NCBI GenBank assembly: GCA_963817525.1
Contig: CAWFOU010000007.1
Span: 672,001-736,000 of the forward strand
DNA length: 64,000 nucleotides
Direction: 5' to 3'
From: an uncultured archaeon
GTDB lineage: Archaea > Thermoproteota > Nitrososphaeria > Nitrososphaerales > Gagatemarchaeaceae
In this document: piece after piece, positions 1 through 64,000 of the stretch
Layout of the letters: each line of letters opens with the position of its first letter
How positions within the stretch are numbered: position 1 is the first letter of the stretch
Translations under genes and position numbers: made by a program
Notes under the pieces: generated by a model
The model's database searches: none
Told to the model about the DNA's origin: nothing
The model's input: the letters and a program-made list of their open reading frames with translations, nothing else

Positions 1-5
1 TGATT

Positions 6-1532
6 TTGTGTTTTACATTGAGAAACGGCGTCCTTGCAGTCTTGGCCGTTATCCTTCTGCTCTCGCCCTTCGTTGCGAACGCCTCCACTCAGTATGGGTC
101 TGCCTTTCCCCTCTACCAGGGCGGGGCCGCGCCGGTGGGCGTGGCCGTCAGCAGCGCCGGGACTGTCTATTGGGCCAACTACAACCAAGGGAAGTTGTAT
201 TCTATGCTGAAAGGCGCCTCTTCTCCCACGGTACTTCTTAGCGGTCTCAACACTCCTTCGGGCGTTGCTGTCGACTCTTCGGGGAATGTCTACTACAGCG
301 AGGCCCTGAGCGACAGGGTGAGCGAGCTTGTAGGAGGTAGCACGACCCCCCAATTGCTCTTCAGCGCCGCCAATAACATCAATTTCATCTCCGTAGACCA
401 GTCTGGGAACATCTACTTCGTCCTCGGTGGGGGCTGCAACGGTCAGGGCTTCACAAACAGCATCATGGAGTACGTCCGCTCAAGTGGACAATCGGTGACT
501 ATTCTTGCTCCAGTTGGGTCGGTTGGTAACAATCCATCGTACGGCCAAGTCTTCGTGAACTCTGCAGGCCTGTACTTCACAACATGCACTGGAAATGTGG
601 AACTGCTACCAGCGGGGTCGTCGACTCCGCAAATCCTCGTCACGGGCCTGCAGGCTGGTCCGTCTGTTTCGCCCGACGGCGTGGTGGCTGATTCGCAAGG
701 CAACGTCTTCTATACCGACTACTGGAAGGCGGTCGATGAACTCCCGGCGGGATCCACTTCCTCAGTGACAATCGCCACCGCAGGAGGTACGCACTATGGC
801 ATCGCCATCGATGGGCAGGATAACGTCTACTATTCCGACAACCTTGGAGGCACGATTTGGGAGATACCCGCGACTTCGAGCTCTGTCAATAACGATAAGG
901 TCACAGTAAGCGTGTCTCCCACTTCACTGTCCGGTTCGGGGACCTTCACCGTATCTGGGAGTGTCGTGGCAGCCTCAGGGTCGGTCTCCAATACCGCGGT
1001 CGTAATCACGGTGAAGAATCCCAGTGGGGCAGTAGTCAGCACTGGTCAAGCCACAGTGGGGGGAACTGGTAGCAGCGGGACCTATACGACGACATTCGTC
1101 GCGGGAGGCACTTCTTCATGGCCCGGAGGTACGTACACTGTCACGGCAACATACGGAACAATCCTCGGGGGAACGCCGGCGTCTGCGTCTTCCTCTTTCT
1201 TGTACTTGACCAACATGATTAGTACGTCCATTCTCACGGTCTCAACCTCTCCATCTCAAACTATTGTGGACGGCTACACTGGTGTGCAGATTAATTACAC
1301 AAACACATACTCGCAATCGCTCTCCGCGTTCGTGTGGGTCGTGGTCCACAATGCGGCCGGCCAGACGGTCGGCATATTCGTTGGGTCAGCTATAATGAAC
1401 TCTGGCGCAGCCCTTGCCGTGTTTGTCCCAACGTTCAACCTTCCAGCGGGCAGTTACGCCGCGACCGTCTTTGCAACGACGACGTCGAGTGTGGCAATCT
1501 CGCAGACCTCAACAGTATCGCTCTCCTTATGA
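6..1532 (+). CDS. Secreted NHL-repeat/beta-propeller protein with C-terminal Ig-like domains (surface protein); cargo of left element
   Basis: N-terminal signal peptide, repeated P.GVAVD..GNVYY motifs, Ser/Thr-rich beta-sandwich tail; start may lie at or before window edge. Confidence 0.75.
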   Translation: MCFTLRNGVLAVLAVILLLSPFVANASTQYGSAFPLYQGGAAPVGVAVSSAGTVYWANYNQGKLYSMLKGASSPTVLLSGLNTPSGVAVDSSGNVYYSEALSDRVSELVGGSTTPQLLFSAANNINFISVDQSGNIYFVLGGGCNGQGFTNSIMEYVRSSGQSVTILAPVGSVGNNPSYGQVFVNSAGLYFTTCTGNVELLPAGSSTPQILVTGLQAGPSVSPDGVVADSQGNVFYTDYWKAVDELPAGSTSSVTIATAGGTHYGIAIDGQDNVYYSDNLGGTIWEIPATSSSVNNDKVTVSVSPTSLSGSGTFTVSGSVVAASGSVSNTAVVITVKNPSGAVVSTGQATVGGTGSSGTYTTTFVAGGTSSWPGGTYTVTATYGTILGGTPASASSSFLYLTNMISTSILTVSTSPSQTIVDGYTGVQINYTNTYSQSLSAFVWVVVHNAAGQTVGIFVGSAIMNSGAALAVFVPTFNLPAGSYAATVFATTTSSVAISQTSTVSLSL

Positions 1533-1614
1533 TGAACAGCCTTCGAGAGTTACAGGTGAGCCAGGTGCAGCTTTGGCTGGTGGACATTTTCGGCGGCTAC
1601 TTGGTATTGTCTGG

Positions 1615-2316
1615 CTACCGCGCACCGACGCGGCCCTCTCTGGAATACTTTCTGATAGATTGAGCCTTCTTCTCGGCAAAGGCCCCGCGCAATTCTTTGA
1701 GGTCGGCCCAGCGCACAAGCTCGAGGATCGCGGCTCGGTCAGGGCTATGCTTCAACTTCGCGTTGATTTCCTCGTACCTCTTGTCGAAGCCATAGGACGA
1801 CCAGAGATAGTGAAAACCATCGACCTCAACATCCCTCAAGGCCATGTAGGCCCGATACCAAATCTGTTCCATCGTCGGCTTGTCTTCCCTCCTCTGAGGG
1901 GTCAGAAGCGCTCTCCTCTGAGCCGATTTTCTTCTCCCCTCCGTCTTCTGGTAAATCTCCTCAACTGACTTCTGGTTTGATTCGTCCCACGGTGTTGGGA
2001 GGAATTCTTCCGAATCGGTTGGTGAGTCGTCATTCGTGACCATCCTCACTCCAGGGGGTGGGCGCCTATCGACCATGCTGGTATGGTGTTTAGCCAAGTT
2101 GTGGAAGTTGCTGACCTGATAAAAATCTGGATACTCCCCCCAATCCGGCTTTGATATCATTCCGCGTTTGGTGAAGTATGAGAGAATCCTCTCAGTCGTC
2201 CTGTGGTCGGCTCTGAGGGCTGCGCTGATCTCATACCGAGATGCTATCTGCCTGCCTATCATGAAAGCGCAGAACCTGCGCTGATACTCCAAGTCGGGTC
2301 CTCGAGCCAATGGCAA
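1615..2316 (-). CDS. Hypothetical protein with N-terminal winged-helix-like segment (candidate repressor)
   Basis: SRYEISAALRADHRTTERILSYFTKRGMI...FYQV resembles wHTH; divergent from RHH operon. Confidence 0.5.
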   Translation of the reverse strand: MPLARGPDLEYQRRFCAFMIGRQIASRYEISAALRADHRTTERILSYFTKRGMISKPDWGEYPDFYQVSNFHNLAKHHTSMVDRRPPPGVRMVTNDDSPTDSEEFLPTPWDESNQKSVEEIYQKTEGRRKSAQRRALLTPQRREDKPTMEQIWYRAYMALRDVEVDGFHYLWSSYGFDKRYEEINAKLKHSPDRAAILELVRWADLKELRGAFAEKKAQSIRKYSREGRVGAR

Positions 2317-2359
2317 CCATTTGCGAGCACACCCCTTATTTGACTATCGGTGAAAGACG

Positions 2360-2599
2360 CTGCCAAACAAATGCTTAACCAAGGAAATAGGGTTCCGAGT
2401 CTCAGCTCCTTTCGCGGACCTCCTCGCAAAGGTGGCACGCGATAGGGGAGAAGACGTCTCCGATTTCGTAAGGAGGTCAGTTCGGAAGGAGCTGGCGCAG
2501 TTCGGCTATCTTTCGACCTCAGAACGGAAATCTCTCGGGCTTGAACGCTCGATGGGAACTCGTTCAGACTCAGACCAAGGAGTTGGAACGGCTCCATGA
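2360..2599 (+). CDS. Ribbon-helix-helix (CopG-like) regulator, absent from ORF track
   Basis: Frame reads KEIGFRVSAPFADLLAKVARDRGEDVSDFVRRSVRKELAQFGYL; stop overlaps next ATG (ATGA 2596-2599); only a CTG (2360) is available as start. Confidence 0.7.
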   Translation: MPNKCLTKEIGFRVSAPFADLLAKVARDRGEDVSDFVRRSVRKELAQFGYLSTSERKSLGLERSMGTRSDSDQGVGTAP

Positions 2600-2811
2600 C
2601 CCGAACATCCGCCTCCGCCCCGCAAAAGACCGAACCTTGCGCGCTCATGGTCACGGCGGCCTGCAAGGCCCGAGAAGGAGCCACTGAACCAAGTGCGGGC
2701 TTCCTCGTAATCGTGGACTCGAAACCCGGCTTGGTTTGTCAAGACTGCAGGGCCATACTACTGAGGCGCCACGGGCATTCAGAGAGGGTCGACGAAGGAC
2801 TAGTGAAGTGA
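2596..2811 (+). CDS. Small Cys/His-rich putative zinc-finger protein
   Basis: C..C and CQDC...HGH motifs; coupled to RHH gene and 9 bp before helicase. Confidence 0.55.
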   Translation: MTRTSASAPQKTEPCALMVTAACKAREGATEPSAGFLVIVDSKPGLVCQDCRAILLRRHGHSERVDEGLVK

Positions 2812-2820
2812 CCGCCCACG

Positions 2821-4458
2821 TTGGAAGAGACTTCCGAGGTTGAGCTCGTGAGGACGGGTAAGGAGTTCCTTCTGATTTTTGAGAATCAGGTCCTTTTCCG
2901 CTTCGAGTCGGTCGACTATTCATCGGACAGGGGCACCCTCCTGAGCTACTTCTCGAAGGAAGGCCTCGCATATCCGACGGCACAGGACCCGGTCCTCGAG
3001 CAGCTTCAAAAATGGTGGTACGGCAAAGAGACGACGGCTCGGACGCTCAACAAGGAAGAGGCCGCGGAAGGGCTCAAGGTCCAGTACCACATTCTCACGA
3101 TGGAGGACTCCGACGAGGTCTATTTCTACGACGAGGAGCGCGGAGTCTACCGTCTGGGGGGAGAGGTCAAGGTCAAGGCCTGGCTCGAAGCGAACTCCTA
3201 CGGCTGCGACACGCGGATAGTCAACGAGACGACCGACAAGCTCAAGCGTCAAACCTACGTGCGGCGAGAGACCTTCGACGCGGACAAGTCAACTCTCAAC
3301 CTCTCAAACTGCCTCTTCAACGTGCGGACAGGCGAGCACTTCGCACACAGCCCCGAGTATCGCTCGATAACACAGCTTCCGGTGAGGTATTTCCCCGGAG
3401 CCGACTGTCCGCGAATCAAGCAGTTTCTGAGCGAGGTCTTGAACGTGGAGGACGTCCAGCTCGTTCAAGAATGGTTCGGCTATTTCCTGTGGCGAGACTA
3501 CCCGATCCAGAAGGCGCTCCTCCTCGTCGGTGATGGGGCGAACGGCAAGAGCACCCTCATCAACCTCATCAAGGCCTTTCTCGGTACTGCGAACGTCTCC
3601 GCGCGGGGCCTGCAGGAGCTCGAGCGGGACCGATTCGCAAAGGCGAGCCTCTTCGGCAAGATGGCGAACCTTCACGCGGACCTCCCCGACACGGCGCTCA
3701 AGAGCACCGGCACCTTCAAGATGCTCACGGGCGGAGACCTGATAACATCGGAATACAAATTCCGAAATTCCTTCGAGTTCGCCAACTATGCGAAGCTGGT
3801 CTTTAGCGCGAACGTCGTCCCTGAGGTCACAGAGGACACCCTCGCCTACTTCCGAAGATGGGATATCGTCAACTTCCCCAACACCTTCACAGGGGACAAG
3901 GCTAACCCGAAGCTGCTGGAGTCGCTGACGACAGAAGAGGAGCTTTCGGGCCTGTTGAATTGGGCTCTCGAGGGACTTCGACGGCTCCAAAACAACGGCT
4001 GGACGTTCACCAACTCGAAGGGGGTCGACGAGGTAAAGGAGGAATACATCCGCAAGTCCGCGCCTGGACGCGCCTTCTTGATGGATTGCGTCCTCATTGG
4101 CTCCGCCGGGGAAGTCATCAAACAGGAGCTGTACCAGGCCTTCTGCCAATACTGTCGACTGAGGAACCTTCCCATAATGACTTCAGACACATTTTTCAAG
4201 AAGATTCCCCAGTACGTCACGGTCTCCGAGGCGCGAAAGGCCTGCGAATACATCGAAGGCCACGATAGATGCGGCAAGAGCCGGCACATGGTCTTCCAAG
4301 GGCTGAAACTCCTCTCTCAGGCAGACTGGGCCAAGCCCGGGGAGAATAAAATAGGAAAAACCCCTGACAGGCCTGACACCCCTGACGGCAACCCTGTCAA
4401 CCCTGTCAAGGGTCTAGACCATTTTAATAGAAACGGAGGGACGGCGAATGAGCAATAA
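2821..4458 (+). CDS. Phage/plasmid P4-family D5-like SF3 helicase (D5_N + ATPase + wHTH), no obvious primase domain
   Basis: LNLSNCLFNVRTG (D5_N), Walker A LLVGDGANGKSTL, FKMLTGGD, KLVFSAN, AYFRRW, EELSGLLNWALEG. Confidence 0.9.
   Translation: MEETSEVELVRTGKEFLLIFENQVLFRFESVDYSSDRGTLLSYFSKEGLAYPTAQDPVLEQLQKWWYGKETTARTLNKEEAAEGLKVQYHILTMEDSDEVYFYDEERGVYRLGGEVKVKAWLEANSYGCDTRIVNETTDKLKRQTYVRRETFDADKSTLNLSNCLFNVRTGEHFAHSPEYRSITQLPVRYFPGADCPRIKQFLSEVLNVEDVQLVQEWFGYFLWRDYPIQKALLLVGDGANGKSTLINLIKAFLGTANVSARGLQELERDRFAKASLFGKMANLHADLPDTALKSTGTFKMLTGGDLITSEYKFRNSFEFANYAKLVFSANVVPEVTEDTLAYFRRWDIVNFPNTFTGDKANPKLLESLTTEEELSGLLNWALEGLRRLQNNGWTFTNSKGVDEVKEEYIRKSAPGRAFLMDCVLIGSAGEVIKQELYQAFCQYCRLRNLPIMTSDTFFKKIPQYVTVSEARKACEYIEGHDRCGKSRHMVFQGLKLLSQADWAKPGENKIGKTPDRPDTPDGNPVNPVKGLDHFNRNGGTANEQ
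4362..4433. repeat. Iteron-like cluster (3x CCTGAC, 2x CCCTGTCAA), palindrome GGTCTAGACC and AT-rich tract; candidate replication origin
   Basis: Directly visible; 9-bp periodicity, TGAC and GTCA cores are inverted. Confidence 0.6.
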
Positions 4459-4518
4459 CTCGACCCCGGCGGGGTGCTACCGGAAGTCGGCTCGGGGGTG
4501 CCTACGGCTTGAAATGCC

Positions 4519-5757
4519 CTAACCGCGGGAGCGAGTTCCAGCGCCACTTGAGGCGGGCCCGCGTCTCGGCGGCTTGAAGTCCTTCGCGGTGAGATTCAGC
4601 AACGAGGGATCGACCTTTACTCCCTCACCGATGAGGCGCCGGCCCTCAGGAGTAGTAAGAGCCGCAAGTATCTCGGTTACTCGGCCCTGAAGCTTCATGT
4701 TCTCCTCTCCGAGCTGGAGGACCTGCTTCCTGAGCTCCTCCGTCTTATCCTCGACCTTCACCTGCCTCGTCGCAATCTCGCTCTGGACTTGGTACTTCTC
4801 CTCGACCTCGAGCCAGTTCTGCCGTTTGAGATACTCGGGCACAATCTTCTCCTCAAAATCGGGTTTGTCGTAGACATCAACGACCCCTCCCCTCGCGTGG
4901 GCCTGGAGGATGTTCACTTCGTCCGCCGGCATCCCCGGTATGCTGCCGTTGGAGTGCATCAACGTGGTCTGGTGGAACTTTCGCAAGCAGTGTGCGGCGT
5001 GAAGCCTGTTAGCCTCTTCCAGCGGTAGGATTCGCCTCCACGTCTTGTGCAGCCAGGCAGATGCTTCGTTGCTGCTGAGTCTATCCTTCCCATAGTCATC
5101 GAGGACCAAGGGTGAGTCTGGACCGACCACCTCCCCTCTCCTCTTCCTTTGCGCGAGATACTCGCGGAACCAGGCCAAGCTCTCTTTCGAGCAGCAAGTC
5201 TTGTATGAGCCGGTCTTCCCCTTCCGGACGTGGACAATCCCATACTCCTCTCTGTCCTCTATGTCCTTGAGGGTCGCCGTGTTGAAAAGCTGGACCCGGA
5301 CTCCGCTGGAGGAGAGCAAGGTTACGATGAACTTCCCCCTTACGTTCGAGTCGTGGAAAAGCCTCCTGAGCTGACCCTTCGTTGGCGGGATGTCCGTTGA
5401 AGCCTCGGGCCTTGGAATCGCCGAGTAGACCGACTTCCACGGTATGCCCTGCACGTCGTTGTAGTCCAGGAATGACCTCACTGCGGTGATGGCAGCCTGG
5501 ATGGACCGTGGGGCCATCTCCTCGCCCTCCTTCTGTTCGGTAATCCACTTGATGAGCCCAGCCTTCACCTTCTTCGGGTTCTTCCGGGCGAACTGCAGGA
5601 ACTCGTCGGGGGACTGGTCGCCCAGCACCTTTTTGAACGCATAGCGGTAGTTCTCCGCGGTTATCGGGCTCCTTCGGCTGGCCAGGAATCCATCGTAACT
5701 CACCGTATCTCCACCTTCGTCTTCTTCCATCGATTCGAGCCTCAGTACGGTCGCCAT
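4519..5757 (-). CDS. Tyrosine recombinase/integrase
   Basis: LSSSGVRV (Arg), HCLRKF (HxLR), LQAH...VDVY (His, Tyr); C-terminal coiled coil. Confidence 0.85.
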   Translation of the reverse strand: MATVLRLESMEEDEGGDTVSYDGFLASRRSPITAENYRYAFKKVLGDQSPDEFLQFARKNPKKVKAGLIKWITEQKEGEEMAPRSIQAAITAVRSFLDYNDVQGIPWKSVYSAIPRPEASTDIPPTKGQLRRLFHDSNVRGKFIVTLLSSSGVRVQLFNTATLKDIEDREEYGIVHVRKGKTGSYKTCCSKESLAWFREYLAQRKRRGEVVGPDSPLVLDDYGKDRLSSNEASAWLHKTWRRILPLEEANRLHAAHCLRKFHQTTLMHSNGSIPGMPADEVNILQAHARGGVVDVYDKPDFEEKIVPEYLKRQNWLEVEEKYQVQSEIATRQVKVEDKTEELRKQVLQLGEENMKLQGRVTEILAALTTPEGRRLIGEGVKVDPSLLNLTAKDFKPPRRGPASSGAGTRSRG

Positions 5758-5801
5758 AGCCCGCCTATAGAAGGAATCGGTAAATAAGATTAACTGATGG
5801 G

Positions 5802-6359
5802 CTATCTTTTGACGAAGATGTTAACCCTGGAGGCACCTGTCAACTCTTCCGCTATCCGCTTGGCCACCAGCTTCGCGGGTTCCCGCAGGCCCACGCGGTT
5901 CTGGATGTCGTCGAAGGAGGTGAAGGGCTGCTTCTCCCTCATATCGATGATTGTCTTCATGAACGTCTTCCCGATCCCGGGAATCAGCTCGAGCCCATGG
6001 AGGCGCGGGGTGAGGGGCTGCAGCTCGTTGAAGTACGCCACGTATCTGGCCTCGTTGTTCTTCACGATGACCTCGCAGACAGCGAGGAGTTGGGACTTCG
6101 CCTCTGAGGTCAGGTCCTCGTAGGCGAGCTTTCCGAACACGCTGAGGATCTTCGCCCGCCCCTCCCTGCCTATCCTGAGCTTCTCCCCCGTCTCAAAGTC
6201 TTGGTTCTCGGCGGCGAGCAGCTCGAGGAGCGTGAGCCTCTCCTCGCCCAGCGCCTGCACGATGGGACCCTCCCTTCCCTTGATTATGGCCGACCTTCCC
6301 CTGGGGATAAAGTCCAGGACGTAGGCGAATTCCTCATACCTCTTCTCGGATGGAAGCAT
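5802..6359 (-). CDS. DUF655 predicted RNA-binding protein
   Basis: YEEFAYVLDF, RLHGLELIPGIGK; conserved neighbour of rpo4. Confidence 0.9.
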   Translation of the reverse strand: MLPSEKRYEEFAYVLDFIPRGRSAIIKGREGPIVQALGEERLTLLELLAAENQDFETGEKLRIGREGRAKILSVFGKLAYEDLTSEAKSQLLAVCEVIVKNNEARYVAYFNELQPLTPRLHGLELIPGIGKTFMKTIIDMREKQPFTSFDDIQNRVGLREPAKLVAKRIAEELTGASRVNIFVKR

Positions 6360-6476
6360 TTTCCGCTATGACAACCCCTTTGGCTCATTCTTCGAGTGTT
6401 ACGGGAAAAGCGGCACAGCAAGAAACATAGCTAAGCAACATGCGCTCTTCAGGGGTCTAAAGCGCCCCCTTGCTAT

Positions 6477-6818
6477 TTAATCTTTGGACTTTAGTATCTT
6501 GAGTATCTTTTCCAGCGTCTCGGTCGGAAGGAGCTTCCTCCATCCCGCCGTGAAAGTCCTGAGCTCCTCGATGGACCTCGGCATGATGTTGACCACCTCG
6601 GTGGCCTCGATCTCGCTCAGGCCACAGTCGGTCTCTAGCTGCTTCTTCAGCTTCTTCGCCGCTTCCGGCGTGCTCTTCGCGAACTTCGAAGTGTAGTCGA
6701 GCGTCCTCTTCTGGATTTGGTCGGCCTTCTCCACGTCGATCTTCTCCAGGATCTGGTGCGCCTCGCTCAGCGTGAGCGTCTTCTTCTGCCCCGAGGGCGC
6801 GATGGGCTCTGCCGACAA
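6477..6818 (-). CDS. rpo4: RNA polymerase subunit Rpo4 (RpoF)
   Basis: QKRTLDYTSKF, VVNIMPRSIEELR; synteny with L21e and DUF655. Confidence 0.9.
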   Translation of the reverse strand: MSAEPIAPSGQKKTLTLSEAHQILEKIDVEKADQIQKRTLDYTSKFAKSTPEAAKKLKKQLETDCGLSEIEATEVVNIMPRSIEELRTFTAGWRKLLPTETLEKILKILKSKD

Positions 6819-6819
6819 G

Positions 6820-7110
6820 CTACTTCTCGGCCTCTCCCAGCGGGACGATGTGCTCCTTCCTCGAGATCACCGTCTTCACCTTATCCCCAACGTTCACGTC
6901 TATGATCACCGACCTTCGCCCGGTCTCCTTCACCACGCCCACGAGGCCGTTGAACCTCCTGTGGGGCATGCCCTTGACTTGGGTCGAGTCGATTTTGATC
7001 ACGACATTCTGCCCTGGTGTGTAATCGGTGAGGATGTGGCTGAGACCGGTCGAGTCTCTCTTCCTGAGGAGAGAACGCGTTCTCCGCCGGTATCCATGTG
7101 ACCTCGCCAT
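6820..7110 (-). CDS. rpl21e: 50S ribosomal protein L21e
   Basis: SHGYRRRTRSLL, KGMPHRRFNGLVG. Confidence 0.97.
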   Translation of the reverse strand: MARSHGYRRRTRSLLRKRDSTGLSHILTDYTPGQNVVIKIDSTQVKGMPHRRFNGLVGVVKETGRRSVIIDVNVGDKVKTVISRKEHIVPLGEAEK

Positions 7111-7194
7111 AGAAGAACCGTTGCCGCCCCTCCGACCTCATTTAAAAGCTAATCCATGGGTGGGCCGTGTTTCCAGTAGGTTTCAGGGGCGGTT

Positions 7195-8298
7195 TCAACT
7201 GACCGCCGCCTGCCTAGGCCACACGCCCATTATGTCGAACCTCTCGCACCTGAGAGGCGTCCCCATCGACTCTGAGAATGACGGGGAGACGGCCTCGCCC
7301 GAGACCAGCCTCTTCACCGGGAGGCCTCCGTCCAGCTTGATCTCGGCAGTAATCTTCTTCCCGCGAGCGCTGGCCTTCACGAAGTAGACCTTCTTGTCGA
7401 CCAGCCTCCCCTTGTTGTTCCTGTATTGCACAGTGGCGTTCCTCATCCCCCTCTGGAGCCTCTTGACGTCTTCCGCCGAGGCAGGCCGGTCCGAGCTTAT
7501 CACGGCCAGGGTCTTGAAGACGAACGCGGGGTGCTCCACCTTCTTGACGACGACGCGGATGCCCGACACCGACATCCCGCCCTCTCCCGTCCTGAGCCTA
7601 AGAGCCTTGGGAGGGTGCCGCGTCCGGGGGTTCTTCGACTCGATCACAATCGGCCGGCCCGGCGGGAAGACCGCGCTGTCGGAATCCTCGCTCCCGAACC
7701 ACGTGAACTTGAACTTCTTGGAGCCTAGGAGGGCCCCGAGCTTCTTGGAGACCAGCCCCTCGACGCTGGGAGAGGCCGAGTACCCGGTGCCCTGGCACTT
7801 CTCGCAGCCTCTGCCGTTGCAGTCCGCGCAAAAAAGCCGCCGCTGCGCGACCCCGCGCGGCTTCGTGTACCTGCCGTAGAGGAAGAGGGGCCTCGAAGTG
7901 ACTGCGACGCTCCCATCCCCCATGTCGACCAGGACGGTGGCGTCGGGGCGGAGCCTGTCGACCTTCCTTCCGCGCATCTGCTTCACGACCGCCTTCGCGA
8001 GCCGGCCGGCCAGTTCCGACTTTATCGTCTCGCCCCCTCTTATCTTGAGCTCTGACCTGAGCGTGTCCTCGCGCTCCTGGATTCCGTGCGGGAGCATCAG
8101 CCCGACCGAGAACGTCCTGAACTCGAACCTGCCCAGGCGGGAGACTATCCTCTCGGCGACCTCCCCGAGGTCTCCCGACATCCCCTCGCAGATGAAGCAG
8201 CCTTCCTCGTCTCCCGCGAGCGCGATGCCGGACTGTCTCGCCCCCTGCCTGTCGCGGCAGAACCCGCAAAGACGAAACTCTAGGAGCTTCTCAGCCAC
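7195..8298 (-). CDS. pus10: tRNA pseudouridine(54/55) synthase Pus10 homologue (divergent)
   Basis: N-terminal CxxC pairs, LYGRYTK.RG..Q, GSEDSD, PGRPIVIE..NPR, DGGL.VK.LVSG; synteny. Confidence 0.85.
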   Translation of the reverse strand: MAEKLLEFRLCGFCRDRQGARQSGIALAGDEEGCFICEGMSGDLGEVAERIVSRLGRFEFRTFSVGLMLPHGIQEREDTLRSELKIRGGETIKSELAGRLAKAVVKQMRGRKVDRLRPDATVLVDMGDGSVAVTSRPLFLYGRYTKPRGVAQRRLFCADCNGRGCEKCQGTGYSASPSVEGLVSKKLGALLGSKKFKFTWFGSEDSDSAVFPPGRPIVIESKNPRTRHPPKALRLRTGEGGMSVSGIRVVVKKVEHPAFVFKTLAVISSDRPASAEDVKRLQRGMRNATVQYRNNKGRLVDKKVYFVKASARGKKITAEIKLDGGLPVKRLVSGEAVSPSFSESMGTPLRCERFDIMGVWPRQAAVS

Positions 8299-9628
8299 CC
8301 GGAACCTGGCCTCCAGCTCTCCTAAGGAACTGCCTCATCTCCCGGCCCTTGCCAGACTTCATCATGCTCTTCGTCTGCCTATACCTGGCGATGAGCTCCC
8401 TCACGTCCTTCTCGGTCCTGCCTGAGCCCTGGGCTATCCGCTTGACCCGCGGCGCGTTCAGCTTCTCCGGCGCCGCCTTCTCCTCAGCGGTCATCGCCTG
8501 GATGATGGGCTTCCACGCCTTCATGTTCTTCTCGGCCTTCTCCAGGTCCTCGCTCTTCATGTTCCCCGAGACGCCGGGTATCAAGTCGAGTATCTTCTTC
8601 AGCGAACCCATCTTGTTCACCTGCTCGAACTGGAACAGGAAGTCGTCCATCGTGAGCCTGCCGGTCACCATGCGCTGGACCCTCTTCTCGTCCATCTCGC
8701 CGTCGACCTGCTTCGCCATATCGAGGAGCGCCTTGAGGTCGCCCATCCCCAGGAGCCTGCCTACGAAGCGGGTCGCCGAGAACTCCTCGAGGTCGTCGAC
8801 CCTCTCCCCCGTCCCGATGAAGAACACCTTGGCTCCCGTCGCGCCTACGGCTGCGAGGGCGCCTCCCCCCTTCGCAGCGCCGTCGAGCTTCGTGACCACG
8901 ATCCCTCCCACGGGAGACGCCTTGTGGAAGGCCGCCGCCTGGTTGAACGCCTGCTGCCCGATCGTCCCGTCGACCACCAGGAGGTTGATGTCGGGCTTGA
9001 CCTTGGAGTAGATCTTGCTCATCTCGTCGAGCAGGCTCTGCTCCTCCTTGTGCCTCCCCGCCGTGTCGATGATTATGAGGTTCTTGCCGGCCTGCTCGAA
9101 GAAGCGCTTGCCCGCCTCCGCCACCTTCACCGAGTCCTTCTCCTTCTCGTCGGCGTAGATGTCGACTCCCACCACCCCTGCGATGGTCCTCAGCTGGGTC
9201 ACCGCTCCCGGCCTGAAGGTGTCCGCCGCGACCACCCCCACCTTGAAGCTCCTCTTCGCGTAGAACCTCGCCAGCTTCCCCACGGTGGTTGTCTTCCCGG
9301 AGCCCTGGATGCCGAGCATCACGACGACGCTGAGCTTGGTCCTGTCGAGCTTGAGCTCCTGGTCACCGCCGAGCAGCTTGTCGAGCTCGTCGTAGAGGAT
9401 CTTCACGATTTGGTTCTTCCTGGCCAATCCCGGGGGAGGCTTCTCTTCCATCGCCCTCCTCTGGACGCTCTCGGTGACGCTCAGGACGAGCTTCACGTTG
9501 ACGTCCGCCTGTATGAGGGCTCGCTGGAGGTCGCGGACGAACTCCTTGATCGCGGCCTCGTCGACTATGTCATTGCCCAGGAGCTTCTTGACGGCGTTCT
9601 GCAGGCCGCTCCTCAACGAATCGAGCAT
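8291..9628 (-). CDS. srp54: Signal recognition particle protein SRP54
   Basis: GIQGSGKTTT, DTFRPGA, DTAGRH, TKLDG, M-domain RIAQGSG. Confidence 0.97.
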   Translation of the reverse strand: MLDSLRSGLQNAVKKLLGNDIVDEAAIKEFVRDLQRALIQADVNVKLVLSVTESVQRRAMEEKPPPGLARKNQIVKILYDELDKLLGGDQELKLDRTKLSVVVMLGIQGSGKTTTVGKLARFYAKRSFKVGVVAADTFRPGAVTQLRTIAGVVGVDIYADEKEKDSVKVAEAGKRFFEQAGKNLIIIDTAGRHKEEQSLLDEMSKIYSKVKPDINLLVVDGTIGQQAFNQAAAFHKASPVGGIVVTKLDGAAKGGGALAAVGATGAKVFFIGTGERVDDLEEFSATRFVGRLLGMGDLKALLDMAKQVDGEMDEKRVQRMVTGRLTMDDFLFQFEQVNKMGSLKKILDLIPGVSGNMKSEDLEKAEKNMKAWKPIIQAMTAEEKAAPEKLNAPRVKRIAQGSGRTEKDVRELIARYRQTKSMMKSGKGREMRQFLRRAGGQVPGG

Positions 9629-9794
9629 AGGCTGTCCGTCTGCCGCGACCACGGGTTGCTTAAAAGATTGAGAACGTGATCTTTCGACTAGGACCTTCTC
9701 AGACTGCTTGTACGACGACGTCTCATATTGCTCGAGGTTCGTGATTTAGGCCATTCGTTGAGGCCCCACAACGGATTTATCGTCGCGGCCGATC

Positions 9795-11738
9795 ATGCCC
9801 GATGAGCTGCAAATGAAGCAAGAAAGGAGACTCGCCGCGATCATGTTTACTGACATGGTCGGATACACCACCCTAGCGCAGCGCAACGAGTCCCTGTCTC
9901 TGCAGCTCGTAGAAGAGCAACGGGGCCTCGTAAGGCCCGTCCTGAAGCGCCACGGCGGCAGGGAGGTAAAGACGATCGGCGACGCATTTCTCGTGGAGTT
10001 CGTCAGCGCGCTAGAGGCGCTGAGGTGCGCGACGGAGATTCAGGAAGCCATCGCCAGAAGGAACGGGTCTTCGAATCGGGGTGTGACTATGATTCAGGTA
10101 AGGATAGGGATACATGTCGGTGAGGTGATCGAGGATGGCGGCGACGTGCTGGGCGACGCTGTCAACATTGCTGCGCGCATCGAACCTCTCGCCGACCCGG
10201 GAGGGATAAGCGTCAGCAAGCAGGTCGTGGACGCGATAGGCAACAAGCTGGACGTGACGGTCGTTAAGATGTCGCATGTCGACCTGAAGAACGTCAAGAC
10301 CCCGATAGAGATATACAAGGTCCTTCCTCCGCGGAGCCCTGAAGGGGCGAAGCAGATGTCCGCAAGCCTGAGGAAGAGGGTCGCGGTCCTTCCATTCGAC
10401 AATTTCAGCCCCAACTCAGGGGATGAGTACTTCGCCGACGGACTCACGGAAGAGCTCATAGGGACGCTCTCGAAGATAAGGGAGCTCAGCGTCATCTCGA
10501 GGACCTCTGTGATGCAGTACAAAGGACGCCCGAAGCAGATGTCTGAGATAGGGAAGGAGCTCAATGCAGGCACGATCCTCGAAGGGAGCGTGAGGAAGGC
10601 CGGCGACAGGGCAAGGGTCAGCATCCAGATGATTGACGCTACCCAAGACAAGCATGTCTGGGCGGAGAGCTACGACAGAGAATTGCGGGACATCTTCGCC
10701 GTGCAGAGCGACATCGCTGAGAAGGTCGCGCAGGCCCTCAAGGTGGAGCTTCTCGCTGAGGAGAGGGATGTGATAGGGGAGGCACCGACCAAGAGCCCTG
10801 AGGCGAACCTCCTTTTCCTGAAGGGGATCCACGAGGCGGACAATGGGTCCCCTTCGGACGTGATGAGGGGCATCGAGTACTTCGAGCTCGCTGTGAAGCG
10901 TGACCCAGAGTTCGCCCTATGCTACGCAATCCTCTCCGCCCACTATGTCGGGATAGCGGGTGAGGCGATGGCCGCGGGGGAGGCTTTCACGAAAGCGAGG
11001 AGGAACCTTGAGCGTGCCCTAGAGCTCAAGCCCAAGCTCGCCGAGGCTCACAACGCAAAGGGATGGTTCGCCTTCCAACACGACTGGGATTGGGACGAGG
11101 CGGAGAGAAGTTTCGAAATGGCACTCGAGCTAAACCCCAGTCTTGCGTACGCCCACGACTGGTATGGGAGGATGCTCTCGTCTCTCGGGCGGTTCGACGA
11201 TGCCATCTCCCAGATGCGACAGGCGTACGAGCTCGACCCGGCGTCCCCGTGGATAATGGTGCGCTTCGCACTGGTGAACTGGATGGCAGGGAAGAACGAT
11301 GACGCGAGGATGATGTTCAGCAAGGCCCTCGAAGAAAATCCCAGGTTCGCTCGAGCAAGGCTGGGGCTTGGGTTCGTAAGCGCCATCGAGGGGAAGAAGG
11401 ACGATGCGATAGGCCACGCGGACGAGGCCGTCGGGATAGCGAGCGAGGCTTACTTCGTGGCCCAGCGTGCCCTGGTGCACGCGTGGGTGGGCTCGGGAAA
11501 GGCAAGAGAGATTCTGGAAGACCTCCACGCCGGGAGGTACAAGGGATATGCCGCCCCAGGCTGGCTTGCGCACATCCACTACGCTCTTGGGGACAAGGAC
11601 GAGGGGTATGAACTGGCCCGACGGTCTCATGACGAGCGCGACCCAACGATACCCTGGTCGAACAAGTGGCCGATACTCGTTCGGGCGAGAGAGGATCCGA
11701 GATACATGGCACTCTTGCACGAGATGAGGCTTCCTTGA
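9795..11738 (+). CDS. Class III adenylate/guanylate cyclase with TolB-like and TPR domains
   Basis: AIMFTDMVGYT, KTIGDA, RIGIHVG, GDAVNIAARI; VAVLPFDN..EYFADGLTEELI; TPR repeats. Confidence 0.92.
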   Translation: MPDELQMKQERRLAAIMFTDMVGYTTLAQRNESLSLQLVEEQRGLVRPVLKRHGGREVKTIGDAFLVEFVSALEALRCATEIQEAIARRNGSSNRGVTMIQVRIGIHVGEVIEDGGDVLGDAVNIAARIEPLADPGGISVSKQVVDAIGNKLDVTVVKMSHVDLKNVKTPIEIYKVLPPRSPEGAKQMSASLRKRVAVLPFDNFSPNSGDEYFADGLTEELIGTLSKIRELSVISRTSVMQYKGRPKQMSEIGKELNAGTILEGSVRKAGDRARVSIQMIDATQDKHVWAESYDRELRDIFAVQSDIAEKVAQALKVELLAEERDVIGEAPTKSPEANLLFLKGIHEADNGSPSDVMRGIEYFELAVKRDPEFALCYAILSAHYVGIAGEAMAAGEAFTKARRNLERALELKPKLAEAHNAKGWFAFQHDWDWDEAERSFEMALELNPSLAYAHDWYGRMLSSLGRFDDAISQMRQAYELDPASPWIMVRFALVNWMAGKNDDARMMFSKALEENPRFARARLGLGFVSAIEGKKDDAIGHADEAVGIASEAYFVAQRALVHAWVGSGKAREILEDLHAGRYKGYAAPGWLAHIHYALGDKDEGYELARRSHDERDPTIPWSNKWPILVRAREDPRYMALLHEMRLP

Positions 11739-11769
11739 TGCCTGCGGCGATTCCAATGGTCTGCCATAG

Positions 11770-12456
11770 TTGAAGGTCGGGGTCCTCTTCTCAGGTGGGA
11801 AGGACAGCACCTACGCAGCATACCTCGCGAGGCGCAACGGCGACGAGTTGTGCTGCCTGATTACCCTCTCCCCCCTGAGGTCTGACTCGTACATGTTCCA
11901 CTACCCGAACGTACGGTGGACGGCCCTTCAGGCCGAGGCGATGCACCTCCCCCAAGTCACCCTGGAGACGGAGGGGGTGAAGGAGGAGGAGCTCGCCGAC
12001 CTCAGCAAGGCGATAGAGCTCGCGAAGCGTGACCATTCGATCGAGGGGGTTTACACGGGGGCCCTCGCAAGCGTGTATCAAAAGTCCAGGGTGGAGAGGA
12101 TATGCGACGAGCTCGACGTGAAAGCGGTCTCGCCCCTCTGGCACATCGATCCCATAGCCCACCTGAGGAACATAGTCGCGAGCGGGTTCGAGGTGATCAT
12201 GACTGGCGTGGCGGCGCTCGGGCTCGACGAAAGCTGGCTGGGGAGGGCGCTGGACGAGGGCGCGATACGTGACCTGGCGAGGCTCCAAGAGAGGTACGGC
12301 GTCAACCCGGGGCTGGAGGGAGGGGAGGGCGAGACGTTCGTCTTGGACTGCCCCCTCTTCGCTCAAAGGGTAGCCGTGGCCTCCTCGAAGAAGCACTGGC
12401 ATGGGGACGCAGGATACCTCGAGATACTAGACGCGCGGCTGGCCGTGAAGGGCTAG
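11770..12456 (+). CDS. dph6: Diphthine--ammonia ligase (PP-loop ATP pyrophosphatase)
   Basis: LFSGGKDS, SYMFH, EGGEGETFVLD. Confidence 0.88.
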   Translation: MKVGVLFSGGKDSTYAAYLARRNGDELCCLITLSPLRSDSYMFHYPNVRWTALQAEAMHLPQVTLETEGVKEEELADLSKAIELAKRDHSIEGVYTGALASVYQKSRVERICDELDVKAVSPLWHIDPIAHLRNIVASGFEVIMTGVAALGLDESWLGRALDEGAIRDLARLQERYGVNPGLEGGEGETFVLDCPLFAQRVAVASSKKHWHGDAGYLEILDARLAVKG

Positions 12457-12598
12457 CGGCGTTCGAGACTAGCTCTATCGGTATTGGATCTCGTCAGTGG
12501 ACGTTCCTCAGACGGCTCTTCCGTTGACCTCATCTAGAGCTAGCCTTCGCTCGGCGACATCCCCGACTAATAACGATATGACCTTGTGCGAGACTAGG

Positions 12599-13000
12599 CT
12601 AGCCCGTGCCCTTAATCCGCATTACCTTGCTCCTCCCCATGACCGCCCAGACCTCCACCTCGACCCCGGGCTGCATCTTCCCCTGGAATTCCGGCTCGGT
12701 CGGCGTCGTGCTCTCAGTGACCTCGAAGGACTGCAGGTCCATGAGCTGGACGCTGGTCGGCGTCGCGGAGATCACCTGCGCGGCCCTCTTGTCGATCATG
12801 GGCACCTCGATGTGGGTGTCGACCGTCCCGATGACGGTCTTCTTGGAGCCGGTGAATATCGCAATACCCGTGAGCCTGACCTTCGCGCTCCCGTGCTTCC
12901 CCGGCTTGCTCTTCTCTACCTCGACCACCTTGCAGGGCTCTCCGTCGATGACGATGTAGCTGCCCTCCTTCAAGCTGCCAAGGTCGGCTGGTCTGCTCAA
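12599..13000 (-). CDS. eif5a: Translation factor aIF5A
   Basis: KSKPGKHGSAK hypusine motif. Confidence 0.97.
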   Translation of the reverse strand: MSRPADLGSLKEGSYIVIDGEPCKVVEVEKSKPGKHGSAKVRLTGIAIFTGSKKTVIGTVDTHIEVPMIDKRAAQVISATPTSVQLMDLQSFEVTESTTPTEPEFQGKMQPGVEVEVWAVMGRSKVMRIKGTG

Positions 13001-13251
13001 GCGCTCTGCGCACGACTTTTCGCGACTCGGTAATTAAGCCTTGAACCCCCCATTGAGTGCAAAACAGGGGCCGTCCGCCTCCGATTGAGCGCGACGCTCG
13101 CCCCTTCGAGCTATAGACTACCTAATCACACATTATTTATTACACGAGTCTTGGGGTGGGAAGCGTATTGCGAGGACGCAAGGAAAGTACTGCCAGAGGG
13201 GATGGCCGCGCCGACCCCGCCGGACGCCGCAGGCGCAGCGCATAGCCTGCC

Positions 13252-13779
13252 GTGACTAGTGACAGTGAAAGCCAGTTTTTGAACGAAAAGATCCACGTGC
13301 TAGACTCGACTGCCTTTTACGCGGGCATCCCTTTCCAGGGCGAAGGCAAGTACTTCACCACCTACCAGGTGCTCGACGAAGTGCGGGGAAGGGGCATAGG
13401 CGCCCAACTGATCCACTCGAGGGTGCAGGTGACGGAGCCCTCCAAGGAATCGGTGCAGAAGGTCAAGGAGGCCTCCACGAGGACGGGAGACCAAAAGTCC
13501 CTCTCGGAGGCGGACACCTCCATCCTCGCCGTCACGCTCGACCTCGTGAACTCCAGACGCGGCGAAGAGGTGGTCCTTGTGACCGACGACTTTGCGGTCA
13601 GGAACGTCGCCGAGGTGATAGGGATCAACCTCTCGGAGACCTCGATACGTGGCGAGTGGAAGAGGATAACATGGGTGACCTACTGCAAGGGGTGCGGCAA
13701 GGAGTACCTCGACCCGAAGCGCTCGGTGTGCGAGGTCTGCGGGACGAAGCTGTCCAGGAAGCCCAGGCCCTCCAACTGA
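13252..13779 (+). CDS. nob1: Nob1 family PIN endonuclease with Zn ribbon
   Basis: VLDSTAF, LSEAD, TDDFAVRNVA, CKGC...CEVCG. Confidence 0.9.
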   Translation: MTSDSESQFLNEKIHVLDSTAFYAGIPFQGEGKYFTTYQVLDEVRGRGIGAQLIHSRVQVTEPSKESVQKVKEASTRTGDQKSLSEADTSILAVTLDLVNSRRGEEVVLVTDDFAVRNVAEVIGINLSETSIRGEWKRITWVTYCKGCGKEYLDPKRSVCEVCGTKLSRKPRPSN

Positions 13780-13826
13780 CCGACTCGCTCTTTTAATAAC
13801 GGGAGATTTTCTGGCCCAATTCTGTT

Positions 13827-13898
13827 GGGCTGGTAGTTCAGCGGTAGAATGCCTGCCTCGCACGCAGGAGGTCAGGGGTTCAAATCCCCTCCAGTCCA
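13827..13898 (+). tRNA. tRNA-Ala(CGC)
   Basis: Cloverleaf GGGCTGG/CCAGTCC with G3:U70, anticodon arm CCTGC-CT CGC AC-GCAGG, GTTCAAATC; TATA-like TTTTAATA upstream. Confidence 0.97.
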
Positions 13899-13933
13899 CA
13901 TATTCTCTCTGCTGGCAGTTGTATTGGCGCTAA

Positions 13934-14710
13934 TCATCGAATCTTGCAGATCTCGGGCATCTGTCTCTTGTGCTCCGAGGCCTTGTATTTCGCGAGGATG
14001 GCGTCGAGCTTCGGACGGCTAAGCTTCAACCTCGTAGCCACCGCCGATGTGGTGAGCCCCTCTTCGAGCTTGAGCTTGAACACCTGGTCGACGACGTCGT
14101 AGGTGCTGCCTATCTCGTCCTCGGCTATGTGCCCGGGCCAGAGCCTCGGGCTGCTGCGCTTCGCCACAATCCGCCTGTTTATTCCCAGCGCCTCCCCGAG
14201 CCTCCTCACCTCCGTCTTGTAGAGGTCGGCGATCGGGAGGATGTCGACCCCGCCGTCGCCGTACTTTGTGAAGTATCCGAGGAGGAGCTCCGATCGGTCC
14301 CCCGTGCCGACGACCAACCTGTTCGTCATGTTGGCATGGTAGTAGAGGAGGGACATCCTGATCCGCGCTCTGAGGTTCCCCTCGGCGAGCCGGTTGGACT
14401 CTAACGACTTCATGTACGCCTTGTGGATTGGGGCGACGTCGATCTCCTTCACCTCGATGCAGAGCTCGCTCGCGACGAGCTTCGCATCCCTGACGTCCTC
14501 GTCGGGGGTGGCCCTGAGGTCTGGCATTATCAGCCCCATGACCCGCCGGCTGCCAAGGGCCTCCACGCAAAGGTAGGCGGTGACGGCGGAGTCTATCCCC
14601 CCGCTGATGCCAAGGACCGCCCCCTCGGCCTGACTCTCCTCCACCTTCTTCTTGATGAAGGAGACGATCCTGCGCTTGACGGAGGAGTGGTCGAGCTCTG
14701 TGGCTAGCAA
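13934..14710 (-). CDS. nadE: NH3-dependent NAD+ synthetase (probable TTG start 14710)
   Basis: LGISGGIDSA, GNLRARIRM, GYFTKYGDG. Confidence 0.95.
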   Translation of the reverse strand: MLATELDHSSVKRRIVSFIKKKVEESQAEGAVLGISGGIDSAVTAYLCVEALGSRRVMGLIMPDLRATPDEDVRDAKLVASELCIEVKEIDVAPIHKAYMKSLESNRLAEGNLRARIRMSLLYYHANMTNRLVVGTGDRSELLLGYFTKYGDGGVDILPIADLYKTEVRRLGEALGINRRIVAKRSSPRLWPGHIAEDEIGSTYDVVDQVFKLKLEEGLTTSAVATRLKLSRPKLDAILAKYKASEHKRQMPEICKIR

Positions 14711-14866
14711 GGAGTCGTTCTCTGGCTGACGAAGTTGAAATAGTTTCTCTTTTTTTGGCTGGTTCTGTGGAGCCTCACAGGCCCGCGCCCGCTCCAAAGC
14801 CACCATCAGCAGAGCAATCTACCCAAAACGTCAAATGACTCCGACCCACTCTACACCAAGTGCCTC

Positions 14867-15514
14867 ATGAAGCCTCGCAACCATGCTTCCGCGGGTGCAA
14901 CCAGCTATCTGGCGGTGGCCTTGGTCGTAGCAGTCGCGGCCGTGGCCGCAATTGGGGTGTTCGAGCTTTCTCCGACCTCTTCGGCTAACACTTCATCCGC
15001 GACAAGCGTATCCAATATTGCCGCGGGGCCGTCATCGTCGGCTCAGAACACGACGGCTACTTCGTCTCCAGCTGACAATGACTTCAACAACAACCACCTG
15101 TCCGACTCTTGCGGGAACGCGGTGTTCCCGGTGCTCGGACAGCAAGAGAACGGGTCAATCTTCCTCAAGATCCTGACCGACCAAGGCTCGCTTGTCACAA
15201 ACGGCTCGGTCCTAGTCACCCATTCGGTATCGGCAAACAGGACGACCTATTGTCTCCGCCTGGAACCAAACGCGAACGGGTTCGTCGAGCTTGCGAACGA
15301 CGGTCTCCCTCAGGCTGGCATTTACAACCTGACTTTTGCGGCGGGATACGACCAGGGACCGGGGACTTGGGCTTCTGTATATCTCTTCTCTGTCCAGCCG
15401 AACACGTCAATCTACGTCACCGTCTCGGTCCCTTCTAGGGATGCGCTGATAGTCACCTCGACGACAGGGAACAGCACCGTCGCCACAGTGACCACGACCG
15501 CGGTACCACAATGA
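14867..15514 (+). CDS. Membrane-anchored Ser/Thr-rich extracellular hypothetical protein
   Basis: N-terminal TM helix, S/T linker, beta-rich domain with Cys. Confidence 0.65.
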   Translation: MKPRNHASAGATSYLAVALVVAVAAVAAIGVFELSPTSSANTSSATSVSNIAAGPSSSAQNTTATSSPADNDFNNNHLSDSCGNAVFPVLGQQENGSIFLKILTDQGSLVTNGSVLVTHSVSANRTTYCLRLEPNANGFVELANDGLPQAGIYNLTFAAGYDQGPGTWASVYLFSVQPNTSIYVTVSVPSRDALIVTSTTGNSTVATVTTTAVPQ

Positions 15515-15632
15515 CGACGACGTTCGACCCCAAGAGTGATCTGACGCCCTAAAACTCCCTCTAATCCAGCCTCAATCTATCGGCGGATTCAGGCCTGAAA
15601 TAGTTTTTCTATGGGGAGACGACACACGGGAC

Positions 15633-16853
15633 ATGGCGAAGAGGGACCTCAGAGACCGGCTCTTCTGGCTGGCGAACGAGGCCGAGATCAAGGATGCCAA
15701 GACCACCGACATCTACTTCCTCAACACCAAGGAAATTCTGACGAAGAACCACATAGACTCGGAGGTCGTGATGGAGGTCTTCGCGCGAGACCTCCCTGAG
15801 GAAGGCACGTGGGGAGTCCTTACTGGCGTCTACGAGGTCGCGAAGCTCCTTGAGGGGCTGCCCGTCGACGTCTGGGCCTTCGACGAGGGGTCGATCTTCG
15901 TGGCCGACGGGAGGGGCGCCCTGTACGAGCCCGTGATGACCATCTCGGGGAGGTACAGGGACTTTGTCGAGTACGAGAACCCGATCCTTGGCCTTCTAGC
16001 GTCCTCGTCGAGCGTCTCCACGAAGGCGTCGAGATTCAGGGTCGCCGCAGGAGACAGGCAGGTCATTAGCTTCGGGACGAGGAGAGTGCACCCCGCGCTC
16101 GCCCCGCTCATCGAAAGGTGCTGCTACATCGCGGGCTTCGACGGGGTGTCCAACGTCCTCGGCGGCAGACTGCTGGGCGTGGAGCCGTCCGGCACCATGC
16201 CGCACGCGCTGGTACAGGTAGTCGGGGACCAGGAGAAGGCGTGGAGGCTCTTCGACGATACCATGCCAAAAGCCGTGAAGCGGACCGCCCTCGTCGACAC
16301 CTTCTGGGACGAGAAGACCGAGGCCATCAAGGCCTTCGAGACGCTCGGGAAGAACCTGTGGGGGGTCAGGATCGACACGCCGTCCTCCAGGAGGGGGAAC
16401 TTCAGGCAGATCATCGAGGAGGTAAGGTGGGAGCTGAAGATCAGGGGCGGCGGCGACGTCAAGATATTCGTCTCGGGTAGGCTGAGCGAGGAGGACGTGG
16501 TCCAGCTCAAGGACATCGTCGACGGGTTCGGGGTGGGGACGGCCGTCGCATACCCGCCGAGCATCGACTTTAGCGCCAAGATAGTGGAGGTCCGCGAGAA
16601 GGGCAAGACCTACCTCAGGGGCAAGAGGGGAGGGCTCGGCGGCAGGAAGGACGTCCACAGGTCGAAGGGTTTCAGGGACACTGTCGCCTTCCACGGCTCG
16701 GCTCCCCCCAAGGGGTCGAAGCAGATGCTGAAGCAGATAATCGACAAGGGCGAGCTGACGGCCGGCTTTCAGAGCATCGACTCGATTCGCGAGAGGGTCG
16801 CGAGGGAGCTCCGCGAGGTCACCCAGGCCCAGCCCTCGCTCGTCTGGGGTTAG
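15633..16853 (+). CDS. pncB: Nicotinate phosphoribosyltransferase
   Basis: TTDIYF, SFGTRR, GTMPHAL, LVDTF, VRIDTPSSRRG, FGVGT. Confidence 0.95.
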   Translation: MAKRDLRDRLFWLANEAEIKDAKTTDIYFLNTKEILTKNHIDSEVVMEVFARDLPEEGTWGVLTGVYEVAKLLEGLPVDVWAFDEGSIFVADGRGALYEPVMTISGRYRDFVEYENPILGLLASSSSVSTKASRFRVAAGDRQVISFGTRRVHPALAPLIERCCYIAGFDGVSNVLGGRLLGVEPSGTMPHALVQVVGDQEKAWRLFDDTMPKAVKRTALVDTFWDEKTEAIKAFETLGKNLWGVRIDTPSSRRGNFRQIIEEVRWELKIRGGGDVKIFVSGRLSEEDVVQLKDIVDGFGVGTAVAYPPSIDFSAKIVEVREKGKTYLRGKRGGLGGRKDVHRSKGFRDTVAFHGSAPPKGSKQMLKQIIDKGELTAGFQSIDSIRERVARELREVTQAQPSLVWG

Positions 16854-16869
16854 GCTCGGGGAGATGGTC

Positions 16870-16940
16870 GACGCGTGGCAGTTTCGTCTTCATCCTGACT
16901 CGCGTCAGTCGAGGTTGCCCGTCGAAGCACGCCACGCGTC
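16870..16940 (-). ncRNA. Putative small structured ncRNA (non-tRNA); integration target
   Basis: 10-bp closing stem GACGCGTGGC/GCCACGCGTC, second stem, two hairpins capped by GNRA loops (GCAA, GCGA) on minus strand. Confidence 0.5.
16925..16940 (+). repeat. attL of outer element, AAGCACGCCACGCGTC
   Basis: Perfect 16-bp direct repeat with 30620-30635; 12 bp upstream of integrase ORF. Confidence 0.85.
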
Positions 16941-16952
16941 CCTTGCCCTACG

Positions 16953-18185
16953 ATGTTAAAACGCTATTCAAGCTATCGGGACGGTGAAGACGGGACGCTA
17001 TACAACTACGACTACTGGCTGAAGAACGCCTGGGAGATGCTCGACCGCTCGCCCAAGGTCAGCCAGCAGGACAAGGAGCGGGTTAGGGCGTTCGTCGAGA
17101 ACCTCAGAGTGAGGGCCCTGGGGACGGGGAGGCTCGCCAAGCACGTCCAGAAGCTCAAGGTGATGCTCGAGATCCTCGACGTCCCGCTTGACAGGGCGAC
17201 CAGGGCGGACGTCGAGAGGCTGGTCCTCGCGCTAGAGGAGAGGCACCTCCGCCCGGTCACCCTGATAGACTACCTCTTCATCATCAAGCGGTTCTTCAAG
17301 TTCGTGAAGTACGGGAACGTGGACAGGGAGACCCCCTACCCGGCGGAGGTGGCCTGGATCAAGAGGAGGATGAAGCCCAGCGAGGGCAGGACGGCCGAGT
17401 TCCTCACGCCCTCGGAGGTGAAGGCCATGATAGCAGCCGCCGAGAAGACGCGCGACAAGGCGATGATAGCCGTCGGGTTCGAGGGCGGGTTCAGGACGGG
17501 CGAGCTCCTGGGCCTCGAGATCCGCGACCTCTCGTTCGACGAGATGGGGGTGAAGGCGAAGGTGAGGGGAAAGACGGGAGAGCGGATCGTGAGGCTGATA
17601 TCGAGCGCGCCCCTCCTGACCGCATACCTCGAGACCCACCCGGAGTCGTCGGACCCCAGCGCGCCGCTGTGGCTCACGGAGGTGGGGAACTGGAAGAACA
17701 AGAGGGTCTCGTGGAGGGGGTGGAACGGCTCGCTCCAGTACATCGCGAAGAAGGCGGGCATCAGGGGAAAGCGCATCCACAGCTACCTCCTGCGGCACGG
17801 CTCGGCCACCGACGCGGCGAAGTATCTCTCCGACGCGGAGATGAAGGTGAGGTACGGCTGGACGATGGACTCGGGGATGCCGGCGGTCTACGTCCACCTG
17901 AGCTCCCAAGACCTGGACCCAAAGCTCGCGAGGATGTACTCAGGGAGGCCCCTGGAGCCGCAGAGGCCCGAGTTCGCCCCCGACGCCTGCCCAAGGTGCT
18001 CAGAGAAGAACACCCCAGGGATGAAGTTCTGCGGGAGGTGCGGTACGCCGCTGAATCGTGCTGAATTGGCCAAATCCTCGATCGAGACGCAGGAGATGAA
18101 GAACGACCTCCAAGACATCAAGAGGCTGCTCAGCGGATACCTCTCTCCAGGCTCACAAAACCCAACCGGAGGTAATGACAACTGA
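16953..18185 (+). CDS. Tyrosine integrase with C-terminal zinc ribbon
   Basis: GFEGGFRTGELL, KGKTG-like RGKTGER, HSYLLRHGSAT, RYGW...MPAVYVHL, CPRC...CGRCG. Confidence 0.93.
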   Translation: MLKRYSSYRDGEDGTLYNYDYWLKNAWEMLDRSPKVSQQDKERVRAFVENLRVRALGTGRLAKHVQKLKVMLEILDVPLDRATRADVERLVLALEERHLRPVTLIDYLFIIKRFFKFVKYGNVDRETPYPAEVAWIKRRMKPSEGRTAEFLTPSEVKAMIAAAEKTRDKAMIAVGFEGGFRTGELLGLEIRDLSFDEMGVKAKVRGKTGERIVRLISSAPLLTAYLETHPESSDPSAPLWLTEVGNWKNKRVSWRGWNGSLQYIAKKAGIRGKRIHSYLLRHGSATDAAKYLSDAEMKVRYGWTMDSGMPAVYVHLSSQDLDPKLARMYSGRPLEPQRPEFAPDACPRCSEKNTPGMKFCGRCGTPLNRAELAKSSIETQEMKNDLQDIKRLLSGYLSPGSQNPTGGNDN

Positions 18186-18266
18186 TTCGGGACAGTGAAG
18201 CGATGACCAAGGCCACCATGTGCTTCTCTGCCCGCCGCAGGTGCCTACCAACAGCATGAAACACAC

Positions 18267-18464
18267 TCAACCGATGTGCCTCTCGAGCCTCTCGACAAGC
18301 GCCAGAACCCTCTCCAGATCAGAGCGCTTGACGCGAATGTAGGGCTCTTCCACGTCTGATGGGCCCCGGTTTTCGCCGGCATGCGAGTTGAAAACGGCGG
18401 CGTCTTTGACCTTGGAAAGGGAGACAAGTCCGACGTCCGGATCCAGATTACTTGAGGCCTTCAT
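18267..18464 (-). CDS. Small hypothetical protein or fragment
   Basis: 65-aa ORF with amphipathic C-terminus; no recognisable family. Confidence 0.25.
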   Translation of the reverse strand: MKASSNLDPDVGLVSLSKVKDAAVFNSHAGENRGPSDVEEPYIRVKRSDLERVLALVERLERHIG

Positions 18465-18596
18465 GGATGTCTGGGCACACGCGACTTTTAACGACGGTGA
18501 GCAAGGACGAGATGCTGGCGATGGTAGGGGCTTTCGCAGCCGCGCTACCCAGTTGGTACAACGAAATCATGGCTGCCGCGGCCACTTGATCCGTTC

Positions 18597-19385
18597 TCAA
18601 GATGCGCGGAAGTACGCGAAGACAAGCGCGCCCCATTCGTCCTCCGCCAGAACCGTGTATGTCCCAGGGTGGAAGCTTGTGAACGTATCTCCCTGATAGT
18701 ACCCAGAGACGGTCAAGGGATTCAAATTATAGGTCGCTGTGGCATTCCCTGTCGGGCATGGACTCACGCCGACGCAGCCGTATGAGGCGCCCCCGTCGCT
18801 CGTCGGTTGGAAGAGAAACCCAGTCGGGTTCCCGTACCCGAAGTACACCGGGCAGTTGGGCGTGGCTAAGGGGTCGACAAGGTCCAGCTGCCTTGCAGCT
18901 GTGACGTTTGATGACGTATAGTATCCCTCGGCCATGGCGAAACGTACGGTGTCGCTCCCGCAGACTGCCACGTTGGTCCCGTTAATAGGGACCGCCCAGT
19001 CGTTCGCGGACGTAACATTGGCAGTGGACGAAGAAGGATTGTAGACGTCGGCGAACAAGCTCACGTTCACCCCTGTCGCGGATGACGATGAGGCGTTCAG
19101 ATAGAGTCGGAGTTCAAGGCCGTTCGTGGGATTAGTAGCTGTCGTCGCTGTCAACGTTGAGGTCGCTGTTGTGGTTGACGTCGTAATCAAAGTCGTGGTC
19201 AAGGTTGAGGTCGACGTGCTGGTCGACACGACCGTCTCGGTCGCGGTAAGCGTCGTGGTCGATGGATGTGTGAAGGGAGGCTGGCCGATGACGACCACGG
19301 CAAGAGCGGCGGCAAGTATCACAGCGATCAAAGACAGGCCCACTATCGCTCCTGCGATTGCAGGGCTGCGCCGCCGAGACGACAT
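18597..19385 (-). CDS. Membrane-anchored Thr-rich extracellular hypothetical protein
   Basis: TM helix, poly-Thr linker, NGLELRLYLN...GTYTVLAEDEWG C-terminal domain. Confidence 0.75.
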   Translation of the reverse strand: MSSRRRSPAIAGAIVGLSLIAVILAAALAVVVIGQPPFTHPSTTTLTATETVVSTSTSTSTLTTTLITTSTTTATSTLTATTATNPTNGLELRLYLNASSSSATGVNVSLFADVYNPSSSTANVTSANDWAVPINGTNVAVCGSDTVRFAMAEGYYTSSNVTAARQLDLVDPLATPNCPVYFGYGNPTGFLFQPTSDGGASYGCVGVSPCPTGNATATYNLNPLTVSGYYQGDTFTSFHPGTYTVLAEDEWGALVFAYFRAS

Positions 19386-19489
19386 GGCTGTCTAGGCGAA
19401 AAGACCAAGGCTCGTTTTAAATCGTTTGGAAGAATCGTCGGGTTCAGCTTCATTGGCAGGGTTGTAGGCTGAGCTGGATTAATTGGGCT

Positions 19490-19705
19490 GGTCGGAGCCC
19501 GTCGTCCCCGACCATGTTCCCCTGGACCTTGGGCCTGAACCCGCAGAAGGTGATGAGGGAGATTGAGGCCTTCGCCCTGATGTCGGCACGTCGAGGATTC
19601 TCCTGAGCTCCTGCCGGGTGCGAGGCACCTCTTTTCTCGTACGTGTAGTCCAAGGCGCCGTAGATTCTGATGCTCTTGGGGGTCTCGATCGAGAGCGAGT
19701 TGTCG
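19490..19705 (-). pseudogene. Frameshifted fragment of an integrase paralogous to 19916..21205
   Basis: Across frameshifts reads IRIYGA...TRQELRRILDV/ADIRAKASISLITFCGFRPKVQGNMVGDDGLR, aligning by eye to VNIKGT...[43 protein letters not shown]. Confidence 0.75.
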
Positions 19706-19838
19706 ATTGTAGTGATGAGACGACAGCTAAAGACGGTCAGACAAATCCGTCAAGCTCACTGCCAAGGTCCGGGTTAGCTTGCATCGACCGAAACGCGGAC
19801 TTTTTAGCGTCGTCCCCCCGGTAGGATTCTCCTAAAAT

Positions 19839-19858
19839 AATTAGTTGCATCCCTTCCG
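19839..19858 (+). repeat. Left att-like site of inner element, AATTAgttGCATCCCTTCCG
   Basis: Direct repeat with 30518-30537 (12-bp perfect core, 18/20 overall); upstream of integrase. Confidence 0.7.
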
Positions 19859-19915
19859 GCCCACTTAAACTCTTAAGAGAATCCCTTATTAGAAACCGAG
19901 TTCCCAAGGGAAAAC

Positions 19916-21205
19916 ATGCCCGCTGGGAGCAAGTACAACCACCTTCTCGAAGATCAGGACGTCCGCAGATGGTTTGAGAACCTCGAAGCGAAGTCGATCA
20001 TAACCGCCACGGTCTATCTTCGGACGATGGGACTCTACTGCGTGCTCGAAGGGACGACCCCAAAGAAGATACTCGCGGAAGCCAAGTCCAAGAGATTCCG
20101 CGACGAGTTCACGGACTTTATCCGGCGGATGGAGAAAGACGGGAAGGCTGGCTCCTACATAGAGCGGTTCAAGAAGGTCATCCTCTCCTGGACCTTCTAC
20201 AACAACCTCGACGTGAAGCTGAAAGTGAACATCAAGGGCACGTCAGAGACGCCAACAATCGCCAACGAAAGGATCCCGAGCAAGGACGAGCTTTCGAGGA
20301 TTCTCCGGATGGCCTCGCTTCGAGGAAGGGTCTCCGTTGCGATGATGGCGTTCAGCGGTCTGAGGCCGGAGAGTCTCGGCGACTACCTAGGAACGGACGG
20401 CATCAGACTCGCGGACTTCACGGAGGCGAAGATATCTGGCGCTAGGGTTGAATTCGAGAAGGTTCCGGCGATCCTGCTCGTCAGGAGAACCCTGAGCAAG
20501 GCAAGACATCCATACTTCTCGTTCGTGGGGACCGAGGCAATAACCTACATCCAGGAGTACATTCAGGAAAGGACCAAGTCCGGCGAGAAGCTGACCCCTG
20601 AGAGCCCTCTGCTGGCGTTCGACCCGAGAGGCGTAAGGAAGAACGCTTTCCTGAGAACCATCCTTGTGACTCGGGACATCAAGGAGGCGATAACGAAGGC
20701 AGGATTCACTTGGAGGCCCTACGTCCTGAGGGCCTACTGCGACACCAACATGATAGTGGCCGAGTCCAAGGGCCTGATTTCTCATCCATACCTCCAGTTC
20801 CTCATGGGGCACAAAGGGGACATTGAGGCCAGGTACTCCACCAACAAGGGCAGGCTCCCGCCTACGATGATCGAGGAGATGAGGGCAGTTTACAAGAAGT
20901 GCGAGCCCCTGCTCTCCACCAAGGCAGAGTCCGCCAGCGAGGAGCAGATCAAGAAGACACTGAGGGAGCAGTTTCTCGTTGTGGCGGGATTCAAGAAGGA
21001 AGAGGTCGAGAAGATGAACCTCGAAGAGATGACCGACGAGGAGCTCCAGAACGCCGTGAGACAGAGGCTGGTCGGCATGATGACCGGCAACGGTTCGAGG
21101 CAGAAGGTCATCCCGATTCAAGAGGTAAGGTCATTCATCGGGCAGGGATACGAGTACGTGGCGTCGCTCCCTGACGGCGGGGCGATAGTGAAGGTGCCGT
21201 TCTGA
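19916..21205 (+). CDS. Tyrosine site-specific integrase
   Basis: [34 protein letters not shown]. Confidence 0.92.
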
Positions 21206-21216
21206 GGGCGAGAGGC

Positions 21217-21687
21217 ATGCAGAGGCACGACTTCTACGATGTTCTCGGTGTTGCGAGGACGGCATCGAGCGGAACAATCAAGGAAGCCTACCGGAGGCTG
21301 GCCATCAGGTATCACCCCGACAGGAACAAGTCTCCCGACGCGGAGGAGAAGTTCAAGGAGGTCTCTCAGGCCTATTTCGTCCTGTCAGACGCCGAGAAGA
21401 GAGCCCTTTACGATGCTCTAGGCCCTGACAAATACGACGACCCTAAGGAAGTCTTCCGCTACTACGTCGAGCGTGAGGCGACTGCGCGCGAACTGAAGCG
21501 GGAGTACGAGGAGTCCAGGTCAAGAGAGCAGACCGGCATCATAGAATCGATGGGAGTGATCCTCTTCGGCCTCCTCGTGATAGACTTCGTGATTCCTACG
21601 TGGGTCTTTGGCCCATGGTTCTATGTGTTCAACGCCTTCCTTCTCCTTGCCCTCGTCAGCGGAGTCTACAGCTGGTCCAGGGCTTGA
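21217..21687 (+). CDS. J-domain (DnaJ-like) protein with two C-terminal TM helices
   Basis: DFYDVLGV...[29 protein letters not shown]; hydrophobic C-terminus. Confidence 0.88.
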
Positions 21688-21712
21688 TTCAACAAAAGGA
21701 GACTCGCTTGTG

Positions 21713-22243
21713 ATGGCCCTTGAATTTCTGAAGAGACGCTTCCGCGTGCAGAGGCTGGGAGACCTGACCCTGAACTGGATAAAGGTCCTCGCCTACCTGG
21801 AGAGCTCGAAGAGCGGAAGCAGGGAACCGTCTGCCGAGAAGCTGGCAGACGAGTTGGGCCTGGGGTCTGAGAACGTCATAACGGTCTACGCCTACCCCGC
21901 CCTTCGCAGGAAGGGATACGTCAGGCTGCTCGCCAGCAACCTGCCGGAGAGGGACGCCAACTCCTACGAGCTGACCCCGAAGGGCAGGAAGGCGCTCGGG
22001 TACTTCCTCAACACGTTCGGGTTCGCGGAGATGGGGACAATGGTAGTCGTGAGCCTGATTGTGGGGGCTGTGATTGGGCTGATGTCCCTCGCATACCTCC
22101 AGAACCCTCCCTTCTTCCCCCTTGCCCTGGGCTTGGTCATCTTCGCTGCCGTCATCGAAGCCTTCTTCTTCGCGTTCTCCGTGTGGGCGGCAAGGCAGAG
22201 GAGGAGAGAGGTGCTCCAAATCATGCTTCAAAAGCCCGAGTGA
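21713..22243 (+). CDS. Winged-helix protein with two C-terminal TM helices
   Basis: SAEKLADELGL...LRRKGYV...YELTPKGRK then two hydrophobic segments; AAGGAG upstream. Confidence 0.7.
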   Translation: MALEFLKRRFRVQRLGDLTLNWIKVLAYLESSKSGSREPSAEKLADELGLGSENVITVYAYPALRRKGYVRLLASNLPERDANSYELTPKGRKALGYFLNTFGFAEMGTMVVVSLIVGAVIGLMSLAYLQNPPFFPLALGLVIFAAVIEAFFFAFSVWAARQRRREVLQIMLQKPE

Positions 22244-22335
22244 CTTTGAGAGAATCGTAAGGAATAGCGGCGCAGAAACTGAGCTTCTCGGCTCACTCCC
22301 GGCGTCTATCATCTTACCACGCCATACTATGTGCC

Positions 22336-22512
22336 ATGCAGAATGTCGTGGACGTTCATCCGCTAAAGAGGACGGCAGCGAAGATCCTGCCTGACGACTC
22401 GATTCTGCGCAGGGTGCTGCTGTCGGAGCCCGATTCGTTGGAGGCGGGGGAATACGTCGCCAAGCTGGGCACATGGCTCGTGATTCTGAGGGAGGAGAGG
22501 ACGACGGATTGA
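22336..22512 (+). CDS. 58-aa helical protein (absent from ORF track), coupled to ATPase
   Basis: MQNVVDVHPLKRTAAKILPDDSILRRVLLSEPDSLEAGEYVAKLGTWLVILREERTTD; stop overlaps TTG start of ATPase (TTGA 22509-22512). Confidence 0.7.
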   Translation: MQNVVDVHPLKRTAAKILPDDSILRRVLLSEPDSLEAGEYVAKLGTWLVILREERTTD

Positions 22513-24413
22513 ACTTCTGGAAGTCCAAGCAAAGACGCGAGGACGAAGAGGAGGAAGCGGAGGCGTGGAGGCGGCAGCAGGAGTTCGAGGAGCAAGAGAT
22601 GAAGAGGGTGGAAGAGAGGGAGAAGCGTTGGAGGGAACTGCAGGAGAAGTACCACGTAGGCCGGGATGAGATAGAATACCAGTCGACGTCAGGCCTCGAC
22701 CATTGGAACCCCCGTCACCACGAGGAGCAGAAGCCGACTCCAGGGCACGTTGGGATAATCAGGATCGTCCAAAGGAACTCCGGCGAACAGTCCCAGTCCG
22801 AGCCTTACCGTAACGAGGAGTTCAGGTTCAAGTGGATAAACGAGGTCAAGAGGGTCGAGAGCAAGGAGAACGCGAACGTCTTCACGAGCGGGGCGTCGGG
22901 GGCCGGGAAGAGCAGCCTGGTCCGGCTCCTCCTCCGAGAATTCGAGGGACGACAGAAGGTCATCTTCTCGTTCAAGGTGAACGACACGCACCTCAGGATC
23001 GGCTATCCTGTCGCCGACGTAAGCGAGCTCGTCCCCAACCCGTTCGCGGATGTCGAGGCCTTCGTGAGCGCCTTTGCGATCGCGTTTCCGGTCAGCACCA
23101 TCGGGGTGACGGCCAGCCAGATCCCTTCTCTCGTCCAAGAACTTGCGTACGGGTGCACCTCCTGGAAGGGCTTCAACCGAAAAGTCGAGCGCAGGATAGG
23201 CGAGACCAAGGACAGAGTGCAACTCTCCGCGCTCTTCTTCATTCAGGGGCAGGCCAAATCCGTTCAGCTTGAAGAGAGTGGGAAGAGGCCCGATGCAATC
23301 AATCAGGCCATCCACACGGGCATGGACATCGTGCTCGACTTCTCTAGGTTATCGGACCCCGCGAAGGCGTTCTACGCCGAGCTGCTCCTCAGAGGGATAT
23401 GGAACGAGATGCAAGGGCAGACGACGGAAGCGAGGAAGAAGATTATCCTCTACGTGGACGAGGCCCACCGCCTCACCCGGGGCACCTTCGAGAAGTACCA
23501 CTCGGTCCTCGTCGAGATGGCGAGGGAGATAAGGGCGAGGGGAGCGCTCTGGACCTCGACCCAGAACTACACCGACATCGAGGACAGGATCAGGAACCAG
23601 TTCGCCACCCAGTTCGTCTTCAACACCTCGTCCAAGTCCGACCTCGAGGCGCTGAAGGCAATCGACCCGATGCTCTCCTGGGCCGTATCGGGGCTCTTGA
23701 AGCACCACTTCGTGGACGCGAAATCCAAGAGTGTTCACAAAGAGATCGAGATCCACACGTTCGTTCCGGAAAGCGAGAAGGATGTCCGACCCACCCCATT
23801 GGGCGAACTTCTAGCTGGAGTACTTCCACAGGAAGCCGGGACCGTAGACTACGACAATACGGTCAAGGAAGCGCTGGCCAAGGAAGGCGTCGTCTGGGTC
23901 TCTGCCCTTGCAAGCCAGTTCAGCAAGGACGGGAGAGTCGACAAGGACTCCGCGAAGCTGAAGGTCAGAGACGCCCTGGAGAAGCTGGTGGACGCTGATG
24001 ACCTTCAGAGGATGAGGTACGACGGAGCCGAAGCTGGCGGGACCATCGTCCTGTACTTCGCGAAAGGCGGGGATGAGAAGGTCAGCAACCTTCACAAGTA
24101 CATGGTGAGGCAGCTCGTCGATAGGCTGCGGGAGAATAACCAGGAGGTCCTCAACGTGGCAGACTCGGGGCAGAGTCTTCCCGATGTCGAGACGGAGAGC
24201 GCGTACTTCGAGATCGAGACAGGCTTGAAGACGAGGACGAGCGACCTTGAGGAGCGCATCTCGAGACTCAGTTCTACCAAGCCGTTCTTCGTCGTTGTTC
24301 CAAATTCCGACTTGGCGGGGAGCGACAGATACAGCTCTCTGAGAAGTCCCAGGGTTACGGTGACAACCCTTGCGCGGTTCCTGAAGGGACAGGCAGTGAC
24401 GCCCCAGCGGTGA
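22509..24413 (+). CDS. HerA/FtsK/VirB4-superfamily ATPase fused to C-terminal PD-(D/E)xK-like nuclease
   Basis: Walker A GASGAGKS, VLDFSRL, Walker B ILYVDEAHRL, STQ..DI...IRNQF; C-terminal LHK...LPDV....FEIETG...FFVVVPN. Confidence 0.8.
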   Translation: MNFWKSKQRREDEEEEAEAWRRQQEFEEQEMKRVEEREKRWRELQEKYHVGRDEIEYQSTSGLDHWNPRHHEEQKPTPGHVGIIRIVQRNSGEQSQSEPYRNEEFRFKWINEVKRVESKENANVFTSGASGAGKSSLVRLLLREFEGRQKVIFSFKVNDTHLRIGYPVADVSELVPNPFADVEAFVSAFAIAFPVSTIGVTASQIPSLVQELAYGCTSWKGFNRKVERRIGETKDRVQLSALFFIQGQAKSVQLEESGKRPDAINQAIHTGMDIVLDFSRLSDPAKAFYAELLLRGIWNEMQGQTTEARKKIILYVDEAHRLTRGTFEKYHSVLVEMAREIRARGALWTSTQNYTDIEDRIRNQFATQFVFNTSSKSDLEALKAIDPMLSWAVSGLLKHHFVDAKSKSVHKEIEIHTFVPESEKDVRPTPLGELLAGVLPQEAGTVDYDNTVKEALAKEGVVWVSALASQFSKDGRVDKDSAKLKVRDALEKLVDADDLQRMRYDGAEAGGTIVLYFAKGGDEKVSNLHKYMVRQLVDRLRENNQEVLNVADSGQSLPDVETESAYFEIETGLKTRTSDLEERISRLSSTKPFFVVVPNSDLAGSDRYSSLRSPRVTVTTLARFLKGQAVTPQR

Positions 24414-24434
24414 CGTGGGGGCCGCTTATTGCTC

Positions 24435-24637
24435 GCCCATAGCATGCAACACCCTTCAGGCTCGTCCTTCGCTCCGCGGCGAATTCACCCCCCGCGATGC
24501 CTTCGGCACCGCTCGCTGCGCTCGCTTCGCTTCCCCCCTCTTCGCCGCTCCGCTCGGACTTCGCCTTCACCCCGCTTCGAAGCGGGGCCGCTCATTGTCG
24601 CTTCGCTTGATTCGCGGGGGTGTTGCATGCTATGGGC
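24435..24637. other. Fold-back non-coding element with 20-bp perfect terminal inverted repeat and internal hairpins
   Basis: GCCCATAGCATGCAACACCC (24435-24454) / GGGTGTTGCATGCTATGGGC (24618-24637); 18-bp palindrome 24570-24587; repeated CGCTYCGCT. Confidence 0.75.
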
Positions 24638-24680
24638 TCGCGAGGAGGGAGAGGAAAGGGGGAAGAATTGGGCTATCCCG
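24629..24680 (+). repeat. G-rich ~52-bp motif, copy 1
   Basis: GCTATGGGCTCGCGaGGAGGGagaGGAAAGGGGGAAGaATtGGGCTATcCCG; matches 28077-28130. Confidence 0.85.
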
Positions 24681-24818
24681 GCGGAAAGAGACGGTTCTCG
24701 AGGCGTACCCCTTCTACGGGTACTACATGCGTCACCGGAGAGGAAAGTAATCAACCTGGTTCTAGTTTCGTAAAATATAAACATAAGAATCGTTCTTTGC
24801 GAATTCGGTATCATCCGC

Positions 24819-25094
24819 TTGTGGCATGGGATTAGGAGGAGGACGTGGAGAGACATTATCGCTTCGGTCCTTGAGTGCCTTGTCAAGGCGCCTTCGACCC
24901 AAAACAAGATAATGACCTCGACAAATCTGAACCGAGACACCGCAAGAGACTATCTTCAAGGGATGGTCTCCCTGAGGCTGGTCAGGACTCTCTCTGACTC
25001 CAAGGAGCACACGATCTACGCCATGACGGAGAAAGGGAGACGCTGGCTCAAACTGTACAAGAGCTTGCTGGCTGAGGAAGAATCGCAGGAATGA
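24819..25094 (+). CDS. Winged helix-turn-helix transcription regulator (HTH_45-like)
   Basis: RRRTWRDIIASVL...KIMTSTNLN...YL...YAMTEKGRRWL. Confidence 0.8.
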   Translation: MWHGIRRRTWRDIIASVLECLVKAPSTQNKIMTSTNLNRDTARDYLQGMVSLRLVRTLSDSKEHTIYAMTEKGRRWLKLYKSLLAEEESQE

Positions 25095-25181
25095 AGCAAG
25101 GACCTCCATCCGAATATCTTCGAAAGCCATTACTGGCGTACGATCACAGCGAAATTTTCTGAGACCATAATCTGTAAAGCG

Positions 25182-25208
25182 GGATTTGTAATCCCGGATT
25201 ACAAATCC
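25182..25208. promoter_or_regulatory. 27-bp perfect palindrome (candidate operator)
   Basis: GGATTTGTAATCC-C-GGATTACAAATCC, just upstream of TATA-like TTTATTA of gene 25273. Confidence 0.6.
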
Positions 25209-25272
25209 GGGATGTTAGATTCTGCATGATTTATTACCCTCGGATTAGTGACATTAGCCGAGGAATCAGAAC

Positions 25273-26091
25273 TTGACCTCAAGAAAGGGCGCACTTGGCG
25301 TAGTGAGGCTTGTGTTCTTCGCGCTGCTTACGCTTCTGTTGCTCAATTCGGTCGGGATGTTGAACCGGTTACCAATGGCCTACGCCCAAACTTACACGTG
25401 CTCCGACCAGTACACAAGCCATAACACTGCTGCTCCTAACGGTGGTGTTGGGTACTACTACGAATGGGCCAGTAGCAGCAACAGTAACGAATACGGCGTC
25501 TATGGCGAGCTAAAGGCCACGTCATGGAATTATGATGGCGATACGTCCGGGCATGAAGTGCTTTGGGTAAACATGGCTCTCTCCGGGGGTTACTGGGCAC
25601 AGTCAGGGGTCGTCGCCGGCGTTTTGCCAGGAAACTCATATTCATCAACTCGGTATCCATATGTGGAGTGGAATGCACCGGGACAGTACTACGCATACAT
25701 TTTCACTAGTTATCCGATTTCTGGCACGGACACGATTTATGCAGAGGACTACGTAGAAAGCTATAGCGGCGGCAACTACTACTACGAAGTGTATGTATAT
25801 AGCACCAGTTACGCAACAGCATGGTATACGACAAAGAGTTTCGGGAGCACATATTATCTAGGTGACCCGACAACAGCAGGAGAGACCTATTACACTCAGA
25901 CTAGTGAGAACTGCGACCTATACGTCAATTACTCCTCGTCGCTTGCCTACTCCTCAAGTGTCAGTTCTAGCCCGTCTTGGACATCCTGGTCAAGTTCTAG
26001 CATCACCTATACCGATACAAATTACACCTATTTCCAGAATAGCGCAACATCGTGGAACTTCTGTTCAGATAACTATGTCAGTTATTGCTAG
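25273..26091 (+). CDS. Secreted Tyr/Ser-rich protein, glutamic-peptidase-like (G1/neprosin-type fold)
   Basis: Signal peptide; YGVYGEL, LWVNM...YWAQSG, YVEW, AGET motifs echo the catalytic Gln/Glu layout. Confidence 0.5.
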   Translation: MTSRKGALGVVRLVFFALLTLLLLNSVGMLNRLPMAYAQTYTCSDQYTSHNTAAPNGGVGYYYEWASSSNSNEYGVYGELKATSWNYDGDTSGHEVLWVNMALSGGYWAQSGVVAGVLPGNSYSSTRYPYVEWNAPGQYYAYIFTSYPISGTDTIYAEDYVESYSGGNYYYEVYVYSTSYATAWYTTKSFGSTYYLGDPTTAGETYYTQTSENCDLYVNYSSSLAYSSSVSSSPSWTSWSSSSITYTDTNYTYFQNSATSWNFCSDNYVSYC

Positions 26092-26104
26092 ATTGAAATG
26101 GAGA

Positions 26105-26848
26105 ATGTTCGAGAGATTGAAAAGCAGAATCGTAATCGCCCTAATCATAACGGCCTTGGCGCTGGGGTCTGGCGTTCTTGTCTCGACCTTTTCGGTTGAC
26201 AGCGCCATCAGCCAAAATGGCATTCCAAGTGCTACTTCAAATGTGAACCCCACTCCCTCGAGTGGTGCGATGCCGATGAAACTGGTCTTGCATACGCCAC
26301 AGTATGTGGAAGGCATCATTCATCAATCATTGATTTTACCGGATGTGACCGTTCTCGGTCCCTCGTACAGGATTCTGGGGGCCATGGTCGAAGGCCCAGT
26401 GAACTTGACTGCGACCAATCAATCACCATGGGAAGTACTCATCTACCTCTCGAACCAGCCTACTTCTTCCTTCGTGAATGGAACCACGACTGACCTTGAC
26501 GTCTTGAAAAGCGGAGGAGTCGTGATCGCCGAAGATGGAGTTCCGACTGGAATGGCGCTGAATAGTACTGCCGCTGCCCAAGCCGATCTGGCACCTCAAG
26601 TGCTTTGCACCGGCAAGGGGATGAATCCGACGCCTGCTGATTCGAGCTGCACGACTCAATCCTACACGGGGAATGGCTATATCGTGACCCAGAATGGGCT
26701 CGCAATTGTTGTGAACCCGGGGGGGCCGGGACTAGTGTGGGTTGACAATAGAAACCGCATGGGAGTGAGTATCGACGGCGATACACAAACCGTTCAACAA
26801 TTGCTGGACCTTGCGAGCACATTGACTGAACCTACGACGACACAGTGA
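26105..26848 (+). CDS. Membrane-anchored extracellular hypothetical protein
   Basis: TM helix after MFERLKSR; C-terminal LVWVD...VSIDG...QQLLDLA. Confidence 0.65.
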   Translation: MFERLKSRIVIALIITALALGSGVLVSTFSVDSAISQNGIPSATSNVNPTPSSGAMPMKLVLHTPQYVEGIIHQSLILPDVTVLGPSYRILGAMVEGPVNLTATNQSPWEVLIYLSNQPTSSFVNGTTTDLDVLKSGGVVIAEDGVPTGMALNSTAAAQADLAPQVLCTGKGMNPTPADSSCTTQSYTGNGYIVTQNGLAIVVNPGGPGLVWVDNRNRMGVSIDGDTQTVQQLLDLASTLTEPTTTQ

Positions 26849-26920
26849 TATGAAACCGGTTTCAGTGTTGTACAACCAGGTCTATTAAGGTCGGAGCATC
26901 ATATTCAGTGAAGGCGCAAG

Positions 26921-27436
26921 ATGAATTCGCCACCAGTCCGTAACAAGCGGCTCTACGCAACCATCGTGGCAGCGATAGTCATCGCCGCGGTTGTAGCCTC
27001 TGCTACCATCATTGCCTCATCTGCACTCTATACCACGGTCACAAAAACTACGACCACCACTGTTTTCCTAGCGTCATCTTCCAGCGCCTGCGGACAACTC
27101 GCATCAACTCCGTTGTTCTTACTCATAGCGAACAGTTCGACAGGAAGGCGGATTAGTGGAGTACCAGTCGAAGTCGAGAAGACCACACCCACCGACTTGT
27201 GCAACCCAATCTCGACAACAACAGTCAACCTTGGCACCATGGAGACGAACGTGAATGGGTCGATTGAGCTCTGCTGCAGTGGTTCAACGTTCTTCTTCAC
27301 ATTCACATATATGGGTGCCCATTACCAATTCAACTCGACAGCAGAAGGGGCAGAGATTGCTCAATGCGTCTGGTTCAGCATACCATCGGCTACATCAACT
27401 ACTGAGTTTGCAGCTCCATTCGACCCTCAATGCTAA
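26921..27436 (+). CDS. Membrane-anchored Thr/Cys-rich hypothetical protein
   Basis: TM helix, Thr linker, prealbumin-like ISGVPVEV...TNVNG. Confidence 0.65.
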   Translation: MNSPPVRNKRLYATIVAAIVIAAVVASATIIASSALYTTVTKTTTTTVFLASSSSACGQLASTPLFLLIANSSTGRRISGVPVEVEKTTPTDLCNPISTTTVNLGTMETNVNGSIELCCSGSTFFFTFTYMGAHYQFNSTAEGAEIAQCVWFSIPSATSTTEFAAPFDPQC

Positions 27437-28076
27437 GTGCCCCGATACAGACTGCAAAACGGCAAGGATAACGGCATTCAATCCACTCGATGCGTAAGAA
27501 GAGGACGGAGGACGCAGTGAGCTTTCCCCCGGGAGGTGCACCCACATGGGAGACGCCCTTCCGCTGCCGTCGGTTCTTCCCTCGTGGGTGCCTCGGCCAT
27601 ACCAAGCGAGGCAGGGCCTCCTCTTAACGCGGCCGAGAGCCGAAAGCGGGTGGAAGCGGGCCCGACGGTCCTCCTACCAGAACGAGTCCACGCCCGTGTT
27701 GATTCTTCGGTCATTTCCGTTAGGCTTGGACATGCTCAGATGAGACTGGCTTTGAGCATATAATTGTGCCAACGAGGTCTCTCGGGACGGGAACCCTTAG
27801 CACCCCATCTCAATCGGATTTTGCTAGGGTGTGAAGGAGAGAATTATTGCCCACGTCTCAAATAATTGCTTGCAGCCCTTCCGAGTTGAACCGAGCTGTT
27901 CTCACTTGGTCTAGAGTCAGGGGATTGTTTCCTCTGGTCCAAGCCGACATCTCCAAATCCAATGGTCCACAATGTGAATTTGAACTCAATTGCGTTTAAG
28001 AACCGGCGACCGCACTTAACTCTTCGCGTCCAAGACACCGACGGTGTCAAAGCGGGAAGTCGAATCTGCGACATAC

Positions 28077-28130
28077 GCTATGGGCTCGCGTGGAGGGGGG
28101 AGGGAAAGGGGGAAGTATCGGGCTATTCCG
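28077..28130 (+). repeat. G-rich ~54-bp motif, copy 2
   Basis: GCTATGGGCTCGCGtGGAGGGgggagGGAAAGGGGGAAGtATcGGGCTATtCCG. Confidence 0.85.
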
Positions 28131-28357
28131 AAAGAAACAAACCCGAAAAGGGATACACCCGTTGAAGGGGTATCTTTCCGCCTATGGTTTCGGTTGATCT
28201 TCTACAGAAGCGCGTTGCCGAGCTGAGCAATCTGGTCGCAGTCATTCACTGAAGCCCTGAAGAACGACGACTGCTTAGTAACATTCCCATGACTACAGCG
28301 GTGTATTTTAACCAAAGCGGTAACCTTTAATAGAAGAATCTTCTGCAAACGATTTTC

Positions 28358-29654
28358 ATGAAAGGCGGCCAGTCTCTTCGACATGCGTACGTCAGAAGCC
28401 CGTTGCTCTTTCTGCTGGTGATTTCTCCTGTTGCGATGCTCGCTACAGCTGGAGTCAGTGCTTCAGTCGCTGCATGTACAAATGCCACTGTCGACCGCGG
28501 CAGTTCTGGATACGAATGTACCTTTCACGCAACAGAGCGCCGTAAGTCTCACAGAGTCATCAACAGAATATTTGAGCGCAGTCAGTGGTTACAGCTCTAC
28601 ATTGCTCGGTATCGGCAACGAGTGGAATTTTGATTCCGCCACGTGCAGCGTTTCATTCGATAGCTTCGCCATGAACTATCTCCTGAAGGCTTCAAATGGA
28701 ACACAATTCGAACTCACGTTGGGGGTTAAACCACAGACCGATGATATATTCGGGGCCACAATGCGACCCGTGGTAAAGCATACTCTCCTCCCGATTAATC
28801 ACAGTTCTTCGAGCACGTATTCTACGACCTATTCTGGGTACGCCCTCGCAGCCAATGGCAATTATAACTCGGCAGTAAGCTACAGCACAGCTTATTGGTA
28901 TATCCCTCAAATTTCTGCTCCATCAGGAGGTTGTGGTTCTAGTATTTTTTCAAATCCTCCTAAATGCTGGCTCGACGTCTGGGTCGGATTGCAGAATAGC
29001 ACCTACGATGGGACTAACTACGTGCCGGCTCATGGAGAAGTATTTCAGACCGGAACGGAGGGAGATTGCTTCAGTTCATGCACTGGGAGCGGTGCCCCTG
29101 AATATTCAGGGTGGTCTGCATATCTTAATGCTGATTCGAGTGGGATTGTACAGAATCTTGTACAATCTTGCAACAGTGATTTTTCTGCCTCGGCCGGTGA
29201 TGAGATGTACGGAGTCGTAGGCACTGCGTACGAAATCAGTGGCGGATCTAGTAGCACCTTCGACACCGAGCTGAGAGACTTTAACAACGGCTCTATCTGC
29301 GACTTTTCGTATAATTCATCAACCTCTTGCGGACAGTCCGATTGTAAAATCGCAGGCACAGAATACTTCGCGGACTACTTTATCGAAACGCCTCAGGATG
29401 GGAGTGACAGCGGGACCCCATTCATGTTGCCGAAGTTTACCGAGATATCCGACGCTGGCGACCTGTTTTATGTAATGGGGATGCTATCCTCCTCTCAGGG
29501 TTCGTACCCCTATTACAATGACGGCTATTACTTGACGTCGGATATGGGCAACAGTGGAACGCATAACACGCATACTTCCGCGATGTCCGAAAACAGCGGG
29601 AGCACCTATGCTTATTTCAACGAAAAGTGGTTAAGCAGTGCAAACACCGGGTAG
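28358..29654 (+). pseudogene. Secreted family G1 glutamic peptidase (Peptidase_A4/eqolisin-like), frameshifted near 28485
   Basis: STTYSGY, AYWYIP, DVWVGL, FQTGT, YSGW, AGDEM, ADYFIETP, LPKF; signal peptide in frame of 28358, body in frame of 28431. Confidence 0.75.
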
Positions 29655-29764
29655 TCGATTCCCTTAGGGAGTCATTGATATTCGCGCTCCGGCTTGGGAT
29701 GATCCTTGCTCGGATATTCCAAAAGACGTAATTTTAGTGGAGGCTCCCTTCTTAGTTAGGAGGA

Positions 29765-30394
29765 ATGAACGTGCGTTTTGCGAACGTTACAAGGAGCAAT
29801 CAGGGCGTTCTGGTTGGCGCCCTTGCGGGTCTCGTGATAATTGTTCTCTTGACCCTGCAAGTTGCAAACTCCGCCGGCGACCTTGGGATTAAGCCAAAGA
29901 CAGTCACTATCACACACGTCGAGACTCCGACCTCGTCTACCGAGCTGATTGTCGAATGGGTCAACGACAGCTTCTCTCAGCACATGCTCCTGCTCGGCTC
30001 GGGAAATGTTTCCGCGATCGTCTCGCAATACGCAGGAAACGCGAACGTCTCGTGGTTCGGAGAAGTGGGGCCATGCTTCGGCGGCACATACCCTCTTGCT
30101 GGCGACAACGGCAACTTTAGCCAACTCATGAACGCCTTCATCGTTAAGTACGCCCATACCTTGGTTATAGGGAAAGTCGCTCGGACGATAATGTCCCAGT
30201 CAAACGGATCAGTAGTCGTCGAATCCGCGTTCGGGTTTGCGACACGAGGTTCTTCCTACGGTATCAACAACGGCACAGTCTCCGCCCAAGACTTGTATAC
30301 ATACTCTGCGACGAATGGAGCTTGGTTGATTTCGCGAGAAGCCTGGGACTTTACTACATTCGATGTGATGTACCTCGGCTGCGTGGAGGGGTGA
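29765..30394 (+). CDS. Membrane-anchored protein with NTF2/SnoaL-like domain
   Basis: TM helix; NVSAIVSQYAGNANVSWFG...NGAWLISREAWDF. Confidence 0.6.
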   Translation: MNVRFANVTRSNQGVLVGALAGLVIIVLLTLQVANSAGDLGIKPKTVTITHVETPTSSTELIVEWVNDSFSQHMLLLGSGNVSAIVSQYAGNANVSWFGEVGPCFGGTYPLAGDNGNFSQLMNAFIVKYAHTLVIGKVARTIMSQSNGSVVVESAFGFATRGSSYGINNGTVSAQDLYTYSATNGAWLISREAWDFTTFDVMYLGCVEG

Positions 30395-30517
30395 CATGAA
30401 ATCAAATACGACCCGAGTAACCGAAGAGGCTCTATTCAACGGCTTGCCAGCGCGGCGGTTCCACTAGCTCAGATTGTTCTAGGCACTATTCGAAGGCCGA
30501 AGGAGATTCGCTTAAGA

Positions 30518-30537
30518 AATTAATGGCATCCCTTCCG
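30518..30537 (+). repeat. Right att-like site of inner element, AATTAatgGCATCCCTTCCG
   Basis: Direct repeat of 19839-19858. Confidence 0.7.
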
Positions 30538-30619
30538 ACCTTAACCCTTGACTCTCGATTATTCTCACAGACTTCCCACCCAAGGAACCCGGCAAAGTGT
30601 TTCGAACACGTAGCATAAT

Positions 30620-30635
30620 AAGCACGCCACGCGTC
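30620..30635 (+). repeat. attR of outer element, AAGCACGCCACGCGTC
   Basis: Perfect repeat of 16925-16940. Confidence 0.85.
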
Positions 30636-30735
30636 TCCCTTCCGCGGCTCCAGGCTTCGTATATATCATCCGCTCGTCTTGGCGGCGACCTGAAATCGTT
30701 AATTAGCTCTCCCGGCCTGTTTTCCCCGGACGAAC

Positions 30736-31218
30736 TTGCTGGAAGACAACCCCGAGGAGCGGCAGAGGCAGCAACAGGAGCAGCCCCTCAGCTGGCAGCA
30801 GGCCCTCGCGAGCGACCCCGAGTACTACATGAACACAAAGAAGGGGCAGGAAGAGCTCGCGCAGATGATCCGGAAGGAGTCCGAGAGGCTCCTCGAGGAG
30901 ATTGGCAAGTCCGTAAAGCACCAGAAGGACATCATCTGGCTCTCAAAGTGGTGCATGTCCTGCAAGTCCTACAACGACCGCGGCGGCAAGTCCATGTGCA
31001 ACAGGTGGAACGCGCGGATCGTGAAGCCGTTCTATGGCAGGCCGATATGGGAGAAGATGGAGGTCAGGGGGAAAGACGAGAAGGAGCTGTTCGTCTCTGA
31101 CATCGACTGGGACAGGAAGTGGAGGGAGATCTCCGACAAGATAGTCGAGTGGGCGGTGGAGAAGGTGAACGGCGGCTACCCGTACTTCTGCTACTCCAAC
31201 CCGGACGAGAAGTCCTAG
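30736..31218 (+). CDS. Hypothetical Cys-containing (putative metal-binding) protein
   Basis: CMSC...C...C; host-like codon usage. Confidence 0.7.
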   Translation: MLEDNPEERQRQQQEQPLSWQQALASDPEYYMNTKKGQEELAQMIRKESERLLEEIGKSVKHQKDIIWLSKWCMSCKSYNDRGGKSMCNRWNARIVKPFYGRPIWEKMEVRGKDEKELFVSDIDWDRKWREISDKIVEWAVEKVNGGYPYFCYSNPDEKS

Positions 31219-31308
31219 TACTGCTACGTGATCCTTTCATTCCTCCAAGACGGAGAACTGAGGTCGCTGGTGGCGGAAGTGCAACCAAAAAGATGATTTT
31301 GAGACGAG

Positions 31309-31400
31309 GGCCCTGACCGGGATTTGAACCCGGGTCGGAAGGTGACTGCGGATTTCTCCTCCACAGCCTTCTATGCTAACCAGGCTGCACTATCAGGGCC
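31309..31400 (-). tRNA. tRNA-His(GTG) with 17-nt intron (31344-31360) at 37/38, encoded G-1
   Basis: GCCCTGA/TCAGGGC acceptor, GAAGG-CT GTG G[intron]A-CCTTC, BHB-compatible pairing. Confidence 0.95.
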
Positions 31401-31560
31401 ACTAGGTTGCGACGGGTCTTTCGGGCCATATTTAGCCTGTGGCGAAAAAAGACCTGCAAATTTCCTGGCCATTCAGAAATGGCGAGTCTGGAGCTGCGAA
31501 GAGTCTTGATGGTGCTGTTCGGACAAACCCTTAATCAATAGGGATGGATCAAATCCGTCC

Positions 31561-32169
31561 ATGAATCCAAGGAACCTGGCCTTGGGCGTCTTCGTCACAT
31601 TGACCATTGCCTTTGCCTCCTTGACCCTTGCAGAATACAACCAGATCAGCAAACTTAATTCGCTAATAGAAAGTCAAAGCAGAAGCACGTCGACGCAGAC
31701 TCTCACATTGACTGTCGTCTGTCCCTCGAACGCGACATGCGCGTCATTCAGCTACTCGCCAACCGGACAGCTCGTCGTCGAGTCGGTCGAAGCTCACATC
31801 AACGGGTCCCAAGTCAGCTTCTTCGTTACTGTCGAGAACTCAGGCGTATCCCCGGTTTACTTGGAAACCAGTACAGGAGGGATCTCCACGTCGCTCTCTT
31901 CGAACTCGACGGCATTGGAGCAGCAATCCAACGGCGAATTTTGCCCCGGGGGCACAGTAGGCTTCGTTGAGTTGGATCCAGGGCAAAATTTCACCTTTTC
32001 AGCTCCGACGTACTGCGATGGTTTCAGCTACGTCTTGGTTGGACCAGGAACCGCCTACACGACGTTCAGCTTCAACTGGGAGCTGACCTTCAACGGTTTC
32101 GGCCCAGGGTCGTTCCCCATGACGACCGAGATATCCGGGACCTTTGACTTTGAGAGCCCGCAAACTTAG
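31561..32169 (+). CDS. Membrane-anchored extracellular Ig-like hypothetical protein
   Basis: N-terminal TM, FFVTVENSG..VYL, ELDPGQNFTF. Confidence 0.7.
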   Translation: MNPRNLALGVFVTLTIAFASLTLAEYNQISKLNSLIESQSRSTSTQTLTLTVVCPSNATCASFSYSPTGQLVVESVEAHINGSQVSFFVTVENSGVSPVYLETSTGGISTSLSSNSTALEQQSNGEFCPGGTVGFVELDPGQNFTFSAPTYCDGFSYVLVGPGTAYTTFSFNWELTFNGFGPGSFPMTTEISGTFDFESPQT

Positions 32170-32408
32170 CAGGTGGTCTTCGACTCGCCGTCGACGCTTG
32201 TCAAGGTGAATCCCCGGGTTGAAGTTCCTCCCCCCAACGAAGATAGGGACGCGGCGGTCTCCCCCGCGAGCAGGTGGGCGTACGATTGCAGCTCCTCCGG
32301 CGTAACGATGAACGAGGGCGGCTCGAGCCTCGATTTCATGTAGCCATCCAGATACTTCGAAATGTCCTGCACCATCCTCCTGTCCACCAGCTCGGTGAAC
32401 ATACTCAC
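32166..32408 (-). CDS. Hypothetical protein
   Basis: 80-aa ORF filling gap, divergent promoter region upstream. Confidence 0.45.
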   Translation of the reverse strand: MSMFTELVDRRMVQDISKYLDGYMKSRLEPPSFIVTPEELQSYAHLLAGETAASLSSLGGGTSTRGFTLTSVDGESKTTC

Positions 32409-32462
32409 GTTACGGTATTGAAAAATAGCAAGGCCCGTGGCAGTTTATAGGACAAAATCGCG

Positions 32463-32945
32463 GTGCTCAGTCTCTTGAAGGCGATCACGCACCTATTCTA
32501 CTCGGTGGGCGTCGGGGTCTTCCTCCTCTGTCGCGTCGAGGGACCGACCCCGCTCTACCTTGCACTGACGGTGTGGTTGGCCTTAGCCACGAACGAGGCC
32601 ATCGACTTGCTGGGGCACTTCAAGCGGGGCGGAAGGCCAGTCAGGTCGTTCTGGACCCACTCCGTCTTCACGGCCCCTCTATGGGGTGTCGCCGTGGCCC
32701 TGGTCACCGTCTACTTCCTAGACCGGATCGTCGACCTGGGGATGCCGGCGTCCCAGGCCGTCCTCCTCTACGCGCTCGCCATGGTGATTGCCTATTCCCA
32801 TCTTCTGCTCGACGCGATCACGGAGGGCGGAGTCTTTCTCGGCAGGCGGCGGGTCGCGCTCGCCCACTTCAGGTACAACAACCCCATAATCAACGGCGCC
32901 TTCGCAACCCTCGGCATCCTGCTGGTCTTCGCCGCGCTCTTCTGA
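32463..32945 (+). CDS. DUF1286-like membrane metal-dependent hydrolase
   Basis: THLF, IDLLGH, RSFWTHS, SHLLLDAITEGG, ALAHFRYNNP. Confidence 0.8.
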   Translation: MLSLLKAITHLFYSVGVGVFLLCRVEGPTPLYLALTVWLALATNEAIDLLGHFKRGGRPVRSFWTHSVFTAPLWGVAVALVTVYFLDRIVDLGMPASQAVLLYALAMVIAYSHLLLDAITEGGVFLGRRRVALAHFRYNNPIINGAFATLGILLVFAALF

Positions 32946-33008
32946 GCCCTGCACCAAATAGCATCTCAGTCGAAAAGCATTATAGGAAAGACGGCTCGAC
33001 GGGGTCGC

Positions 33009-33392
33009 ATGAACTCCTCAGGTCCAGCCTCGTCGCAGCAAGTCCTCCTCGTCACGGCGAACTACGCAGCGGGGTACAAGGTCGACAAGGTCCTGGGGAT
33101 GACCTACGGGATAACCGTGCGGTCCCGCGGACTCGGCGGCAACATAGTGGCAGGCCTGCGGACCATCGCGGGCGGCGAGGTCAAAGAATACACGGAGTTG
33201 GCCCATCAGGCCAGACAGGAGGCCCTCGACAGGCTGGCACAGCACGCGAAGAGCCTTGGTGCGAACGCCGTCCTGAGCGTGAGCTTCGACTCGACCGAGA
33301 TGGCCACCAGCATGACGGAGATAATCGCGTTCGGGACAGCGGTCGTAGTCTCTCCGGCTTCGGGCGACCAGCAGCTAGTGAACCTTAGCTAG
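33009..33392 (+). CDS. YbjQ/UPF0145 family protein
   Basis: GITVRSRGLGGNI.AGLR..AGGE, ARQEAL, GANAV, FGTAV. Confidence 0.93.
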   Translation: MNSSGPASSQQVLLVTANYAAGYKVDKVLGMTYGITVRSRGLGGNIVAGLRTIAGGEVKEYTELAHQARQEALDRLAQHAKSLGANAVLSVSFDSTEMATSMTEIIAFGTAVVVSPASGDQQLVNLS

Positions 33393-33397
33393 CCCTT

Positions 33398-33613
33398 CTA
33401 CTTCCAGGCCTTCGCCCGCTCGCAGAACGCGTCTGCCTCGTCCTGCGCCCGCGGGCAGCGCTCATAGTGCGCGACTATCTCCCTCAGCGCCTCTTCGACA
33501 GGCGTCGGGGCGCCGGGGCAGAGGGCGTCGAGTTGCGATCGGATTTCCATGAAGGGCTGCCAGATTTCGACCGGGATGACCACCGTCACTCCTGCTGTCT
33601 TGCTGGATTTCAT
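33398..33613 (-). CDS. Small hypothetical protein (possibly RHH-like)
   Basis: VTVVIPVEIW...VEEALREIV pattern. Confidence 0.5.
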   Translation of the reverse strand: MKSSKTAGVTVVIPVEIWQPFMEIRSQLDALCPGAPTPVEEALREIVAHYERCPRAQDEADAFCERAKAWK

Positions 33614-33705
33614 GTTAGATGAGGGCTTCAGCCCACGAGCCCAATATCTGGCTTTCGCACCGCCAGCTCCACCCTTATTAGACGACGAGACAATTCGGCG
33701 GCAGC

Positions 33706-34509
33706 TTGGCGGGCAAAGAGGAGATGAGGATAGGGTGCAGCGGCTGGTCGTACAAGGACTGGGTCGGCCCCTTCTACCCTTCCGACGCCGAAGCTAAGGA
33801 CTACCTCAAGCTCTACTCCAGGACGTTCGACTGCGTGGAGATAGACTCGAGCTTCTACAGGATCCCGTCGCCTGGCATGGTCAGCCAGTGGAAGAGCAGC
33901 ACGCCTGAGGGGTTCACGTTCTGCCCCAAGCTCACGCAGAAGATCACGCACGAAAACAAGCTCGAGAACTTCGAGTCGACGCTTTTGTACTTCTACAGCG
34001 TCATGAGCAAGTTGGGGAACAAGCTGGGACCGATAGTTGTCCAACTGCCTCCCTCTGTGAAGGTCGAGAAGCACAAGGCGGCGATGGAGAAGTTCGTCTC
34101 CTCACTCGAACCGAAGTTCAGGCACGCGATAGAGTTCAGGCACAAGTCTTGGTTCACGCCCGAGACCTACAAGCTCCTCGAGAAGAACAACGTCGCGATG
34201 GCGTGGTCGATCAACCAGTATCTGGAGACCCCTCCCGAGGTCACTGCGGATTTCATCTACCTCAGGATGGTCGGAACGAGGGAGATCACCGAGTTCGACG
34301 GAATTCAGAAGGAGATGAAGGAAGAGATGGAGCGCTGGGCCAAGGAGCTCAGGGAAAAGAGAGCGTCCATAAAGGACAGCTTCGTCTTCTTCAACAACCA
34401 CTTCGCGGGGTTCGGGCCAGAGTCCGTGAACGAATTCAGGAGGCTACTTGGGATGATCGAGCTCGACTGGAGCAAAGGACAAGAGTCGACGCAATCGACG
34501 CTTCAGTGA
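33706..34509 (+). CDS. DUF72 (UPF0759) protein
   Basis: IGCSGWSYKDW.G.FYP, VEIDSSFY, ITHE, QLPPS, AIEFRHKSW, FFNNH. Confidence 0.95.
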   Translation: MAGKEEMRIGCSGWSYKDWVGPFYPSDAEAKDYLKLYSRTFDCVEIDSSFYRIPSPGMVSQWKSSTPEGFTFCPKLTQKITHENKLENFESTLLYFYSVMSKLGNKLGPIVVQLPPSVKVEKHKAAMEKFVSSLEPKFRHAIEFRHKSWFTPETYKLLEKNNVAMAWSINQYLETPPEVTADFIYLRMVGTREITEFDGIQKEMKEEMERWAKELREKRASIKDSFVFFNNHFAGFGPESVNEFRRLLGMIELDWSKGQESTQSTLQ

Positions 34510-34516
34510 CTCTTAG

Positions 34517-35617
34517 ATGTCGCAGGCAGGATGGAGGGCGATATTCCATGTGGACCTCAACGCCTTCTACGTCTCGGTAGAGGTCAAGGACAACCCCTCC
34601 CTCAAAGGCTTCCCAGTCGTGGTAGGAGCGGACCCCGGCGGGGGAACATCGCGTGGCGTCGTGATGACCTGTTCGTACGAGGCGAGGAAGCTCGGCCTAA
34701 AGTCGGGGATGCCCATCTCGATGGCGTACAAGCTCGCCCCAGACGCAATCTACATCGAGCCCACGACGGAGAGATGGAATCGTTATGCCGAGGTCTCGAC
34801 GAAGGTGATGGAAATACTCAGAGGACATGCCGATAGGTTCGAGCAGACGGGTATCGACGAGGCCTATCTGGACGTCTCCTCCCGTACCAAGGACCTCGAA
34901 GAAGCAAAGGCGCTGGCGCTGGAAATCAAGAGGGAGATACGTGACTCGCTTGGGATAACATGCTCGATCGGGGTCGCGCCCAACAAGTCTCTCGCGAAGA
35001 TAGCTTCCGACAGGCAAAAACCAGATGGACTGACGATTGTCCCGTTCGACGACCCCAAGGGCTTCCTCGCGCCCCTCCCCGTCGCGGTCATCCCGGGAGT
35101 GGGCCCGAAGACGCAGGTCTTCTTGAACGAGCACGACATCCAGACCATCGGGCAGCTTCAGAAGATGTCGGGACAGGACATGATGAAGTGGTTCGGCAAG
35201 ACAGGGGTCTGGCTCTGGGGGGTCATCCAGGCCGAGGAGAGGCTCCTGGTTATCGAGAGGGACATGATGAAGTCGATGAGTGTCGAGAGGACTTTCGACG
35301 CGGACGCCGAGGATTTCGAGAAGGTCTACGCGCAGGCGGAAATCGAGGCCCGCGAGCTCGCCCAAAGGGTGCGGGACGACAACGTGACGTTCAAGGTCGT
35401 GGGGGTCAAAATCCGCTTCAAGGGGTTCAAGACCTTCACTCGAGAGGCGACCCTGGCCGTATCCACCGACAGCGAGGAGGTCCTGAAGCGCGAAGCCCGG
35501 GTCCTCCTGAAGGAGTTCGAATACAAGAAAAAGGCGGTGAGGCTGGTGGGAATCCGCGTCTCGAACCTGAGGCGCGAGGAGGCGATGACCAGGTTAGACG
35601 ATTGGGCGCGAGGCTGA
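34517..35617 (+). CDS. dinB: Y-family DNA polymerase IV
   Basis: HVDLNAFYVSVE, SYEAR..G..SGM, IDEAYLD, AKIASD..KPDG, VRLVGIRV. Confidence 0.95.
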   Translation: MSQAGWRAIFHVDLNAFYVSVEVKDNPSLKGFPVVVGADPGGGTSRGVVMTCSYEARKLGLKSGMPISMAYKLAPDAIYIEPTTERWNRYAEVSTKVMEILRGHADRFEQTGIDEAYLDVSSRTKDLEEAKALALEIKREIRDSLGITCSIGVAPNKSLAKIASDRQKPDGLTIVPFDDPKGFLAPLPVAVIPGVGPKTQVFLNEHDIQTIGQLQKMSGQDMMKWFGKTGVWLWGVIQAEERLLVIERDMMKSMSVERTFDADAEDFEKVYAQAEIEARELAQRVRDDNVTFKVVGVKIRFKGFKTFTREATLAVSTDSEEVLKREARVLLKEFEYKKKAVRLVGIRVSNLRREEAMTRLDDWARG

Positions 35618-35658
35618 AGAAACGGAGATAACGAGACCTGGCGGGAGATAGGCGCGGC

Positions 35659-36120
35659 TTGGTCACCGAGGCTACGCTCTGTCACATATTCAGGGGGGAC
35701 AAGATCTTGCTCAAGAAGGCGACCAGGGGGATAAGCAAGGGTAAGTGGAACGCTCCAGGAGGCAAGATCGACCCTGGCGAGTCCCCTGAGGAGTGCGCCA
35801 AGCGTGAGGTCCTCGAGGAGACCGGGCTCCGCGTCTCCGATCTCTTCTACCACGGGACGCTGACATTCATGATGGACGGGACTAGAACGGTCAGCATAAA
35901 GGGCCACCTCTTCTCGACCAGGAAAGCCGCGGGAAGGGCGAGGTCGAGCGAGGAGGGTCCCGTGAAGTGGGTCTCCCTGGATGAGCTGCCCCTGGACGAG
36001 ATGTGGGAGGACGACCGGTTCTGGATGCCCCTGATGCGAATGGGTGCCAGGTTCAACGCGGTTTTCGCCTACGACAAGGGCAACCGCCACATCGTAGAGT
36101 TCGCCATCAACTCTTGGTAG
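35659..36120 (+). CDS. NUDIX 8-oxo-dGTP diphosphatase (MutT/MTH1-like)
   Basis: KWNAPGGKIDPGESPEECAKREVLEETGL, MWEDDRFW. Confidence 0.9.
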   Translation: MVTEATLCHIFRGDKILLKKATRGISKGKWNAPGGKIDPGESPEECAKREVLEETGLRVSDLFYHGTLTFMMDGTRTVSIKGHLFSTRKAAGRARSSEEGPVKWVSLDELPLDEMWEDDRFWMPLMRMGARFNAVFAYDKGNRHIVEFAINSW

Positions 36121-36126
36121 GCGGCT

Positions 36127-37068
36127 CTAGATTCCTAGTGCTAGGCGGAGGCCCTTGTACCTGTTTCGGAGCGTGACTTCGGTAATCGACGCCGCGTCGG
36201 CGATGTCCTTCTGCGTCTTGCCGTTGCCCTCCAGTGTGGACGCCACGTAGAGCGCCGCGGCCGCCAGCCCCATAGGGTCCTTCCCCGCCACTATCTCCTT
36301 CTGGTGGGCCTTTGTGAGTATCTCCATCGCGCGCCTCTTCGTCTTCTCTCCCACCGTCGCGCGAGATGCGATTCGCGAGACCGACTTTATCGGGTCGGGG
36401 ACGGGCATTTGCAGGTCCATCTCCCTCAGGAGAATCCTGTACGACCGCGCCAGGTCCTTCTTCCCCACATTGCTCACGGCTGCGACGTCCTTGAGGGTTC
36501 TCGGCACCTCCATGTCTCTGCAGGCTGCGTAGAGCGCCGCCGCGGAGATCTGGACTATCGACCTTCCCCTCGTGACCCCGCGCTCGACCGCCTTCCGGTA
36601 GATGTACGCGGCCCTCTCGATGACCTCGTCGTGCACGGAGAGCTTCTCTGCGAACATCTTCATCTCGTTAAACGCCGTCCTCAGGTTCCTGTCGAAGGAG
36701 TTCGCGGCCTGGCTCCTCTTGTCCCAGACCCTCACCCTGTCCATCGTGTGCTTCATGGCGCCCGACAGCGAGGAGCCCGAAGCGTCTCGGTTGGCGGAGC
36801 CTATGACCGTCGAGAGGCCCATGTCGAATGAGGTGATGGACGTCGGCATCCCCGTCCGTGCCCTACTCTCGCCGCCCTGCTCATCCTGGAACGATCTCCA
36901 TTCGGGCCTGGTCTCCTCCAGCTTCTCCTTCATCACGTACCCGCAGTTAGTGCAATAGAACTCCCCGGTGTTAGAATCTTCTGCCAAAGGGCCCTTGCCA
37001 CAGCGCGGACATTTGTCCGCCTTACGTTGTCTCCCCTCAAGCCCGGGAGAATTTAGTCTATACGACAT
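36127..37068 (-). CDS. tfb: Transcription initiation factor IIB
   Basis: Zn ribbon CPRC..CTNCG, PEWRSF, two cyclin repeats, TEVTLRNRYK. Confidence 0.96.
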   Translation of the reverse strand: MSYRLNSPGLEGRQRKADKCPRCGKGPLAEDSNTGEFYCTNCGYVMKEKLEETRPEWRSFQDEQGGESRARTGMPTSITSFDMGLSTVIGSANRDASGSSLSGAMKHTMDRVRVWDKRSQAANSFDRNLRTAFNEMKMFAEKLSVHDEVIERAAYIYRKAVERGVTRGRSIVQISAAALYAACRDMEVPRTLKDVAAVSNVGKKDLARSYRILLREMDLQMPVPDPIKSVSRIASRATVGEKTKRRAMEILTKAHQKEIVAGKDPMGLAAAALYVASTLEGNGKTQKDIADAASITEVTLRNRYKGLRLALGI

Positions 37069-37207
37069 TTTCTATCACTTACGTTATACTGAGGCGCTTT
37101 GGTTGTATTTAAAGCTAGTGGGGCAGACAACGATAAATTGGGGTAAAGAACGAACAATCGTCCCATTTCCGCAAACTCTAAAAGACCCTGATGTTAACTA
37201 TCGCCCG

Positions 37208-37591
37208 ATGATTAAGGTGAGGATGGCGGCAGTTTCGAGCCGCCTTGGCAACTTTACCATAATCAAGATGGGTCAGACTGTTTTAATCAGCCCTTGCGAC
37301 ACAAGGACGAAAATCCTGGAGGCCCTCTCGAAGGGGCCGCTGACTAGCGAACGGCTTGCTCGAAAGATAGGCGTTTCCTATTCTTGCGTGATGGACCATA
37401 TGGACTTCCTAGAGATGCTTGGAGTCGTGAAGGCCCTCAGCAGAAGACCGGACGAAGGAAGGAAGAGAATCTACTTCCACTTAAACGAAGATCCTCTGGA
37501 AAGGATTGAGGAGCTCTTCATGACAGCGCCGAAGAACGGTCGAAGCCGGCCTGTATCAGTCGTACGAGCTCAATCCCTAGTCCAGACATAA
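37208..37591 (+). CDS. ArsR-like wHTH transcription regulator
   Basis: TRTKILEALSKGPLT...LARKIGVSYS.V..H...LE..GVV; start uncertain. Confidence 0.75.
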   Translation: MIKVRMAAVSSRLGNFTIIKMGQTVLISPCDTRTKILEALSKGPLTSERLARKIGVSYSCVMDHMDFLEMLGVVKALSRRPDEGRKRIYFHLNEDPLERIEELFMTAPKNGRSRPVSVVRAQSLVQT

Positions 37592-37814
37592 TATTCACAG
37601 TTTCCAAAATCCCCAGCCCCAGACTTTGTACGGATTCTTGCGGCTTTCGAGGACCTTGATGTCCAAGGGGCTGTGGCACTCCCCTACCTTTCTTGGTTTG
37701 AATCCTCCATGACCTATCACGGAATCGATGTGGACCTCGTAGTGGGATTCCTTCGCGGTTTAGACGGCTCTCCCCGTGGCATCACTTATTACTCGTCCAT
37801 GCGAATCCGCGGCC

Positions 37815-38756
37815 ATGAAGACCACGAGGGCGCTCAGGAAGAAGCTCGACAACTGGAAGCAGAAGCCGATCGTCGCCCCAGGAGTCCACGACCCCTACTG
37901 CGCCAGGATCGCGGAGAAGCTGGGTTTCGACACCCTGTACATGGGCGGCGCGGCGACGTCCATGTCGAGGCTCGGGATGGCAGACTTTGGGCTGGCGACC
38001 GCGACGGAGGTGCAGGCGAACGCAAAGTACATCACCAGCGTGACCGACCTTCCCCTGATCGCAGACTCGGACAACGGCTACGGGAACGCCCTCAACACGA
38101 TGCGCACGGTCAAGGACTACATCCGGGCGGGCGTGGCCGGGATTCACATAGAGGACCAGGTCATCCCAAAGCGGTGCGGCCACCTCAAGGGGAAGATGGT
38201 CGTCTCCCTCGAGGAGATGGTGGGCAAGATCAAGGCGGCCAAGAAGGTCATCAACGAGGAGGACCCCGACTTCGTCCTGATCGCGCGGACGGACGCGCGA
38301 GGGGCGGTGGGCGGAGGGCTGGACGACGCAGTGAGGCGTCTGAAGGCCTATCGCCGTGCCGGGGCTGACCTCGTCTTCGCGGACGGCCTGCTTTCGAAGG
38401 AGGAGTTGGCCACCATATGCAAGAAGACGGCGGCCCCGACCGTCTTCCACCCCACCGCCATCTCGCCGCGGCTCGGGGTAGAGGAGTGCCACGAGATGGG
38501 GGTCGCGCTCATGATCTACCCATTCGCGTCGATACACGCGATGTCGGTCGCGGTGTGGGACTTTTTGGCGCAGCTGAAGAAGGAGGACACAAGGGCCCAG
38601 GTGAAGTTCGAGCAGAGGTACAAGTCGCATCCCCTGAGCGACCTGCGGAAGCTCTTCGACCTCGGGGGCTTGGAGCAGTTGCAGGCCTATGAGAGGGAGT
38701 TCATCCCGGCGGAGGAGGTCAAGGCCAGGTACGGAAAGCAGACCGTCGGCATCTAG
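37815..38756 (+). CDS. Isocitrate lyase/PEP mutase family (methylisocitrate lyase-like)
   Basis: LIADSDNGYG, IHIEDQVIPKRCGH, LIARTDA. Confidence 0.9.
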   Translation: MKTTRALRKKLDNWKQKPIVAPGVHDPYCARIAEKLGFDTLYMGGAATSMSRLGMADFGLATATEVQANAKYITSVTDLPLIADSDNGYGNALNTMRTVKDYIRAGVAGIHIEDQVIPKRCGHLKGKMVVSLEEMVGKIKAAKKVINEEDPDFVLIARTDARGAVGGGLDDAVRRLKAYRRAGADLVFADGLLSKEELATICKKTAAPTVFHPTAISPRLGVEECHEMGVALMIYPFASIHAMSVAVWDFLAQLKKEDTRAQVKFEQRYKSHPLSDLRKLFDLGGLEQLQAYEREFIPAEEVKARYGKQTVGI

Positions 38757-39314
38757 TCAGGGCTCGACCTGCCGAAGGATTTCGAGGAGCCCCGCGTCCT
38801 GGACCTGCCCTCTTGCCGACGTCCAGAACTCCTTCGCCAACGACGGGTCTCCCCTCTCGTTCGCGTACTCCCATGCCTGTATCGCCATCTCCAGCTTGTC
38901 CACTTGGTGCACCAGGCGGGCCTCCGGCGTCTTGCCGTCGATGAACTCCTCCCACGCCTCGACATAGAGTGCCCTCTGCTCCTCGGACAGCTCGCTCAGA
39001 ATCTCCTGCATGGCCTTGGTCTCCATCTCGATCTTGCGCTTACCTGACCTCTCCTCCGGCATGGCGTCCCCGACGATGGCCTCCGGGAGGTCGTGGAGCA
39101 GCGCGAGCCTGAGCGCCCTACTTGTGTCCAGTCCGAGCGTGTCGCTGAAGACCATGGTGATGAGCGCAGTCCGGTAGGAGTGGTCGGCCACGGACTCCGG
39201 CCTGGCCATCCCGAGCTTCTTCACCCAGCCCCTCCTCATCTCGGACTTGAGCCGCCCGGACATCATGAAGAACTGCAACAGGCTCCGGGAGTCGGCTTCG
39301 GGTGCAATGCCCAT
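38757..39314 (-). CDS. HD-domain phosphohydrolase (YfbR/HDDC2-like)
   Basis: LK..RRGW, ESVADHS, LLHDLPEA..GD, DKLEM. Confidence 0.9.
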   Translation of the reverse strand: MGIAPEADSRSLLQFFMMSGRLKSEMRRGWVKKLGMARPESVADHSYRTALITMVFSDTLGLDTSRALRLALLHDLPEAIVGDAMPEERSGKRKIEMETKAMQEILSELSEEQRALYVEAWEEFIDGKTPEARLVHQVDKLEMAIQAWEYANERGDPSLAKEFWTSARGQVQDAGLLEILRQVEP

Positions 39315-39353
39315 GCTCCGACCGTCGACCCGCGAGATAATAACGCTCGCTCC

Positions 39354-40127
39354 TCAAAGCCCGTACTTGACCAGGTGGTCATAGTCGAAGACCATCACTC
39401 CGTTGCTGTTGCTCAGCGCGTACTGAAACTGCTGTTGATACTCCTGGGTGGTCTCGCCGGGGGACACCTCGACGCCGGCGATTATCCCCGGGTGGATGTA
39501 CTGTTGGTCCCCGGAAGCGTAGGTCTCGAGGACAAGAAGGTCAGGCTTCAGGGGAAAGGAAGGGAAGTCGTCCGTCGTGATCGCTGTCTTTCCAGTGTAG
39601 CTCGACGACAGCTGGTCGAAGAGGGCCGTCTGGGTCGCGATTGGGAGCGTTGACATGTCGAGGTTTATCCCGTCCTCTCCGTCGGAGTAGATTGAGCTCG
39701 GGATTGTCTGCGTTGTGTTCGTGAAATAGAGAGCGAAGAAGATCTCCAGGCCGTCGCTGTGGGCGGAGGCGACGAACTGAGTAAGCGAACTACTCGTGAA
39801 GAGCAGCGTTCCTGCCCTGTAAATCTGGAAGAAAACCGTGTTGAAGCCTTGGGAGGTCGCAGTGCTCAGAAGGTTCCCGAAGTTCGACGAGTTGACCGCG
39901 CCGTTGCCCTGGTTGACGTAAAGGATGACGGACTTTGACGAGGCGCCGGTCGAGGAGGTCGAACCGGACTGTGTCGTCGACGAGGAGCTGCTGGAGACCC
40001 CGACCTGGCCGTGAAGCGACGTGGAAGCCAGGAGGTATCCGACTATCGCCACGGCCACGATCCCGCCGACGGCGTAGTATCTCGCCCTCGACCGGGCGGG
40101 ACTCCTGCGGCCTTTTCGTCTGCTCAA
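39354..40127 (-). CDS. Membrane-anchored extracellular TIM-barrel/glycoside-hydrolase-like protein
   Basis: TM helix, Ser linker, GFNTVFFQ, AHSDGLEI, DGINLD, GVMVF. Confidence 0.6.
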   Translation of the reverse strand: MSRRKGRRSPARSRARYYAVGGIVAVAIVGYLLASTSLHGQVGVSSSSSSTTQSGSTSSTGASSKSVILYVNQGNGAVNSSNFGNLLSTATSQGFNTVFFQIYRAGTLLFTSSSLTQFVASAHSDGLEIFFALYFTNTTQTIPSSIYSDGEDGINLDMSTLPIATQTALFDQLSSSYTGKTAITTDDFPSFPLKPDLLVLETYASGDQQYIHPGIIAGVEVSPGETTQEYQQQFQYALSNSNGVMVFDYDHLVKYGL

Positions 40128-40252
40128 GTTCTCCAGTGACTCGCTACTGGCAGGAACGGGCGTGGGGCAATTATGAGTTGCGCGTCCTTTGGGCCGGCCC
40201 TCCAAGGTAATGATAAATGGAAGACACTCATCCAAAATGCAAGCAGAGGGTT

Positions 40253-40519
40253 ATGCGAAAGCTCGCGATAGCAGTGCTTGCTCTTGGAGTCGCAATAGCT
40301 ATCTTGCTTCTCGTTCCCGTCTATCGTATTGACACCCCGCCGTGCACTAACCTAGGAAGCAGTGACCCGCCGGCAATCTGTCTGCCGATATTCGCCTATC
40401 ACACTCCTGTCTTCAAGTCCGTGAGCTGCGTCATGGTCGGTGTTGGAGCGATATACGTCCCCCGCGACTTTTACACTGTGAATAGTCCGGCCAAGTATCA
40501 TCTTGGCTGCTTCCCTTGA
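40253..40519 (+). CDS. Small membrane-anchored Cys-containing protein
   Basis: MRKLAIAVLALG TM helix, four Cys. Confidence 0.55.
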   Translation: MRKLAIAVLALGVAIAILLLVPVYRIDTPPCTNLGSSDPPAICLPIFAYHTPVFKSVSCVMVGVGAIYVPRDFYTVNSPAKYHLGCFP

Positions 40520-40708
40520 GTCGGCCGGCGAAACTTGATACTCTCGAAGAGAGGGTCAAAAGCCGACTGGGACTTTCCAGTTCCCGAATTCGTACCCCAG
40601 TGCCGAATGAACTTTTGTCAGCATTATCACAGAAACCAACCCGTTTACCTTCATACATGCGGAAGGCGTAGTGTGTGGGACCTTTAATATTCAACATGGA
40701 ATACTACA

Positions 40709-42013
40709 TTGGTGGACATGAAGAGCGCCTTCCGATTCCGTCTTTACCCATCATCCAAGCAAGAGGCTCGGATGCTTCGTGCGCTCGAAACATCAAGACG
40801 TCTTTGGAACGACGCTCTCGCGCATAGAAAAGCGCGATGGGAGAAAGAAGGGAAGCCCACCTCATACAATCTGCAAGCATCGATGCTCACATTTGAACGC
40901 GAACAAGACGTATTGTTAAGTGGCCTCTATTCACAGGTTGGCCAGGACGTACTTAGAAGGCTCGACAAGGCATTCAAATCCTTCTTTGCGCGCCGCGCTC
41001 GATATCCGCGATTCAAGAAGTTCATCCAGTCTGGCTCGTTCACTTACCCGCAGGCCTACAATGGGTCGGCCAAGCCAGACGTTGTGAGAAAGAGGCTCTT
41101 CCTCTCGAAGGTTGGCAACATCAAGACCGTTTTTCATAGGCCGCTTCCAACAAAAAATGGCTCTCGCCTGAAGACTTGCACAGTAATCAGAGAGCCAGAC
41201 GGCAAGTGGTTTGCATCGCTTGTATTCGAGGAAGTCGTACCGCTGCAGGACATCCACGTCGATACCATGCCATCAACGGCTGCAAAGAAGACACCGGTCG
41301 GCGTCGACCTCGGCCTCCTATCTCTAATCACTACTTCGGAGGGCGAGGTGGTCGAGCACCCGCGCTTTCTGAGAAAAGGCGAGAAGCGTTTGAAGCGCCT
41401 TCAACGTAGTCTGTCCTTCAAGAAGAAGGGTTCAAAGAACCGCCTCAAAGCCAGGCGTCGAGTTGCATCACAACACGCAAAGGTGAGGCGTCAGCGCCGG
41501 GACTTCAATCACAAACTCTCTGCTCGGTTGGTAAAGGGGCACGAACTTATCGCCTTCGAGGATCTCATGATAAGGAACATGGTGAAGAACCACAGGCTAG
41601 CCAGGTCTATTCAGGATGCAGGCTGGGGGCAGTTGGTAAGGCTTGCAGAGTACAAAGCCCTAAGGGCCGGCTCCAGAGTCGTGAAAGTCCCCGCCGCATG
41701 TTCCACGCAGGAATGCTACCACTGTTCAACGCTCAACAAAATCGACCTCGCCACTCGGGAGTTCGTCTGCGTCGGCTGCGGACGAACCCTTCAAAGGGAT
41801 TGCAATGCCGCACGCATCGTGCTGAAGCGCGGTCTGGCTATCGCTGGCCTGACTCCGAAGGTAGGGCAGGACATGCCCCAACTCAAGCCCGTGGAGATCA
41901 GACCTCTACTCGTCCAGAGAACTGGAGGAGCAAGTCAGGTCTGTGAAACAGGAACTATACGCCCGCAAGGGCTGGAAGCCCAGGGCCTTTTGGCCGCGGG
42001 AGGATGTCACTAA
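40709..42013 (+). CDS. tnpB: RNA-guided endonuclease TnpB (IS200/IS605 family, solo)
   Basis: AFRFRLYP HTH, RuvC-I VGVDLGL, RuvC-II IAFEDL, Zn finger ECYHC..CVGC, RuvC-III RDCNAA. Confidence 0.95.
   Translation: MVDMKSAFRFRLYPSSKQEARMLRALETSRRLWNDALAHRKARWEKEGKPTSYNLQASMLTFEREQDVLLSGLYSQVGQDVLRRLDKAFKSFFARRARYPRFKKFIQSGSFTYPQAYNGSAKPDVVRKRLFLSKVGNIKTVFHRPLPTKNGSRLKTCTVIREPDGKWFASLVFEEVVPLQDIHVDTMPSTAAKKTPVGVDLGLLSLITTSEGEVVEHPRFLRKGEKRLKRLQRSLSFKKKGSKNRLKARRRVASQHAKVRRQRRDFNHKLSARLVKGHELIAFEDLMIRNMVKNHRLARSIQDAGWGQLVRLAEYKALRAGSRVVKVPAACSTQECYHCSTLNKIDLATREFVCVGCGRTLQRDCNAARIVLKRGLAIAGLTPKVGQDMPQLKPVEIRPLLVQRTGGASQVCETGTIRPQGLEAQGLLAAGGCH
41860..42010 (+). ncRNA. IS605 right end / predicted omegaRNA scaffold ending in TCAC
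   Basis: GGAAGCCCAGGGCCTTTTGGCCGCGGGAGGATGTCAC subterminal hairpin plus TCAC terminus typical of IS200/IS605 right ends; 5' boundary approximate. Confidence 0.7.
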
Positions 42014-42039
42014 CCCGAAAACCGGACCATGCTCACGCG

Positions 42040-42843
42040 TTGAACGTCACTGTCATCGGTGCGGGCAAGATTGGGGAGGCTGTCGCCAACTCCCTTGCCG
42101 CGTCAAAGCGCGTCACCACGGTCATAATGACCAAGAGGAACGTCTCGACCTTGCCGCGCTCGCGGCCGAAGAAGGTCCTGGTGACCTCCGACAACCGCGA
42201 GGCCGCCAAGAAGGCCGACATCATCGTGGTCGCGGTCAAGGCCGGGGACGCCAAACACGTCCTCGGAGAGATAGCGCCCTTCACCGCGGGAAAGATCGTG
42301 ATATCCCTGATGGCCGCGATCACCATAGAGAGGCTCGAGAGGGCCCTCCCCAAGGCGAAGGTGGTCCGGTCGATGCCCAATATTGCGGCGGTGATAGGCG
42401 AGGCCATAACCGCGTACTCCCTGGGCACCAAGGTGACTCCCGCCGACGAGGCCGAGGTCGAGTTCGTCCTGGGATGCTTCGGAGACTACGTCAAGGTCCC
42501 GGAGTCGCTCCTGAACCCCATCACCGCCCTCAGCGGGAGCGGTCCCGCGTACATCGCGGTGGTGATAGAGGCGATGGTGAGCGCAGGCCTGAAGGTCGGG
42601 ATCCCTAGGGACATCTCCCTAAAGCTGGTGACCAAGACGCTCACCGGGACGGCGAACCTCCTCAGCGAAAAGAAGATGCATCCCGCGGAGCTCCGCGACA
42701 CGGTGACGACCCCTGCGGGGACCACCATCGCTGGAATCTACGAGCTCGAGAGGGGCTCGCTGAGGACCAGCATGATGAACGCGGTCGAGGCCGCCACGAT
42801 GGCCGCCGAGAAGGTGGCAAAGAAGTTCGAGAGCGACGTCTAG
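42040..42843 (+). CDS. proC: Pyrroline-5-carboxylate reductase
   Basis: IGAGKIG, VRSMPN, TALSGSGPAY, VTTPAGTTIAG; TTG start inferred. Confidence 0.95.
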   Translation: MNVTVIGAGKIGEAVANSLAASKRVTTVIMTKRNVSTLPRSRPKKVLVTSDNREAAKKADIIVVAVKAGDAKHVLGEIAPFTAGKIVISLMAAITIERLERALPKAKVVRSMPNIAAVIGEAITAYSLGTKVTPADEAEVEFVLGCFGDYVKVPESLLNPITALSGSGPAYIAVVIEAMVSAGLKVGIPRDISLKLVTKTLTGTANLLSEKKMHPAELRDTVTTPAGTTIAGIYELERGSLRTSMMNAVEAATMAAEKVAKKFESDV

Positions 42844-42927
42844 CGCCCTCCAAGACCGCAAGTTCATCCAAGGGTGAAGACATTTTCACACGGCCCAAAA
42901 TAGGGCTGGAATCATCCACGGCACAGG

Positions 42928-43569
42928 ATGTCACAATTTAGTAATAACTGGGATAGAAAGAAATCTGCCGGGCTCGGCGAGAGGCTCAGGGGGGCATTCA
43001 ACAACCCCGGACCGCTAAAGCCGCGTCTGGATGCGCTCATGCGCCAGATACAGATTGTGATGGCGAAGCTTGACACTTCCATGGCCAAGATCCGGGAGAG
43101 GGACGCCGCGCTCTTCTCGAAGACCGTGGCCGCTGTGCAGAAGCACGAGAACCAGAGGGCCTCGATGTTCGCCAACGAGCTCGCCGAGGTGCGCAAGGTC
43201 GGGAAGATGGTCACCCAGTCGAAGCTAGCGCTCGAACAGATAGTCCTGAGGCTCAACACGATAACGGAGCTCGGGGACATCGTCACCACGCTCGCGCCTG
43301 CCACCTCCATCGTTAGGAGCGTCAAGCAGGACATAGCTGGGGTCATGCCGGACGCGGAAGGCGAGATGGGCGAGGTCTCCAGCCTGCTGAGCGGGATACT
43401 CGTGGACGCGGGCTCGATCGGGGGCTACTCGTTGAACTTCGAGACCGCCAACGAAGAGGCCGAGCTTGCCCTCTCCGAGGCGGCGGCCGTCGCAGAGAGC
43501 CGGATGAAGGAGAAGTTCCCGGACATCCCCCAGTCGACCGTGGCCGAGGAATCCTTCGAGGCGGCCTAG
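42928..43569 (+). CDS. cdvB: ESCRT-III/Snf7 cell-division protein, CdvB1/2-like paralogue
   Basis: PLKPRL, RERDAALF, ANELAEVRK, LALEQIVLRL.T..ELGD, MPDAE.E. Confidence 0.88.
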   Translation: MSQFSNNWDRKKSAGLGERLRGAFNNPGPLKPRLDALMRQIQIVMAKLDTSMAKIRERDAALFSKTVAAVQKHENQRASMFANELAEVRKVGKMVTQSKLALEQIVLRLNTITELGDIVTTLAPATSIVRSVKQDIAGVMPDAEGEMGEVSSLLSGILVDAGSIGGYSLNFETANEEAELALSEAAAVAESRMKEKFPDIPQSTVAEESFEAA

Positions 43570-43734
43570 GCCCGGGCCAAGGGCGCCCGAGCACGCTCTC
43601 GGGAGCGGTCTCAGCGGAGGCTCCCCGACCCTCGAGCACGAGGGTCAGGGCCTGTTCTGGGCAGCAGAACGAGCGTTCTCGGCCATAGCATCATCTAGAA
43701 TGCCGCCGGATGGCTTGTCAGGTAGCAAATCGCC

Positions 43735-44931
43735 ATGCGAATAACACGAAGCCCGAATACCAAGGTAACGATATTTTCGGCGGCTGTCCTTGCCCTTTTT
43801 GTGGTAGGCCTGTCACCGCTCCCCAAGCTTCTTGCGGCCACCTCGGCCTCCAACATCCTTAGCGCTGGGCCGAGCCTCAGCCCCGTCCAGCTCTCGATCC
43901 AGACGAGTAACTTGACGTCCGTGAGCGCGTACGACTTGGTCGCGTACAACTCCTCCGGCTCGCCCGTCGCCTCCTACACGGGCCAGTATCCGCTAGTGAC
44001 TCTTGACCTCCCGTCGGGCACCTATCTGTTCGCCGCCACGGCGAACGGCCCAGCTCCGACTCTGCAGCCAATCTGCTGCCTGTGCGCCCAACCCGAAACG
44101 GCGACCGGGACCGAGTCCACACCGGCGGCGAAGACGAACCCCGGCTCCTCGGCGCCTCCGAACATCGCGTTTCCCTGCTATTCTGGCAACCCGTCAGCTG
44201 AGTACGGGTACTCCCTCTCGCACGTGAGCGGCCCTACCAGCATCACCCTGACCACGCAGTCTCCATCTGGCATTCCGACCGCCAACGTCTCTGTGAGCGT
44301 GAGCTTCGAGAACGGAACGGCCGTCTCGGGCGCCGAGGTCTCAGCGAGCGTCGTCGGGGCGAATCTGAACTGGGGAGCCAACTCAAGCCTCTCTATGTAC
44401 GCGCAGACCGCGGCCGACGGGGTGGCCCAGTTGGTCGTCCCGGCCGTGCCCCTTGTGGTCACAGCCTCCGACTCGGTCCAGGTGAACTTCACCCAGACCC
44501 AGACGACCGTCCAGGTCAACGTGGGAGGCCAGCCCGTCAACGTCACCCTCTACTACAGCCCCAACTACGTCTACCTGAGCGCATCGGCTTTGCTCATCCC
44601 TCCCCAGACGAGCCTGAGCATGGTCCTGACTGCCCAGTCGCAGTCCCCCGTCGTCCCATACGTCGTGGGCTCTGCAGCCACTGCCTCTCCCGACTCCTCC
44701 CAAGCAGAGCCGGCGACCTCCCAAGGTGTCAGCGCGTCCAGTGGCAGCGCTTCCACGACGGCCAACGAGATCACCGCCATCCCGGCCATCCCCTCGTACG
44801 ACATCGGAACGGCGACTTCGGCCCAACGCTCCTCTGGCCTCTCGGGCGTCAGCCTCATGGAACTCGGGACGCTCGCCGTCGCCGGGGCGGTCGCGGCCCT
44901 AGTCGGGCTCGCGATTTCGAGGAAGCGCTGA
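43735..44931 (+). CDS. Secreted surface protein with C-terminal TM anchor
   Basis: Signal peptide, Ser/Thr-rich beta domains, C-terminal TM plus basic tail. Confidence 0.7.
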   Translation: MRITRSPNTKVTIFSAAVLALFVVGLSPLPKLLAATSASNILSAGPSLSPVQLSIQTSNLTSVSAYDLVAYNSSGSPVASYTGQYPLVTLDLPSGTYLFAATANGPAPTLQPICCLCAQPETATGTESTPAAKTNPGSSAPPNIAFPCYSGNPSAEYGYSLSHVSGPTSITLTTQSPSGIPTANVSVSVSFENGTAVSGAEVSASVVGANLNWGANSSLSMYAQTAADGVAQLVVPAVPLVVTASDSVQVNFTQTQTTVQVNVGGQPVNVTLYYSPNYVYLSASALLIPPQTSLSMVLTAQSQSPVVPYVVGSAATASPDSSQAEPATSQGVSASSGSASTTANEITAIPAIPSYDIGTATSAQRSSGLSGVSLMELGTLAVAGAVAALVGLAISRKR

Positions 44932-44986
44932 CCGGAGATCGGGCCTTCGGCCCCAGGCTTTTCTATCGTCCCGCCGAGAGGGAAGC

Positions 44987-45781
44987 GTGGACTGGGCCAA
45001 GAACGTCTTCGTGAGGAACGCCAAGCTCTACCAGCTCGTCCTCGAGGGCATGTGGGAGAGGGGCGAGGAGGACGCGGTCGCAATCTCGTCATATCTGGAG
45101 GAGCAGGGGCTCGAGGCCTGCAGGCTCCTCGACGCGCCGTGCGGGATCGGGAGGGTAAGCATCCCCCTCGCGAGGCTGGGCTTCGGGGTGACCGGGATCG
45201 ACCTCTCGCCGCACCTGGTCGGGGTGGCGGAGAAGAAGGCGGCCGACTTTGGGCTCCCGGCCGGAAGGGCGAGGTTCTCAGTCGGGGACATGCGCGACCT
45301 CGGGTCCAAATTCCCACAGAGCAGCTTCGACGCGGTGCTGAACGTCTTCACCAGCATTGGATACGGACCTGAGGAGGACGACCTCAGGTTCTTCCGCGAA
45401 GCCCGGACTGTCACGAGGAGAGGGGGCCTCCTTCTCATCTCCGGGCTGCGCAACAGGGACTATATCGCCCGTAATCCGTCTCAGAACGTCTACGAGGAGA
45501 GCCGGAGACTGCTGGTGCTCGACACCTACACCTTCGACTCCGCGAGGTCCAGAGAGAAGGGCCTTTGGAGGTTCTACCTGAAGCGCGGAGGAAAGAGAGG
45601 GGGAGAGCTCAAGTTCGCCGGGGAGTTCCCGGTCGACATAAGGGTCTACTCGCCGCACGAGCTCGTCCCGCGGCTGGAGGCGGCGGGGTGGAGCGTGAAG
45701 GAGACCTACGAGTCATTCGTCACTAAGAGCCCCTACAGAGCGGACAGCCCCGTCTTCTCGCTCGTCGCCAAGGCCGCGTGA
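44987..45781 (+). CDS. Class I SAM-dependent methyltransferase
   Basis: LLDAPCGIGR, GIDLS, GDMR, FTSIGY. Confidence 0.9.
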   Translation: MDWAKNVFVRNAKLYQLVLEGMWERGEEDAVAISSYLEEQGLEACRLLDAPCGIGRVSIPLARLGFGVTGIDLSPHLVGVAEKKAADFGLPAGRARFSVGDMRDLGSKFPQSSFDAVLNVFTSIGYGPEEDDLRFFREARTVTRRGGLLLISGLRNRDYIARNPSQNVYEESRRLLVLDTYTFDSARSREKGLWRFYLKRGGKRGGELKFAGEFPVDIRVYSPHELVPRLEAAGWSVKETYESFVTKSPYRADSPVFSLVAKAA

Positions 45782-46017
45782 GCGACCAGCCGAAGCTTCT
45801 CGCTCCTCCTCATCACCTTGATGGCCCGCTCCCTCCGGAGGGCCTCCGACCTGCCCCCCAGCTCCTCCTTGTAGACGACGGAAACAGGAAGCCGAGACCG
45901 GGTAAACTTGCTACCGCCCCCCGAGTTGTGCTCCCTAAGCCTCCGCTCTAGGTCGGTGGTGCACCCGGTGTAGAGCTCGCCTGTCTTGCATCTAAGAACG
46001 TAGACCGTCCAGCCCAT
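45733..46017 (-). CDS. GIY-YIG nuclease (UPF0213)
   Basis: VYVLRC..GELYTGCTTDLERRL.EHN.G.GSKFTR. Confidence 0.92.
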   Translation of the reverse strand: MGWTVYVLRCKTGELYTGCTTDLERRLREHNSGGGSKFTRSRLPVSVVYKEELGGRSEALRRERAIKVMRRSEKLRLVAHAALATSEKTGLSAL

Positions 46018-46136
46018 GGCTTCCGACCCACCCGCGCGAGGGGCGCGATATCTTCCTTGCTCCCGGTTTTGACCAATCTTCGCAAGCCTATAAAGGGCGG
46101 CCGGGTCCGCGCCCAGACATCGCGGAGCAAAGCGGA

Positions 46137-46301
46137 TTGTCTAGACCAACAAACGACTCGAAGGACATGAAGTGCCCGAAGTGCGGCAAGAACTCCTTGA
46201 AGCGGAAGGAGAGCGGAGTCGTGTGCGGCTTCTGCGGGTATGTCCTCTCCCCTGGCGAGGAAACCAGGTTCAGGCTCTACGAGCTTCTCAAGTCTTCCTG
46301 A
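46137..46301 (+). CDS. 54-aa zinc-ribbon protein (absent from ORF track)
   Basis: MKCPKCGKNSLKRKESGVVCGFCGY; TATAAA upstream. Confidence 0.7.
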   Translation: MSRPTNDSKDMKCPKCGKNSLKRKESGVVCGFCGYVLSPGEETRFRLYELLKSS

Positions 46302-46728
46302 CGTATATCTGGTGGACTGTCCTCATGCAGGCGTCCATCACGTATTGAATCCCGCTGCGCTCGAGGATTTGCTTCGCCTCCTCGCTCTCGAGGCCTTGCT
46401 GCGCCCAGAAGACGAAGGGGCGGCCACAGCGCTCTTTCATCGCCGCGGCCTGGAGCGCGACCTCGGATAGCTCCTCGCTCGGCCTGAAGACCTCCACAAC
46501 GTCGACGGTTCTTCCCACGTCCTCCGGGATGTCGGCCAAGCTGCGGTAGGCCGTCTCACCCAAGATCTCGGTGGCCGAGGGGTTGACTGGGACGATCAGG
46601 TAGCCCTGATCCTTGAGGTATCTGGGGACCGAGTGCGCCGCCTTCTCGGGGTTCTTCGAGGCGCCCACGACAGCAATCGTCCTGTACTTCTTCAGCACCT
46701 CGGCCGGGGAGACAGTCCCTATGACCAT
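46288..46728 (-). CDS. CoA-binding protein (YccU-like)
   Basis: IAVVGASKNP, VPVNP, VDVVEVFRPS, WAQQG, VMDACM. Confidence 0.92.
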   Translation of the reverse strand: MVIGTVSPAEVLKKYRTIAVVGASKNPEKAAHSVPRYLKDQGYLIVPVNPSATEILGETAYRSLADIPEDVGRTVDVVEVFRPSEELSEVALQAAAMKERCGRPFVFWAQQGLESEEAKQILERSGIQYVMDACMRTVHQIYVRKT

Positions 46729-46738
46729 CCGGCCGTCG

Positions 46739-47836
46739 TCACTTTGTTACCAAGGTCAGGACGTCCTCGTCCATCAGCGCGTGGTTTATCCCGACCCGCT
46801 GCCCGTCGAACTTGACGCTCTTCCCCCAGATCAGGGCGTAGCGGAAGTCGTCCTTGATCTTCCTGTGAACCTTGTCGCAAACCTCGAGCACGGTCGAACC
46901 GTTCCTAACGATCATGGGCTCCTTGTAGTCCGTCTCGCCGCTCCGCCTCCGCATGTATATCCTGATGAAGTCCAGCCTCCGATACATCTCCTGCTTCAGC
47001 GCCTCGATGTTCACGTTGCTCTCAGCCGAGATGGGGACGAACTTGTAGGGGAGCTTGTCCATCAGCTCGTTGGTGAAGCCCGCGTTTACCAGGTCGATCT
47101 TGTTCATGACGGTCAAGGAGGGGATGTAGACACGGGTGCCCAAGATCACGTCGAGGAGCTGCTCGTCGGTTATGTCCTGACGCAAAAGGACGCGGGCGCT
47201 GTTCATCCCATAGACCCTGAGTATGTCCTTGATAGTCTCCACTGTGATCTTGGTCAGCTTGACCTGCGACACAACGGAGATTCCCCCTGTGGTCGTCGAC
47301 TCTATCACCACGTTCGGGGGGTCCTCGTCGACGCGTATCCCTGTAATCCTCAGCTCCTTCTCTAGCAGGGCCCGGGCCTCGGGCTGGAAGACGTCTATTA
47401 CGAAGAGGATGAGATCTGCGTTTCGCGCCACCGCGAGGACGCGCTTGCCCAGGCCCCTTCCCGAGGACGCGCCCTGGATGATTCCTGGGAGGTCGAGGAC
47501 CTGTATCCTCGCCCCATTGTAGTCCATCACGCCGGGAACGACGTCCAGTGTCGTGAACTCGTAGGCCGCAACCTTTGACTTGGCGTTCGTCAGCGCGTTG
47601 AGCAGCGTCGACTTTCCCACGCTGGGCAGGCCTATGAAGACGACGGTCCCGTCCCCCGATTTCTTTACGTCGTACCCGATGGCGCTCCCCGACCGCCTCG
47701 CCTGCTGCTCTTCTTGCTCCATCTTGAGCTTCGAGAGCTTCGCCCTAAGGACCCCGATGTGGCGCTCGGTGTGCTTGTTGATCTGCGTCTTCAGAAGGTC
47801 CTCCTCTATCTTCTTGATTTTCTCAGGAACGCCCAA
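46739..47836 (-). CDS. DRG/Rbg-family OBG GTPase with TGS domain
   Basis: GLPSVGKSTLL, YEFTTL, DLPGII.GA..G.G.G, NKID, IWGKSVKF.GQRVG. Confidence 0.95.
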   Translation of the reverse strand: MGVPEKIKKIEEDLLKTQINKHTERHIGVLRAKLSKLKMEQEEQQARRSGSAIGYDVKKSGDGTVVFIGLPSVGKSTLLNALTNAKSKVAAYEFTTLDVVPGVMDYNGARIQVLDLPGIIQGASSGRGLGKRVLAVARNADLILFVIDVFQPEARALLEKELRITGIRVDEDPPNVVIESTTTGGISVVSQVKLTKITVETIKDILRVYGMNSARVLLRQDITDEQLLDVILGTRVYIPSLTVMNKIDLVNAGFTNELMDKLPYKFVPISAESNVNIEALKQEMYRRLDFIRIYMRRRSGETDYKEPMIVRNGSTVLEVCDKVHRKIKDDFRYALIWGKSVKFDGQRVGINHALMDEDVLTLVTK

Positions 47837-47933
47837 CTTGACCCTTCACCATCCGACCCGACTGTGTCGTCCGGGCGCGGGGAGTGACTTAAAGGTTCGA
47901 GTCGGGACACCCGTCGAGCGGGCTCGCTAGAGA

Positions 47934-48092
47934 ATGAATTGTGAGAGGTGCAGGGCGGGGCAGATGGTGGAGTACGAGAGGAAGATCCTCGCCGGAGGCA
48001 AGGAGGCGACCCTGAAGGGGAGGAAGTGCGACAGGTGCGGGTTCACGCAGCTCGACAGCGACGACGACGTCTGGTCCGCGGTCGGGCTCTAG
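47934..48092 (+). CDS. 52-aa zinc-finger protein (absent from ORF track)
   Basis: MNCERC...KCDRCGF. Confidence 0.7.
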   Translation: MNCERCRAGQMVEYERKILAGGKEATLKGRKCDRCGFTQLDSDDDVWSAVGL

Positions 48093-48133
48093 CCGACCAA
48101 AACCTCATTAATCGTTTACGCTGGCATACAATC

Positions 48134-48418
48134 ATGGCCAAGAGGACCTTCACCGTCGACACCGGGAAGGAGCAGATTGAGGTCGAGGGGACGAACTACC
48201 AGAAGGTCGCGGTCAAGTACCTCATGAAGCGAAGACGTTCTCTGCTTTTCACCAAGGACCCGACGAAGGTGGAGAAGCTCTGGGATGACCTCCCCCAGCA
48301 GGTAAAGATAATCGGAGCCCAGTTGACCAAGACCTATGGCGTGGAATGGGAGAAGGTGGGTACGAAGGAGTTCGCGGGGGCAAGGTTCACCTTCGAGCTG
48401 GAAGAGAAGCAGGCATAG
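48134..48418 (+). CDS. Conserved hypothetical protein
   Basis: MAKRTFTVDTGKEQIEVEG...KYLMKRRRSLL; host-like codon usage, TATA-like upstream. Confidence 0.7.
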   Translation: MAKRTFTVDTGKEQIEVEGTNYQKVAVKYLMKRRRSLLFTKDPTKVEKLWDDLPQQVKIIGAQLTKTYGVEWEKVGTKEFAGARFTFELEEKQA

Positions 48419-48807
48419 CGTGCTGGAACACGACCGAAGCTAAGCAAGGGCAGCCCGATGACAAGTTCAAGGCGACTGTCGTCGCGACCATCTTGGACTA
48501 CCGGCCGGAGAGGGCCCTGGAGGTACTCTGCGAGTACTACCACCTGGACGTGCCCAAGCTCGGGGTGGGGACGACCAAGGGCCACTCGAAGGGCGTCCTC
48601 GCGGTCTACTCGCCCGACAGGAAGGAGATCCTCGCGGTGAGCCAAGAATATCTCTACGACCCATTCGTCATGCTCCACGAGTTCTACCACCACCTGCGAC
48701 AGTTCGCGGGGCAGCACAGGGGGACTGAGAAGAACGCCGACAGGTTCGCGCTGGACTACATCGCGGCCTACAAGAGGCTGGCGTCGGGGTCCTCCACGAC
48801 CAAGTAG
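48346..48807 (+). CDS. Small zincin-like metallopeptidase (HExxH)
   Basis: VMLHEFYHHL...TEKNADRFA; start uncertain. Confidence 0.7.
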   Translation: MGEGGYEGVRGGKVHLRAGREAGIACWNTTEAKQGQPDDKFKATVVATILDYRPERALEVLCEYYHLDVPKLGVGTTKGHSKGVLAVYSPDRKEILAVSQEYLYDPFVMLHEFYHHLRQFAGQHRGTEKNADRFALDYIAAYKRLASGSSTTK

Positions 48808-48883
48808 CCCCTAGACTACCTACCCTGTGAAATGCAACTGCTATCTATATAAGAAGCCGGCCCCCCTCAGAGACCGTCCGAAG

Positions 48884-49489
48884 TTGCCCAACACGCTCCC
48901 TAGGGACGAATTCACGCGTATCGCCCAGTTCAGCGAGAGGGACGCCGAGGTGCTGCGCTTCCTTGGCGAGGAGGACTTGCTTGGCTTCACCTTCGAGGGC
49001 CTGAGGCGGAGGCTCGGGACCCACTCGGAGACGCTCTCAAGAATCCTGCATAGGCTCGAGGAGCAGATGATACTCGAGAAGACGCCGGAGGGCTATCACG
49101 TCACCCACAAGGGCAAGGAGATGATAGGGGTGAAGCCCCTGCTTTCCTCGACCCAGCACAGGGTCCCCATCCTGCGCACGCTCCTCCCCTACGGCCGGGG
49201 CTCGGGAGAGGTGATCTCCTCCCTCAAGGGAAGGTGGTTCGGGCCTTTGCGCTGGCTAGGGTACTCGGAGGACGAGCGCGGGACCACCATGAAGTGGGTC
49301 ACGGGCGACGGGGCGGTCCAGATCGACGCGATCTTCTCCGAGGGCGAGCTCACCATAGAGGGGGACGTCAGGGAGGGCCAGGACCTCACCGACGCCATCA
49401 AGGCGTCCTACCAGCTGGTTGGCCACCTCTCCCGCGTCAGCCCGGCGGGCCAGGACGGGCGCGTCGCGTTCTTCTCGATGCACAACTGA
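48884..49489 (+). CDS. wHTH-domain protein
   Basis: FTFEGLRRRLG.HSETLSRILHRLEE..I.EK...GYHVT.KG. Confidence 0.75.
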   Translation: MPNTLPRDEFTRIAQFSERDAEVLRFLGEEDLLGFTFEGLRRRLGTHSETLSRILHRLEEQMILEKTPEGYHVTHKGKEMIGVKPLLSSTQHRVPILRTLLPYGRGSGEVISSLKGRWFGPLRWLGYSEDERGTTMKWVTGDGAVQIDAIFSEGELTIEGDVREGQDLTDAIKASYQLVGHLSRVSPAGQDGRVAFFSMHN

Positions 49490-49580
49490 CGGGCTAGGCG
49501 GCGCCGCGGTGTGACCGACTAGGCGGATTCTCCATCAACAAGTATCCCCGCCTTCCTAGTACCTGCAGTGAATCGATAAC

Positions 49581-50492
49581 TTGAGTCTAAATACAATCGG
49601 AATACTGCAGACGATCTCCGGCGAAATCGAGCGTATCGCCGAGGGCACAGGTCGCTCGGTTGTGAGCGTCAGCTCAGGCCACGGCAACGGCTCGGGCATA
49701 GCCTGGGACGAGCACACGGTGGTCACCGCGTACCACGTGGTCAGGGGCTCCGACGAGGTGACCGTCGGGACTGAGGACGGAAGGAAGCTCACCGCAAAGG
49801 TCACGGGGCGCTTCAGGCGGTCTGACATCGCCGTCTTGACCGTCGACGGGGCGCTGAAGCCCATCGAGAGAGGGGAGTCCGAAGGCCTGAAGGCGGGCCA
49901 GTTCGTCCTCGCCCTCGCCAACCCCTTCGCGGGACGCACAAGCGTCACCTCGGGGATAGTGACCGGCGCGAACCGGAGCATAGGCGGGTGGTGGGGCATG
50001 ACCATCGAGGATGCGATCATCACCGACGCGCGTGTCAACCCCGGTTACTCGGGAGGCCCACTCGTCGACGCGGCAGGGCGGCTCATCGGGATGAACGTCG
50101 CCTACGTCTCTAAGAGGGGAATCGCGGTGCCCGTGAGCACGATCTCGAAGGTCGTGAAGAGGCTCGCGAATGGCCAGCCCTTCAAGAGGGCGTACCTCGG
50201 CATAGTCTCTAACCCGGTGGCCCTTCCGGAGGAGGTCTCCTCCGACAGCCGCGTGGGACAGGACTCTGGCGTGATGGTCTTCTCCGTCGAGGACGGCACC
50301 CCTGCGAAGCAGGCCGGCCTCTCGTTCGGCGACGTCATCCTGAAGTTCGGCGGGAAGAGCGTGTCCAGCTCTGAGGACCTGACCGGCCTCCTTGGAGAAG
50401 AGGCGATAGGCAAGCAGACCAAGCTCTCGGTGCTCAGGGGCGGGAACGTGGTCGAGCTCGACATCACCCCGACAACGGGGAGAGAGGAGTGA
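49581..50492 (+). CDS. HtrA/DegP-type S1C serine protease with PDZ
   Basis: TAYHVV, DIAVL, NPGYSGGPL, PDZ. Confidence 0.92.
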   Translation: MSLNTIGILQTISGEIERIAEGTGRSVVSVSSGHGNGSGIAWDEHTVVTAYHVVRGSDEVTVGTEDGRKLTAKVTGRFRRSDIAVLTVDGALKPIERGESEGLKAGQFVLALANPFAGRTSVTSGIVTGANRSIGGWWGMTIEDAIITDARVNPGYSGGPLVDAAGRLIGMNVAYVSKRGIAVPVSTISKVVKRLANGQPFKRAYLGIVSNPVALPEEVSSDSRVGQDSGVMVFSVEDGTPAKQAGLSFGDVILKFGGKSVSSSEDLTGLLGEEAIGKQTKLSVLRGGNVVELDITPTTGREE

Positions 50493-50582
50493 TGGGCTTG
50501 GAGCCTGGAGCGCCTCCACGGCCGCCTTCCATACCGGAGCCAGGGCCTCCCGTGAGGCCCCCCTGGTAGTGGGTGCATAGAC

Positions 50583-51545
50583 ATGGGTCTAACAGAGCTA
50601 GAGGGCCAGATTACCGGCGCCGTCGAGAAGCTCAGCGAGAGCGTCGTCGGGATAGAGAGCACAAGGATCGCCAGGGACTACCGCTACGGCATGGTCCCGA
50701 TTGAGGGCCAGGGCTCGGGCGTCATCATCGACCCGAAGGGAATCATCGTCACCAACAACCACGTGATCGACGAGTCGGCGAGGGTGCAGGTCAACCTGAA
50801 GGACGGCAGGTCCTTCGTGGGAGAGGTGATAGGCACCGACTCGGCCACCGATGTGGCGCTCGTTAAGGTCGAGGCTGACAACCTGCCCTACGCGACGCTC
50901 GGCGACTCGGAGAAGCTCAAGGTTGGGCAGATAGTCCTGGCCATAGGTAACGCCTTGGGGCTGCCCGGGGCGCCCACGGTCTCGATGGGACTGATAGGGG
51001 CGCTCGGAAGGCCTCTCCCGGGCACCGACTTCGTGGTCGAAGGTCTAATCCAGACCGACGCGGCCATCAACCCAGGGAACAGCGGAGGCCCGCTCGCCGA
51101 CCTTGACGGAAAGGTCATCGGGATGAACACCGCGATGATCCCGTTCGCCCAGGGCATGGGCTTCGCAATCCCTTCGGAGACCATCAAGAGGATCATGGAC
51201 CAGATCACCCGCAACGGCAGGGTGGTGCGGCCGTGGCTCGGGATCTCCGGGATGGACGTGAACAAGTTCGTCGCCAGGAGGTACAGCCTCGCCGTCGAGC
51301 AGGGAGTGCTCCTCGCGGAGGTCCTCAAGGACGCGGCCGCCCGTGAAGCAGGCCTGCGCGTGGGGGACATCCTCGTGAAGATCGGGGAGACCAAGCTCGA
51401 GGGGATGAAGGACCTGGTCGGCGCGCTGTCGCACCTCTCGATAGGGGACGAGGTCTCAATCCAGTTCGTGAGGAACGGCGCCAGCTACGAGACGAAGCTG
51501 CGGCTCAGGGAAGCCCCTGAGAAGCTCGTCGCCAGGCGCAGATAG
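50583..51545 (+). CDS. HtrA/DegP-type S1C serine protease with PDZ
   Basis: GSGVII, TNNHVI, DVALVK, IQTDAAINPGNSGGPL. Confidence 0.95.
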   Translation: MGLTELEGQITGAVEKLSESVVGIESTRIARDYRYGMVPIEGQGSGVIIDPKGIIVTNNHVIDESARVQVNLKDGRSFVGEVIGTDSATDVALVKVEADNLPYATLGDSEKLKVGQIVLAIGNALGLPGAPTVSMGLIGALGRPLPGTDFVVEGLIQTDAAINPGNSGGPLADLDGKVIGMNTAMIPFAQGMGFAIPSETIKRIMDQITRNGRVVRPWLGISGMDVNKFVARRYSLAVEQGVLLAEVLKDAAAREAGLRVGDILVKIGETKLEGMKDLVGALSHLSIGDEVSIQFVRNGASYETKLRLREAPEKLVARRR

Positions 51546-51582
51546 AGCTCCAGGCCGTTTTTTCGGGACGGCGGCTAGACCG

Positions 51583-51789
51583 CTAGCCGCTCGTCCTCGG
51601 CCTGGACCTCCAGACCCCTCCGACCGTCAAGAGGAGGCCGACTAGGAGGACGGCGAGGCCGTCGTAGATCCAGGCGGTGCTCTGGAACATGAACGAGCTC
51701 TTCGGGCCGACTATCCCGAGCCCTTGCAGGGTGAACACCAGTCCGGCGAGCGCGAGCAGGATCCCTGGGACGAGAAGATAGAGCCTCAA
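51583..51789 (-). CDS. Small two-TM membrane protein
   Basis: GILLALAGLVFTLQGLG...SFM...W; TTG start inferred. Confidence 0.7.
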   Translation of the reverse strand: MRLYLLVPGILLALAGLVFTLQGLGIVGPKSSFMFQSTAWIYDGLAVLLVGLLLTVGGVWRSRPRTSG

Positions 51790-51876
51790 GCTGTGACGCT
51801 CAAGCCCGTTCCGGCTAATAAACGGGCCCGCCAAACCTTCATTTGGGCTCCGGCGAGAAGCCCGGCGAGGCATCCA

Positions 51877-53070
51877 ATGGCTCCTCCAGCTCTGAGGTCG
51901 CGTCCGCCCGTCTCCCCGCGGGTCGCACTATTCCAGGACTCGGTGATCAGGGACATGACCAGGCTGGCGGACGTCTACGGGGCCATAAACCTCGCCCAGG
52001 GGTATCCGGACTTTCCCGCTCCCTCAGCACTGAAGGCGGCGGCCGCCCGCGCGGTGAAGGAGGACTACAACCAGTACGAGATAACATGGGGCTCGACCGA
52101 GCTGAGGGCGGCGATCTCCGAGAAGGCACGGCGCTTCAACGGCATCAAGGCCACGGGCGAGGACAACGTCACGGTGACCTGCGGAGCGACAGAGGCGATG
52201 GTCGCGTCCATGCTCGCGCTGACCGACTCGAGCGACGACGTCATCGTCCCCGAGCCGTTCTACGAGTGTTACCTCTCGTCCGCGATAATCTCGGGCGCAA
52301 GGGTGAGGCATGTCAGGCTCAACTGGCCGAGCTTCAAGCTCGACGAGGAGGAGCTGAAGCTCGCGTTCTCGGGCGGCGGCGGCCGGAAGCCCAAGGCCAT
52401 CGTGGTCAACACGCCGAACAACCCCACAGGTCGGGTCTTCTCGAGGAGCGAGTTGAGGCTCGTGGCCGACCTGTGCGCAGACCACGGCGTCCTAGCGATA
52501 ACCGACGAGATCTACGAGCAGATAGTCTACGACGGCGAGAGGCACGTCAGCCTCGCCACCCTGGGAGACATGGCGGGGTCGACGGTGACGATCTCGGGAG
52601 CCTCGAAGACCTACAGCGTGACGGGGTGGAGGATAGGGTACACCGTGGCCGAGAAGAGCCTCACGGAGGCGATCAGGAAGGTCCACGACTTTCTGACGGT
52701 CTGCGCCCCCGCCCCGCTCCAGAGGGCCGCTCTCGCAGCCTACAGCCTTGACGAGTCGTACTACACCGAACTCACGAAGAGCTACACGAAGAAGCGTGAC
52801 TATTTGATGAAGGCGCTGCAGGGGATGGGCTTCGAGTGTCTCAAGCCGCAGGGCGCGTACTTCATCCTGGCCGACTTTAGCTCTGTCTGGAAGGGCGACG
52901 ACAAGAGCTTCGCCGAGCACATGGTCAAGGACGGGGGGGTGGCCACCGTCCCGGCCTCGAGCTTCTTCTCGACCCCGGAGATGGGGAAGAAGCAGGTGAG
53001 GCTCGCCTTCCCCAAGCAGGACAAGACGCTCAGGGAAGCCGTCGCGAGGATGGAAAAAAGGATAGGTTGA
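51877..53070 (+). CDS. PLP-dependent class I/II aminotransferase
   Basis: INLAQGYPDF, NTPNNPTG, DEIYE, SKTYSVTGWRIG. Confidence 0.93.
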   Translation: MAPPALRSRPPVSPRVALFQDSVIRDMTRLADVYGAINLAQGYPDFPAPSALKAAAARAVKEDYNQYEITWGSTELRAAISEKARRFNGIKATGEDNVTVTCGATEAMVASMLALTDSSDDVIVPEPFYECYLSSAIISGARVRHVRLNWPSFKLDEEELKLAFSGGGGRKPKAIVVNTPNNPTGRVFSRSELRLVADLCADHGVLAITDEIYEQIVYDGERHVSLATLGDMAGSTVTISGASKTYSVTGWRIGYTVAEKSLTEAIRKVHDFLTVCAPAPLQRAALAAYSLDESYYTELTKSYTKKRDYLMKALQGMGFECLKPQGAYFILADFSSVWKGDDKSFAEHMVKDGGVATVPASSFFSTPEMGKKQVRLAFPKQDKTLREAVARMEKRIG

Positions 53071-53874
53071 ATGAAGCCGACCTCGAATCCCGACGGGCGC
53101 GTGCACACGCGCGCTCTCTATTCCCAGCTTGTGAAGTACTACGACAGGATATACTGGTGGAAAGACTATGACCAAGAGGTGGACTTCCTGGTCAAGGCCC
53201 TCAAGAAGTACGACGTCAGGGGGAAGCGCATCCTGGAGGTGGCCTGCGGGACGGGCAGCCACACGAAGATACTCGTGGAGAGGGGTTACGAAGTCACCGG
53301 CGTAGACCTAAGCGACGACATGTTGAGGATCGCGAGGGCGAAAGTCAGGAGGCGCTCGAAGTTCATTCGAGGAGACATGAGAGACCTCGACGCAGTCGTC
53401 GACGGAAAGTACGACGCGGCAATATGCCTCTTCAGCGCAATCTCCTACAACCTGACCCTCTCAGACCTGCGGCGGACAATCCAAGGCCTCTACGACCACA
53501 TCAGGGACGGGGGCGTCGCGGTCTTCGACACTCACTTCACAAGGAAGGGCTTCATGGACGGCCACCGAGGCGAGGATATTTTTGATGACGGGCGAGTGAT
53601 GGGGGCACGGCTGAGCATCTCGAAGCGCGAAGGGGACATAGGGGAGATCTCCTTCTCCTATCTGATCAAGGATGGCGCCAAGACCATCATCCTGAGAAAC
53701 GATGTCCACAGGCTAGGGCTCTTCGACCCGCAGGACTTTCTTCGGACGATGCAAGAGGTTGGCTTCGTAGAAACCGGGGCGTACGTCGACTGGACCTTCA
53801 AGAAGGCCAAGGAAGAGAACCAGTTCAGGGACGTCGTGTTTGTCGGGTGCAAACGGGGCATCGGGTCGAATTGA
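53071..53874 (+). CDS. Class I SAM-dependent methyltransferase
   Basis: ILEVACGTGSH, GVDLS, GDMR. Confidence 0.9.
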   Translation: MKPTSNPDGRVHTRALYSQLVKYYDRIYWWKDYDQEVDFLVKALKKYDVRGKRILEVACGTGSHTKILVERGYEVTGVDLSDDMLRIARAKVRRRSKFIRGDMRDLDAVVDGKYDAAICLFSAISYNLTLSDLRRTIQGLYDHIRDGGVAVFDTHFTRKGFMDGHRGEDIFDDGRVMGARLSISKREGDIGEISFSYLIKDGAKTIILRNDVHRLGLFDPQDFLRTMQEVGFVETGAYVDWTFKKAKEENQFRDVVFVGCKRGIGSN

Positions 53875-54056
53875 GATTGTGAGCGGGCCCGGCAAGTTTC
53901 GCGCCAAAAATGCAGCTAGAATCGGTTACGTACCGCGGGAGCCTCGCGTATTAACGTCGGTGGGTAAGTCGGAACACCGAGATCCAATTCCTTGACTCCG
54001 GTCTTTGAGGGCAAGAAAGCCAAGCTAAGACGGTAGACCCTTTTTCATCGCATGCT

Positions 54057-54554
54057 TCAAGTTGTCTTGGTCCTTCGGGAATAATCAGAGCCTGCATCCC
54101 TACGGGGGACGACAGCGCCGCGACAGTACTCGGCGAGAAGTGATAGGTTGTGCTCCCATCCCTCTTCGGCGTACTTGGCGAGTCCCGTAAAGAAGCCAGT
54201 ATGGACCACCGTGACCCTCGTCCTTCCGTCAGGAAGACCGTCGAGAGTCCACGTGACCACCGTGTTTGGGGCAGGGCCGGCGACCTGGCCGGGATTGACT
54301 TTCGGAAAGTGATAGGTGTAGGATACCTTCCGGTCTTGAACCAGTTCGAGGACCTCGCCTTCGAAGACCAGTTCGTTGGCGCGTCCCTCCCGACGGTACT
54401 TGAACTGAAGTTGACCTCCCACTCTGGCGTCCATCTTGGCTTCCTGCGGCAGCCACCTGACAAGCTCCTTTTCGTCGGTGAGCGCTCTGAAGACGACGTC
54501 GAGCGGGGCATCCACATCAATCGTCTTTCTGATCTCGAGGTTAGACAAGCTCAC
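54057..54554 (-). CDS. SRPBCC/AHSA1 domain protein
   Basis: IDVDAP..VFRALTD..L.RW, DARVGG, TVVTWTL, GWE..L. Confidence 0.9.
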   Translation of the reverse strand: MSLSNLEIRKTIDVDAPLDVVFRALTDEKELVRWLPQEAKMDARVGGQLQFKYRREGRANELVFEGEVLELVQDRKVSYTYHFPKVNPGQVAGPAPNTVVTWTLDGLPDGRTRVTVVHTGFFTGLAKYAEEGWEHNLSLLAEYCRGAVVPRRDAGSDYSRRTKTT

Positions 54555-54856
54555 TTCTTGGCCTTTGCTTCGACATGCTGCTTCAATCGAGCCAGGTTCT
54601 CGTCCCAGAAGCCATCGAAGAAGTGCATCATCTCGGACATCTTCTCCCTGTTGACCGAGTAGTATCTGTTCTGGCCGACTCTTCTCTCAGTGACAAGGTC
54701 TGCCTCCCTCAGGACTCTGAGGTGAGTCGAGAGGGCCGGAAGAGTGAAGTCGAAGCTCTTTGCCATCTCGGTAGGAGTCTTCTCGCCGTCCTTCAGCATC
54801 ATCAAGAGTTGCCTGCGGCTGTCGTCCGCCACCGCCTTCCAGGAACTTCCCATCAA
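54551..54856 (-). CDS. ArsR/SmtB family regulator
   Basis: KAVADDSRRQLL, PALSTHLRVLREADLV..RR.G..RYY. Confidence 0.92.
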   Translation of the reverse strand: MMGSSWKAVADDSRRQLLMMLKDGEKTPTEMAKSFDFTLPALSTHLRVLREADLVTERRVGQNRYYSVNREKMSEMMHFFDGFWDENLARLKQHVEAKAKK

Positions 54857-54865
54857 GAGATGTAA

Positions 54866-54886
54866 TATTTCAATATCTATTTAAGT
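54866..54886. promoter_or_regulatory. Candidate ArsR operator TATTTCAA-N4-TATTTAAGT (copy 1)
   Basis: Repeated at 55476-55496; overlaps promoter. Confidence 0.55.
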
Positions 54887-55019
54887 GTGGAGCGACCTTG
54901 GGTAGTATTACCCCCGTCTCCAGCGCCTCCACTACCCTCTCGACCGCCTCCCTCATAGCGGCCTTTTCCTCGTCCGAGAATCCCCGGGATTTCTTAGCGG
55001 CCGGGGTCCTGGAACTCAA
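54870..55019 (-). pseudogene. Possible internally deleted remnant (N-terminus resembles DUF1801-type proteins)
   Basis: AKKSRGFSDEEKAAMRE then abrupt loss of similarity; family resemblance recalled, not searched. Confidence 0.35.
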
Positions 55020-55039
55020 TTTCGATTCCCCGAGAATGT

Positions 55040-55450
55040 CTAGGGGCCCATTCGGGGCTGAAGCAGGCTGAACCTGTTCCCATCGGGATCCCTTAAGGTA
55101 GCCTGGATTCCCCAAGGCTGCTCGGCGGGCTCAGACTGATCGAACCTGACCCCTTGGTCCTTTAGGCGCTTGAAGTCCCCACGACAGTCATCGGTAACTA
55201 GGTTCCATTGAGGGCCACTCCCGGGCTTTAGCTGAGCGGCAGCAGGATCAGGAGACGAGCCGACTTGAAAGAGACTAATCTCTATGTCCTGGCCCTTCGG
55301 TGCGACGGTGATCCAATGTGGAGCTCCCGGAGGCGTTCCTGGAGCCGAGAATTCCGCCCGCTTCTCAAAGCCAAGGACCCGCGTATAGAAGTCGAGAGCC
55401 TTTGCCTGGTCGTTCACAACTAGCACGACGTTTCCGAGTTTTTTAATCAT
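55040..55450 (-). CDS. VOC/glyoxalase family protein
   Basis: VNDQAKALDFYTRVLGF, QPWG..A.LRDPDGN. Confidence 0.92.
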   Translation of the reverse strand: MIKKLGNVVLVVNDQAKALDFYTRVLGFEKRAEFSAPGTPPGAPHWITVAPKGQDIEISLFQVGSSPDPAAAQLKPGSGPQWNLVTDDCRGDFKRLKDQGVRFDQSEPAEQPWGIQATLRDPDGNRFSLLQPRMGP

Positions 55451-55475
55451 CTTTGGTTGCTCACGCCCTTCATAT

Positions 55476-55496
55476 TATTTCAAGGCTTATTTAAGT
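55476..55496. promoter_or_regulatory. Candidate ArsR operator (copy 2)
   Basis: TATTTCAA-ggct-TATTTAAGT upstream of VOC gene. Confidence 0.55.
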
Positions 55497-55579
55497 ATTG
55501 AATGAGTCTCCGCGGCTGCCGGGGACGCATTCCCCTCAGCTTCAGATAGACCGTACATATAGTCTAATTCTAGATAATT

Positions 55580-55673
55580 TGGCGGGCCCGGCAAGATTTG
55601 AACTCGCGGCCACTGGCTCTCTTCCATCGTCAGATAGAAGGCCAGTGCTCTATCCATTCTGAGCTACGGGCCC
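55580..55673 (-). tRNA. tRNA-Arg(TCT) with 16-nt intron (55619-55634), encoded CCA
   Basis: GGGCCCG/CGGGCCC acceptor, CTGGC-CT TCT A[intron]A-GCCAG, GTTCAAATC. Confidence 0.95.
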
Positions 55674-55864
55674 GCAAGCGTGCGCTTTGGCGATTCGACA
55701 TAAGTGTTTATGGGAAAGCGAAGCCCCTTTCGATGGCAGCTCTGAAAATCCCAAATTAATATGCTGTCCTAGGTAATATATTTGCGATTCTCATATGATT
55801 GTGATATAGAAGACCCAATTCTCGTTTCAAAGGCTTTTAATGAGTTCGCGGGGGAAACGGCAGC

Positions 55865-57226
55865 GTGCTCGCGCCCCAAGGACGACTCTTTGGAACTAAT
55901 GGCGTGCGGTTCATCCCTGGGGTGACCGGCGACATGGGCTTTGCGCTCAAGCTGGCAGAGAGCATAGGGACCTACTTCTCGGATGGCGAGATCCTGGTGG
56001 GAAGGGACGGCCGCCTCACGGGCCAGATGATGCTCTACTCTGTTACCGCCGGGCTCATGAGCTCCGGCAGGAACATCGCGGAGGCAGACGTGGTGCCCAC
56101 GCCCGCGCTGCAGTTCGCGACAAAGGCACTGGGCTACAGGGGCTCGACGATGATCACGGCCTCGCACAACCCCTCACAATACAACGGAGTGAAGGTGATG
56201 GGCCCGGACGGCGTGGAGGTCTCCAGGCTGGACGAGCAGAGGATTGAGAAGACCTTCCGCGACGGCACGGCCAACAGGGCGGACTGGAAGGAGGTCGGGA
56301 CCTCGAGGCCTGAGCCTTCAGTGATCAGGACTTACATCAACGGGATAATCTCGAAGGTCAACTCCAAGCTGATCGCGGAGAGGAGGCTCAAGGTGGTGGT
56401 CGACCCAGGGAACGGGGCGCAGTCGCTCGCAGTCCCCTATCTCCTCGAGGCGCTGGGCTGCAAGGTCATCAGCGTCAACGCGATAATCGACGGGAGCTTC
56501 CCCGGAAGAGGCCCGGAGCCCACCCCAGAGAACCTGAAGGATCTCACGGTGGCGGTGCGCGCCTCCAACGCCGACCTAGGAGTGGCGTACGACGGCGACG
56601 GTGACCGCTCCATATTCTGCGACGAGGGCGGGAACCTGTATTGGGGCGACCAGAGCGGGTCGCTCATCGCCGACTACATGCTGGAGAGGAACCCCAACTC
56701 CACGGTGGTCACACCCGTAAGCTCTTCGCAGGTGATAGAGATGGTCGCGAAGAGGCGCGGGGCCAAGGTCATCCGGACGAGGGTGGGGAGCGTCGACGTC
56801 TCCAGGACGATAATGGAGAGGAAGGCCCTGATGGGCTTCGAAGAGAACGGCGGTGGCTTCTTCCCGGCTCACATCCCCACGCGCGACGGGGGCATGACGA
56901 CGGCGGTCATGCTTGAGGTCATCGCCGCGAGGGCTGCGCCCCTCTCCAAGCTCATGGCGGCCGCTTTCCCGAGGTTCTTCCTCTCCAAGACCAAGGTCCC
57001 CATCGACCCCAGCCGGGTCCGGGAGATAATGAGGACCATCGAGCGCCAGGGCGGCGGCAAGGTCGAGAAGGTGGACGGGGTGAAGGTCTGGGTCGACGAG
57101 AAGACCTGGGCGCTCATACGGCCGAGCGGCACGGAGCCCATCGTGCGGGTATTCGTGGAGTCAGAGACCAAGGAGAAGGCGGACTCGACCGCGAAGAAGT
57201 TCGTGAAGGCAGTAAAGGCAGCCTAG
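55865..57226 (+). CDS. glmM: Phosphoglucosamine mutase / phosphohexomutase
   Basis: LFGTNGVR, ITASHNP, YDGDGDR, GFEENGG, IRPSGTEP. Confidence 0.88.
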   Translation: MLAPQGRLFGTNGVRFIPGVTGDMGFALKLAESIGTYFSDGEILVGRDGRLTGQMMLYSVTAGLMSSGRNIAEADVVPTPALQFATKALGYRGSTMITASHNPSQYNGVKVMGPDGVEVSRLDEQRIEKTFRDGTANRADWKEVGTSRPEPSVIRTYINGIISKVNSKLIAERRLKVVVDPGNGAQSLAVPYLLEALGCKVISVNAIIDGSFPGRGPEPTPENLKDLTVAVRASNADLGVAYDGDGDRSIFCDEGGNLYWGDQSGSLIADYMLERNPNSTVVTPVSSSQVIEMVAKRRGAKVIRTRVGSVDVSRTIMERKALMGFEENGGGFFPAHIPTRDGGMTTAVMLEVIAARAAPLSKLMAAAFPRFFLSKTKVPIDPSRVREIMRTIERQGGGKVEKVDGVKVWVDEKTWALIRPSGTEPIVRVFVESETKEKADSTAKKFVKAVKAA

Positions 57227-58194
57227 GGCTTGCCCCTGAAGTGGACCCAGCCGTCCTTCTTCACCGCCCTCCCGTCCGCGTAGGCCACTCCCTTCAGGGT
57301 CCCCGCGGAGACGGTGTCGCCGATGACCAGGAGCTCGCCTCCCGCCGAGCGGGCCTTGCGCTTCGCCTCTCGCAGGTGCCCCTTCTCTAAGGTGCCGACT
57401 ATCTCGTACTCCTCTCCCCCGTAGAGCGCCAGCTCGTCCGGCGAATACGAGTTGAGGGCCGCGAAATCCCGGAGGCCTTTGGAGTAGGGGATTTCCGTCA
57501 ACCTGATCCCGACTCCGCTCATCTCCGAGATCGTGTGCAGGGATATCGCAAGCCCGTCGCTCGAGTCCATCGAGGAGGAGAGGCAACCCGCGACGGCGAT
57601 CCCGACCTTCAGCCTGGGGCTGGGCCTGTACACGGATTCGAGGGCTTGCTTTCTGAAGCGCGCCCCTGCCTTGGCGCCCTCCATGAGGATCCTCAGGCCC
57701 GCCGTGGTCTGGCCGAAGCGGCCGCTCGTCACGACGTAGTGGCCCGGGCGGGCCCCACCCCTCCTTACTATCCTCTTCCCAAAGCCCACCATCGTGCAGT
57801 CTATGATCAGGTCCTCGGCCTCGCTCGTGTCCCCGCCGACCAGCCTCACTCCCCACTCTCGCGACGCTTCCAGCAGGCCAGAGGCCAGCTCGACCACCTT
57901 TGCCTTCGCCGTCCCCCTAGGGAGCCCCAGCGAGACCATGAACGCGGAAGGGGGGATGCCCTTGGCGGCGAAGTCGGAGACGCACATCGCCACGGCCTTC
58001 CTAGAGGCCATCTTCCACGACATCCCGGGCGGGACGTCGGTCCTCGCCACCAGCATGTCGCACTTCAGGACAACGCCCTCCCCCGCCCTCCCGGGTGGGA
58101 TCAGGGCCACGTCATCCCCTACCTGGACATAGCCCTCGGGGAGCCTCTCGAAACGCCTCGTAATCAGGTCGATGATGTCATACTCGTCGAGCAT
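57223..58194 (-). CDS. thiL: Thiamine-phosphate kinase
   Basis: GDDVA, VSDFAAKG, VGGDT, MDSSDGL, GGEEYE. Confidence 0.93.
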   Translation of the reverse strand: MLDEYDIIDLITRRFERLPEGYVQVGDDVALIPPGRAGEGVVLKCDMLVARTDVPPGMSWKMASRKAVAMCVSDFAAKGIPPSAFMVSLGLPRGTAKAKVVELASGLLEASREWGVRLVGGDTSEAEDLIIDCTMVGFGKRIVRRGGARPGHYVVTSGRFGQTTAGLRILMEGAKAGARFRKQALESVYRPSPRLKVGIAVAGCLSSSMDSSDGLAISLHTISEMSGVGIRLTEIPYSKGLRDFAALNSYSPDELALYGGEEYEIVGTLEKGHLREAKRKARSAGGELLVIGDTVSAGTLKGVAYADGRAVKKDGWVHFRGKP

Positions 58195-58197
58195 CGG

Positions 58198-59502
58198 TCA
58201 GGCACCGACACGCTTGACCTTCAGGGCGTATGAGTGCGCCAGCTGCTCCGCCTCCTTCATGCTGGGAGCTTCGGCGGAGACGCGCACGCCGTCCTCCGTG
58301 TTCGAGACGCGCATCAGGACCCACGACGAGCCCGACGTCTTGATCTTGAGGCCGTCGAGTGAGTCTGCCCCCGGGTTGTCCTTCTGAAGCTTCCTGACCG
58401 CCTCCAGGCCCTTCTTGCGGGGCATCGCCATCTTCTCCCGGGCGATGTGGTACGACCTGACCTGGTCGTAGACCTTCGTCCCCTTCCGCTTCAGCGCCCC
58501 CACGATGGCGGTCGCGGCCACCAGCGAGTCCCTGCAGTTATTGAACTCCGCGTCGATGACCCCGCCGCTGCTCCCCTCGCCGCCGAGCCGGACGCCCCGC
58601 TGTGCCATTAGCCCCACGACGTTCCCCTCGCCGACCTTTGCCCTGAAGACCTGCCCGCCCACCTCCTTCACGACGTCGTCCACGGCCTGGGTCGTATCGA
58701 CCGAGACCACGACGTCCTTGCGCTCCATGTTCTGGAGGGCCTCCTTGATGGCAAGCGTGAGCATGTAGTCGCCCGTGCGCGCCCTCCCGTCACTATCCAC
58801 GAGCGCCAGCCTGTCCCCGTCGCAGTCGAACGCGAAGCCCACGTCGGCGCCCTCCTTCTTGACGGCCTCGCAGAGCAGCTCCAACGGGTCGTTGGTGGGG
58901 TCGATCGTCCGCCAGAAGATGCCGCGGACGTCGCCGATCGTGGAGACTCGGCACCCGAGCCTGCGGAGGACCTCCGGAGCGTGCCCTATGGCCGCCCCAC
59001 CGTTGAGGTCGAGCACCACCCTGACGCCCTGGGCGGAGCCCTCTCCCGCCAACTCCACAAGGTCATCGTTGTATGAGAACCCCTCGGAGCTCCTCAGCCT
59101 CCCGGGAGGTGGCGCGCCCTCCTTCTTGGCCCCCTTCTTCAGGAGCTCGTCGAACTCCCCCTGGTTGATGCCCCGGCCGTTGATCACGAACTTCAGGCCG
59201 TTCCACTCTGGCTCGTTGTGCGACGCGGTCACTATCACCGCCGGCCTCTCCCTCAGCCTGCTCTCCCGGAAGATTGCCGGCGTGGATATCACGCCGTAGT
59301 CGACCACGTCGGCGCCCGTCCCGAGCATCGCGCTCGTGACGACGCGCGAGGCTATTGGGCCCGTCGTGCGGGTGTCCCTGGCGAGGAGGACCTCGCCCGC
59401 CTTCACGAGGTGGACGAACTTCCTGGCGTACTCAGCCATGTCGTCGGGGAGCAGGTCGGAGTTGAAGACCCCCCGGATGCCGCTGGTAGATGTGACCGTC
59501 AA
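58198..59502 (-). CDS. Phosphomannomutase/phosphoglucomutase
   Basis: STSGIRG, TASHN, FDCDGDR, KVGEGNV, GGEGSSGG, RVSNTE; TTG start inferred. Confidence 0.9.
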   Translation of the reverse strand: MTVTSTSGIRGVFNSDLLPDDMAEYARKFVHLVKAGEVLLARDTRTTGPIASRVVTSAMLGTGADVVDYGVISTPAIFRESRLRERPAVIVTASHNEPEWNGLKFVINGRGINQGEFDELLKKGAKKEGAPPPGRLRSSEGFSYNDDLVELAGEGSAQGVRVVLDLNGGAAIGHAPEVLRRLGCRVSTIGDVRGIFWRTIDPTNDPLELLCEAVKKEGADVGFAFDCDGDRLALVDSDGRARTGDYMLTLAIKEALQNMERKDVVVSVDTTQAVDDVVKEVGGQVFRAKVGEGNVVGLMAQRGVRLGGEGSSGGVIDAEFNNCRDSLVAATAIVGALKRKGTKVYDQVRSYHIAREKMAMPRKKGLEAVRKLQKDNPGADSLDGLKIKTSGSSWVLMRVSNTEDGVRVSAEAPSMKEAEQLAHSYALKVKRVGA

Positions 59503-59752
59503 GGAATCTCGAGAACCTCTCTCAGCGCGACGACTGGAACTCCTTGAGGTCGCCCACTCATCAAAGGTGACCTCGGCGTCTATGCTTAAAGCGCTTTTCA
59601 CGGTCGATGGGGAAACTCCAAACTGCCAAGCACCCGAGCGTTTCTCCAAGGTTGTTGAGGGCATACCGTATTACACGAATCTGCTTCAGGGTAAGGGTTT
59701 TCGGGAAGTAATGGGAACCGAGTCCATTGTGTAACTTCTGCGTCAACAGAAG

Positions 59753-60295
59753 TTGAGTTCCGCTCTTTTGACAGGTTTGCCCTTCCAATGGATAGTATTG
59801 CCTCCTAAGATATTCAAGGCGAAAAGAAGCGTCAGCCTGGGGGAGTACAAGTTCACCGAGATATTCATTGGCGCCGAGAATTCGCCAACACTGCTTCGAC
59901 TCTTCGGTTCCCAGAGGAGCATGTCCAAGATAGTCAGACACCTCAAGGTCAGCATAGTCGACTCCGACTGGGGGATATGGCTCGACCACAACACGGGAGC
60001 GGTGTGCGTGGGCGCGAAGTACCTCTCCACCGCGAAGATAAACTGCCTCTACCTCGATGTGATACACGTCCTCGTCCACGTCAAGCAGTTCCTCGACGGG
60101 AAGGACCTCTTCGACCAGACCTTCGAGTACGTCGACCGCCCCACCGAGATAGAGGCCTATCGATACACCGTGGACGAGGCCAAGCGGCTCCAGATGAGCG
60201 AGGATGAGATCCTCCGCTACCTGAGGGTGGACGCCGTGGACGACTCAGAGCTAGGACGCCTCATCGAGAAGATAGGCGTAAGGCCCCGCCGCTAG
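59753..60295 (+). CDS. Zincin-like hypothetical protein (HVxxH variant)
   Basis: DVIHVLVHVKQ...YVDRPTEIEAY. Confidence 0.65.
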   Translation: MSSALLTGLPFQWIVLPPKIFKAKRSVSLGEYKFTEIFIGAENSPTLLRLFGSQRSMSKIVRHLKVSIVDSDWGIWLDHNTGAVCVGAKYLSTAKINCLYLDVIHVLVHVKQFLDGKDLFDQTFEYVDRPTEIEAYRYTVDEAKRLQMSEDEILRYLRVDAVDDSELGRLIEKIGVRPRR

Positions 60296-60349
60296 ACCGC
60301 TGAACCTCTCGAAGCCTTAAGAAAGGCTCCGCGGAACAACGACCCTCCC

Positions 60350-61666
60350 ATGAGATACGTCGAGGGGGCGAGGAAGGTGTTCATGGACACCGGGACCCGC
60401 TTCCCCCGAAGGATCATCTGGGCGGTCGCCCTGATAAAGCGGGAGGCGGCAAAAGCGAACTCCTCCCTAGGGCTACTCGACCTGAAGGTTGCCTCGGCGA
60501 TAGCGGAGGCCGCGGACGAGGCGATGGAAGGCAAGCACGACTCCAGGGTCACGGTAGATGTCTTCCAGACCGGGTCCGGCACCGGGCTCAACATGAACCT
60601 CAACGAGCTGATTGCGGAGAGGGCGACCGAGCTGCTGGGGAAGCGCGTCCACGCCAACGACCATGTCAACATGGGTCAGTCGTCGAACGACGTGGGGCCT
60701 TCGGCCATCAGGATCGCCGCCGTAGCCTCGTGCCAGAAGGAGCTCATCCCGGCCATGGAGAAGGCGTCGAGGAGCCTGACGGCGCTCGCGAGGCGCACGT
60801 CGAAGGTCCACAAGGCGGGAAGGACCCACCTGAGGGACGCGCTCCCTGTCACCATGGGGCAAGAGTTCGCGGCCTACGCGGACGCCCTCGACCACGATCT
60901 TCGGCTCCTCCTCACCGTCATGGCCTACGCGAAGGAGCTGCCCATCGGCGGGACCGCGGTCGGGACCGGGGTCAACGCCGACCCCAGGCTCGGGGCGACG
61001 GTCGTTCGCGGGATCAACGCCTCTACTCGGCTGGGCTTCTCCGAGGCCAAGAGCAGGTTCAGGGCGATGAGGCTGCTCTCAGACCTCGTCGCCCTCAGCG
61101 CGATTCTCAACGTGACCGCCCTCGACCTCTACCGCCTTTGCCAAGACATCAGGCTCATGTTCTCGGGGCCTCTCACTGGCCTCGGCGAGATAGACATCCC
61201 CACCCAAGAAGAGGTCGCCGGGAGCAGCATAATGCCGGGCAAGACGAACCCAGTTACCGTTGAAGCGGCAATGCTCGTCGCCGCCCAGGTCATGGGCCTC
61301 GACCGCGCGAACCAGGTCGCCGGGATGCTGGGCGAGTTCGAGCTCAGCATGGGCGTCCCACTAGTGGGCTACAACGTGAGCGAGCAGGTCGCACTCCTCT
61401 CAGAGGCGCTAGGGAAGGTGTCCTCCGTGGTGCTCGGGCATATAGTGCCCAATGTGAAGAGGAACAGGGCCTACGCGGAGAGCAGCCCCGCCCTTATCAC
61501 GGCGATAACCCCTGAGATAGGCTACGACAAGGCCGCCAAGGTGGGCAAGAAGCTCGTGCGGGGCCTCTCGATAAGGGACGGGTTGAAGCAGCTCGGGTAC
61601 AGCGACAGCGAGGTCGAAAAAATCCTCGACCTCCAGAGACTCGTCAACCCAGGGACCAGAAAGTAG
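60350..61666 (+). CDS. fumC: Class II fumarate hydratase / aspartase family lyase
   Basis: [36 protein letters not shown]. Confidence 0.88.
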
Positions 61667-62611
61667 GTGGCGCGCGGATTGAGCGCCACAGCCACCCTCG
61701 CCTCGGTGACCAGCGAGCTCAAGCACCAGCCTTCACTGCTCTGCTCCTTTCGCGGGTCTGCACTCTGGTCCCGGTTGGAGGACGGCGGCGACCTCGTCTT
61801 CGTCGGGGCGGGAGACTCTTACGCCGCATCGCTCTGCGCCTCCTTCCTGGCGGGCCCGCGAGTGGTCGCCTACGACCCTTACTCCCTCGCAGAGTCGATT
61901 AGCTGGGCGCGCGGGAAGCGCGTGTACATCATCTCCATCTCCGGCGAGACAAGATCCAACGTCGAGCTCGCCCACTCCCTGAAGGGGGTCGCGGAGACCA
62001 CGGTGGCCGTCACCTGCAACGCGACGAGCAGGCTGGCCGCTGCGGCCGACGGCGCCGTCGAGCTCCCATTCAAGCCCCACAGGTCGCCTGGCATAACCTC
62101 GTTCACGCTCTCGCTTGCGGCCGCGCTCAGGATCTGCGGGCTCGACTCGGATTTTGAGTTCGAAGAGACGATGTCGCGCGCCGCCCCTCTGTCCAAGAGA
62201 ATCCTGATCGCGGGAGGGCCCGACGTGACCCACCTCACGGGCAACAATGAAGCGTACGCCGCCTCGCTCTACGGGGCGGCCAAGATCTACGAGCTTCTGG
62301 GCGGACGAGCTCAGGCCTCGCTGCTCGAGGAGTTCAGCCACATGCCCCTCTTCTCGCTCTCCACCGCGGACACGGTCAACGTGATTGGCTCGGGCGGACT
62401 AAAGGAGGAGCAGCTTCAGGAGAGTCTGAGGAAAGGTGGCTACGACTCGTCCTTCATCCGGCTCGAGGGAGGCAAGGTCGAAAGGCTCTTTCTCTTGGTA
62501 TTCGCCCTGCAAATGGCCGTGATAGGCGCGGCAAAGAAGGCGGGCCTGAGAGCCCCCTACTTCCTGGGCGCCAAGAAGAAGCTGAGTATCAGCGACGAGA
62601 TGATCTACTAG
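61667..62611 (+). CDS. SIS-domain sugar-phosphate isomerase-like protein
   Basis: FVGAGDSYAA, ISISGET, AVTCN..SRLA, EEFSH. Confidence 0.85.
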   Translation: MARGLSATATLASVTSELKHQPSLLCSFRGSALWSRLEDGGDLVFVGAGDSYAASLCASFLAGPRVVAYDPYSLAESISWARGKRVYIISISGETRSNVELAHSLKGVAETTVAVTCNATSRLAAAADGAVELPFKPHRSPGITSFTLSLAAALRICGLDSDFEFEETMSRAAPLSKRILIAGGPDVTHLTGNNEAYAASLYGAAKIYELLGGRAQASLLEEFSHMPLFSLSTADTVNVIGSGGLKEEQLQESLRKGGYDSSFIRLEGGKVERLFLLVFALQMAVIGAAKKAGLRAPYFLGAKKKLSISDEMIY

Positions 62612-62964
62612 TGGCTGGCGCCGCTTCCGCAGCCACAGCCCTGTCCCTGGACGTTGGGGTTCTCAATCTTGAAGCCCTGCCTCTGCATCGTGTCGACGAA
62701 GTCAATCTTCGAGCCCCTGAGGATGTCGGCGTTGTTCTTGTCAGTGACGATCTTGAAATCGTCCACCTCTTCGACGATGTCGTTACCCCTCGGCTTCTCG
62801 GCGAGCTGCATCCCGTAGCTGTATCCGCCGCTGCAAGCACATCCGCCTGAGGCATAGACGTCGATCCTGAGGTAAGAGCCGCCCTGGGTCTGCTCCTTCA
62901 ACGCCTCGGAGAGCTTTTCCTTGGCGAGCGGCGTGAACTTGACTATCGGCATCATCTTCTGCAT
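62608..62964 (-). CDS. HesB/IscA Fe-S cluster assembly protein
   Basis: GGCACSG..Y, L.GSKIDF, GFKIENPN..GCGCG. Confidence 0.93.
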   Translation of the reverse strand: MQKMMPIVKFTPLAKEKLSEALKEQTQGGSYLRIDVYASGGCACSGGYSYGMQLAEKPRGNDIVEEVDDFKIVTDKNNADILRGSKIDFVDTMQRQGFKIENPNVQGQGCGCGSGASH

Positions 62965-63010
62965 GTTGGTTTTTGCGGTCCGGGGGTCATATTTAGGCTA
63001 TTCGGATTTC

Positions 63011-63022
63011 GGCTCTGTTCAA
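63011..63022. repeat. Probable IS6-family terminal inverted repeat GGCTCTGTTCAA
   Basis: Resembles IS6-family GGC(A/T)CTGTTGCAAA ends; lies downstream of the transposase and of a small ORF. Confidence 0.55.
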
Positions 63023-63235
63023 TCAACGGCTCGCGTCCTCCGTGTTAAGTCTCGGCTCGTGTGTCGATATGGCCGACCCCAGCGCCAGTAGAAAAACCAC
63101 CTCAACGAAGACTCCTATGACAACCAGCGCGTTCAGTGAGGATTTGCTTGTCAATATCCCAGTGACCATTAGTGCGGCTCCCAAGGCGCAGCCTCCTGCG
63201 GCCACTTTCAGACTTGGGCCGTAAGTTCTACTCAA
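63023..63235 (-). CDS. Small two-TM protein, putative IS passenger
   Basis: Two hydrophobic helices; TTG start overlaps transposase stop; stop abuts IR. Confidence 0.55.
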   Translation of the reverse strand: MSRTYGPSLKVAAGGCALGAALMVTGILTSKSSLNALVVIGVFVEVVFLLALGSAISTHEPRLNTEDASR

Positions 63236-64000
63236 GTGTCTTCGCTCTTTCTGCGTTCTGGATTATCGTAAGCCACTTGTTGTCGCCCTCGACAGTTATC
63301 CCTGCGGCCTCCGCCGGAGTCTTGCCCTCAAGGCCCATGTGCGGCCTGACGAAGTTGTGATGAATCTGCATCCCCTTGAGGATGGGCGAGTCCTCGGTCT
63401 TGAGGCTCCGAAATACCTTCTCGCGGTCGCGTAGCTCGCCGTTGAACCTCTCCATCTTGTTGTTGTGGTATCGCCCATTGAACGCGATTTCCCTGATGTG
63501 TTGCGTGGTCTTATCGTCGTATCTTGTCCTGTATTCCTTGCGGTTCGCTACTGCAAAGTTCTCTGCGCCGTCAGTGGTCAAGACCTTCGGTTGCTTGCCA
63601 GCTATCTCCTTGGCCTCCCTCCACATCGGCCTAACGTCCTCGTGCCACTTCTTGTCTCCGACCTGCATGGCTATCCAGTATCGGCTCTCGTCGTCAATCA
63701 TCGCGTAGAGCCACTTGGGGTTGCCCTTCACTTTCAGATACATCTCGTCGGCTCTCCATTTGTCGCCGACCTTGGGAGTAATCTTGTCCAGATAGCCCTC
63801 CATGAGCTTGACATACTTGCCAATCCAGTTGTAGATTGTAACGTGCGAGACGTTCACGCCTTGGAGTGCGAGAAACTTCTGGACATTCCTTAGACTCTCT
63901 CCGGTGAAGTAGAGTTGCATCGCCGAAGTGATTGCTTGCGGTGAAGCGGCCATCCTTTCAAATCCGAGGTTCTTGACGAACCACTTGCCGCATTGGTTGC
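63228..64000 (-). CDS. IS6-family (IS240-like) DDE transposase, 5' truncated by window edge
   Basis: VSHVTIYNWI, WRADEMYLKV, LTTDGA, NNKMERFNG.LRDR, HHNFVRPH; frame stays open through CGKWFVKNLGF to 64000. Confidence 0.9.
   Translation of the reverse strand, partial: NQCGKWFVKNLGFERMAASPQAITSAMQLYFTGESLRNVQKFLALQGVNVSHVTIYNWIGKYVKLMEGYLDKITPKVGDKWRADEMYLKVKGNPKWLYAMIDDESRYWIAMQVGDKKWHEDVRPMWREAKEIAGKQPKVLTTDGAENFAVANRKEYRTRYDDKTTQHIREIAFNGRYHNNKMERFNGELRDREKVFRSLKTEDSPILKGMQIHHNFVRPHMGLEGKTPAEAAGITVEGDNKWLTIIQNAERAKTLE

Follow-up and report, generated by a model that had tools for sequence, protein, structure and literature searches.

A probable small structured RNA gene family of Group I.1c Thaumarchaeota and its use as an integrase attachment site

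Tyrosine integrases exchange strands within a short segment of identity, and their targeting of RNA genes is already known: in tRNA and tmRNA attB sites, a short identity segment within a small, conserved, helix-rich RNA gene is duplicated upon integration. In the accessible part of a survey of 68 integrated elements of Thaumarchaeota, 39 of the targets were tRNA genes, 15 were intergenic and 14 were protein genes, with a median att length of 17 bp and all but one of the tRNA integrations at the 3' end of the gene (PMC6563490). The pTN3-like elements of Thermococcales, according to the portion of a review of archaeal tyrosine recombinases available to us, integrate instead in the 5' half of tRNA genes, and the rebuilt tRNA is expressed from a promoter carried by the element (PMC8371274). 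The terms 'non-coding RNA', 'ncRNA' and 'sRNA' have no occurrences in that review. The accessible parts of the two papers, together with literature searches, yielded no account of the RNA described here or of any non-tRNA RNA target in archaea, and a full-text literature search for structured RNAs in Thaumarchaeota retrieved nothing relevant.

The locus reported here lies in a stretch of 64,000 nucleotides (hereafter the window) from an archaeon of Group I.1c / Gagatemarchaeaceae or a close lineage. It resembles the tRNA and tmRNA sites in that a short segment of a small, helix-rich RNA gene is duplicated around an element. As in the pTN3-like elements, the 5' part of the gene is hit, the gene is rebuilt and its upstream region is replaced at the integrase end; the target, however, is not a tRNA, and the core measures 16 bp. 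Also, the integrase gene is whole and att lies outside it, so that the element is not of the self-splitting SSV/pTN3 type. Relative to the thaumarchaeal tRNA integrations, 3'-terminal save one in the accessible part of the survey (PMC6563490), this integration occupies the 5' end of an RNA that is not a tRNA. The RNA shares covariation, conserved unpaired nucleotides and a conserved neighbourhood with orphan structured RNA motifs such as those collected in Rfam, yet it doubles as a recombination target and occurs in an uncultured, non-ammonia-oxidising thaumarchaeal family. What is new is the RNA family, the 5'-end position of the integration and the orphan protein with which the RNA is paired. 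From sequence comparison, we consider it probable (roughly 0.85) that a genuine RNA gene of a new family stands at the site and serves as attB.

Integrated element and attachment site

The 16-bp att core occurs as two exact copies in the window, attL at 16925-16940 and attR at 30620-30635. None of 100 shuffled sequences contained two or more matches to the core; by-hand arithmetic nevertheless predicts about 0.5 exact 16-mer pairs by chance in 64 kb, so that such a pair is not rare and the empty sites of relatives are the decisive evidence for att. In the five closest loci, whose nicotinate phosphoribosyltransferase gene (pncB) is 82-89% identical to that of the window, the RNA element stands uninterrupted directly past pncB, with one copy of the core followed by a right flank like that of the window, TATA-like box included. 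Left flank, a single core and right flank are contiguous in L001, L004, L020 and L058. The uninterrupted site in these relatives identifies 16941-30619 as an inserted island of 13.7 kb, missing from the homologous site of the four named loci. Thus delimited, the repeats bound an integrase-led island, and the repeat overlaps the RNA gene.

The integrase is a tyrosine recombinase of 410 aa with a C-terminal zinc ribbon (16953-18185, plus strand), and its start codon lies 12 nt from attL. It matches Pfam Phage_integrase (3.7e-14), Zn_Ribbon_1 and PHROG 1, and its match to an NCBIfam XerA-like model (2.3e-20) falls under the cut-off of that model. The island further encodes a 646-aa AAA ATPase-like protein and mostly orphan ORFs, and the GC content of its right half is lower, at 49-53%. 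Comparison of the element DNA with phage and plasmid collections gave no match. The best matches of the integrase in the phage collection were to Geoglobus acetivorans pleomorphic virus 1 (34% identity) and ThalV2 (32%), over 83-85% of the length; the genomes of these viruses measure 13.4-16.2 kb, a size similar to that of the island. The island could be a provirus of the general pleomorphic-virus kind, but the integrase identity is low, and no other island gene is tied to these viruses.

A 36-nt A/T-rich motif is found three times in the island (19832-19867, 27857-27892 and 30511-30546), the copies sharing 64-72% identity with the reference. The ORF at 19916 is 49 nt downstream of the first copy, and the last copy faces out of the right end of the island. 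In the circular form this last copy would read across attP to the integrase gene, and may represent an integrase promoter that is disconnected by integration.

The same site is occupied in a more distant host of a different species. In L033 (pncB 70% identical) an integrase 80% identical to that of the window (325/406) abuts the same end of the same RNA element, which is a second, independent occupation of this RNA-gene site. In L051 the integrase itself is gone and an integrase-end scar of about 49 nt is left, either from a third event or from an old shared one. Exact copies of the 16-mer core are found in only 9 of the 49 members of the RNA family, and the integrase family should therefore be confined to that clade.

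The first-pass annotation, made from the letters of the window, had proposed a target other than a tRNA, and on this it was right: ARAGORN and the Rfam tRNA model, both applied to the window, detected no tRNA at 16859-16945, and no cloverleaf is present. Elsewhere in the window ARAGORN predicts two tRNAs and Rfam three. One Rfam prediction of 91 nt (31309-31399, minus strand) was missed by ARAGORN, and at 55580-55673 (minus strand) ARAGORN calls a 'tRNA-Pyl (cta)' where Rfam finds a 91-nt tRNA. The length of both tRNAs suggests that they contain introns, and the Pyl call is probably an artefact. A tRNA gene about 700 nt from attR was left unused by the integrase.

Structure and distribution of the minus-strand RNA

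The attL core makes up nucleotides 1-16 of a minus-strand element of 71 nt (16870-16940, 5' end at 16940), which is matched by the family covariance model with 100.8 bits (E 8e-21). These 16 nucleotides comprise the 5' strand of the closing stem P1 and 6 nt more. P1 consists of 10 bp (GACGCGUGGC / GCCACGCGUC, 16931-16940 with 16870-16879) and encloses, on the same strand, a GG-GCAA-CC hairpin (16913-16920), hairpin P4 with the sequence CUGAC-GCGA-GUCAG (16895-16908), the motif GAUGAAGA (16887-16894), a CUUC/GAAG stem, and GA and GAUGA beside the junction. The probable 3' tail (16859-16869, minus strand) is pyrimidine-rich, and its UCCC can pair with a GGGA that closely precedes the RNA where the site is empty. 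Folded as a single sequence, the minus strand reaches -35.2 kcal/mol (z -2.75, 1 of 200 shuffles as good) and the plus strand -36.4 kcal/mol (z -2.37, 5 of 200); the fold is moderately unusual and about equal on both strands, so that the window alone proves neither the structure nor its strand. When the empty site is joined, the fold gains two outer pairs and -39.9 kcal/mol is reached in place of -35.2; the first-pass annotation had described an added GGGA/TCCC pairing for this site.

Comparison with relatives provides the evidence for both. A covariance model was built from 12 sequences, and covariation was assessed on 46 distinct rows fitted to it. In this alignment 90.9% of cells are paired, against 25.9-52.8% in slid controls, and 12 of the 24 pairs change on both sides (84 cells), which none of 500 shuffles matched. 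Covariation is concentrated in P1, where 7 of 11 pairs covary and 98% of cells are paired, and in P4, where the figures are 4 of 5 and 99.6%. As the alignment had been fitted to the model, the test was repeated on a plain MAFFT alignment of 48 rows (L035, the weakest match, omitted), on which RNAalifold again yields P1 and P4, with 11 pairs that show compensatory changes. All loci derive from a pncB anchor and from one lineage, so part of these counts is due to shared ancestry, and independent events are fewer than they suggest. The 24 pairs contain 138 G·U cells but only 7 A·C cells, an asymmetry that points to an RNA of the minus strand, the strand favoured from the outset. The flanks diverge freely and the element is nearly invariant.

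The centre of the fold is less well defined than its helices, since near invariance leaves little covariation signal there. The first-pass annotation had described the att core as one arm of a multibranch element with a 10-bp closing stem, a second stem and two hairpins capped by GNRA tetraloops. The position of the core and the closing stem agree with the family data. The second stem does so in part: CUUC/GAAG, the model P2, is present in the window, but it is Watson-Crick only in the clade of the window; most members have U·U and A·A at this place, and 69.5% of cells are paired. Likewise, both GNRA hairpins exist in the window, and the small GG/YC hairpin bears GCGA in 44 and GCAA in 5 of the 49 members, which fits GNRA throughout the family; the apical loop of P4, in contrast, is GNRA in only 10 of 48, and is therefore a feature of a clade and not of the family. 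For the full set RNAalifold prefers another small hairpin (17-20/27-30) that uses the same bases as the model P2/P3, and single-sequence folds of the members disagree among themselves. The sole covarying pair of the centre joins columns 21 and 71 (A-U 28, U-A 13, U·U 4, A·G 1), and a mutual-information scan for a pseudoknot gave no convincing extra helix, returning only this pair and an extension of P4. The terminal helix has 10 bp in the window and up to about 15 bp in many relatives; its five outer extension pairs reach only about half pairing in the alignment fitted to the model, which reflects a register that differs between clades. Beyond the model, the first 15 nt on the 3' side have an A+T content of 55% across the family, compared with 43% overall, and no clear terminator or U-run was seen there.

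In order to assess distribution, pncB was used to fetch 80 loci, 64 of them thaumarchaeal and 16 from Methanodesulfokora or haloarchaea. At E <=0.005 the covariance model has hits in the window and in 48 of the 64 thaumarchaeal loci, always antisense to pncB, and it has none in the 16 Methanodesulfokora and haloarchaeal pncB loci. Five weak plus-strand echoes (E 0.46-0.84) coincide in place with minus-strand matches. The RNA is missing near pncB in 16 of the 64 thaumarchaeal loci, at least 7 of which have more than 2 kb of downstream sequence. Two MAGs contribute two pncB loci each, YP3.bin16 (L008 and L012) and SMAG_U9549 (L010 and L018); in either pair one locus has the RNA and the other has little downstream sequence. 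As far as pncB neighbourhoods were sampled, the RNA family is confined to Group I.1c Thaumarchaeota, that is to Gagatemarchaeaceae and their neighbours; palsa-1368, SubAcS15-15 and SubAcS15-57 are treated as Group I.1c/Gagatemarchaeaceae in the accessible part of PMC10640624.

Promoter, RNA class and gene neighbourhood

A TATA-like box about 25 nt upstream of the RNA, claimed at first pass for the joined site, is found at 30660-30667 (minus strand), 24 nt from the 5' G of the RNA once the flanks are joined; in the window it now lies 13.7 kb from the body of the RNA. A TATA-like A/T run with the same spacing is present in L001, L002, L004, L020 and L058. Among the 48 loci with enough flank (L045, which ends 4 nt beyond the RNA, is outside this count), 37 have the exact string ATAAATA with its end 19-23 nt ahead of model position 1, against a background rate of 0.003 per 60 nt. 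Another 8 loci, including the closest relatives of the window, carry a different A/T run at 18-22 nt, which brings the total to 45 of 48. The three loci without such a run are the window, L033 and L051, all of them occupied or scarred sites. By archaeal promoter spacing, the start of transcription would fall at or beside the first base of the terminal helix. These observations lead us to infer that the RNA gene is transcribed from a conserved BRE/TATA promoter, and the possession of a strongly conserved archaeal promoter of its own would make it a free-standing gene and not a leader.

The element belongs to no family that could be recognized. A scan of the whole window with the 4227 families of Rfam 15 at gathering thresholds placed none at the element, and the Rfam scan of empty sites that the first-pass annotation had put forward as a check, run permissively (E <=10) on L001:6190-6420 and L031:7380-7560, returned only mir-933 (E 4.2) and DdR1 (E 8.7), the DdR1 match falling mostly in the promoter. 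Together with conservation in 48 of 64 thaumarchaeal loci and covariation of P1 and P4, this bears out the early description of a novel structured RNA. By-eye reading of the sequence for a hammerhead core and for a T-loop showed that neither fits, the hammerhead on neither strand.

The best placed of the other readings, albeit an unlikely one, is that of an L7Ae-bound kink-turn guide RNA, that is, an unusual box C/D or H/ACA sRNA, to which the kink-turn resemblance noted at first pass would point. Archaeal box C/D sRNAs have a 5' C box and a 3' D box, with internal D' and C' boxes and guide spacers of about 12 nt; in archaeal H/ACA sRNAs the lower stem is followed at once by an ACA or ANA on its 3' side, and a two-sided pocket for pseudouridylation lies beneath a kink-turn stem; and the kink-turn bound by L7Ae combines tandem sheared G·A pairs beside a 3-nt bulge with a canonical and a non-canonical helix. 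The 3' half of the RNA reads AUGAUGA, which we take to be the C-box consensus, in 35 of the 49 members, and AUGAAGA in 13, the window among them; three GA dinucleotides around the junction are invariant, and for that very reason give no covariation signal for a kink-turn. As a box C/D sRNA, however, the RNA has a single C-like box, located in its 3' half, and lacks a terminal D box, and the CUGR that might serve as D' is base-paired with covariation and reads CUGG in most members. As an H/ACA sRNA it has 3' flanks past the terminal helix that are not consistent with ANA, and an internal loop of 2-3 nt where 5-8 nt are called for. None of the kink-turn registers tried combines tandem G·A with a regular Watson-Crick non-canonical stem, and the C/D and H/ACA models of Rfam score nothing. 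Membership of either guide class is therefore rejected, whereas a kink-turn as such, which the AUGAUGA sequence suggests, may still be present.

The gene neighbourhood bears on a second reading, in which the RNA would act in cis, as an end signal for the convergent NAD-salvage genes or as their antisense regulator, and not in trans. The pncB gene (15633-16853, plus strand), which scores 473.7 bits with NCBIfam NF006415 (cut-off 243), is convergent with the RNA gene, and 16 nt separate the end of its stop codon from the RNA core. The RNA lies downstream of, and convergent with, pncB in every sampled locus that has it, and no strong terminator follows it, so that read-through into pncB antisense is possible. 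The loci were picked by pncB, however, and adjacency to this gene is partly built in. Furthermore, pncB lies anywhere between about 30 nt and 4.8 kb from the RNA, whereas on the promoter side an orphan gene for a protein with four invariant cysteines is found in 45 of the 49 RNA-bearing stretches, 89-162 nt away in 36 of them. Of the remaining four stretches, three run into a contig or locus end and the fourth is the occupied L033. The four-cysteine protein occurs without the RNA in none of the loci, and 16 loci have neither. The variable distance on one side and the steady one on the other indicate that it is the RNA and the four-cysteine gene that travel together. The invariant centre and the long terminal helix also exceed what an antisense start would need, and the cis-acting reading is, in sum, quite unlikely.

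Several features of these neighbourhoods were recorded along the way. NAD synthase (13934-14806, minus strand) adjoins the nicotinate phosphoribosyltransferase gene in the window, and in most relatives pncB and the RNA are separated by a further gene, about 190 codons long, that is absent in the clade of the window. Between the promoter side of the RNA and the four-cysteine gene, extra DNA of 0.76-3.0 kb is present in L051 (6996-8335), L002 and L058 (both about 6330-7590), L015, L031, L036 and L040. The inserts include an IS-type rve_3 fragment in L031, ABC-transporter genes in L040 and a 390-aa orphan ORF in L002, none of them an integrase, and this gap seems to be prone to insertion.

A ligand-sensing or self-cleaving RNA, whether an orphan riboswitch-like aptamer or a small ribozyme, is suggested by a helix junction around some 25 nearly invariant, largely unpaired nucleotides, of the kind typical of binding pockets and active sites. 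On the strand of the RNA, however, no controllable gene follows, no riboswitch or ribozyme of Rfam appears even at E <=10 and, as said, a hammerhead core could be placed on neither strand, which makes this reading very improbable. Least credible of all is a DNA-level element, an inverted repeat to which the integrase, or else a regulator of the four-cysteine gene, would bind with no RNA involved. In its favour are the inverted repeat of the closing stem, which folds about as well on one strand of the window as on the other, the use of the site for recombination, and its position about 100 nt from the start of the neighbouring gene. Against it, the pairs are kept by compensatory changes and not by sequence conservation, the excess of G·U over A·C is explicable only by a minus-strand RNA, a dedicated TATA box aims into the element, and most members keep the structure with the exact att core present in just the 9 mentioned above.

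Proposed function, effect of integration and meaning

The reading that we prefer is thus that of an RNA gene serving as attB. The minus strand at 16870-16940 would encode, as a gene in its own right, a small structured RNA about 75-90 nt long, of a family outside Rfam, transcribed from its own BRE/TATA promoter with a start that coincides with the first base of the terminal helix or narrowly precedes it. The RNA would fold into a long terminal helix, a variable hairpin and a nearly invariant purine-rich centre. A family of tyrosine integrases would use the gene as its attB, in the way that tRNA genes are used, with exchange taking place within nucleotides 1-16 of the RNA.

The protein partner, if there is one, is a matter of more tentative suggestion. 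In the window the four-cysteine protein (160 aa) is encoded at 30736-31218 on the plus strand, and in empty sites its gene is divergent from the RNA gene. The protein has 248 close clusters, the named ones all 'hypothetical', and only 17 representatives among 1.84 billion proteins, a distribution as narrow as that of the RNA family. It has no match in Pfam or NCBIfam, and no usable match in the protein atlas. A first AlphaFold model had a pLDDT of 54, and a second one, obtained with more divergent homologues, a pLDDT of 86; searched with Foldseek against the PDB, the latter gave no fold match (best E 0.29, TM <=0.18) and no hint of RNA binding. Our best guess is that the RNA works as a stable protein-bound particle, and this protein, encoded divergently about 100 nt upstream, would then be the leading candidate for its partner; we put this last step forward tentatively, as something that could well be otherwise. 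Adjacency is the only link between the two, and a shared particle is no more than what we infer from it.

Integration separates the gene from its promoter. The att core being nucleotides 1-16 of the RNA, the native TATA box is left at attR, 13.7 kb away, so that the first-pass proposal of an attB at the 5' end of the RNA with a consequent promoter swap is upheld by the geometry of the site. At attL a complete RNA is rebuilt behind the integrase end of the element, and attR consists of the native promoter and the first 16 nt of the RNA, followed by element DNA. Integrase and RNA point away from each other, and any surrogate promoter must therefore lie antisense in the first codons of the integrase. 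An A/T-rich stretch in these codons, at the place of the TATA box, may keep the RNA expressed. The candidate is the island-borne GATAGCTTGAATAG (16964-16977, minus strand), antisense within integrase codons 4-9, whose A/T-rich end is 23 nt from the 5' end of the RNA, where the native TATA box would be. The window, L033 and L051 share an identical 19-nt string upstream of the RNA, the A/T-rich end of which is 17-18 nt before model position 1; the native A/T runs in the clade of the window end at 18-19 nt. Being antisense to integrase codons 4-9, the string could owe its conservation to protein coding. Retention in L051 of an intact RNA behind the string, with the integrase lost, fits a surrogate promoter and is no proof of one. 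That the RNA and the four-cysteine protein form a new, lineage-specific particle of Group I.1c, and also that the integrase family has evolved an antisense surrogate promoter that keeps the RNA expressed, is doubtful as a joint proposal, and is offered as a conjecture from the arrangement of the sequences.

To our knowledge, the Group I.1c soil archaea have no cultured member and almost no described non-coding RNAs, and a well-supported structured RNA gene is now added to this major group of soil archaea. Its fixed pairing with an orphan zinc-type protein provides a handle on both the RNA and the protein, and the promoter swap at the window, at the occupied L033 and at the scarred L051 amounts to a natural experiment on a promoter supplied by an element. 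Also, thaumarchaeal targets classed as 'intergenic' can hide unannotated RNA genes, and in such cases other small RNA genes are targeted on the same logic as tRNA genes.

Follow-up and report, generated by a model that had tools for sequence, protein, structure and literature searches.

A predicted DNA motor fused to a winged helix and a putative restriction-like nuclease in an archaeal mobile island

Coupling proteins carry two N-terminal membrane helices, and in Streptomyces TraB, one membrane-associated pump of the FtsK superfamily with a C-terminal winged helix-turn-helix (wHTH) domain and no nuclease, alone suffices to move small plasmids, its recognition repeats (clt) adjoining its gene. 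Active E-x-E variants are known among PD-(D/E)xK nucleases, as in BamHI, and enzymes of the BamHI/BglII type have the triad D...E-x-E (or E-x-Q) rather than D...E-x-K. A ring translocase working with a nuclease is the logic of HerA–NurA, Sir2–HerA, DUF4297–HerA and DndH. According to the accessible part of PMC13662399, MAD7–MAD8 is likewise an ATPase–nuclease module, needed for MADS defence and its two proteins being encoded in a bacterial operon of eight genes that includes a methylase. It is still unsettled in which way the DNA of archaeal plasmids and integrated elements is prepared and moved; relaxase homologues are described, in the accessible part of PMC9905601, as not apparent in archaeal genomes or conjugative plasmids. 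One described protein belongs to the family reported here: ORF1 of pPO1 (Picrophilus oshimae, NC_016049), a free 7.6-kb plasmid with six ORFs that also has Cdc6, a methylase, a restriction enzyme and a serine recombinase. For this 'FtsK-related protein', the accessible part of the description gives only a COG, with no word of a wHTH or nuclease domain (Angelov et al. 2011, PMC3177234).

The window analysed here, the whole 64,000-nt stretch of DNA from an uncultured archaeon, contains a gene whose product is predicted to join a ring-type DNA motor, a DNA-binding domain and a putative restriction-enzyme-like cutter.

22509..24413, forward strand: gene for the ATPase–wHTH–nuclease-like protein (634 aa from TTG; ORF list, 100% identical database copy, homologue N-termini, GGAGGAG)
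22509..22652, forward strand: N-terminal charged long helix (residues 13–60; AF2 secondary structure, alignment, hydrophobicity scan)
22728..23810, forward strand: HerA/VirB4/TrwB-type P-loop motor with helical insertion (residues ~86–446; VIA, Foldseek)
22890..22916, forward strand: Walker A, GASGAGKSS (residues 140–148)
23445..23474, forward strand: Walker B, ILYVDEAHRL (residues 325–334)
23844..24068, forward strand: winged helix-turn-helix domain (residues ~458–532; AF2 model, VIA)
24078..24395, forward strand: restriction-endonuclease-like (PD-(D/E)xK-type) domain (H541, D571, E580-x-E582, K586; topology, VIA, motif)

The ORF is a genuine gene. TTG at 22509 was taken as its start because the database copy, 100% identical, has 634 aa; the N-termini of relatives begin at the same point (MNLWKS..) in the alignment of homologues, and GGAGGAG lies 8–14 nt upstream of this TTG, with no such motif before the in-frame ATG at 22473, the alternative start that gives 646 aa in the mechanical ORF list (22473..24413, forward strand). 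Residues are numbered throughout in the 646-aa frame. Alignment of 27 sequences bore out the Walker A/B motifs of the initial annotation, which also named polar-Gln/Arg motifs of the FtsK–HerA superfamily: G140, G143, G145 and K146 of Walker A and D329, E330, H332, R333 and L334 of Walker B are invariant, as are Q364, R374 and Q380 after Walker B, with N365 and Q376 almost so. These last residues may correspond to the polar-glutamine and arginine-finger positions of the superfamily. The pPO1 protein (tblastn: E 2e-66, identity 31.7% across 79% of the query) shares the Walker motifs and the C-terminal H...D...E-x-E...K of the window protein, which itself lacks the two N-terminal hydrophobic segments present in the pPO1 protein.

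The AF2 model predicts a RecA-like core that folds as in the solved FtsK–HerA superfamily structures. VIA comparisons over about 300 aligned residues gave Z 24.7 for VirB4, 23.1 for HerA, 21.7 for TrwB and 16.7 for FtsK; the match to DndH-C reached Z 25.9 (rmsd 3.0, 297 aligned), that to anti-phage HerA complexes Z 20–24, and Foldseek matches, among them DndH, Sir2–HerA and DUF4297–HerA, ranged from E 2.7e-11 to 5e-9. The motor fold is thus like those of HerA–NurA, Sir2–HerA, DUF4297–HerA and the DndH C-domain (Z 20–26), but the window protein differs from these assemblies in that its nuclease-like domain is fused in cis behind the wHTH, that it has no HAS-barrel N-domain and that most members of its family have membrane segments. 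In place of a HAS beta-barrel, the AF2 model has one helix (residues 13–60) and only two strands preceding the core, and the structural alignments with HerA begin at model residue 68–91, opposite HerA chain residue 107 onwards. A helical insertion (residues ~190–285) is modelled between Walker A and Walker B, with TrwB matched at Z 21.1–21.7 over 323–331 aligned residues; a nucleotide-binding domain with an inserted all-alpha domain, a trait of coupling proteins, is therefore predicted. The fold likeness extends to VirB4 and TrwB/VirD4, to which the wHTH and nuclease domains are foreign, and no other component of a type IV secretion system (T4SS) was recognised here. At the level of sequence profiles, Pfam HerA_C (16.8 bits vs 22) and FtsK_SpoIIIE (13.9 bits vs 24) stayed below their gathering scores, DUF87 was absent at E ≤ 0.1, TrwB_AAD_bind and T4SS-DNA_transf were not among the 12 families matched at E ≤ 0.1, and the curated NCBIfam cut-offs for VirB4/TraC were missed (VirB4_plasma, 35.3 bits vs 590; TraC-F-type, 21.9 vs 567). 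In the Protein Atlas, the ATPase matched only generic archaeal clusters of HerA/DUF87/TrwB type, the nearest named ones carrying TrwB_AAD_bind, which we regard as a lead only.

The part C-terminal to the motor was modelled with a pLDDT of 85.7 as a wHTH followed by a nuclease-like domain. The wHTH, first proposed as a wHTH-like linker, matched many wHTH regulators (VIA Z 8.0–8.7), with weak sequence matches of MarR/Lrs14 type. For the last domain, an H...PD...EIET nuclease-like motif had been noted; checked domain by domain with Foldseek and VIA, the protein has a predicted architecture of motor, wHTH and restriction-endonuclease-like domain, a call that rests on fold and motif conservation. 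The alpha-beta-beta-beta-alpha-beta core of the PD-(D/E)xK fold is present in the model (H85-100, E105-108, E118-120, E124-127, H136-144 and E151-155 in the numbering of the C-terminal model), with D571 preceding strand 2, E580-x-E582 on strand 3 and K586 four residues further; the motif reads H541, D571, E580-I-E582-T583 and K586. Its H, D, E, E and K are each kept in 144–158 of 160 aligned domains. Taken by position, D occurs in 150 of these domains, E/D in 159 and E at the third position in 150; the lysine of (D/E)-x-K, replaced by E582 in the window protein, is found in eight relatives, which read D-x-K. The triad is the same as that of the BamHI/BglII-type enzymes, but the window protein, unlike these, matches no nuclease family at the level of sequence profiles: none of the Pfam hits of 25 C-terminal segments (E ≤ 1) was to a nuclease, Foldseek with the C-terminal domain returned nothing at E ≤ 0.001, and a PDB profile search returned only weak wHTH regulators. 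The nuclease folds matched by VIA were BstEII (Z 8.7, 108 aligned), AF1548 (8.0), VRR_NUC (7.7), Can2 (7.7) and the FokI cleavage domain (7.3), a range of 7.3–8.7 to be read against 7.3–7.8 for cobalamin-binding Rossmann-like domains and a typical background of the tool of 7–8.

The absence of transmembrane helices, as originally described, holds for the window protein, which has no N-terminal hydrophobic segment, but is misleading for its relatives: in a hydrophobicity scan, one to four hydrophobic segments precede Walker A in 87 of 128 full-length members, many of which have them in place of the charged N-terminal helix, and 51 have two, as in coupling proteins such as TrwB/VirD4. The single 19-aa stretch flagged by Kyte–Doolittle in the window protein, at residue 194, lies inside the well-modelled ATPase core and not at the N-terminus. 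Anchorless members have a membrane protein encoded just upstream, which is c3 in Thermoplasmata and, in the window, orf211 together with a J-domain protein, and we infer that the window protein docks at the membrane. The Thermoplasmata gene for a small membrane protein directly 5' of the ATPase gene resembles virB3 before virB4. The upstream genes of the window are as follows.

19916..21205, forward strand: gene for a 429-aa tyrosine-recombinase-like protein (tblastn 47–83% identity; weak phrog_1 integrase match)
21217..21687, forward strand: gene for a J-domain (DnaJ) protein (Pfam DnaJ 2.1e-27; two C-terminal hydrophobic segments)
21608..22243, forward strand: orf211, gene for a 211-aa protein (weak wHTH match; two C-terminal hydrophobic segments; possible membrane partner)
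22336..22512, forward strand: 58-aa ORF (ORF list; tblastn/HMM matches; no known family)

The 58-aa ORF had been proposed as a hidden partner overlapping the TTG start, and it is real: since it ends at TGA 22510–22512, stop and start overlap as TTGA, and matches to it (tblastn E 6e-21 to 2e-3) lie on the same strand 5' of the ATPase gene in 24 of 47 related genome loci. Sequence conservation argues for a conserved gene of the ATPase operon, whose product is probably a small helical protein; its family alignment has invariant K11, L24, L28, E31, K43, T46 and W47, and searches of Pfam, PADLOC, PHROGs, NCBIfam and the Protein Atlas gave no match. In Thermoplasmata, two genes separate the homologue from the ATPase gene, and on pPO1 no homologue was found. 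The 429-aa recombinase-like protein accompanies the ATPase in 20 of 47 loci; by eye, its C-terminus can be read as R..H-x-x-R..H..Y. A 68% identical copy of orf211 occupies the same place in locus L002, the only locus to share the J-domain protein gene with the window, and the sole PADLOC match among the scanned ATPase neighbours was that of orf211 to MkoB (E 0.025). Homology of orf211, the J-domain protein, the ATPase N-terminus or the 58-aa protein to the Thermoplasmata families c3, c4 and c6 (upstream of the ATPase) or c11, c12 and c26 (downstream) was rejected, hhalign probabilities all being below 5%.

Downstream of the ATPase gene lies a further element, on which the enzyme had been supposed to act.

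24424..24709, forward strand: conserved structured element (fold-back with G-rich tail), next to the ATPase gene

The arms of the fold-back (24435–24454 and 24618–24637) are 20 nt long and 100% complementary, the folding z-score is -6.1 on the forward and -6.25 on the reverse strand, and compensatory changes occur in 15 of 65 pairs; the G-rich motif (24629–24692) recurs at 28077–28142. An Rfam scan of 20 kb assigned the fold-back to none of its families at E ≤ 1, and 361 nt gave only four chance rows at E 6–10. If the enzyme acted on this DNA, its homologues should consistently be followed by the fold-back and G-rich motif, yet nhmmer found the whole element at only two of the 47 homologue loci. 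Among 12 element-bearing loci, three have it directly after the integrase without an ATPase gene, one behind another gene and one behind an extra small ORF. The idea of a site that trails the ATPase throughout the family was therefore dropped; the fold-back is a separate conserved structured element, and a tie to the ATPase is not supported.

The ATPase gene lies in a 13,695-bp island, and this island is mobile.

16925..16940, forward strand: left 16-nt direct repeat, bounding the island
30620..30635, forward strand: right 16-nt direct repeat, bounding the island

An island-free allele exists on a metagenome contig that joins 16924 to 30620 with 16 shared letters. The genes for tRNA-Ala (13827–13899) and an Rfam tRNA (31309–31399) lie outside the island bounded by the 16-nt repeats and were rejected as integration target. 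In line with the initial annotation, no HUH relaxase, Rep or T4SS family was seen in Pfam scans of 8 + 16 selected, longer ORFs between 9.8 and 35.6 kb. In the same 24 ORFs, Pfam recognised no VirB6-like channel, pilin or VirB3, for which the small upstream membrane proteins may be too diverged; pilin, VirB6-like channel and other transfer genes were not recognised in pPO1 either. Pfam also found no methylase and no Cdc6, MCM, primase or Rep family in the island.

The ATPase family, uncharacterised and without a Pfam family, comprises 133 representative clusters at E ≤ 1e-30 and lives almost only on plasmids and integrated elements. Members occur on archaeal plasmids (pPO1 ORF1; integrative Thermoplasmata plasmids of 15–17 kb), in integrated elements and also in Micrarchaeota. 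The 47 genome loci include a tyrosine integrase in 27, ParA in 22 and Cdc6 in 15. Thermoplasmata keep the order integrase, c6, 58-aa homologue, c4, multi-TM c3 and ATPase, and these plasmids and pPO1 have the ATPase alongside a Cdc6/Orc1 initiator, and also ParA and a serine resolvase. Within the class, the spread is patchy: the ATPase was found in 4 of 201 genomes against 55 of 201 (one of the 55, G132, being unpublished) for the accompanying integrase family, and thus most such elements do without the ATPase. This integrase is ~60% identical between Nitrososphaerota and Thermoplasmata. Some ATPase homologues stand alone among host genes (loci L015, L017 and L018). No relatives were found in 2.9 million IMG/VR viral contigs (145 pattern matches, none confirmed) or in 50,697 INPHARED phage records.

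The gene product is probably a DNA-cutting and DNA-pumping enzyme that serves either the movement of the element or an attack on foreign DNA. The reading that we favour, tentatively, is a membrane-associated single-chain cut-and-pump enzyme for the element's own DNA. In such an enzyme, the HerA/VirB4/TrwB-type ring ATPase, presumably a hexamer, would be the motor, the winged helix would place it on its DNA target, and the BamHI-like D...E-x-E domain, if active as a nuclease, would cut or nick that DNA. Most relatives would be held at the membrane by their N-terminal anchor helices, and the window protein presumably by the two small membrane proteins whose genes lie just upstream. Such an enzyme would most likely process and translocate element DNA, in cell-to-cell transfer or related handling of the excised or plasmid form, and would replace a coupling protein plus relaxase in archaea, where no relaxase is known. 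We favour this reading because the motor fold (VIA Z 21.7–25.9) comes with invariant Walker A/B and Q/R positions, because the modelled wHTH and nuclease-like domain keep catalytic-type residues in 144–158 of 160 sequences, because members reside on pPO1, Thermoplasmata plasmids and a mobile island with patchy spread, because 87 of 128 members have hydrophobic segments (51 of them two) and a membrane protein is encoded just upstream where these are missing, because viral contigs and phage records contain no relatives, and because, in the accessible part of PMC9905601, archaea are without apparent relaxase homologues. It is weakened because no transfer gene was recognised in the island or pPO1, the ATPase is missing from most elements of this integrase family, some homologues stand alone among host genes, the window protein itself has no membrane anchor, and the analysis yielded no DNA target, the neighbouring fold-back showing no tie to the gene. 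It is also weakened because a TraB-type dsDNA pump, as in Streptomyces, works without a nuclease; TraB shares the C-terminal winged helix, a trait of FtsK/SpoIIIE/TraB also predicted here (residues ~458–532), but it is FtsK-like, FtsK being the weaker match, and no cognate repeat locus is established for the ATPase family. Last, it is weakened because the best library and fold matches include defence ATPases (mad8, DndH, Sir2–HerA, DUF4297–HerA).

These matches bear on the foremost alternative, also raised in the initial annotation, namely a defence or exclusion effector carried as mobile-element cargo, in which a HerA-type ring would load on viral or competing plasmid DNA and the fused nuclease degrade it. 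This would be a cis-fused form of HerA–DUF4297, HerA–NurA-like or MAD7–MAD8 modules, with anchors placing it at the site of DNA entry, and we consider it possible but rather unlikely. The best defence-library match of the ATPase was PADLOC mad8 (E 6e-11, 264 residues, 131–394), the top folds include DndH-C and the anti-phage HerA complexes, and conservation of the catalytic-type residues is strong. In other clades, the genes nearby are often of restriction-modification, toxin-antitoxin or defence type (C5 and N6/N4 methylases, Eco57I, Eco47II, Vsr, GmrSD, DndB, Schlafen AlbA_2, PIN, Fic, HEPN and HipA), with a methylase cluster at 13 of 47 loci; sporadic occurrence, in 4 of 201 genomes, and the lack of the ATPase in most elements of the same integrase family also suit cargo. 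However, the methylases near ATPase homologues have restriction partners of their own, PADLOC (E ≤ 0.01) found no other MADS genes in three to four ATPase neighbours, and known HerA-type defence ATPases are soluble, in contrast to the hydrophobic segments of 87 of 128 members. The fixed synteny of integrase, small proteins and multi-TM protein on Thermoplasmata plasmids looks like backbone, not cargo, and the gene takes up a quarter of the 7.6-kb pPO1, which already has its own restriction-modification pair.

An FtsK-like housekeeping role is improbable; in it, the pump would use its sequence-reading wHTH to clear or orient plasmid copies when cells divide and would aid a recombinase (multimers, integration/excision). 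A motor with a C-terminal wHTH recalls FtsK gamma, a tyrosine recombinase is present in 27 of 47 loci, ParA and serine resolvase in Thermoplasmata plasmids and pPO1, and ORF1 was classed as 'FtsK-related' by the authors of pPO1 (COG0433; accessible part of PMC3177234); however, FtsK is a poorer structural match than HerA, VirB4 or TrwB, FtsK_SpoIIIE stays below its gathering score, the nuclease domain would have no role, and most elements of the same integrase family do without the gene. An unusual replication initiator, a wHTH-guided nickase and helicase that starts rolling-circle or strand-displacement replication of the excised element, is highly improbable. The island has no recognisable initiator or replication family of its own, as given above, and nuclease, DNA-binding domain and motor follow the logic of Rep–helicase fusions, but the ATPase coexists with Cdc6/Orc1 on Thermoplasmata plasmids and pPO1, most members have membrane anchors, and no single-stranded intermediates were found for pPO1, according to the accessible part of PMC3177234. 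A genome-packaging enzyme of an unrecognised archaeal virus or vesicle-transferred plasmid has the slimmest chance: a terminase requires exactly an ATPase and a nuclease, and phrog_2666 'terminase large subunit' (E 2.9e-13, best stretch residues 316–396) and the STIV B204 packaging ATPase (Z 18.4) were matched, but viral and phage collections hold no relatives, and families of capsid or other virion proteins turned up in neither the island nor the Thermoplasmata plasmids nor pPO1.

Returning to the cut-and-pump enzyme for element DNA, its most far-reaching form casts the family as the archaeal equivalent, so far missing, of relaxase plus coupling protein: a self-contained enzyme that docks at the membrane, recognises, cuts and pumps element DNA and gives it T4SS-free passage. 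We regard this form as unlikely; if true, plasmids down to 7.6 kb in size, as well as integrated elements, would cross between cells without a T4SS, even between phyla sharing a habitat. In a search of open-access main texts, we found no description of an ATPase–wHTH–nuclease fusion on archaeal plasmids. The fold-back element is a separate lead, as a candidate new RNA of archaeal mobile elements. The analysis defines a sizeable unnamed family with a predicted HerA/VirB4-type motor, DNA-reading domain and restriction-like nuclease in one chain, usually membrane-anchored, and bench work could address the choice between DNA transfer or processing and defence, since one member is on the small plasmid of a cultivated organism (pPO1). 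Either way, the architecture would be new: a relaxase-free transfer enzyme, or a cis-fused, membrane-bound HerA–nuclease immune effector.

The ATPase gene lies within a discrete mobile element, since the surrounding island is bounded by direct repeats and an island-free allele was found. The main features of this region are as follows (window coordinates).

16925-16940 and 30620-30635: 16-nt direct repeat AAGCACGCCACGCGTC, bounding a 13,695-bp island
16953-18185: second integrase, with a zinc ribbon (Pfam Phage_integrase, 3.7e-14)
18597-19385 (minus) and 25273-30394 (plus): six Ser/Thr-rich ORFs, several with an N-terminal hydrophobic segment
21217-21687, plus: J-domain protein (DnaJ, 2.1e-27) with two C-terminal hydrophobic segments, inside the mobile element
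22336..22512, plus: 58-aa ORF (orf58) of the mechanical ORF list
22473..24413, plus: large ORF of the same list, 646 aa counted from ATG
24435-24454 and 24618-24637: arms of the fold-back element, 20 nt, fully complementary
24819-25094: small wHTH regulator (HTH_45, 3.4e-12)

Host genes flank the island, namely those for NAD synthase and quinolinate phosphoribosyltransferase (to 16853) and for a DUF72 protein and a DinB-type polymerase (from 33706). A 969-nt contig from the soil-metagenome run X4 joins 16924 to 30620, skipping 13,695 nt, with 16 letters that fit both sides, and is the island-free allele. The island (16925-30635) holds two different tyrosine recombinase genes, at 16953-18185 and at 19916-21205 (the 429-aa integrase), and nothing in it was assigned to a relaxase, Rep, Cdc6 or T4SS family. 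The six Ser/Thr-rich ORFs have no Pfam family, and the five scanned have no PHROGs family; weak relatives occur in three related loci (L002, L003 and L006), and the products may be surface proteins that the element encodes.

Some further observations concern the island and its surroundings. The 30-nt motif CTAAAATAATTAGTTGCATCCCTTCCGGCC is present in three copies, 77-80% alike, at 19832-19861, 27857-27886 and 30511-30540; for two copies a plus-strand gene (19916 and 30597) begins 55-85 nt further on, and the third (27857-27886) precedes the ORF at 28431. The first copy is flanked by positions 19821 and 19864, where metagenome contigs part from the window; the motif could be either a promoter or the junction at which a nested element recombined. 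On the minus strand at 19450-19653, a 43-residue fragment resembles residues ~130-170 of the 429-aa integrase family; it is reversed, just upstream of the intact integrase gene, and is likely to be a remnant of another copy. Contigs from the metagenome runs X2 and X4 break off at 19495 and 19631. ARAGORN reported a 94-nt "tRNA-Pyl" (anticodon cta) at 55580-55673 (minus), and Rfam reported a 91-nt tRNA at 31309-31399 (minus) that ARAGORN did not, possibly because of an intron.

The database copy of the ATPase (P0001, 100% identity) is 634 aa long, which places the start at TTG 22509. This start is preferred because the N-termini of near relatives coincide exactly with it (MNLWKS..), GGAGGAG is located 8-14 nt upstream, with nothing like it before ATG 22473, and the gene overlaps by TTGA with orf58, whose stop TGA occupies 22510-22512. 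The coordinates in the initial annotation, and its description of a TTG start overlapped by a 58-aa ORF, were thus right. Matches to orf58 were found on the same strand upstream of the ATPase gene in 24 of the 47 genome loci that encode an ATPase relative (E 6e-21 to 2e-3), and K11, L24, L28, E31, K43, T46 and W47 are invariant in an alignment covering two phyla. No family in the four libraries searched and no Atlas neighbour was found for it. In the window's clade orf58 touches or overlaps the start of the ATPase gene; its Thermoplasmata homologue is separated from that gene by two others. From these upstream matches and positions, orf58 is a conserved member of the ATPase operon, and translational coupling of the two genes is plausible in the window.

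In the motor domain (residues in the 646-aa frame), Walker A (GASGAGKSS, 140-148), Walker B (ILYVDEAHRL, 325-334) and the polar/Arg positions Q364, R374 and Q380 are invariant in 27 aligned relatives. Sequence libraries barely see this domain: no Pfam family reached its cut-off (AAA_22 25.7 vs 27, HerA_C 16.8 vs 22, FtsK_SpoIIIE 13.9 vs 24), the NCBIfam VirB4/TraC models gave 35 and 22 bits where 590 and 567 are required, and the top library matches were phrog_2666 "terminase large subunit" (2.9e-13) and then PADLOC mad8 (6e-11). In a Foldseek search of the PDB, the AlphaFold2 model derived from this 27-row alignment (mean pLDDT 83.2) matched HerA-NurA, the DndH C-domain, VirB4, anti-phage HerA complexes and TrwB (E 3e-11 to 5e-9). 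VIA-align of these PDB matches ranked DndH-C first (Z 25.9, rmsd 3.0, 297 aligned), followed by VirB4 (24.7), HerA (23.1), TrwB (21.7), STIV B204 (18.4) and FtsK (16.7). Motifs and both structural comparisons bear out the earlier placement of the motor within the HerA/VirB4/TrwB part of the FtsK-HerA superfamily. Whereas HerA has an N-terminal barrel, the modelled ATPase has none, residues 13-60 being predicted as a single long charged helix, and the HerA structural alignments begin at model residue 68-91.

Residues 455-646, folded separately with 25 aligned segments from related loci, gave a model (pLDDT 85.7, pTM 0.84) with a winged helix ahead of an alpha-beta-beta-beta-alpha-beta domain. 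The former matched many regulators at Z 8.0-8.7. The last domain matched BstEII (Z 8.7, 108 aligned), AF1548 (8.0), a VRR_NUC domain (7.7), the Can2 nuclease (7.7) and the FokI cleavage domain (7.3), and cobalamin-binding Rossmann-like domains also scored Z 7.3-7.8, values of 7-8 being near the background of the tool. Foldseek gave no match to the C-terminal domain at E<=0.001, and none of the sequence-profile searches of the C-terminus named a nuclease, so that the fold evidence taken alone is moderate. As for the motif, H541 lies on the first helix and D571 directly ahead of strand 2; strand 3 carries E580-x-E582, with K586 four residues on. In the 160 domains aligned, which come from 158 of the 211 collected proteins, H is conserved in 158, D in 150, the first E in 151 (plus 8 with D) and the last K in 144; the third position is E in 150 and K in 8. 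Active PD-(D/E)xK variants include E-x-E (BamHI) and E-x-Q (BglII). A D-x-K minority exactly at the E-x-E position of the majority is the pattern expected for a PD-(D/E)xK site, and it is through these motif residues that the predicted nuclease-type assignment convinces.

The window ATPase has no N-terminal hydrophobic segment, its one flagged window (residue 194) being a conserved helix within the core. Among 128 full-length relatives, 87 carry one to four hydrophobic segments before Walker A, and 51 carry two; where these segments are missing, a membrane protein gene lies just upstream. Such an N-terminal anchor pattern is typical of coupling proteins and of VirB3-VirB4. The upstream membrane protein is c3, a small multi-TM protein, in Thermoplasmata; in the window the upstream membrane proteins are the J-domain protein, which has an 88% identical copy at the equivalent place in L002, and the product of orf211 (21608..22243), with a weak wHTH match and two C-terminal hydrophobic segments. 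No homology was found between these two proteins and the Thermoplasmata families c3, c4 and c6. A membrane-tethered co-chaperone is uncommon cargo for a mobile element.

A word-indexed search returned 66 ATPase relatives, and an exhaustive profile search brought 698 at E<=0.001, with 133 representative clusters passing E<=1e-30; the majority measure 580-720 aa and can be aligned from the motor through the C-terminus. The 47 loci, from species-representative genomes, belong to Nitrososphaerota, Thermoplasmata and Micrarchaeota, with single Nanoarchaeota, Aenigmatarchaeota and other bins. Within the fetched flanks, 27 have a tyrosine integrase (20 of the 19916-21205 type, 7 of another), 22 ParA, 15 Cdc6/Orc1 and 12 a serine resolvase; 15 have no integrase, ParA or Cdc6, some of them being short contigs. 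Thermoplasmata contigs of 12-17 kb look like integrative plasmids, with a constant gene order of integrase, c6 (a wHTH with zinc ribbons), orf58 homologue, c4, c3, ATPase, ParA, a small protein, resolvase, Cdc6 and type III restriction-modification. The integrase is 58-61% identical between the window genome (Nitrososphaerota-type) and Thermoplasmata plasmids (L020-L043), but the adjoining ATPase merely ~35%, which suggests that the integrase module was recently exchanged across phyla. Among 201 genomes sampled from the window's class, 55 (including the unpublished G132) encode the 429-aa integrase family, which has 9 matches in the window's own genome, and 4 encode the ATPase.

No relatives were present in IMG/VR viral contigs or phage records, and the sole match among 72,556 plasmid records was Picrophilus oshimae pPO1 (7,646 bp, six ORFs), whose ORF1 is a family member. 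ORF1 shares the H...D...E-x-E...K motif of the window ATPase but has two N-terminal hydrophobic segments, in contrast to none. Directly 3' of this gene, at 6240-6560 and within annotated ORF6, an inverted repeat is followed by many GTAAGTAA-like units, which could be putative iterons or a putative wHTH binding site. In passages of the plasmid's description (Angelov et al. 2011, PMC3177234), these units are the tandem repeats TR3/TR4, and ORF1 is listed as "FtsK-related", COG0433, without further analysis.

The fold-back element downstream of the ATPase gene had been proposed as the DNA on which the enzyme acts. A 226-nt stretch of it is far more structured than shuffled sequences (z -6.1 on the plus and -6.25 on the minus strand), and its DNA sequence is conserved in two loci with related ATPases, L002 (83% identical to the window protein) and L003 (61%). 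A gapped motif scan of metagenomes gave 17 stretches, 9 of them true copies by alignment. The copies, ~240-290 nt long, are as follows.

24424-24709, plus: window
11937-12224: L002
12237-12557: L003
Further copies: L054-L058, L060, L064, L066 and L069

RNAalifold predicted 65 pairs from nine distinct sequences; 96.7% of cells were paired, compared with 36-47% when partners were slid, compensatory changes occurred in 15 pairs against 2-5 when slid, and none of 500 shuffles reached the observed covariation score. Helices 1-9 contain 19 G-U cells versus 4 A-C cells (G-U on the opposite strand), an excess that points weakly to a plus-strand RNA, DNA structure being the alternative. Rfam has no family for it. 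In the 12 carrier loci, which include near-identical metagenome pairs, the element directly follows the ATPase gene in six (the window, L002, L056, L057, L058 and L060), follows it after an extra small ORF in L003, and directly follows the integrase, with the ATPase gene absent, in three (L054, L055 and L064); it follows another gene in L069, and L066 is too short to place. By nhmmer, the entire element is present in no more than 2 of the 47 genome loci that encode a homologue. Because of the ATPase-free carriers and this low count, the proposed action of the enzyme on the fold-back is unsupported by the initial annotation's own criterion, and we rejected the fold-back as a site that accompanies the ATPase across the family. 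It lies on elements with the 429-aa integrase, ATPase present or absent, and we put it forward as a candidate for a new RNA, or a structured DNA site, in archaeal mobile elements. Its G-rich 3' tail (24629-24692) recurs on the plus strand at 28076-28140 and in L002 (14448-14551, 17428-17475 and 19908-19989), always 130-300 nt before a gene of the same elements, and may be a shared regulatory motif such as an operator or leader. The C-rich loop (CUUCCCCC) reads as complementary to GGGGGAAG of the tail.

Together, these analyses establish a mobile-element-borne, usually membrane-anchored HerA/VirB4-type motor joined to a DNA-binding domain and to a domain of nuclease type, in which strong constraint acts on the catalytic-type residues. 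Its component parts are of known kinds, and one member, pPO1 ORF1, has been on record since 2011 as "FtsK-related"; in the open literature searched, we found no description of the motor-wHTH-nuclease architecture, nor of the family's membrane anchoring and conserved small companion. A fused HerA-nuclease effector for defence or exclusion is the main rival to the function we favour and, in our view, somewhat less probable than it. It draws on the mad8 match, MAD7-MAD8 being described in passages of PMC13662399 as an ATPase-nuclease module, on DndH and anti-phage HerA complexes among the top fold matches, on the restriction-modification, toxin-antitoxin and other defence-type genes located nearby in several clades, and on the lack of the ATPase gene from most elements with the 429-aa integrase family. 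Less likely are an FtsK-like maintenance factor, which seems improbable, a nickase-helicase initiating replication, more improbable still, and a packaging enzyme, very improbable indeed. We tentatively favour a cut-and-pump enzyme, given the resemblance of the anchor pattern to coupling proteins and VirB3-VirB4, the constant operon in which genes for small and multi-TM proteins stand with the ATPase gene beside an integrase in Thermoplasmata plasmids, the family member on a six-gene plasmid, the spread of near-related backbone genes across phyla of one habitat (as for the integrase), and the relaxase homologues that passages of PMC9905601 describe as not apparent in archaea. The ATPase would cut and pump the DNA of its own element, would do so at the membrane, and would most likely serve the transfer of that element.

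Follow-up and report, generated by a model that had tools for sequence, protein, structure and literature searches.

Two direct copies of a G-rich motif, each followed by its own set of genes for secreted and membrane-anchored proteins, lie in the 64,000-nt stretch of archaeal DNA analysed here (the window), and they raise the question of how such gene sets come to be stacked behind a common noncoding sequence. The initial annotation took the motif for a nick or recombination point through which related elements stack cargo modules, in an integron- or ISCR-like accretion driven by an ATPase-nuclease. The stacking is borne out by a related genome (G031), in which four cassettes, each headed by a motif-only copy, stand behind one full copy of a longer noncoding unit. 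The proposed site and enzyme do not stand: stacking probably occurs by tandem integration at a tRNA-derived att site followed by internal deletion, the motif being the edge of a cis-acting module. The features concerned are listed in Table 1.

Table 1. Features of the two stacked elements and the segment enclosing them (window coordinates)
Feature	Position	Strand	Description
16-bp direct repeat, left	16926-16941	.	Bounds 13.7-kb excisable segment
Int1, tyrosine integrase with C-terminal zinc ribbon	16953-18185	+	Pfam Phage_integrase, E = 3.7e-14
D4 box 1	19824-19863	+	att: conserved arm, core (tRNA-Ile 3' end), integrase-side arm
Int2, divergent tyrosine integrase	19916-21205	+	Element hallmark gene
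Optional block	21217-24413	+	Pfam, NCBIfam and PHROGs matches
DnaJ-domain protein	21217-21687	+	Optional block
Membrane protein	21608-22243	+	Optional block
FtsK/HerA/VirB4-like ATPase	22473-24413	+	Optional block
Structured noncoding unit	24431-24728	+	Arms 24431-24454 and 24617-24641; conservation and covariation
Motif copy 1	24629-24728	+	3' module of unit: outer half of right arm, G-rich tract, small hairpin
Winged-helix regulator	24819-25094	+	First cargo gene; Pfam HTH_45, E = 3.4e-12
Cargo 1	25273-27436	+	ORFs and translations
Secreted Tyr/Ser-rich protein	25273-26091	+	Cargo 1
Two membrane-anchored proteins	one ending 26848; one 26921-27436	+	Cargo 1
D4 box 2	27857-27883	+	Degenerate att arm and left core part, then unrelated flank; first element end
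Motif copy 2	28077-28184	+	108-nt module alone; heads second, putatively internally deleted element
Secreted peptidase-G1-like gene	28358-29654	+	Frameshifted in assembly; frames start 28358, 28431
Membrane-anchored partner protein	29765-30394	+	
D4 box 3	30502-30537	+	att arm and left core part; second element end
16-bp direct repeat, right	30621-30636	.	

The motif and the noncoding unit

The two copies of the motif (24629-24680 and 28077-28130), originally credited with about 45 identical positions, agree at 46 of 52 in a pairwise alignment with a 2-nt indel. Each half of the motif (21 and 24 nt) matches twice in the window (24629 and 28077; 24653 and 28103) and not at all in 100 shuffled sequences, so that no match is expected by chance; the 2.8-Mb genome holds these two copies only. 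In a profile comparison the similarity extends beyond the motif to ~108 nt. Copy 1 is the 3' part of a unit of ~300 nt, and copy 2 corresponds to just the final ~108 nt of one (model positions 220 to 325). The fold-back reported earlier is real. As initially noted, no equivalent of its left arm is found near copy 2, the sole matches resembling an arm being those at 24436 and 24636. The hairpin described 3' of both copies recurs in nearly all relatives with four consensus pairs, three of its pairs being formed in 16-17 of 18 sequences and one showing covariation.

The unit has sharp edges and is 69-93% identical to the first 13 related loci found. Of 96 other genomes in one Nitrososphaerota family, 22 carry it, as against none of 304 from 19 other families in the order. 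Its consensus structure comprises 48 pairs, paired in 96.1% of cases against 89.4% in shuffles (0 of 500 as high), with compensatory changes at 17 pairs. Covariation is found at seven pairs of the arms and at six of the eight pairs of an internal long-range helix, and the covariation score (0.238) exceeds those of shuffles (0.120) and slid controls (0.03-0.06). Only tRNAs reach Rfam gathering scores in the window, and at E-value thresholds the best match between 24300 and 24900 has E = 9.9; the unit matches no Rfam family. Literature searches aimed at the unit or its context found no paper describing it. Exact-pattern scans returned 33 loci in viral contigs, none of which matched the motif profile, and at least 119 in metagenome contigs; among the matches listed for these at least 152 loci, only L209 and L302 are true hits and L289 is doubtful.

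Integrases, att sites and population breakpoints

Of the 12 close Int2 homologs with sequence available on their 3' side, 11 are followed by the unit, either directly after the integrase gene or after the block of DnaJ, membrane and ATPase genes; none of 65 distant homologs is. Int2 itself is a divergent tyrosine recombinase: the catalytic residues R150, K195, Y269, R272, H299 and Y307 are invariant in 28 homologs, 11 of which match Pfam Phage_integrase (PF00589; best E = 2.2e-8), comparison with the XerA structure 4a8e gives E = 4.8e-4, and close homologs are annotated as site-specific integrases in their source records. The block is dispensable. It is missing in L024, L026 and L029, one contig of run X5 joins 21206 to 24429, so that a relative lacks it, and many relatives have no ATPase gene, the unit following the integrase directly. 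No nuclease domain was found in the ATPase, whose C-terminal 207 residues have no nuclease match among solved structures. An ATPase-nuclease is accordingly a poor candidate for the driver of accretion; the enzyme that fits is Int2.

The repeat termed the D4 box occurs three times, and its core is the 3' end of tRNA-Ile. Box 1 carries arms on both sides of the core, giving an attP-like site or a tandem junction; the cores of boxes 2 and 3 are degenerate. Among 12 loci scanned, five (L021, L023, L029, L030 and L031) have a tRNA-Ile(GAT) gene ending 50-55 nt before the start of Int2, and all five have a D4 box downstream of the unit, 3.6-8.7 kb away. The integrase beside a tRNA 3' end, the direct repeat at the far end and alternative junctions at the att core in the population (a single low-depth contig each) are the properties of a tRNA-targeting element. 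The D4 box had first been read as a promoter and nothing more, a view given up once the core was recognized as the tRNA-Ile 3' end; the box may also carry an outward promoter.

Population breakpoints fall at the D4 boxes. Metagenome contigs have loose ends at 19821, 19864 and 30537 (one low-depth contig each), and the sequence after 30537 (run X4) matches the flank of the genome's own tRNA-Ile at 20 of 20 letters; none of these low-depth contigs ends at 24629 or 28077. The deletion of 24629-28076 suggested in the initial annotation was seen in none of the contigs of four runs; these contigs are short and of low depth and so not evidence of absence. Two relatives (G049 and G065) carry elements that are 97.4% identical but have unrelated cargo, of 3.18 and 1.47 kb; the divergent part begins immediately behind the motif and stops precisely at a D4 box. 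A flank search of 97 genomes found no empty site for the G049 element, and a DNA search of the family with the two window cassettes gave short noncoding matches only and no close copy elsewhere.

The composite is nested in a larger segment with its own integrase, Int1, which matches the NCBIfam XerA-type model with E = 2.3e-20, below the model cutoff. In run X1 a contig passes from 16924 straight to 30620, so that 13,695 bp are missing, and 16 letters are shared at the join. The host genome is a bin with 8.75% contamination, and local misassembly is therefore possible.

Cargo genes

The winged-helix regulator that opens the cargo has a homolog 3' of the unit in G031. A glutamic-peptidase-like gene had been proposed behind each copy of the motif, which sequence comparison supports for copy 2 but not for copy 1. 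Behind copy 2, a profile of eight homologs of the 28358/28431 protein matches aspergillopepsin II (E = 5.2e-6) and scytalidopepsin B (E = 0.008), the alignment spanning the WVG...QTG and E-containing segments; the Pfam G1 model gives no match at E <= 10 in any of these eight. The signal peptide is encoded in the 28358 frame, and one contig of run X2 has 1 nt fewer at 28495. The membrane-anchored partner has a homolog 3' of the peptidase-like gene in G031 as well. Behind copy 1, the protein encoded from 25273 has no Pfam match and a BLASTP E of 0.27 to the copy-2 protein, and none of the cargo 1 proteins belongs to a Pfam or PHROGs family.

Probable tandem integration and internal deletion

The elements form a family of small (3.6-8.7 kb) integrative elements of one Nitrososphaerota family, each carrying two to four cargo genes for secreted and membrane proteins. 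Their order is the tRNA-Ile 3' end (att), Int2, the optional block, the unit, cargo and a closing D4 box. The window holds one complete element (19824-27883) and, directly behind it, a second that would have lost everything from the integrase through the inner half of the unit's right arm and kept only the module, its cargo and the closing att (28077-30537). In G031, D4 boxes with short remnants of the integrase-side arm precede two of the motif-only copies by 35 and 76 nt, and by analogy a full second element would have been deleted in the window. The argument is by analogy only, since the 190-nt stretch from D4 box 2 to copy 2 holds no remnant of that arm and is not similar to the integrase side or the unit (scores within those of shuffles). 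Repeated Int2-mediated integration at the tRNA-derived att, followed by internal deletion, would generate non-autonomous, cassette-like elements.

The motif, at which similarity begins abruptly, had been taken to mark a nick or recombination point. Its 5' edge is constant to within about 5 nt (by profile) in 8 of 11 motif-only copies, but the edge is better read as that of selective constraint than as a crossover point: it would mark where selection stops rather than where strands are exchanged. It is tighter than random deletion endpoints, which calls for common descent with flanks that have since decayed, or else for a hot spot.

What the module does is suggested by its position. It has the orientation of the next ORFs at 10 of 11 motif-only sites and lies 130-250 nt upstream of TATA-like boxes (in the window, runs at 24771-24781 and 28304-28332), and on this basis it is, tentatively, best regarded as a regulatory signal for the cargo operon. 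A factor encoded by the element, for instance the winged-helix protein, might bind it; alternatively, it might act within a transcript reading through from the integrase operon. Motif-only copies are 80-97% identical, against 25-30% for the peptidase-like proteins behind them. The eleventh motif-only site is on a short contig in which no ORF of at least 70 aa was found. A terminator reading was rejected, as a run of at least five T follows only 4 of 33 copies.

Comparison with known systems

ICE/CIME arrays in streptococci arise by site-specific accretion, with tandem elements at one att and non-autonomous, att-flanked derivatives. The present elements resemble such tRNA-targeting accretion elements in that a tyrosine integrase adjoins the tRNA 3' end, a direct repeat closes the element, and members stand in tandem with att copies between them, some without an integrase. 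They differ in being very small, in their conserved ~300-nt structured unit, of which all deletion derivatives retain the same 108-nt piece, in their host, a soil Nitrososphaerota lineage, and in that the composite is nested in a 13.7-kb excisable segment with a second integrase. PMC6563490 mentions archaeal integrase elements standing in tandem arrays.

Integrons have been reported in Archaea (bioRxiv 10.1101/2022.02.06.479319), and the present arrays share with them co-oriented cargo modules separated by a repeated site and placed next to a tyrosine recombinase. However, Int2 is not IntI-like and belongs to no NCBIfam family at all, and Int1 scores 16.5 bits against the integron-integrase model (cutoff 265). 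Nor is the motif, unlike attC, an imperfect palindrome at each cassette boundary: motif-only copies have no left arm and only the 4-pair hairpin. The cassettes also have promoter-like boxes of their own, and the crossover site is the tRNA-derived att. An ISCR-like mechanism fares no better, as no match to an ISCR/IS91 HUH Rep-type transposase was obtained with Pfam, PHROGs or NCBIfam among the ORFs tested between 16953 and 32169, and the element contains no integron-type protein by the same searches.

In their layout the modules recall the nut sites of lambda and the put sites of HK022, where a conserved linear box and a hairpin head each operon of a mobile element. Here too, a box of ~50-100 nt with a hairpin of variable sequence is repeated along the direction of transcription before different gene sets. 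The present module differs in having TATA-like boxes downstream, and its transcription is putative; to our knowledge, archaea have no known antitermination system of this sort.

Alternative roles of the unit and the motif

An unlikely but not negligible alternative is that the unit is a structured RNA, derived from the 3'-UTR or read-through of the integrase operon, or else a cis site for replication, transfer or packaging. Module copies would then be short RNA versions that affect expression (through stability, processing or nut/put-like antitermination), or the site that hitch-hiking deletion derivatives must keep. A transcript would account for the covariation of the internal long-range helix, for inserted hairpins whose capping loops read GAAA and UUCG on the + strand alone, for the lack (by eye) of a promoter-like AT-rich box between the preceding stop codon and the unit, and for T-runs of at least four, which follow 10 of 33 copies as compared with 11% of background windows. 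However, a hand tally of G-U versus A-C combinations leaves the strand undecided (about 19 versus 18 cells outside one pair), the single-sequence fold energy is no better than that of shuffles (z = -0.7 on the + strand, -1.6 on the - strand), and the small hairpin has only its four consensus pairs. As for a cis site, the unit starts 18 nt after the ATPase stop codon, recalling transfer loci placed beside FtsK-like transfer genes.

Somewhat less probable still is that the motif or the two-arm stem is itself a recombination site (a secondary att or an attC-like site, possibly acting as folded single-stranded DNA like the attC of integrons or the attP of CTX phage), with cassettes entering and leaving at the junction between the inner and outer halves of the right arm. 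DNA exchange does occur within the arms: these are of mixed type in L004, L008 and L020, with the mosaic junction at the same point as the 5' edge of the motif, and in two lineages (L047/L048/L068 and L209) the interior of the unit has the orientation opposite to that of the motif, that is, it has been inverted. The constant edge, the five-copy array of G031, the G049/G065 cargo swap, which begins at the motif with three mismatches inside it, and a covarying 24-bp stem that could provide a duplex site in single-stranded DNA point the same way. On the other hand, the swapped cargo ends at a D4 box with no second motif, the contig breakpoints (low-depth contigs only) are three at D4 boxes and none at the motif, Int2 already has a conventional tRNA-derived att, and motif-only copies cannot fold because they lack the left arm. 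Furthermore, where a check was possible among the mixed-arm and inverted copies (L004 and L047/L048), no integrase lies nearby. For this reason too, and since all 23 aligned full units have the same orientation and most follow an integrase or ATPase gene, the idea of the arms as an invertible switch was dropped. An inversion of 24455-24616 was seen in none of the contigs of the four runs; these contigs are short and of low depth and not evidence of absence.

Improbable is a role of the unit as a structured RNA or folded single strand working with Int2 or its cargo switch. Every module copy begins with a 13-nt head complementary to the left arm, and the left arm could conceivably pair in trans with the heads of stacked cassettes, choosing one for expression or recombination. 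Finally, a quadruplex formed by the G-runs, as once suggested, can hardly be the functional feature, since the canonical pattern (four G3+ runs, loops of 1-7 nt) fits copy 2 but only 3 of 31 aligned copies (12 of 31 with loops up to 12 nt) and a variant in genus g10 lacks 12 nt of the G-rich tract.

Significance

From the analysis emerges a family of integrative elements of soil Nitrososphaerota, compact and abundant, that is defined by its att site, hallmark integrase, cargo and non-autonomous derivatives. Within this family the cargo of secreted proteins varies, and under tandem integration with internal deletion its members would pile into cassette-like arrays without integron machinery. 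A second outcome is a noncoding unit, strongly covarying and without an Rfam match, which is better conserved than most of the surrounding proteins and of which one fixed piece outlasts every deletion. This conservation and the surviving piece make the unit a good candidate for a signal, new among archaeal mobile elements, that acts in cis in regulation or replication. Should its left arm pair in trans with the module heads, it would add an RNA-programmed layer to a tyrosine-recombinase element.

Distribution and fold of the repeat

The initial annotation placed two near-identical copies of a G-rich motif in the window, and both are found there: each motif half has exactly two matches in the window and none in 100 shuffles, and the copies, which differ by a 2-nt indel, align with 46 of 52 positions identical. 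No further copy occurs anywhere else in the 2.8-Mb genome. The fold-back described around copy 1 is likewise real, and its left arm is absent from copy 2. The quadruplex proposed from the G-runs was rejected as a feature of the motif for lack of conservation, as only 3 of 31 copies fit it.

The motif region is present in 16 genomes in a search of 97 from the same family. When matches at the first 13 related loci were extended, ~300 nt (24431-24728, the unit) proved to be kept at 69-93% identity; since indels and inserted hairpins occur in these matches, the region is noncoding. With the whole unit as query, matches occur in 22 of the family's 96 other genomes and in none of 304 genomes spanning 19 other families of the order, and no Rfam family corresponds to it. 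Integrated elements of Thaumarchaeota (PMC6563490) and archaeal tyrosine recombinases (PMC8371274) have been described, and archaeal integrons have been reported; the available portions of the literature on these three subjects gave no description of the unit, and supplements might list such elements.

A consensus fold built on 23 full units contains 48 pairs and is 96.1% paired, against 89.4% in shuffles (none of 500 as high). Two-sided changes occur at 17 pairs, and the covariation score is 0.238, compared with 0.03-0.06 when partners are slid. Seven compensatory pairs lie in the arms. An internal helix, with strands ~120-150 nt apart, shows compensation at six of its eight pairs, which makes a protein-binding inverted-repeat pair alone an insufficient explanation. 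Read on the + strand, the inserted hairpins carry GAAA and UUCG loops at their tips. Pairing, covariation, the internal helix and the capped hairpins together argue that the unit folds as a single strand, either RNA or single-stranded DNA; G-U counts do not settle which strand folds. At one related locus (L049 1369-1640), a tRNA gene precedes, by ~40 nt, a unit that is missing its first ~60 nt; the deletion endpoint differs from the common one.

Positions of features in and around the composite element
Feature	Position	Strand	Remark
16-bp direct repeat, left	16926-16941		
Second integrase	16953-18185		
D4 box 1	19824-19863		second repeat in window
Int2 gene	19916-21205		429 aa
Fold-back, left arm	24431-24454		
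Fold-back, right arm	24617-24641		
Motif copy 1, module	24629-24728		
TATA-like run 1	24771-24781		
Inverted repeat, 29 nt	25166-25224		1-nt gap
D4 box 2	27857-27883		second repeat in window
Motif copy 2, module	28077-28184		
TATA-like run 2	28304-28332		
D4 box 3	30502-30537		second repeat in window
16-bp direct repeat, right	30621-30636		
tRNA match	31309-31399	-	
tRNA match	55580-55673	-	

Integrase and target site

In 9 of 12 twenty-kb loci the unit follows the stop codon of the ATPase gene or of the 429-aa gene; neither gene was seen in the remaining three. Judged by its sequence, the 429-aa protein (Int2) is a divergent tyrosine recombinase; it carries a C-terminal extension of 120 residues. 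The residues R150, K195, Y269, R272, H299 and Y307 do not vary among 28 homologs, 11 of which match Pfam Phage_integrase, the Int2 profile matches archaeal XerA, and close homologs are annotated as 'site-specific integrase' by their sources. The ATPase had been proposed as an ATPase-nuclease driving the stacking of cargo modules; no nuclease domain was found in it. The Int2 family is widespread (311 stretches, in archaeal bins labelled Nitrososphaerota, Thermoplasmata and Bathyarchaeia). The unit is present in 11 of 12 loci of the close subfamily (at least 79% identity, downstream sequence available) and in none of 65 more distant loci; it accompanies only the close subfamily.

A contig from metagenome run X5, 90-95% alike, joins 21206 to 24429, so that 13 other letters separate the integrase stop from the unit, and comes from a relative without the DnaJ/membrane/ATPase block. 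Five contigs of 2.1-2.6 kb from bins labelled Thermoplasmatota/Thermoplasmatales (L125, L127-L130) carry Int2 homologs and little else, and four of them share one bin, which suggests a multi-copy element breaking assemblies.

The att-like D4 box consists, across related loci, of an AT-rich conserved arm followed by a core, which in L030 coincides with a tRNA gene's 3' end. According to ARAGORN, 5 of the 12 loci scanned (L021, L023, L029, L030 and L031) have a tRNA-Ile(GAT) whose end lies 50-55 nt before Int2, and each of these five elements is closed by a D4 box further downstream than the unit. Because the tRNA and the closing box occur in the same loci, the elements, which measure 3.6-8.7 kb across all related loci, are small integrative elements targeting tRNA-Ile. 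Metagenome contigs back this reading: loose ends at 19821, 19864 and 30537 coincide with D4 box edges, and the 20 letters after 30537 in one X4 contig are identical to the flank of the genome's own tRNA-Ile, which lies on the window's contig but outside the window. The motif itself had been proposed as the recombination point; no joint or loose end falls at 24629 or 28077 in these contigs, which are short, of low depth and weaker evidence than raw reads.

An ORF with a start like the Int2 N-terminus comes after the genome's own tRNA-Ile (G000:C7:1045856-1045917; L318 1501-1562), so this locus too seems to hold an element belonging to the wider family. An inverted 35-nt partial copy of the tRNA end lies ~750 nt upstream there.

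Wider segment and neighbouring features

Both the whole composite and the second integrase, which begins 12 nt after the left repeat copy, lie between the copies of the 16-bp direct repeat, in a segment of 13,695 bp; one X1 contig gives the empty site of this segment. The winged-helix gene occupies 24819-25094, and the 29-nt inverted repeat separates it from the gene for the first secreted protein; 25184-25234 shows 89% identity to G000:C7:1231806-1231858, adjoining a winged-helix paralog, and one X2 contig skips 25080-25190. The two tRNA matches (91-94 nt) are probably intron-bearing tRNAs. ARAGORN missed the first and called the second tRNA-Pyl(cta), probably a miscall.

Motif-only copies and their cargo

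Additional motif copies were found with a motif profile. In the related genome G031, one full unit is succeeded on the same strand by four motif-only copies, at intervals of 2.5-6 kb. Among the 11 motif-only copies (the G049 and G065 entries are the same element), similarity to the unit begins within ~5 nt of one point in eight and 12-30 nt earlier or 10 nt later in the others; it extends over ~108 nt, through the small hairpin. Behind eight of the 11 stands a secreted protein family with profile matches to two G1 peptidases, aspergillopepsin II at E = 5.2e-6 and scytalidopepsin B at E = 0.008. The expectation of a peptidase-like gene after each copy is borne out for copy 2; the gene after copy 1 (25273) gave no Pfam or BLASTP match placing it in that family.

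Two motif-only copies in G031 are preceded, at 35 and 76 nt, by D4 boxes with short integrase-side arm remnants. These remnants identify the two cassettes as elements that keep both att arms, the 108-nt module and cargo but no longer have the integrase or the remainder of the unit. In the window, the distance from D4 box 2 to copy 2 is 206 nt, and the second cassette ends with D4 box 3; the 190 nt between D4 box 2 and copy 2 hold no arm remnant. The noncoding stretch 27961-28066, just before copy 2, is 89-91% identical to G031:C3:1399556-1399648 and 1400526-1400580, inside the G031 array. The peptidase-G1-like gene is split over two frames in the assembly (28358-28633 and 28431-29654); an X2 contig without one base at 28495 would join signal peptide and body in one frame, the difference reflecting either true variation or a mistake in the assembly.

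Elements in G049 and G065 are 97.4% identical over 15.4 kb yet carry unrelated cargo (3.18 and 1.47 kb), the difference starting directly after the motif and stopping exactly at a D4 box. The second cassettes of the window and G031 are positional counterparts; identity is only 28% between their proteins but 87% between the ATPases and 97%, over 35 nt, between the motifs. As cargo diverges while ATPases, motifs and element ends stay alike, the cargo between conserved ends is either replaced or evolves very fast.

Signs of exchange within the arms and probable role of the motif

L004, L008 and L020 have mixed-type arms, and in L047/L048/L068 and L209 the interior of the unit is inverted; both are signs of DNA exchange inside the arms. 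No nearby integrase was found at the checkable mixed or inverted copies (L004, L047/L048). L047 1452-1883 and L209 1135-1258 are decayed copies with the interior inverted relative to the motif; L047 also has a stray left-arm fragment 110 nt beyond, with a RelE-like gene and a tRNA-like 3' end on the upstream side.

The motif is kept in every deletion derivative, co-oriented with cargo, and TATA-like runs lie downstream of both copies, the second ~25-50 nt before the ATG at 28358. The motif may belong to a structured RNA or serve in replication, transfer or packaging. Given its retention, its orientation and its position upstream of TATA-like runs, it is read as a cis-acting signal that remains with the cargo, and most likely a regulatory one.
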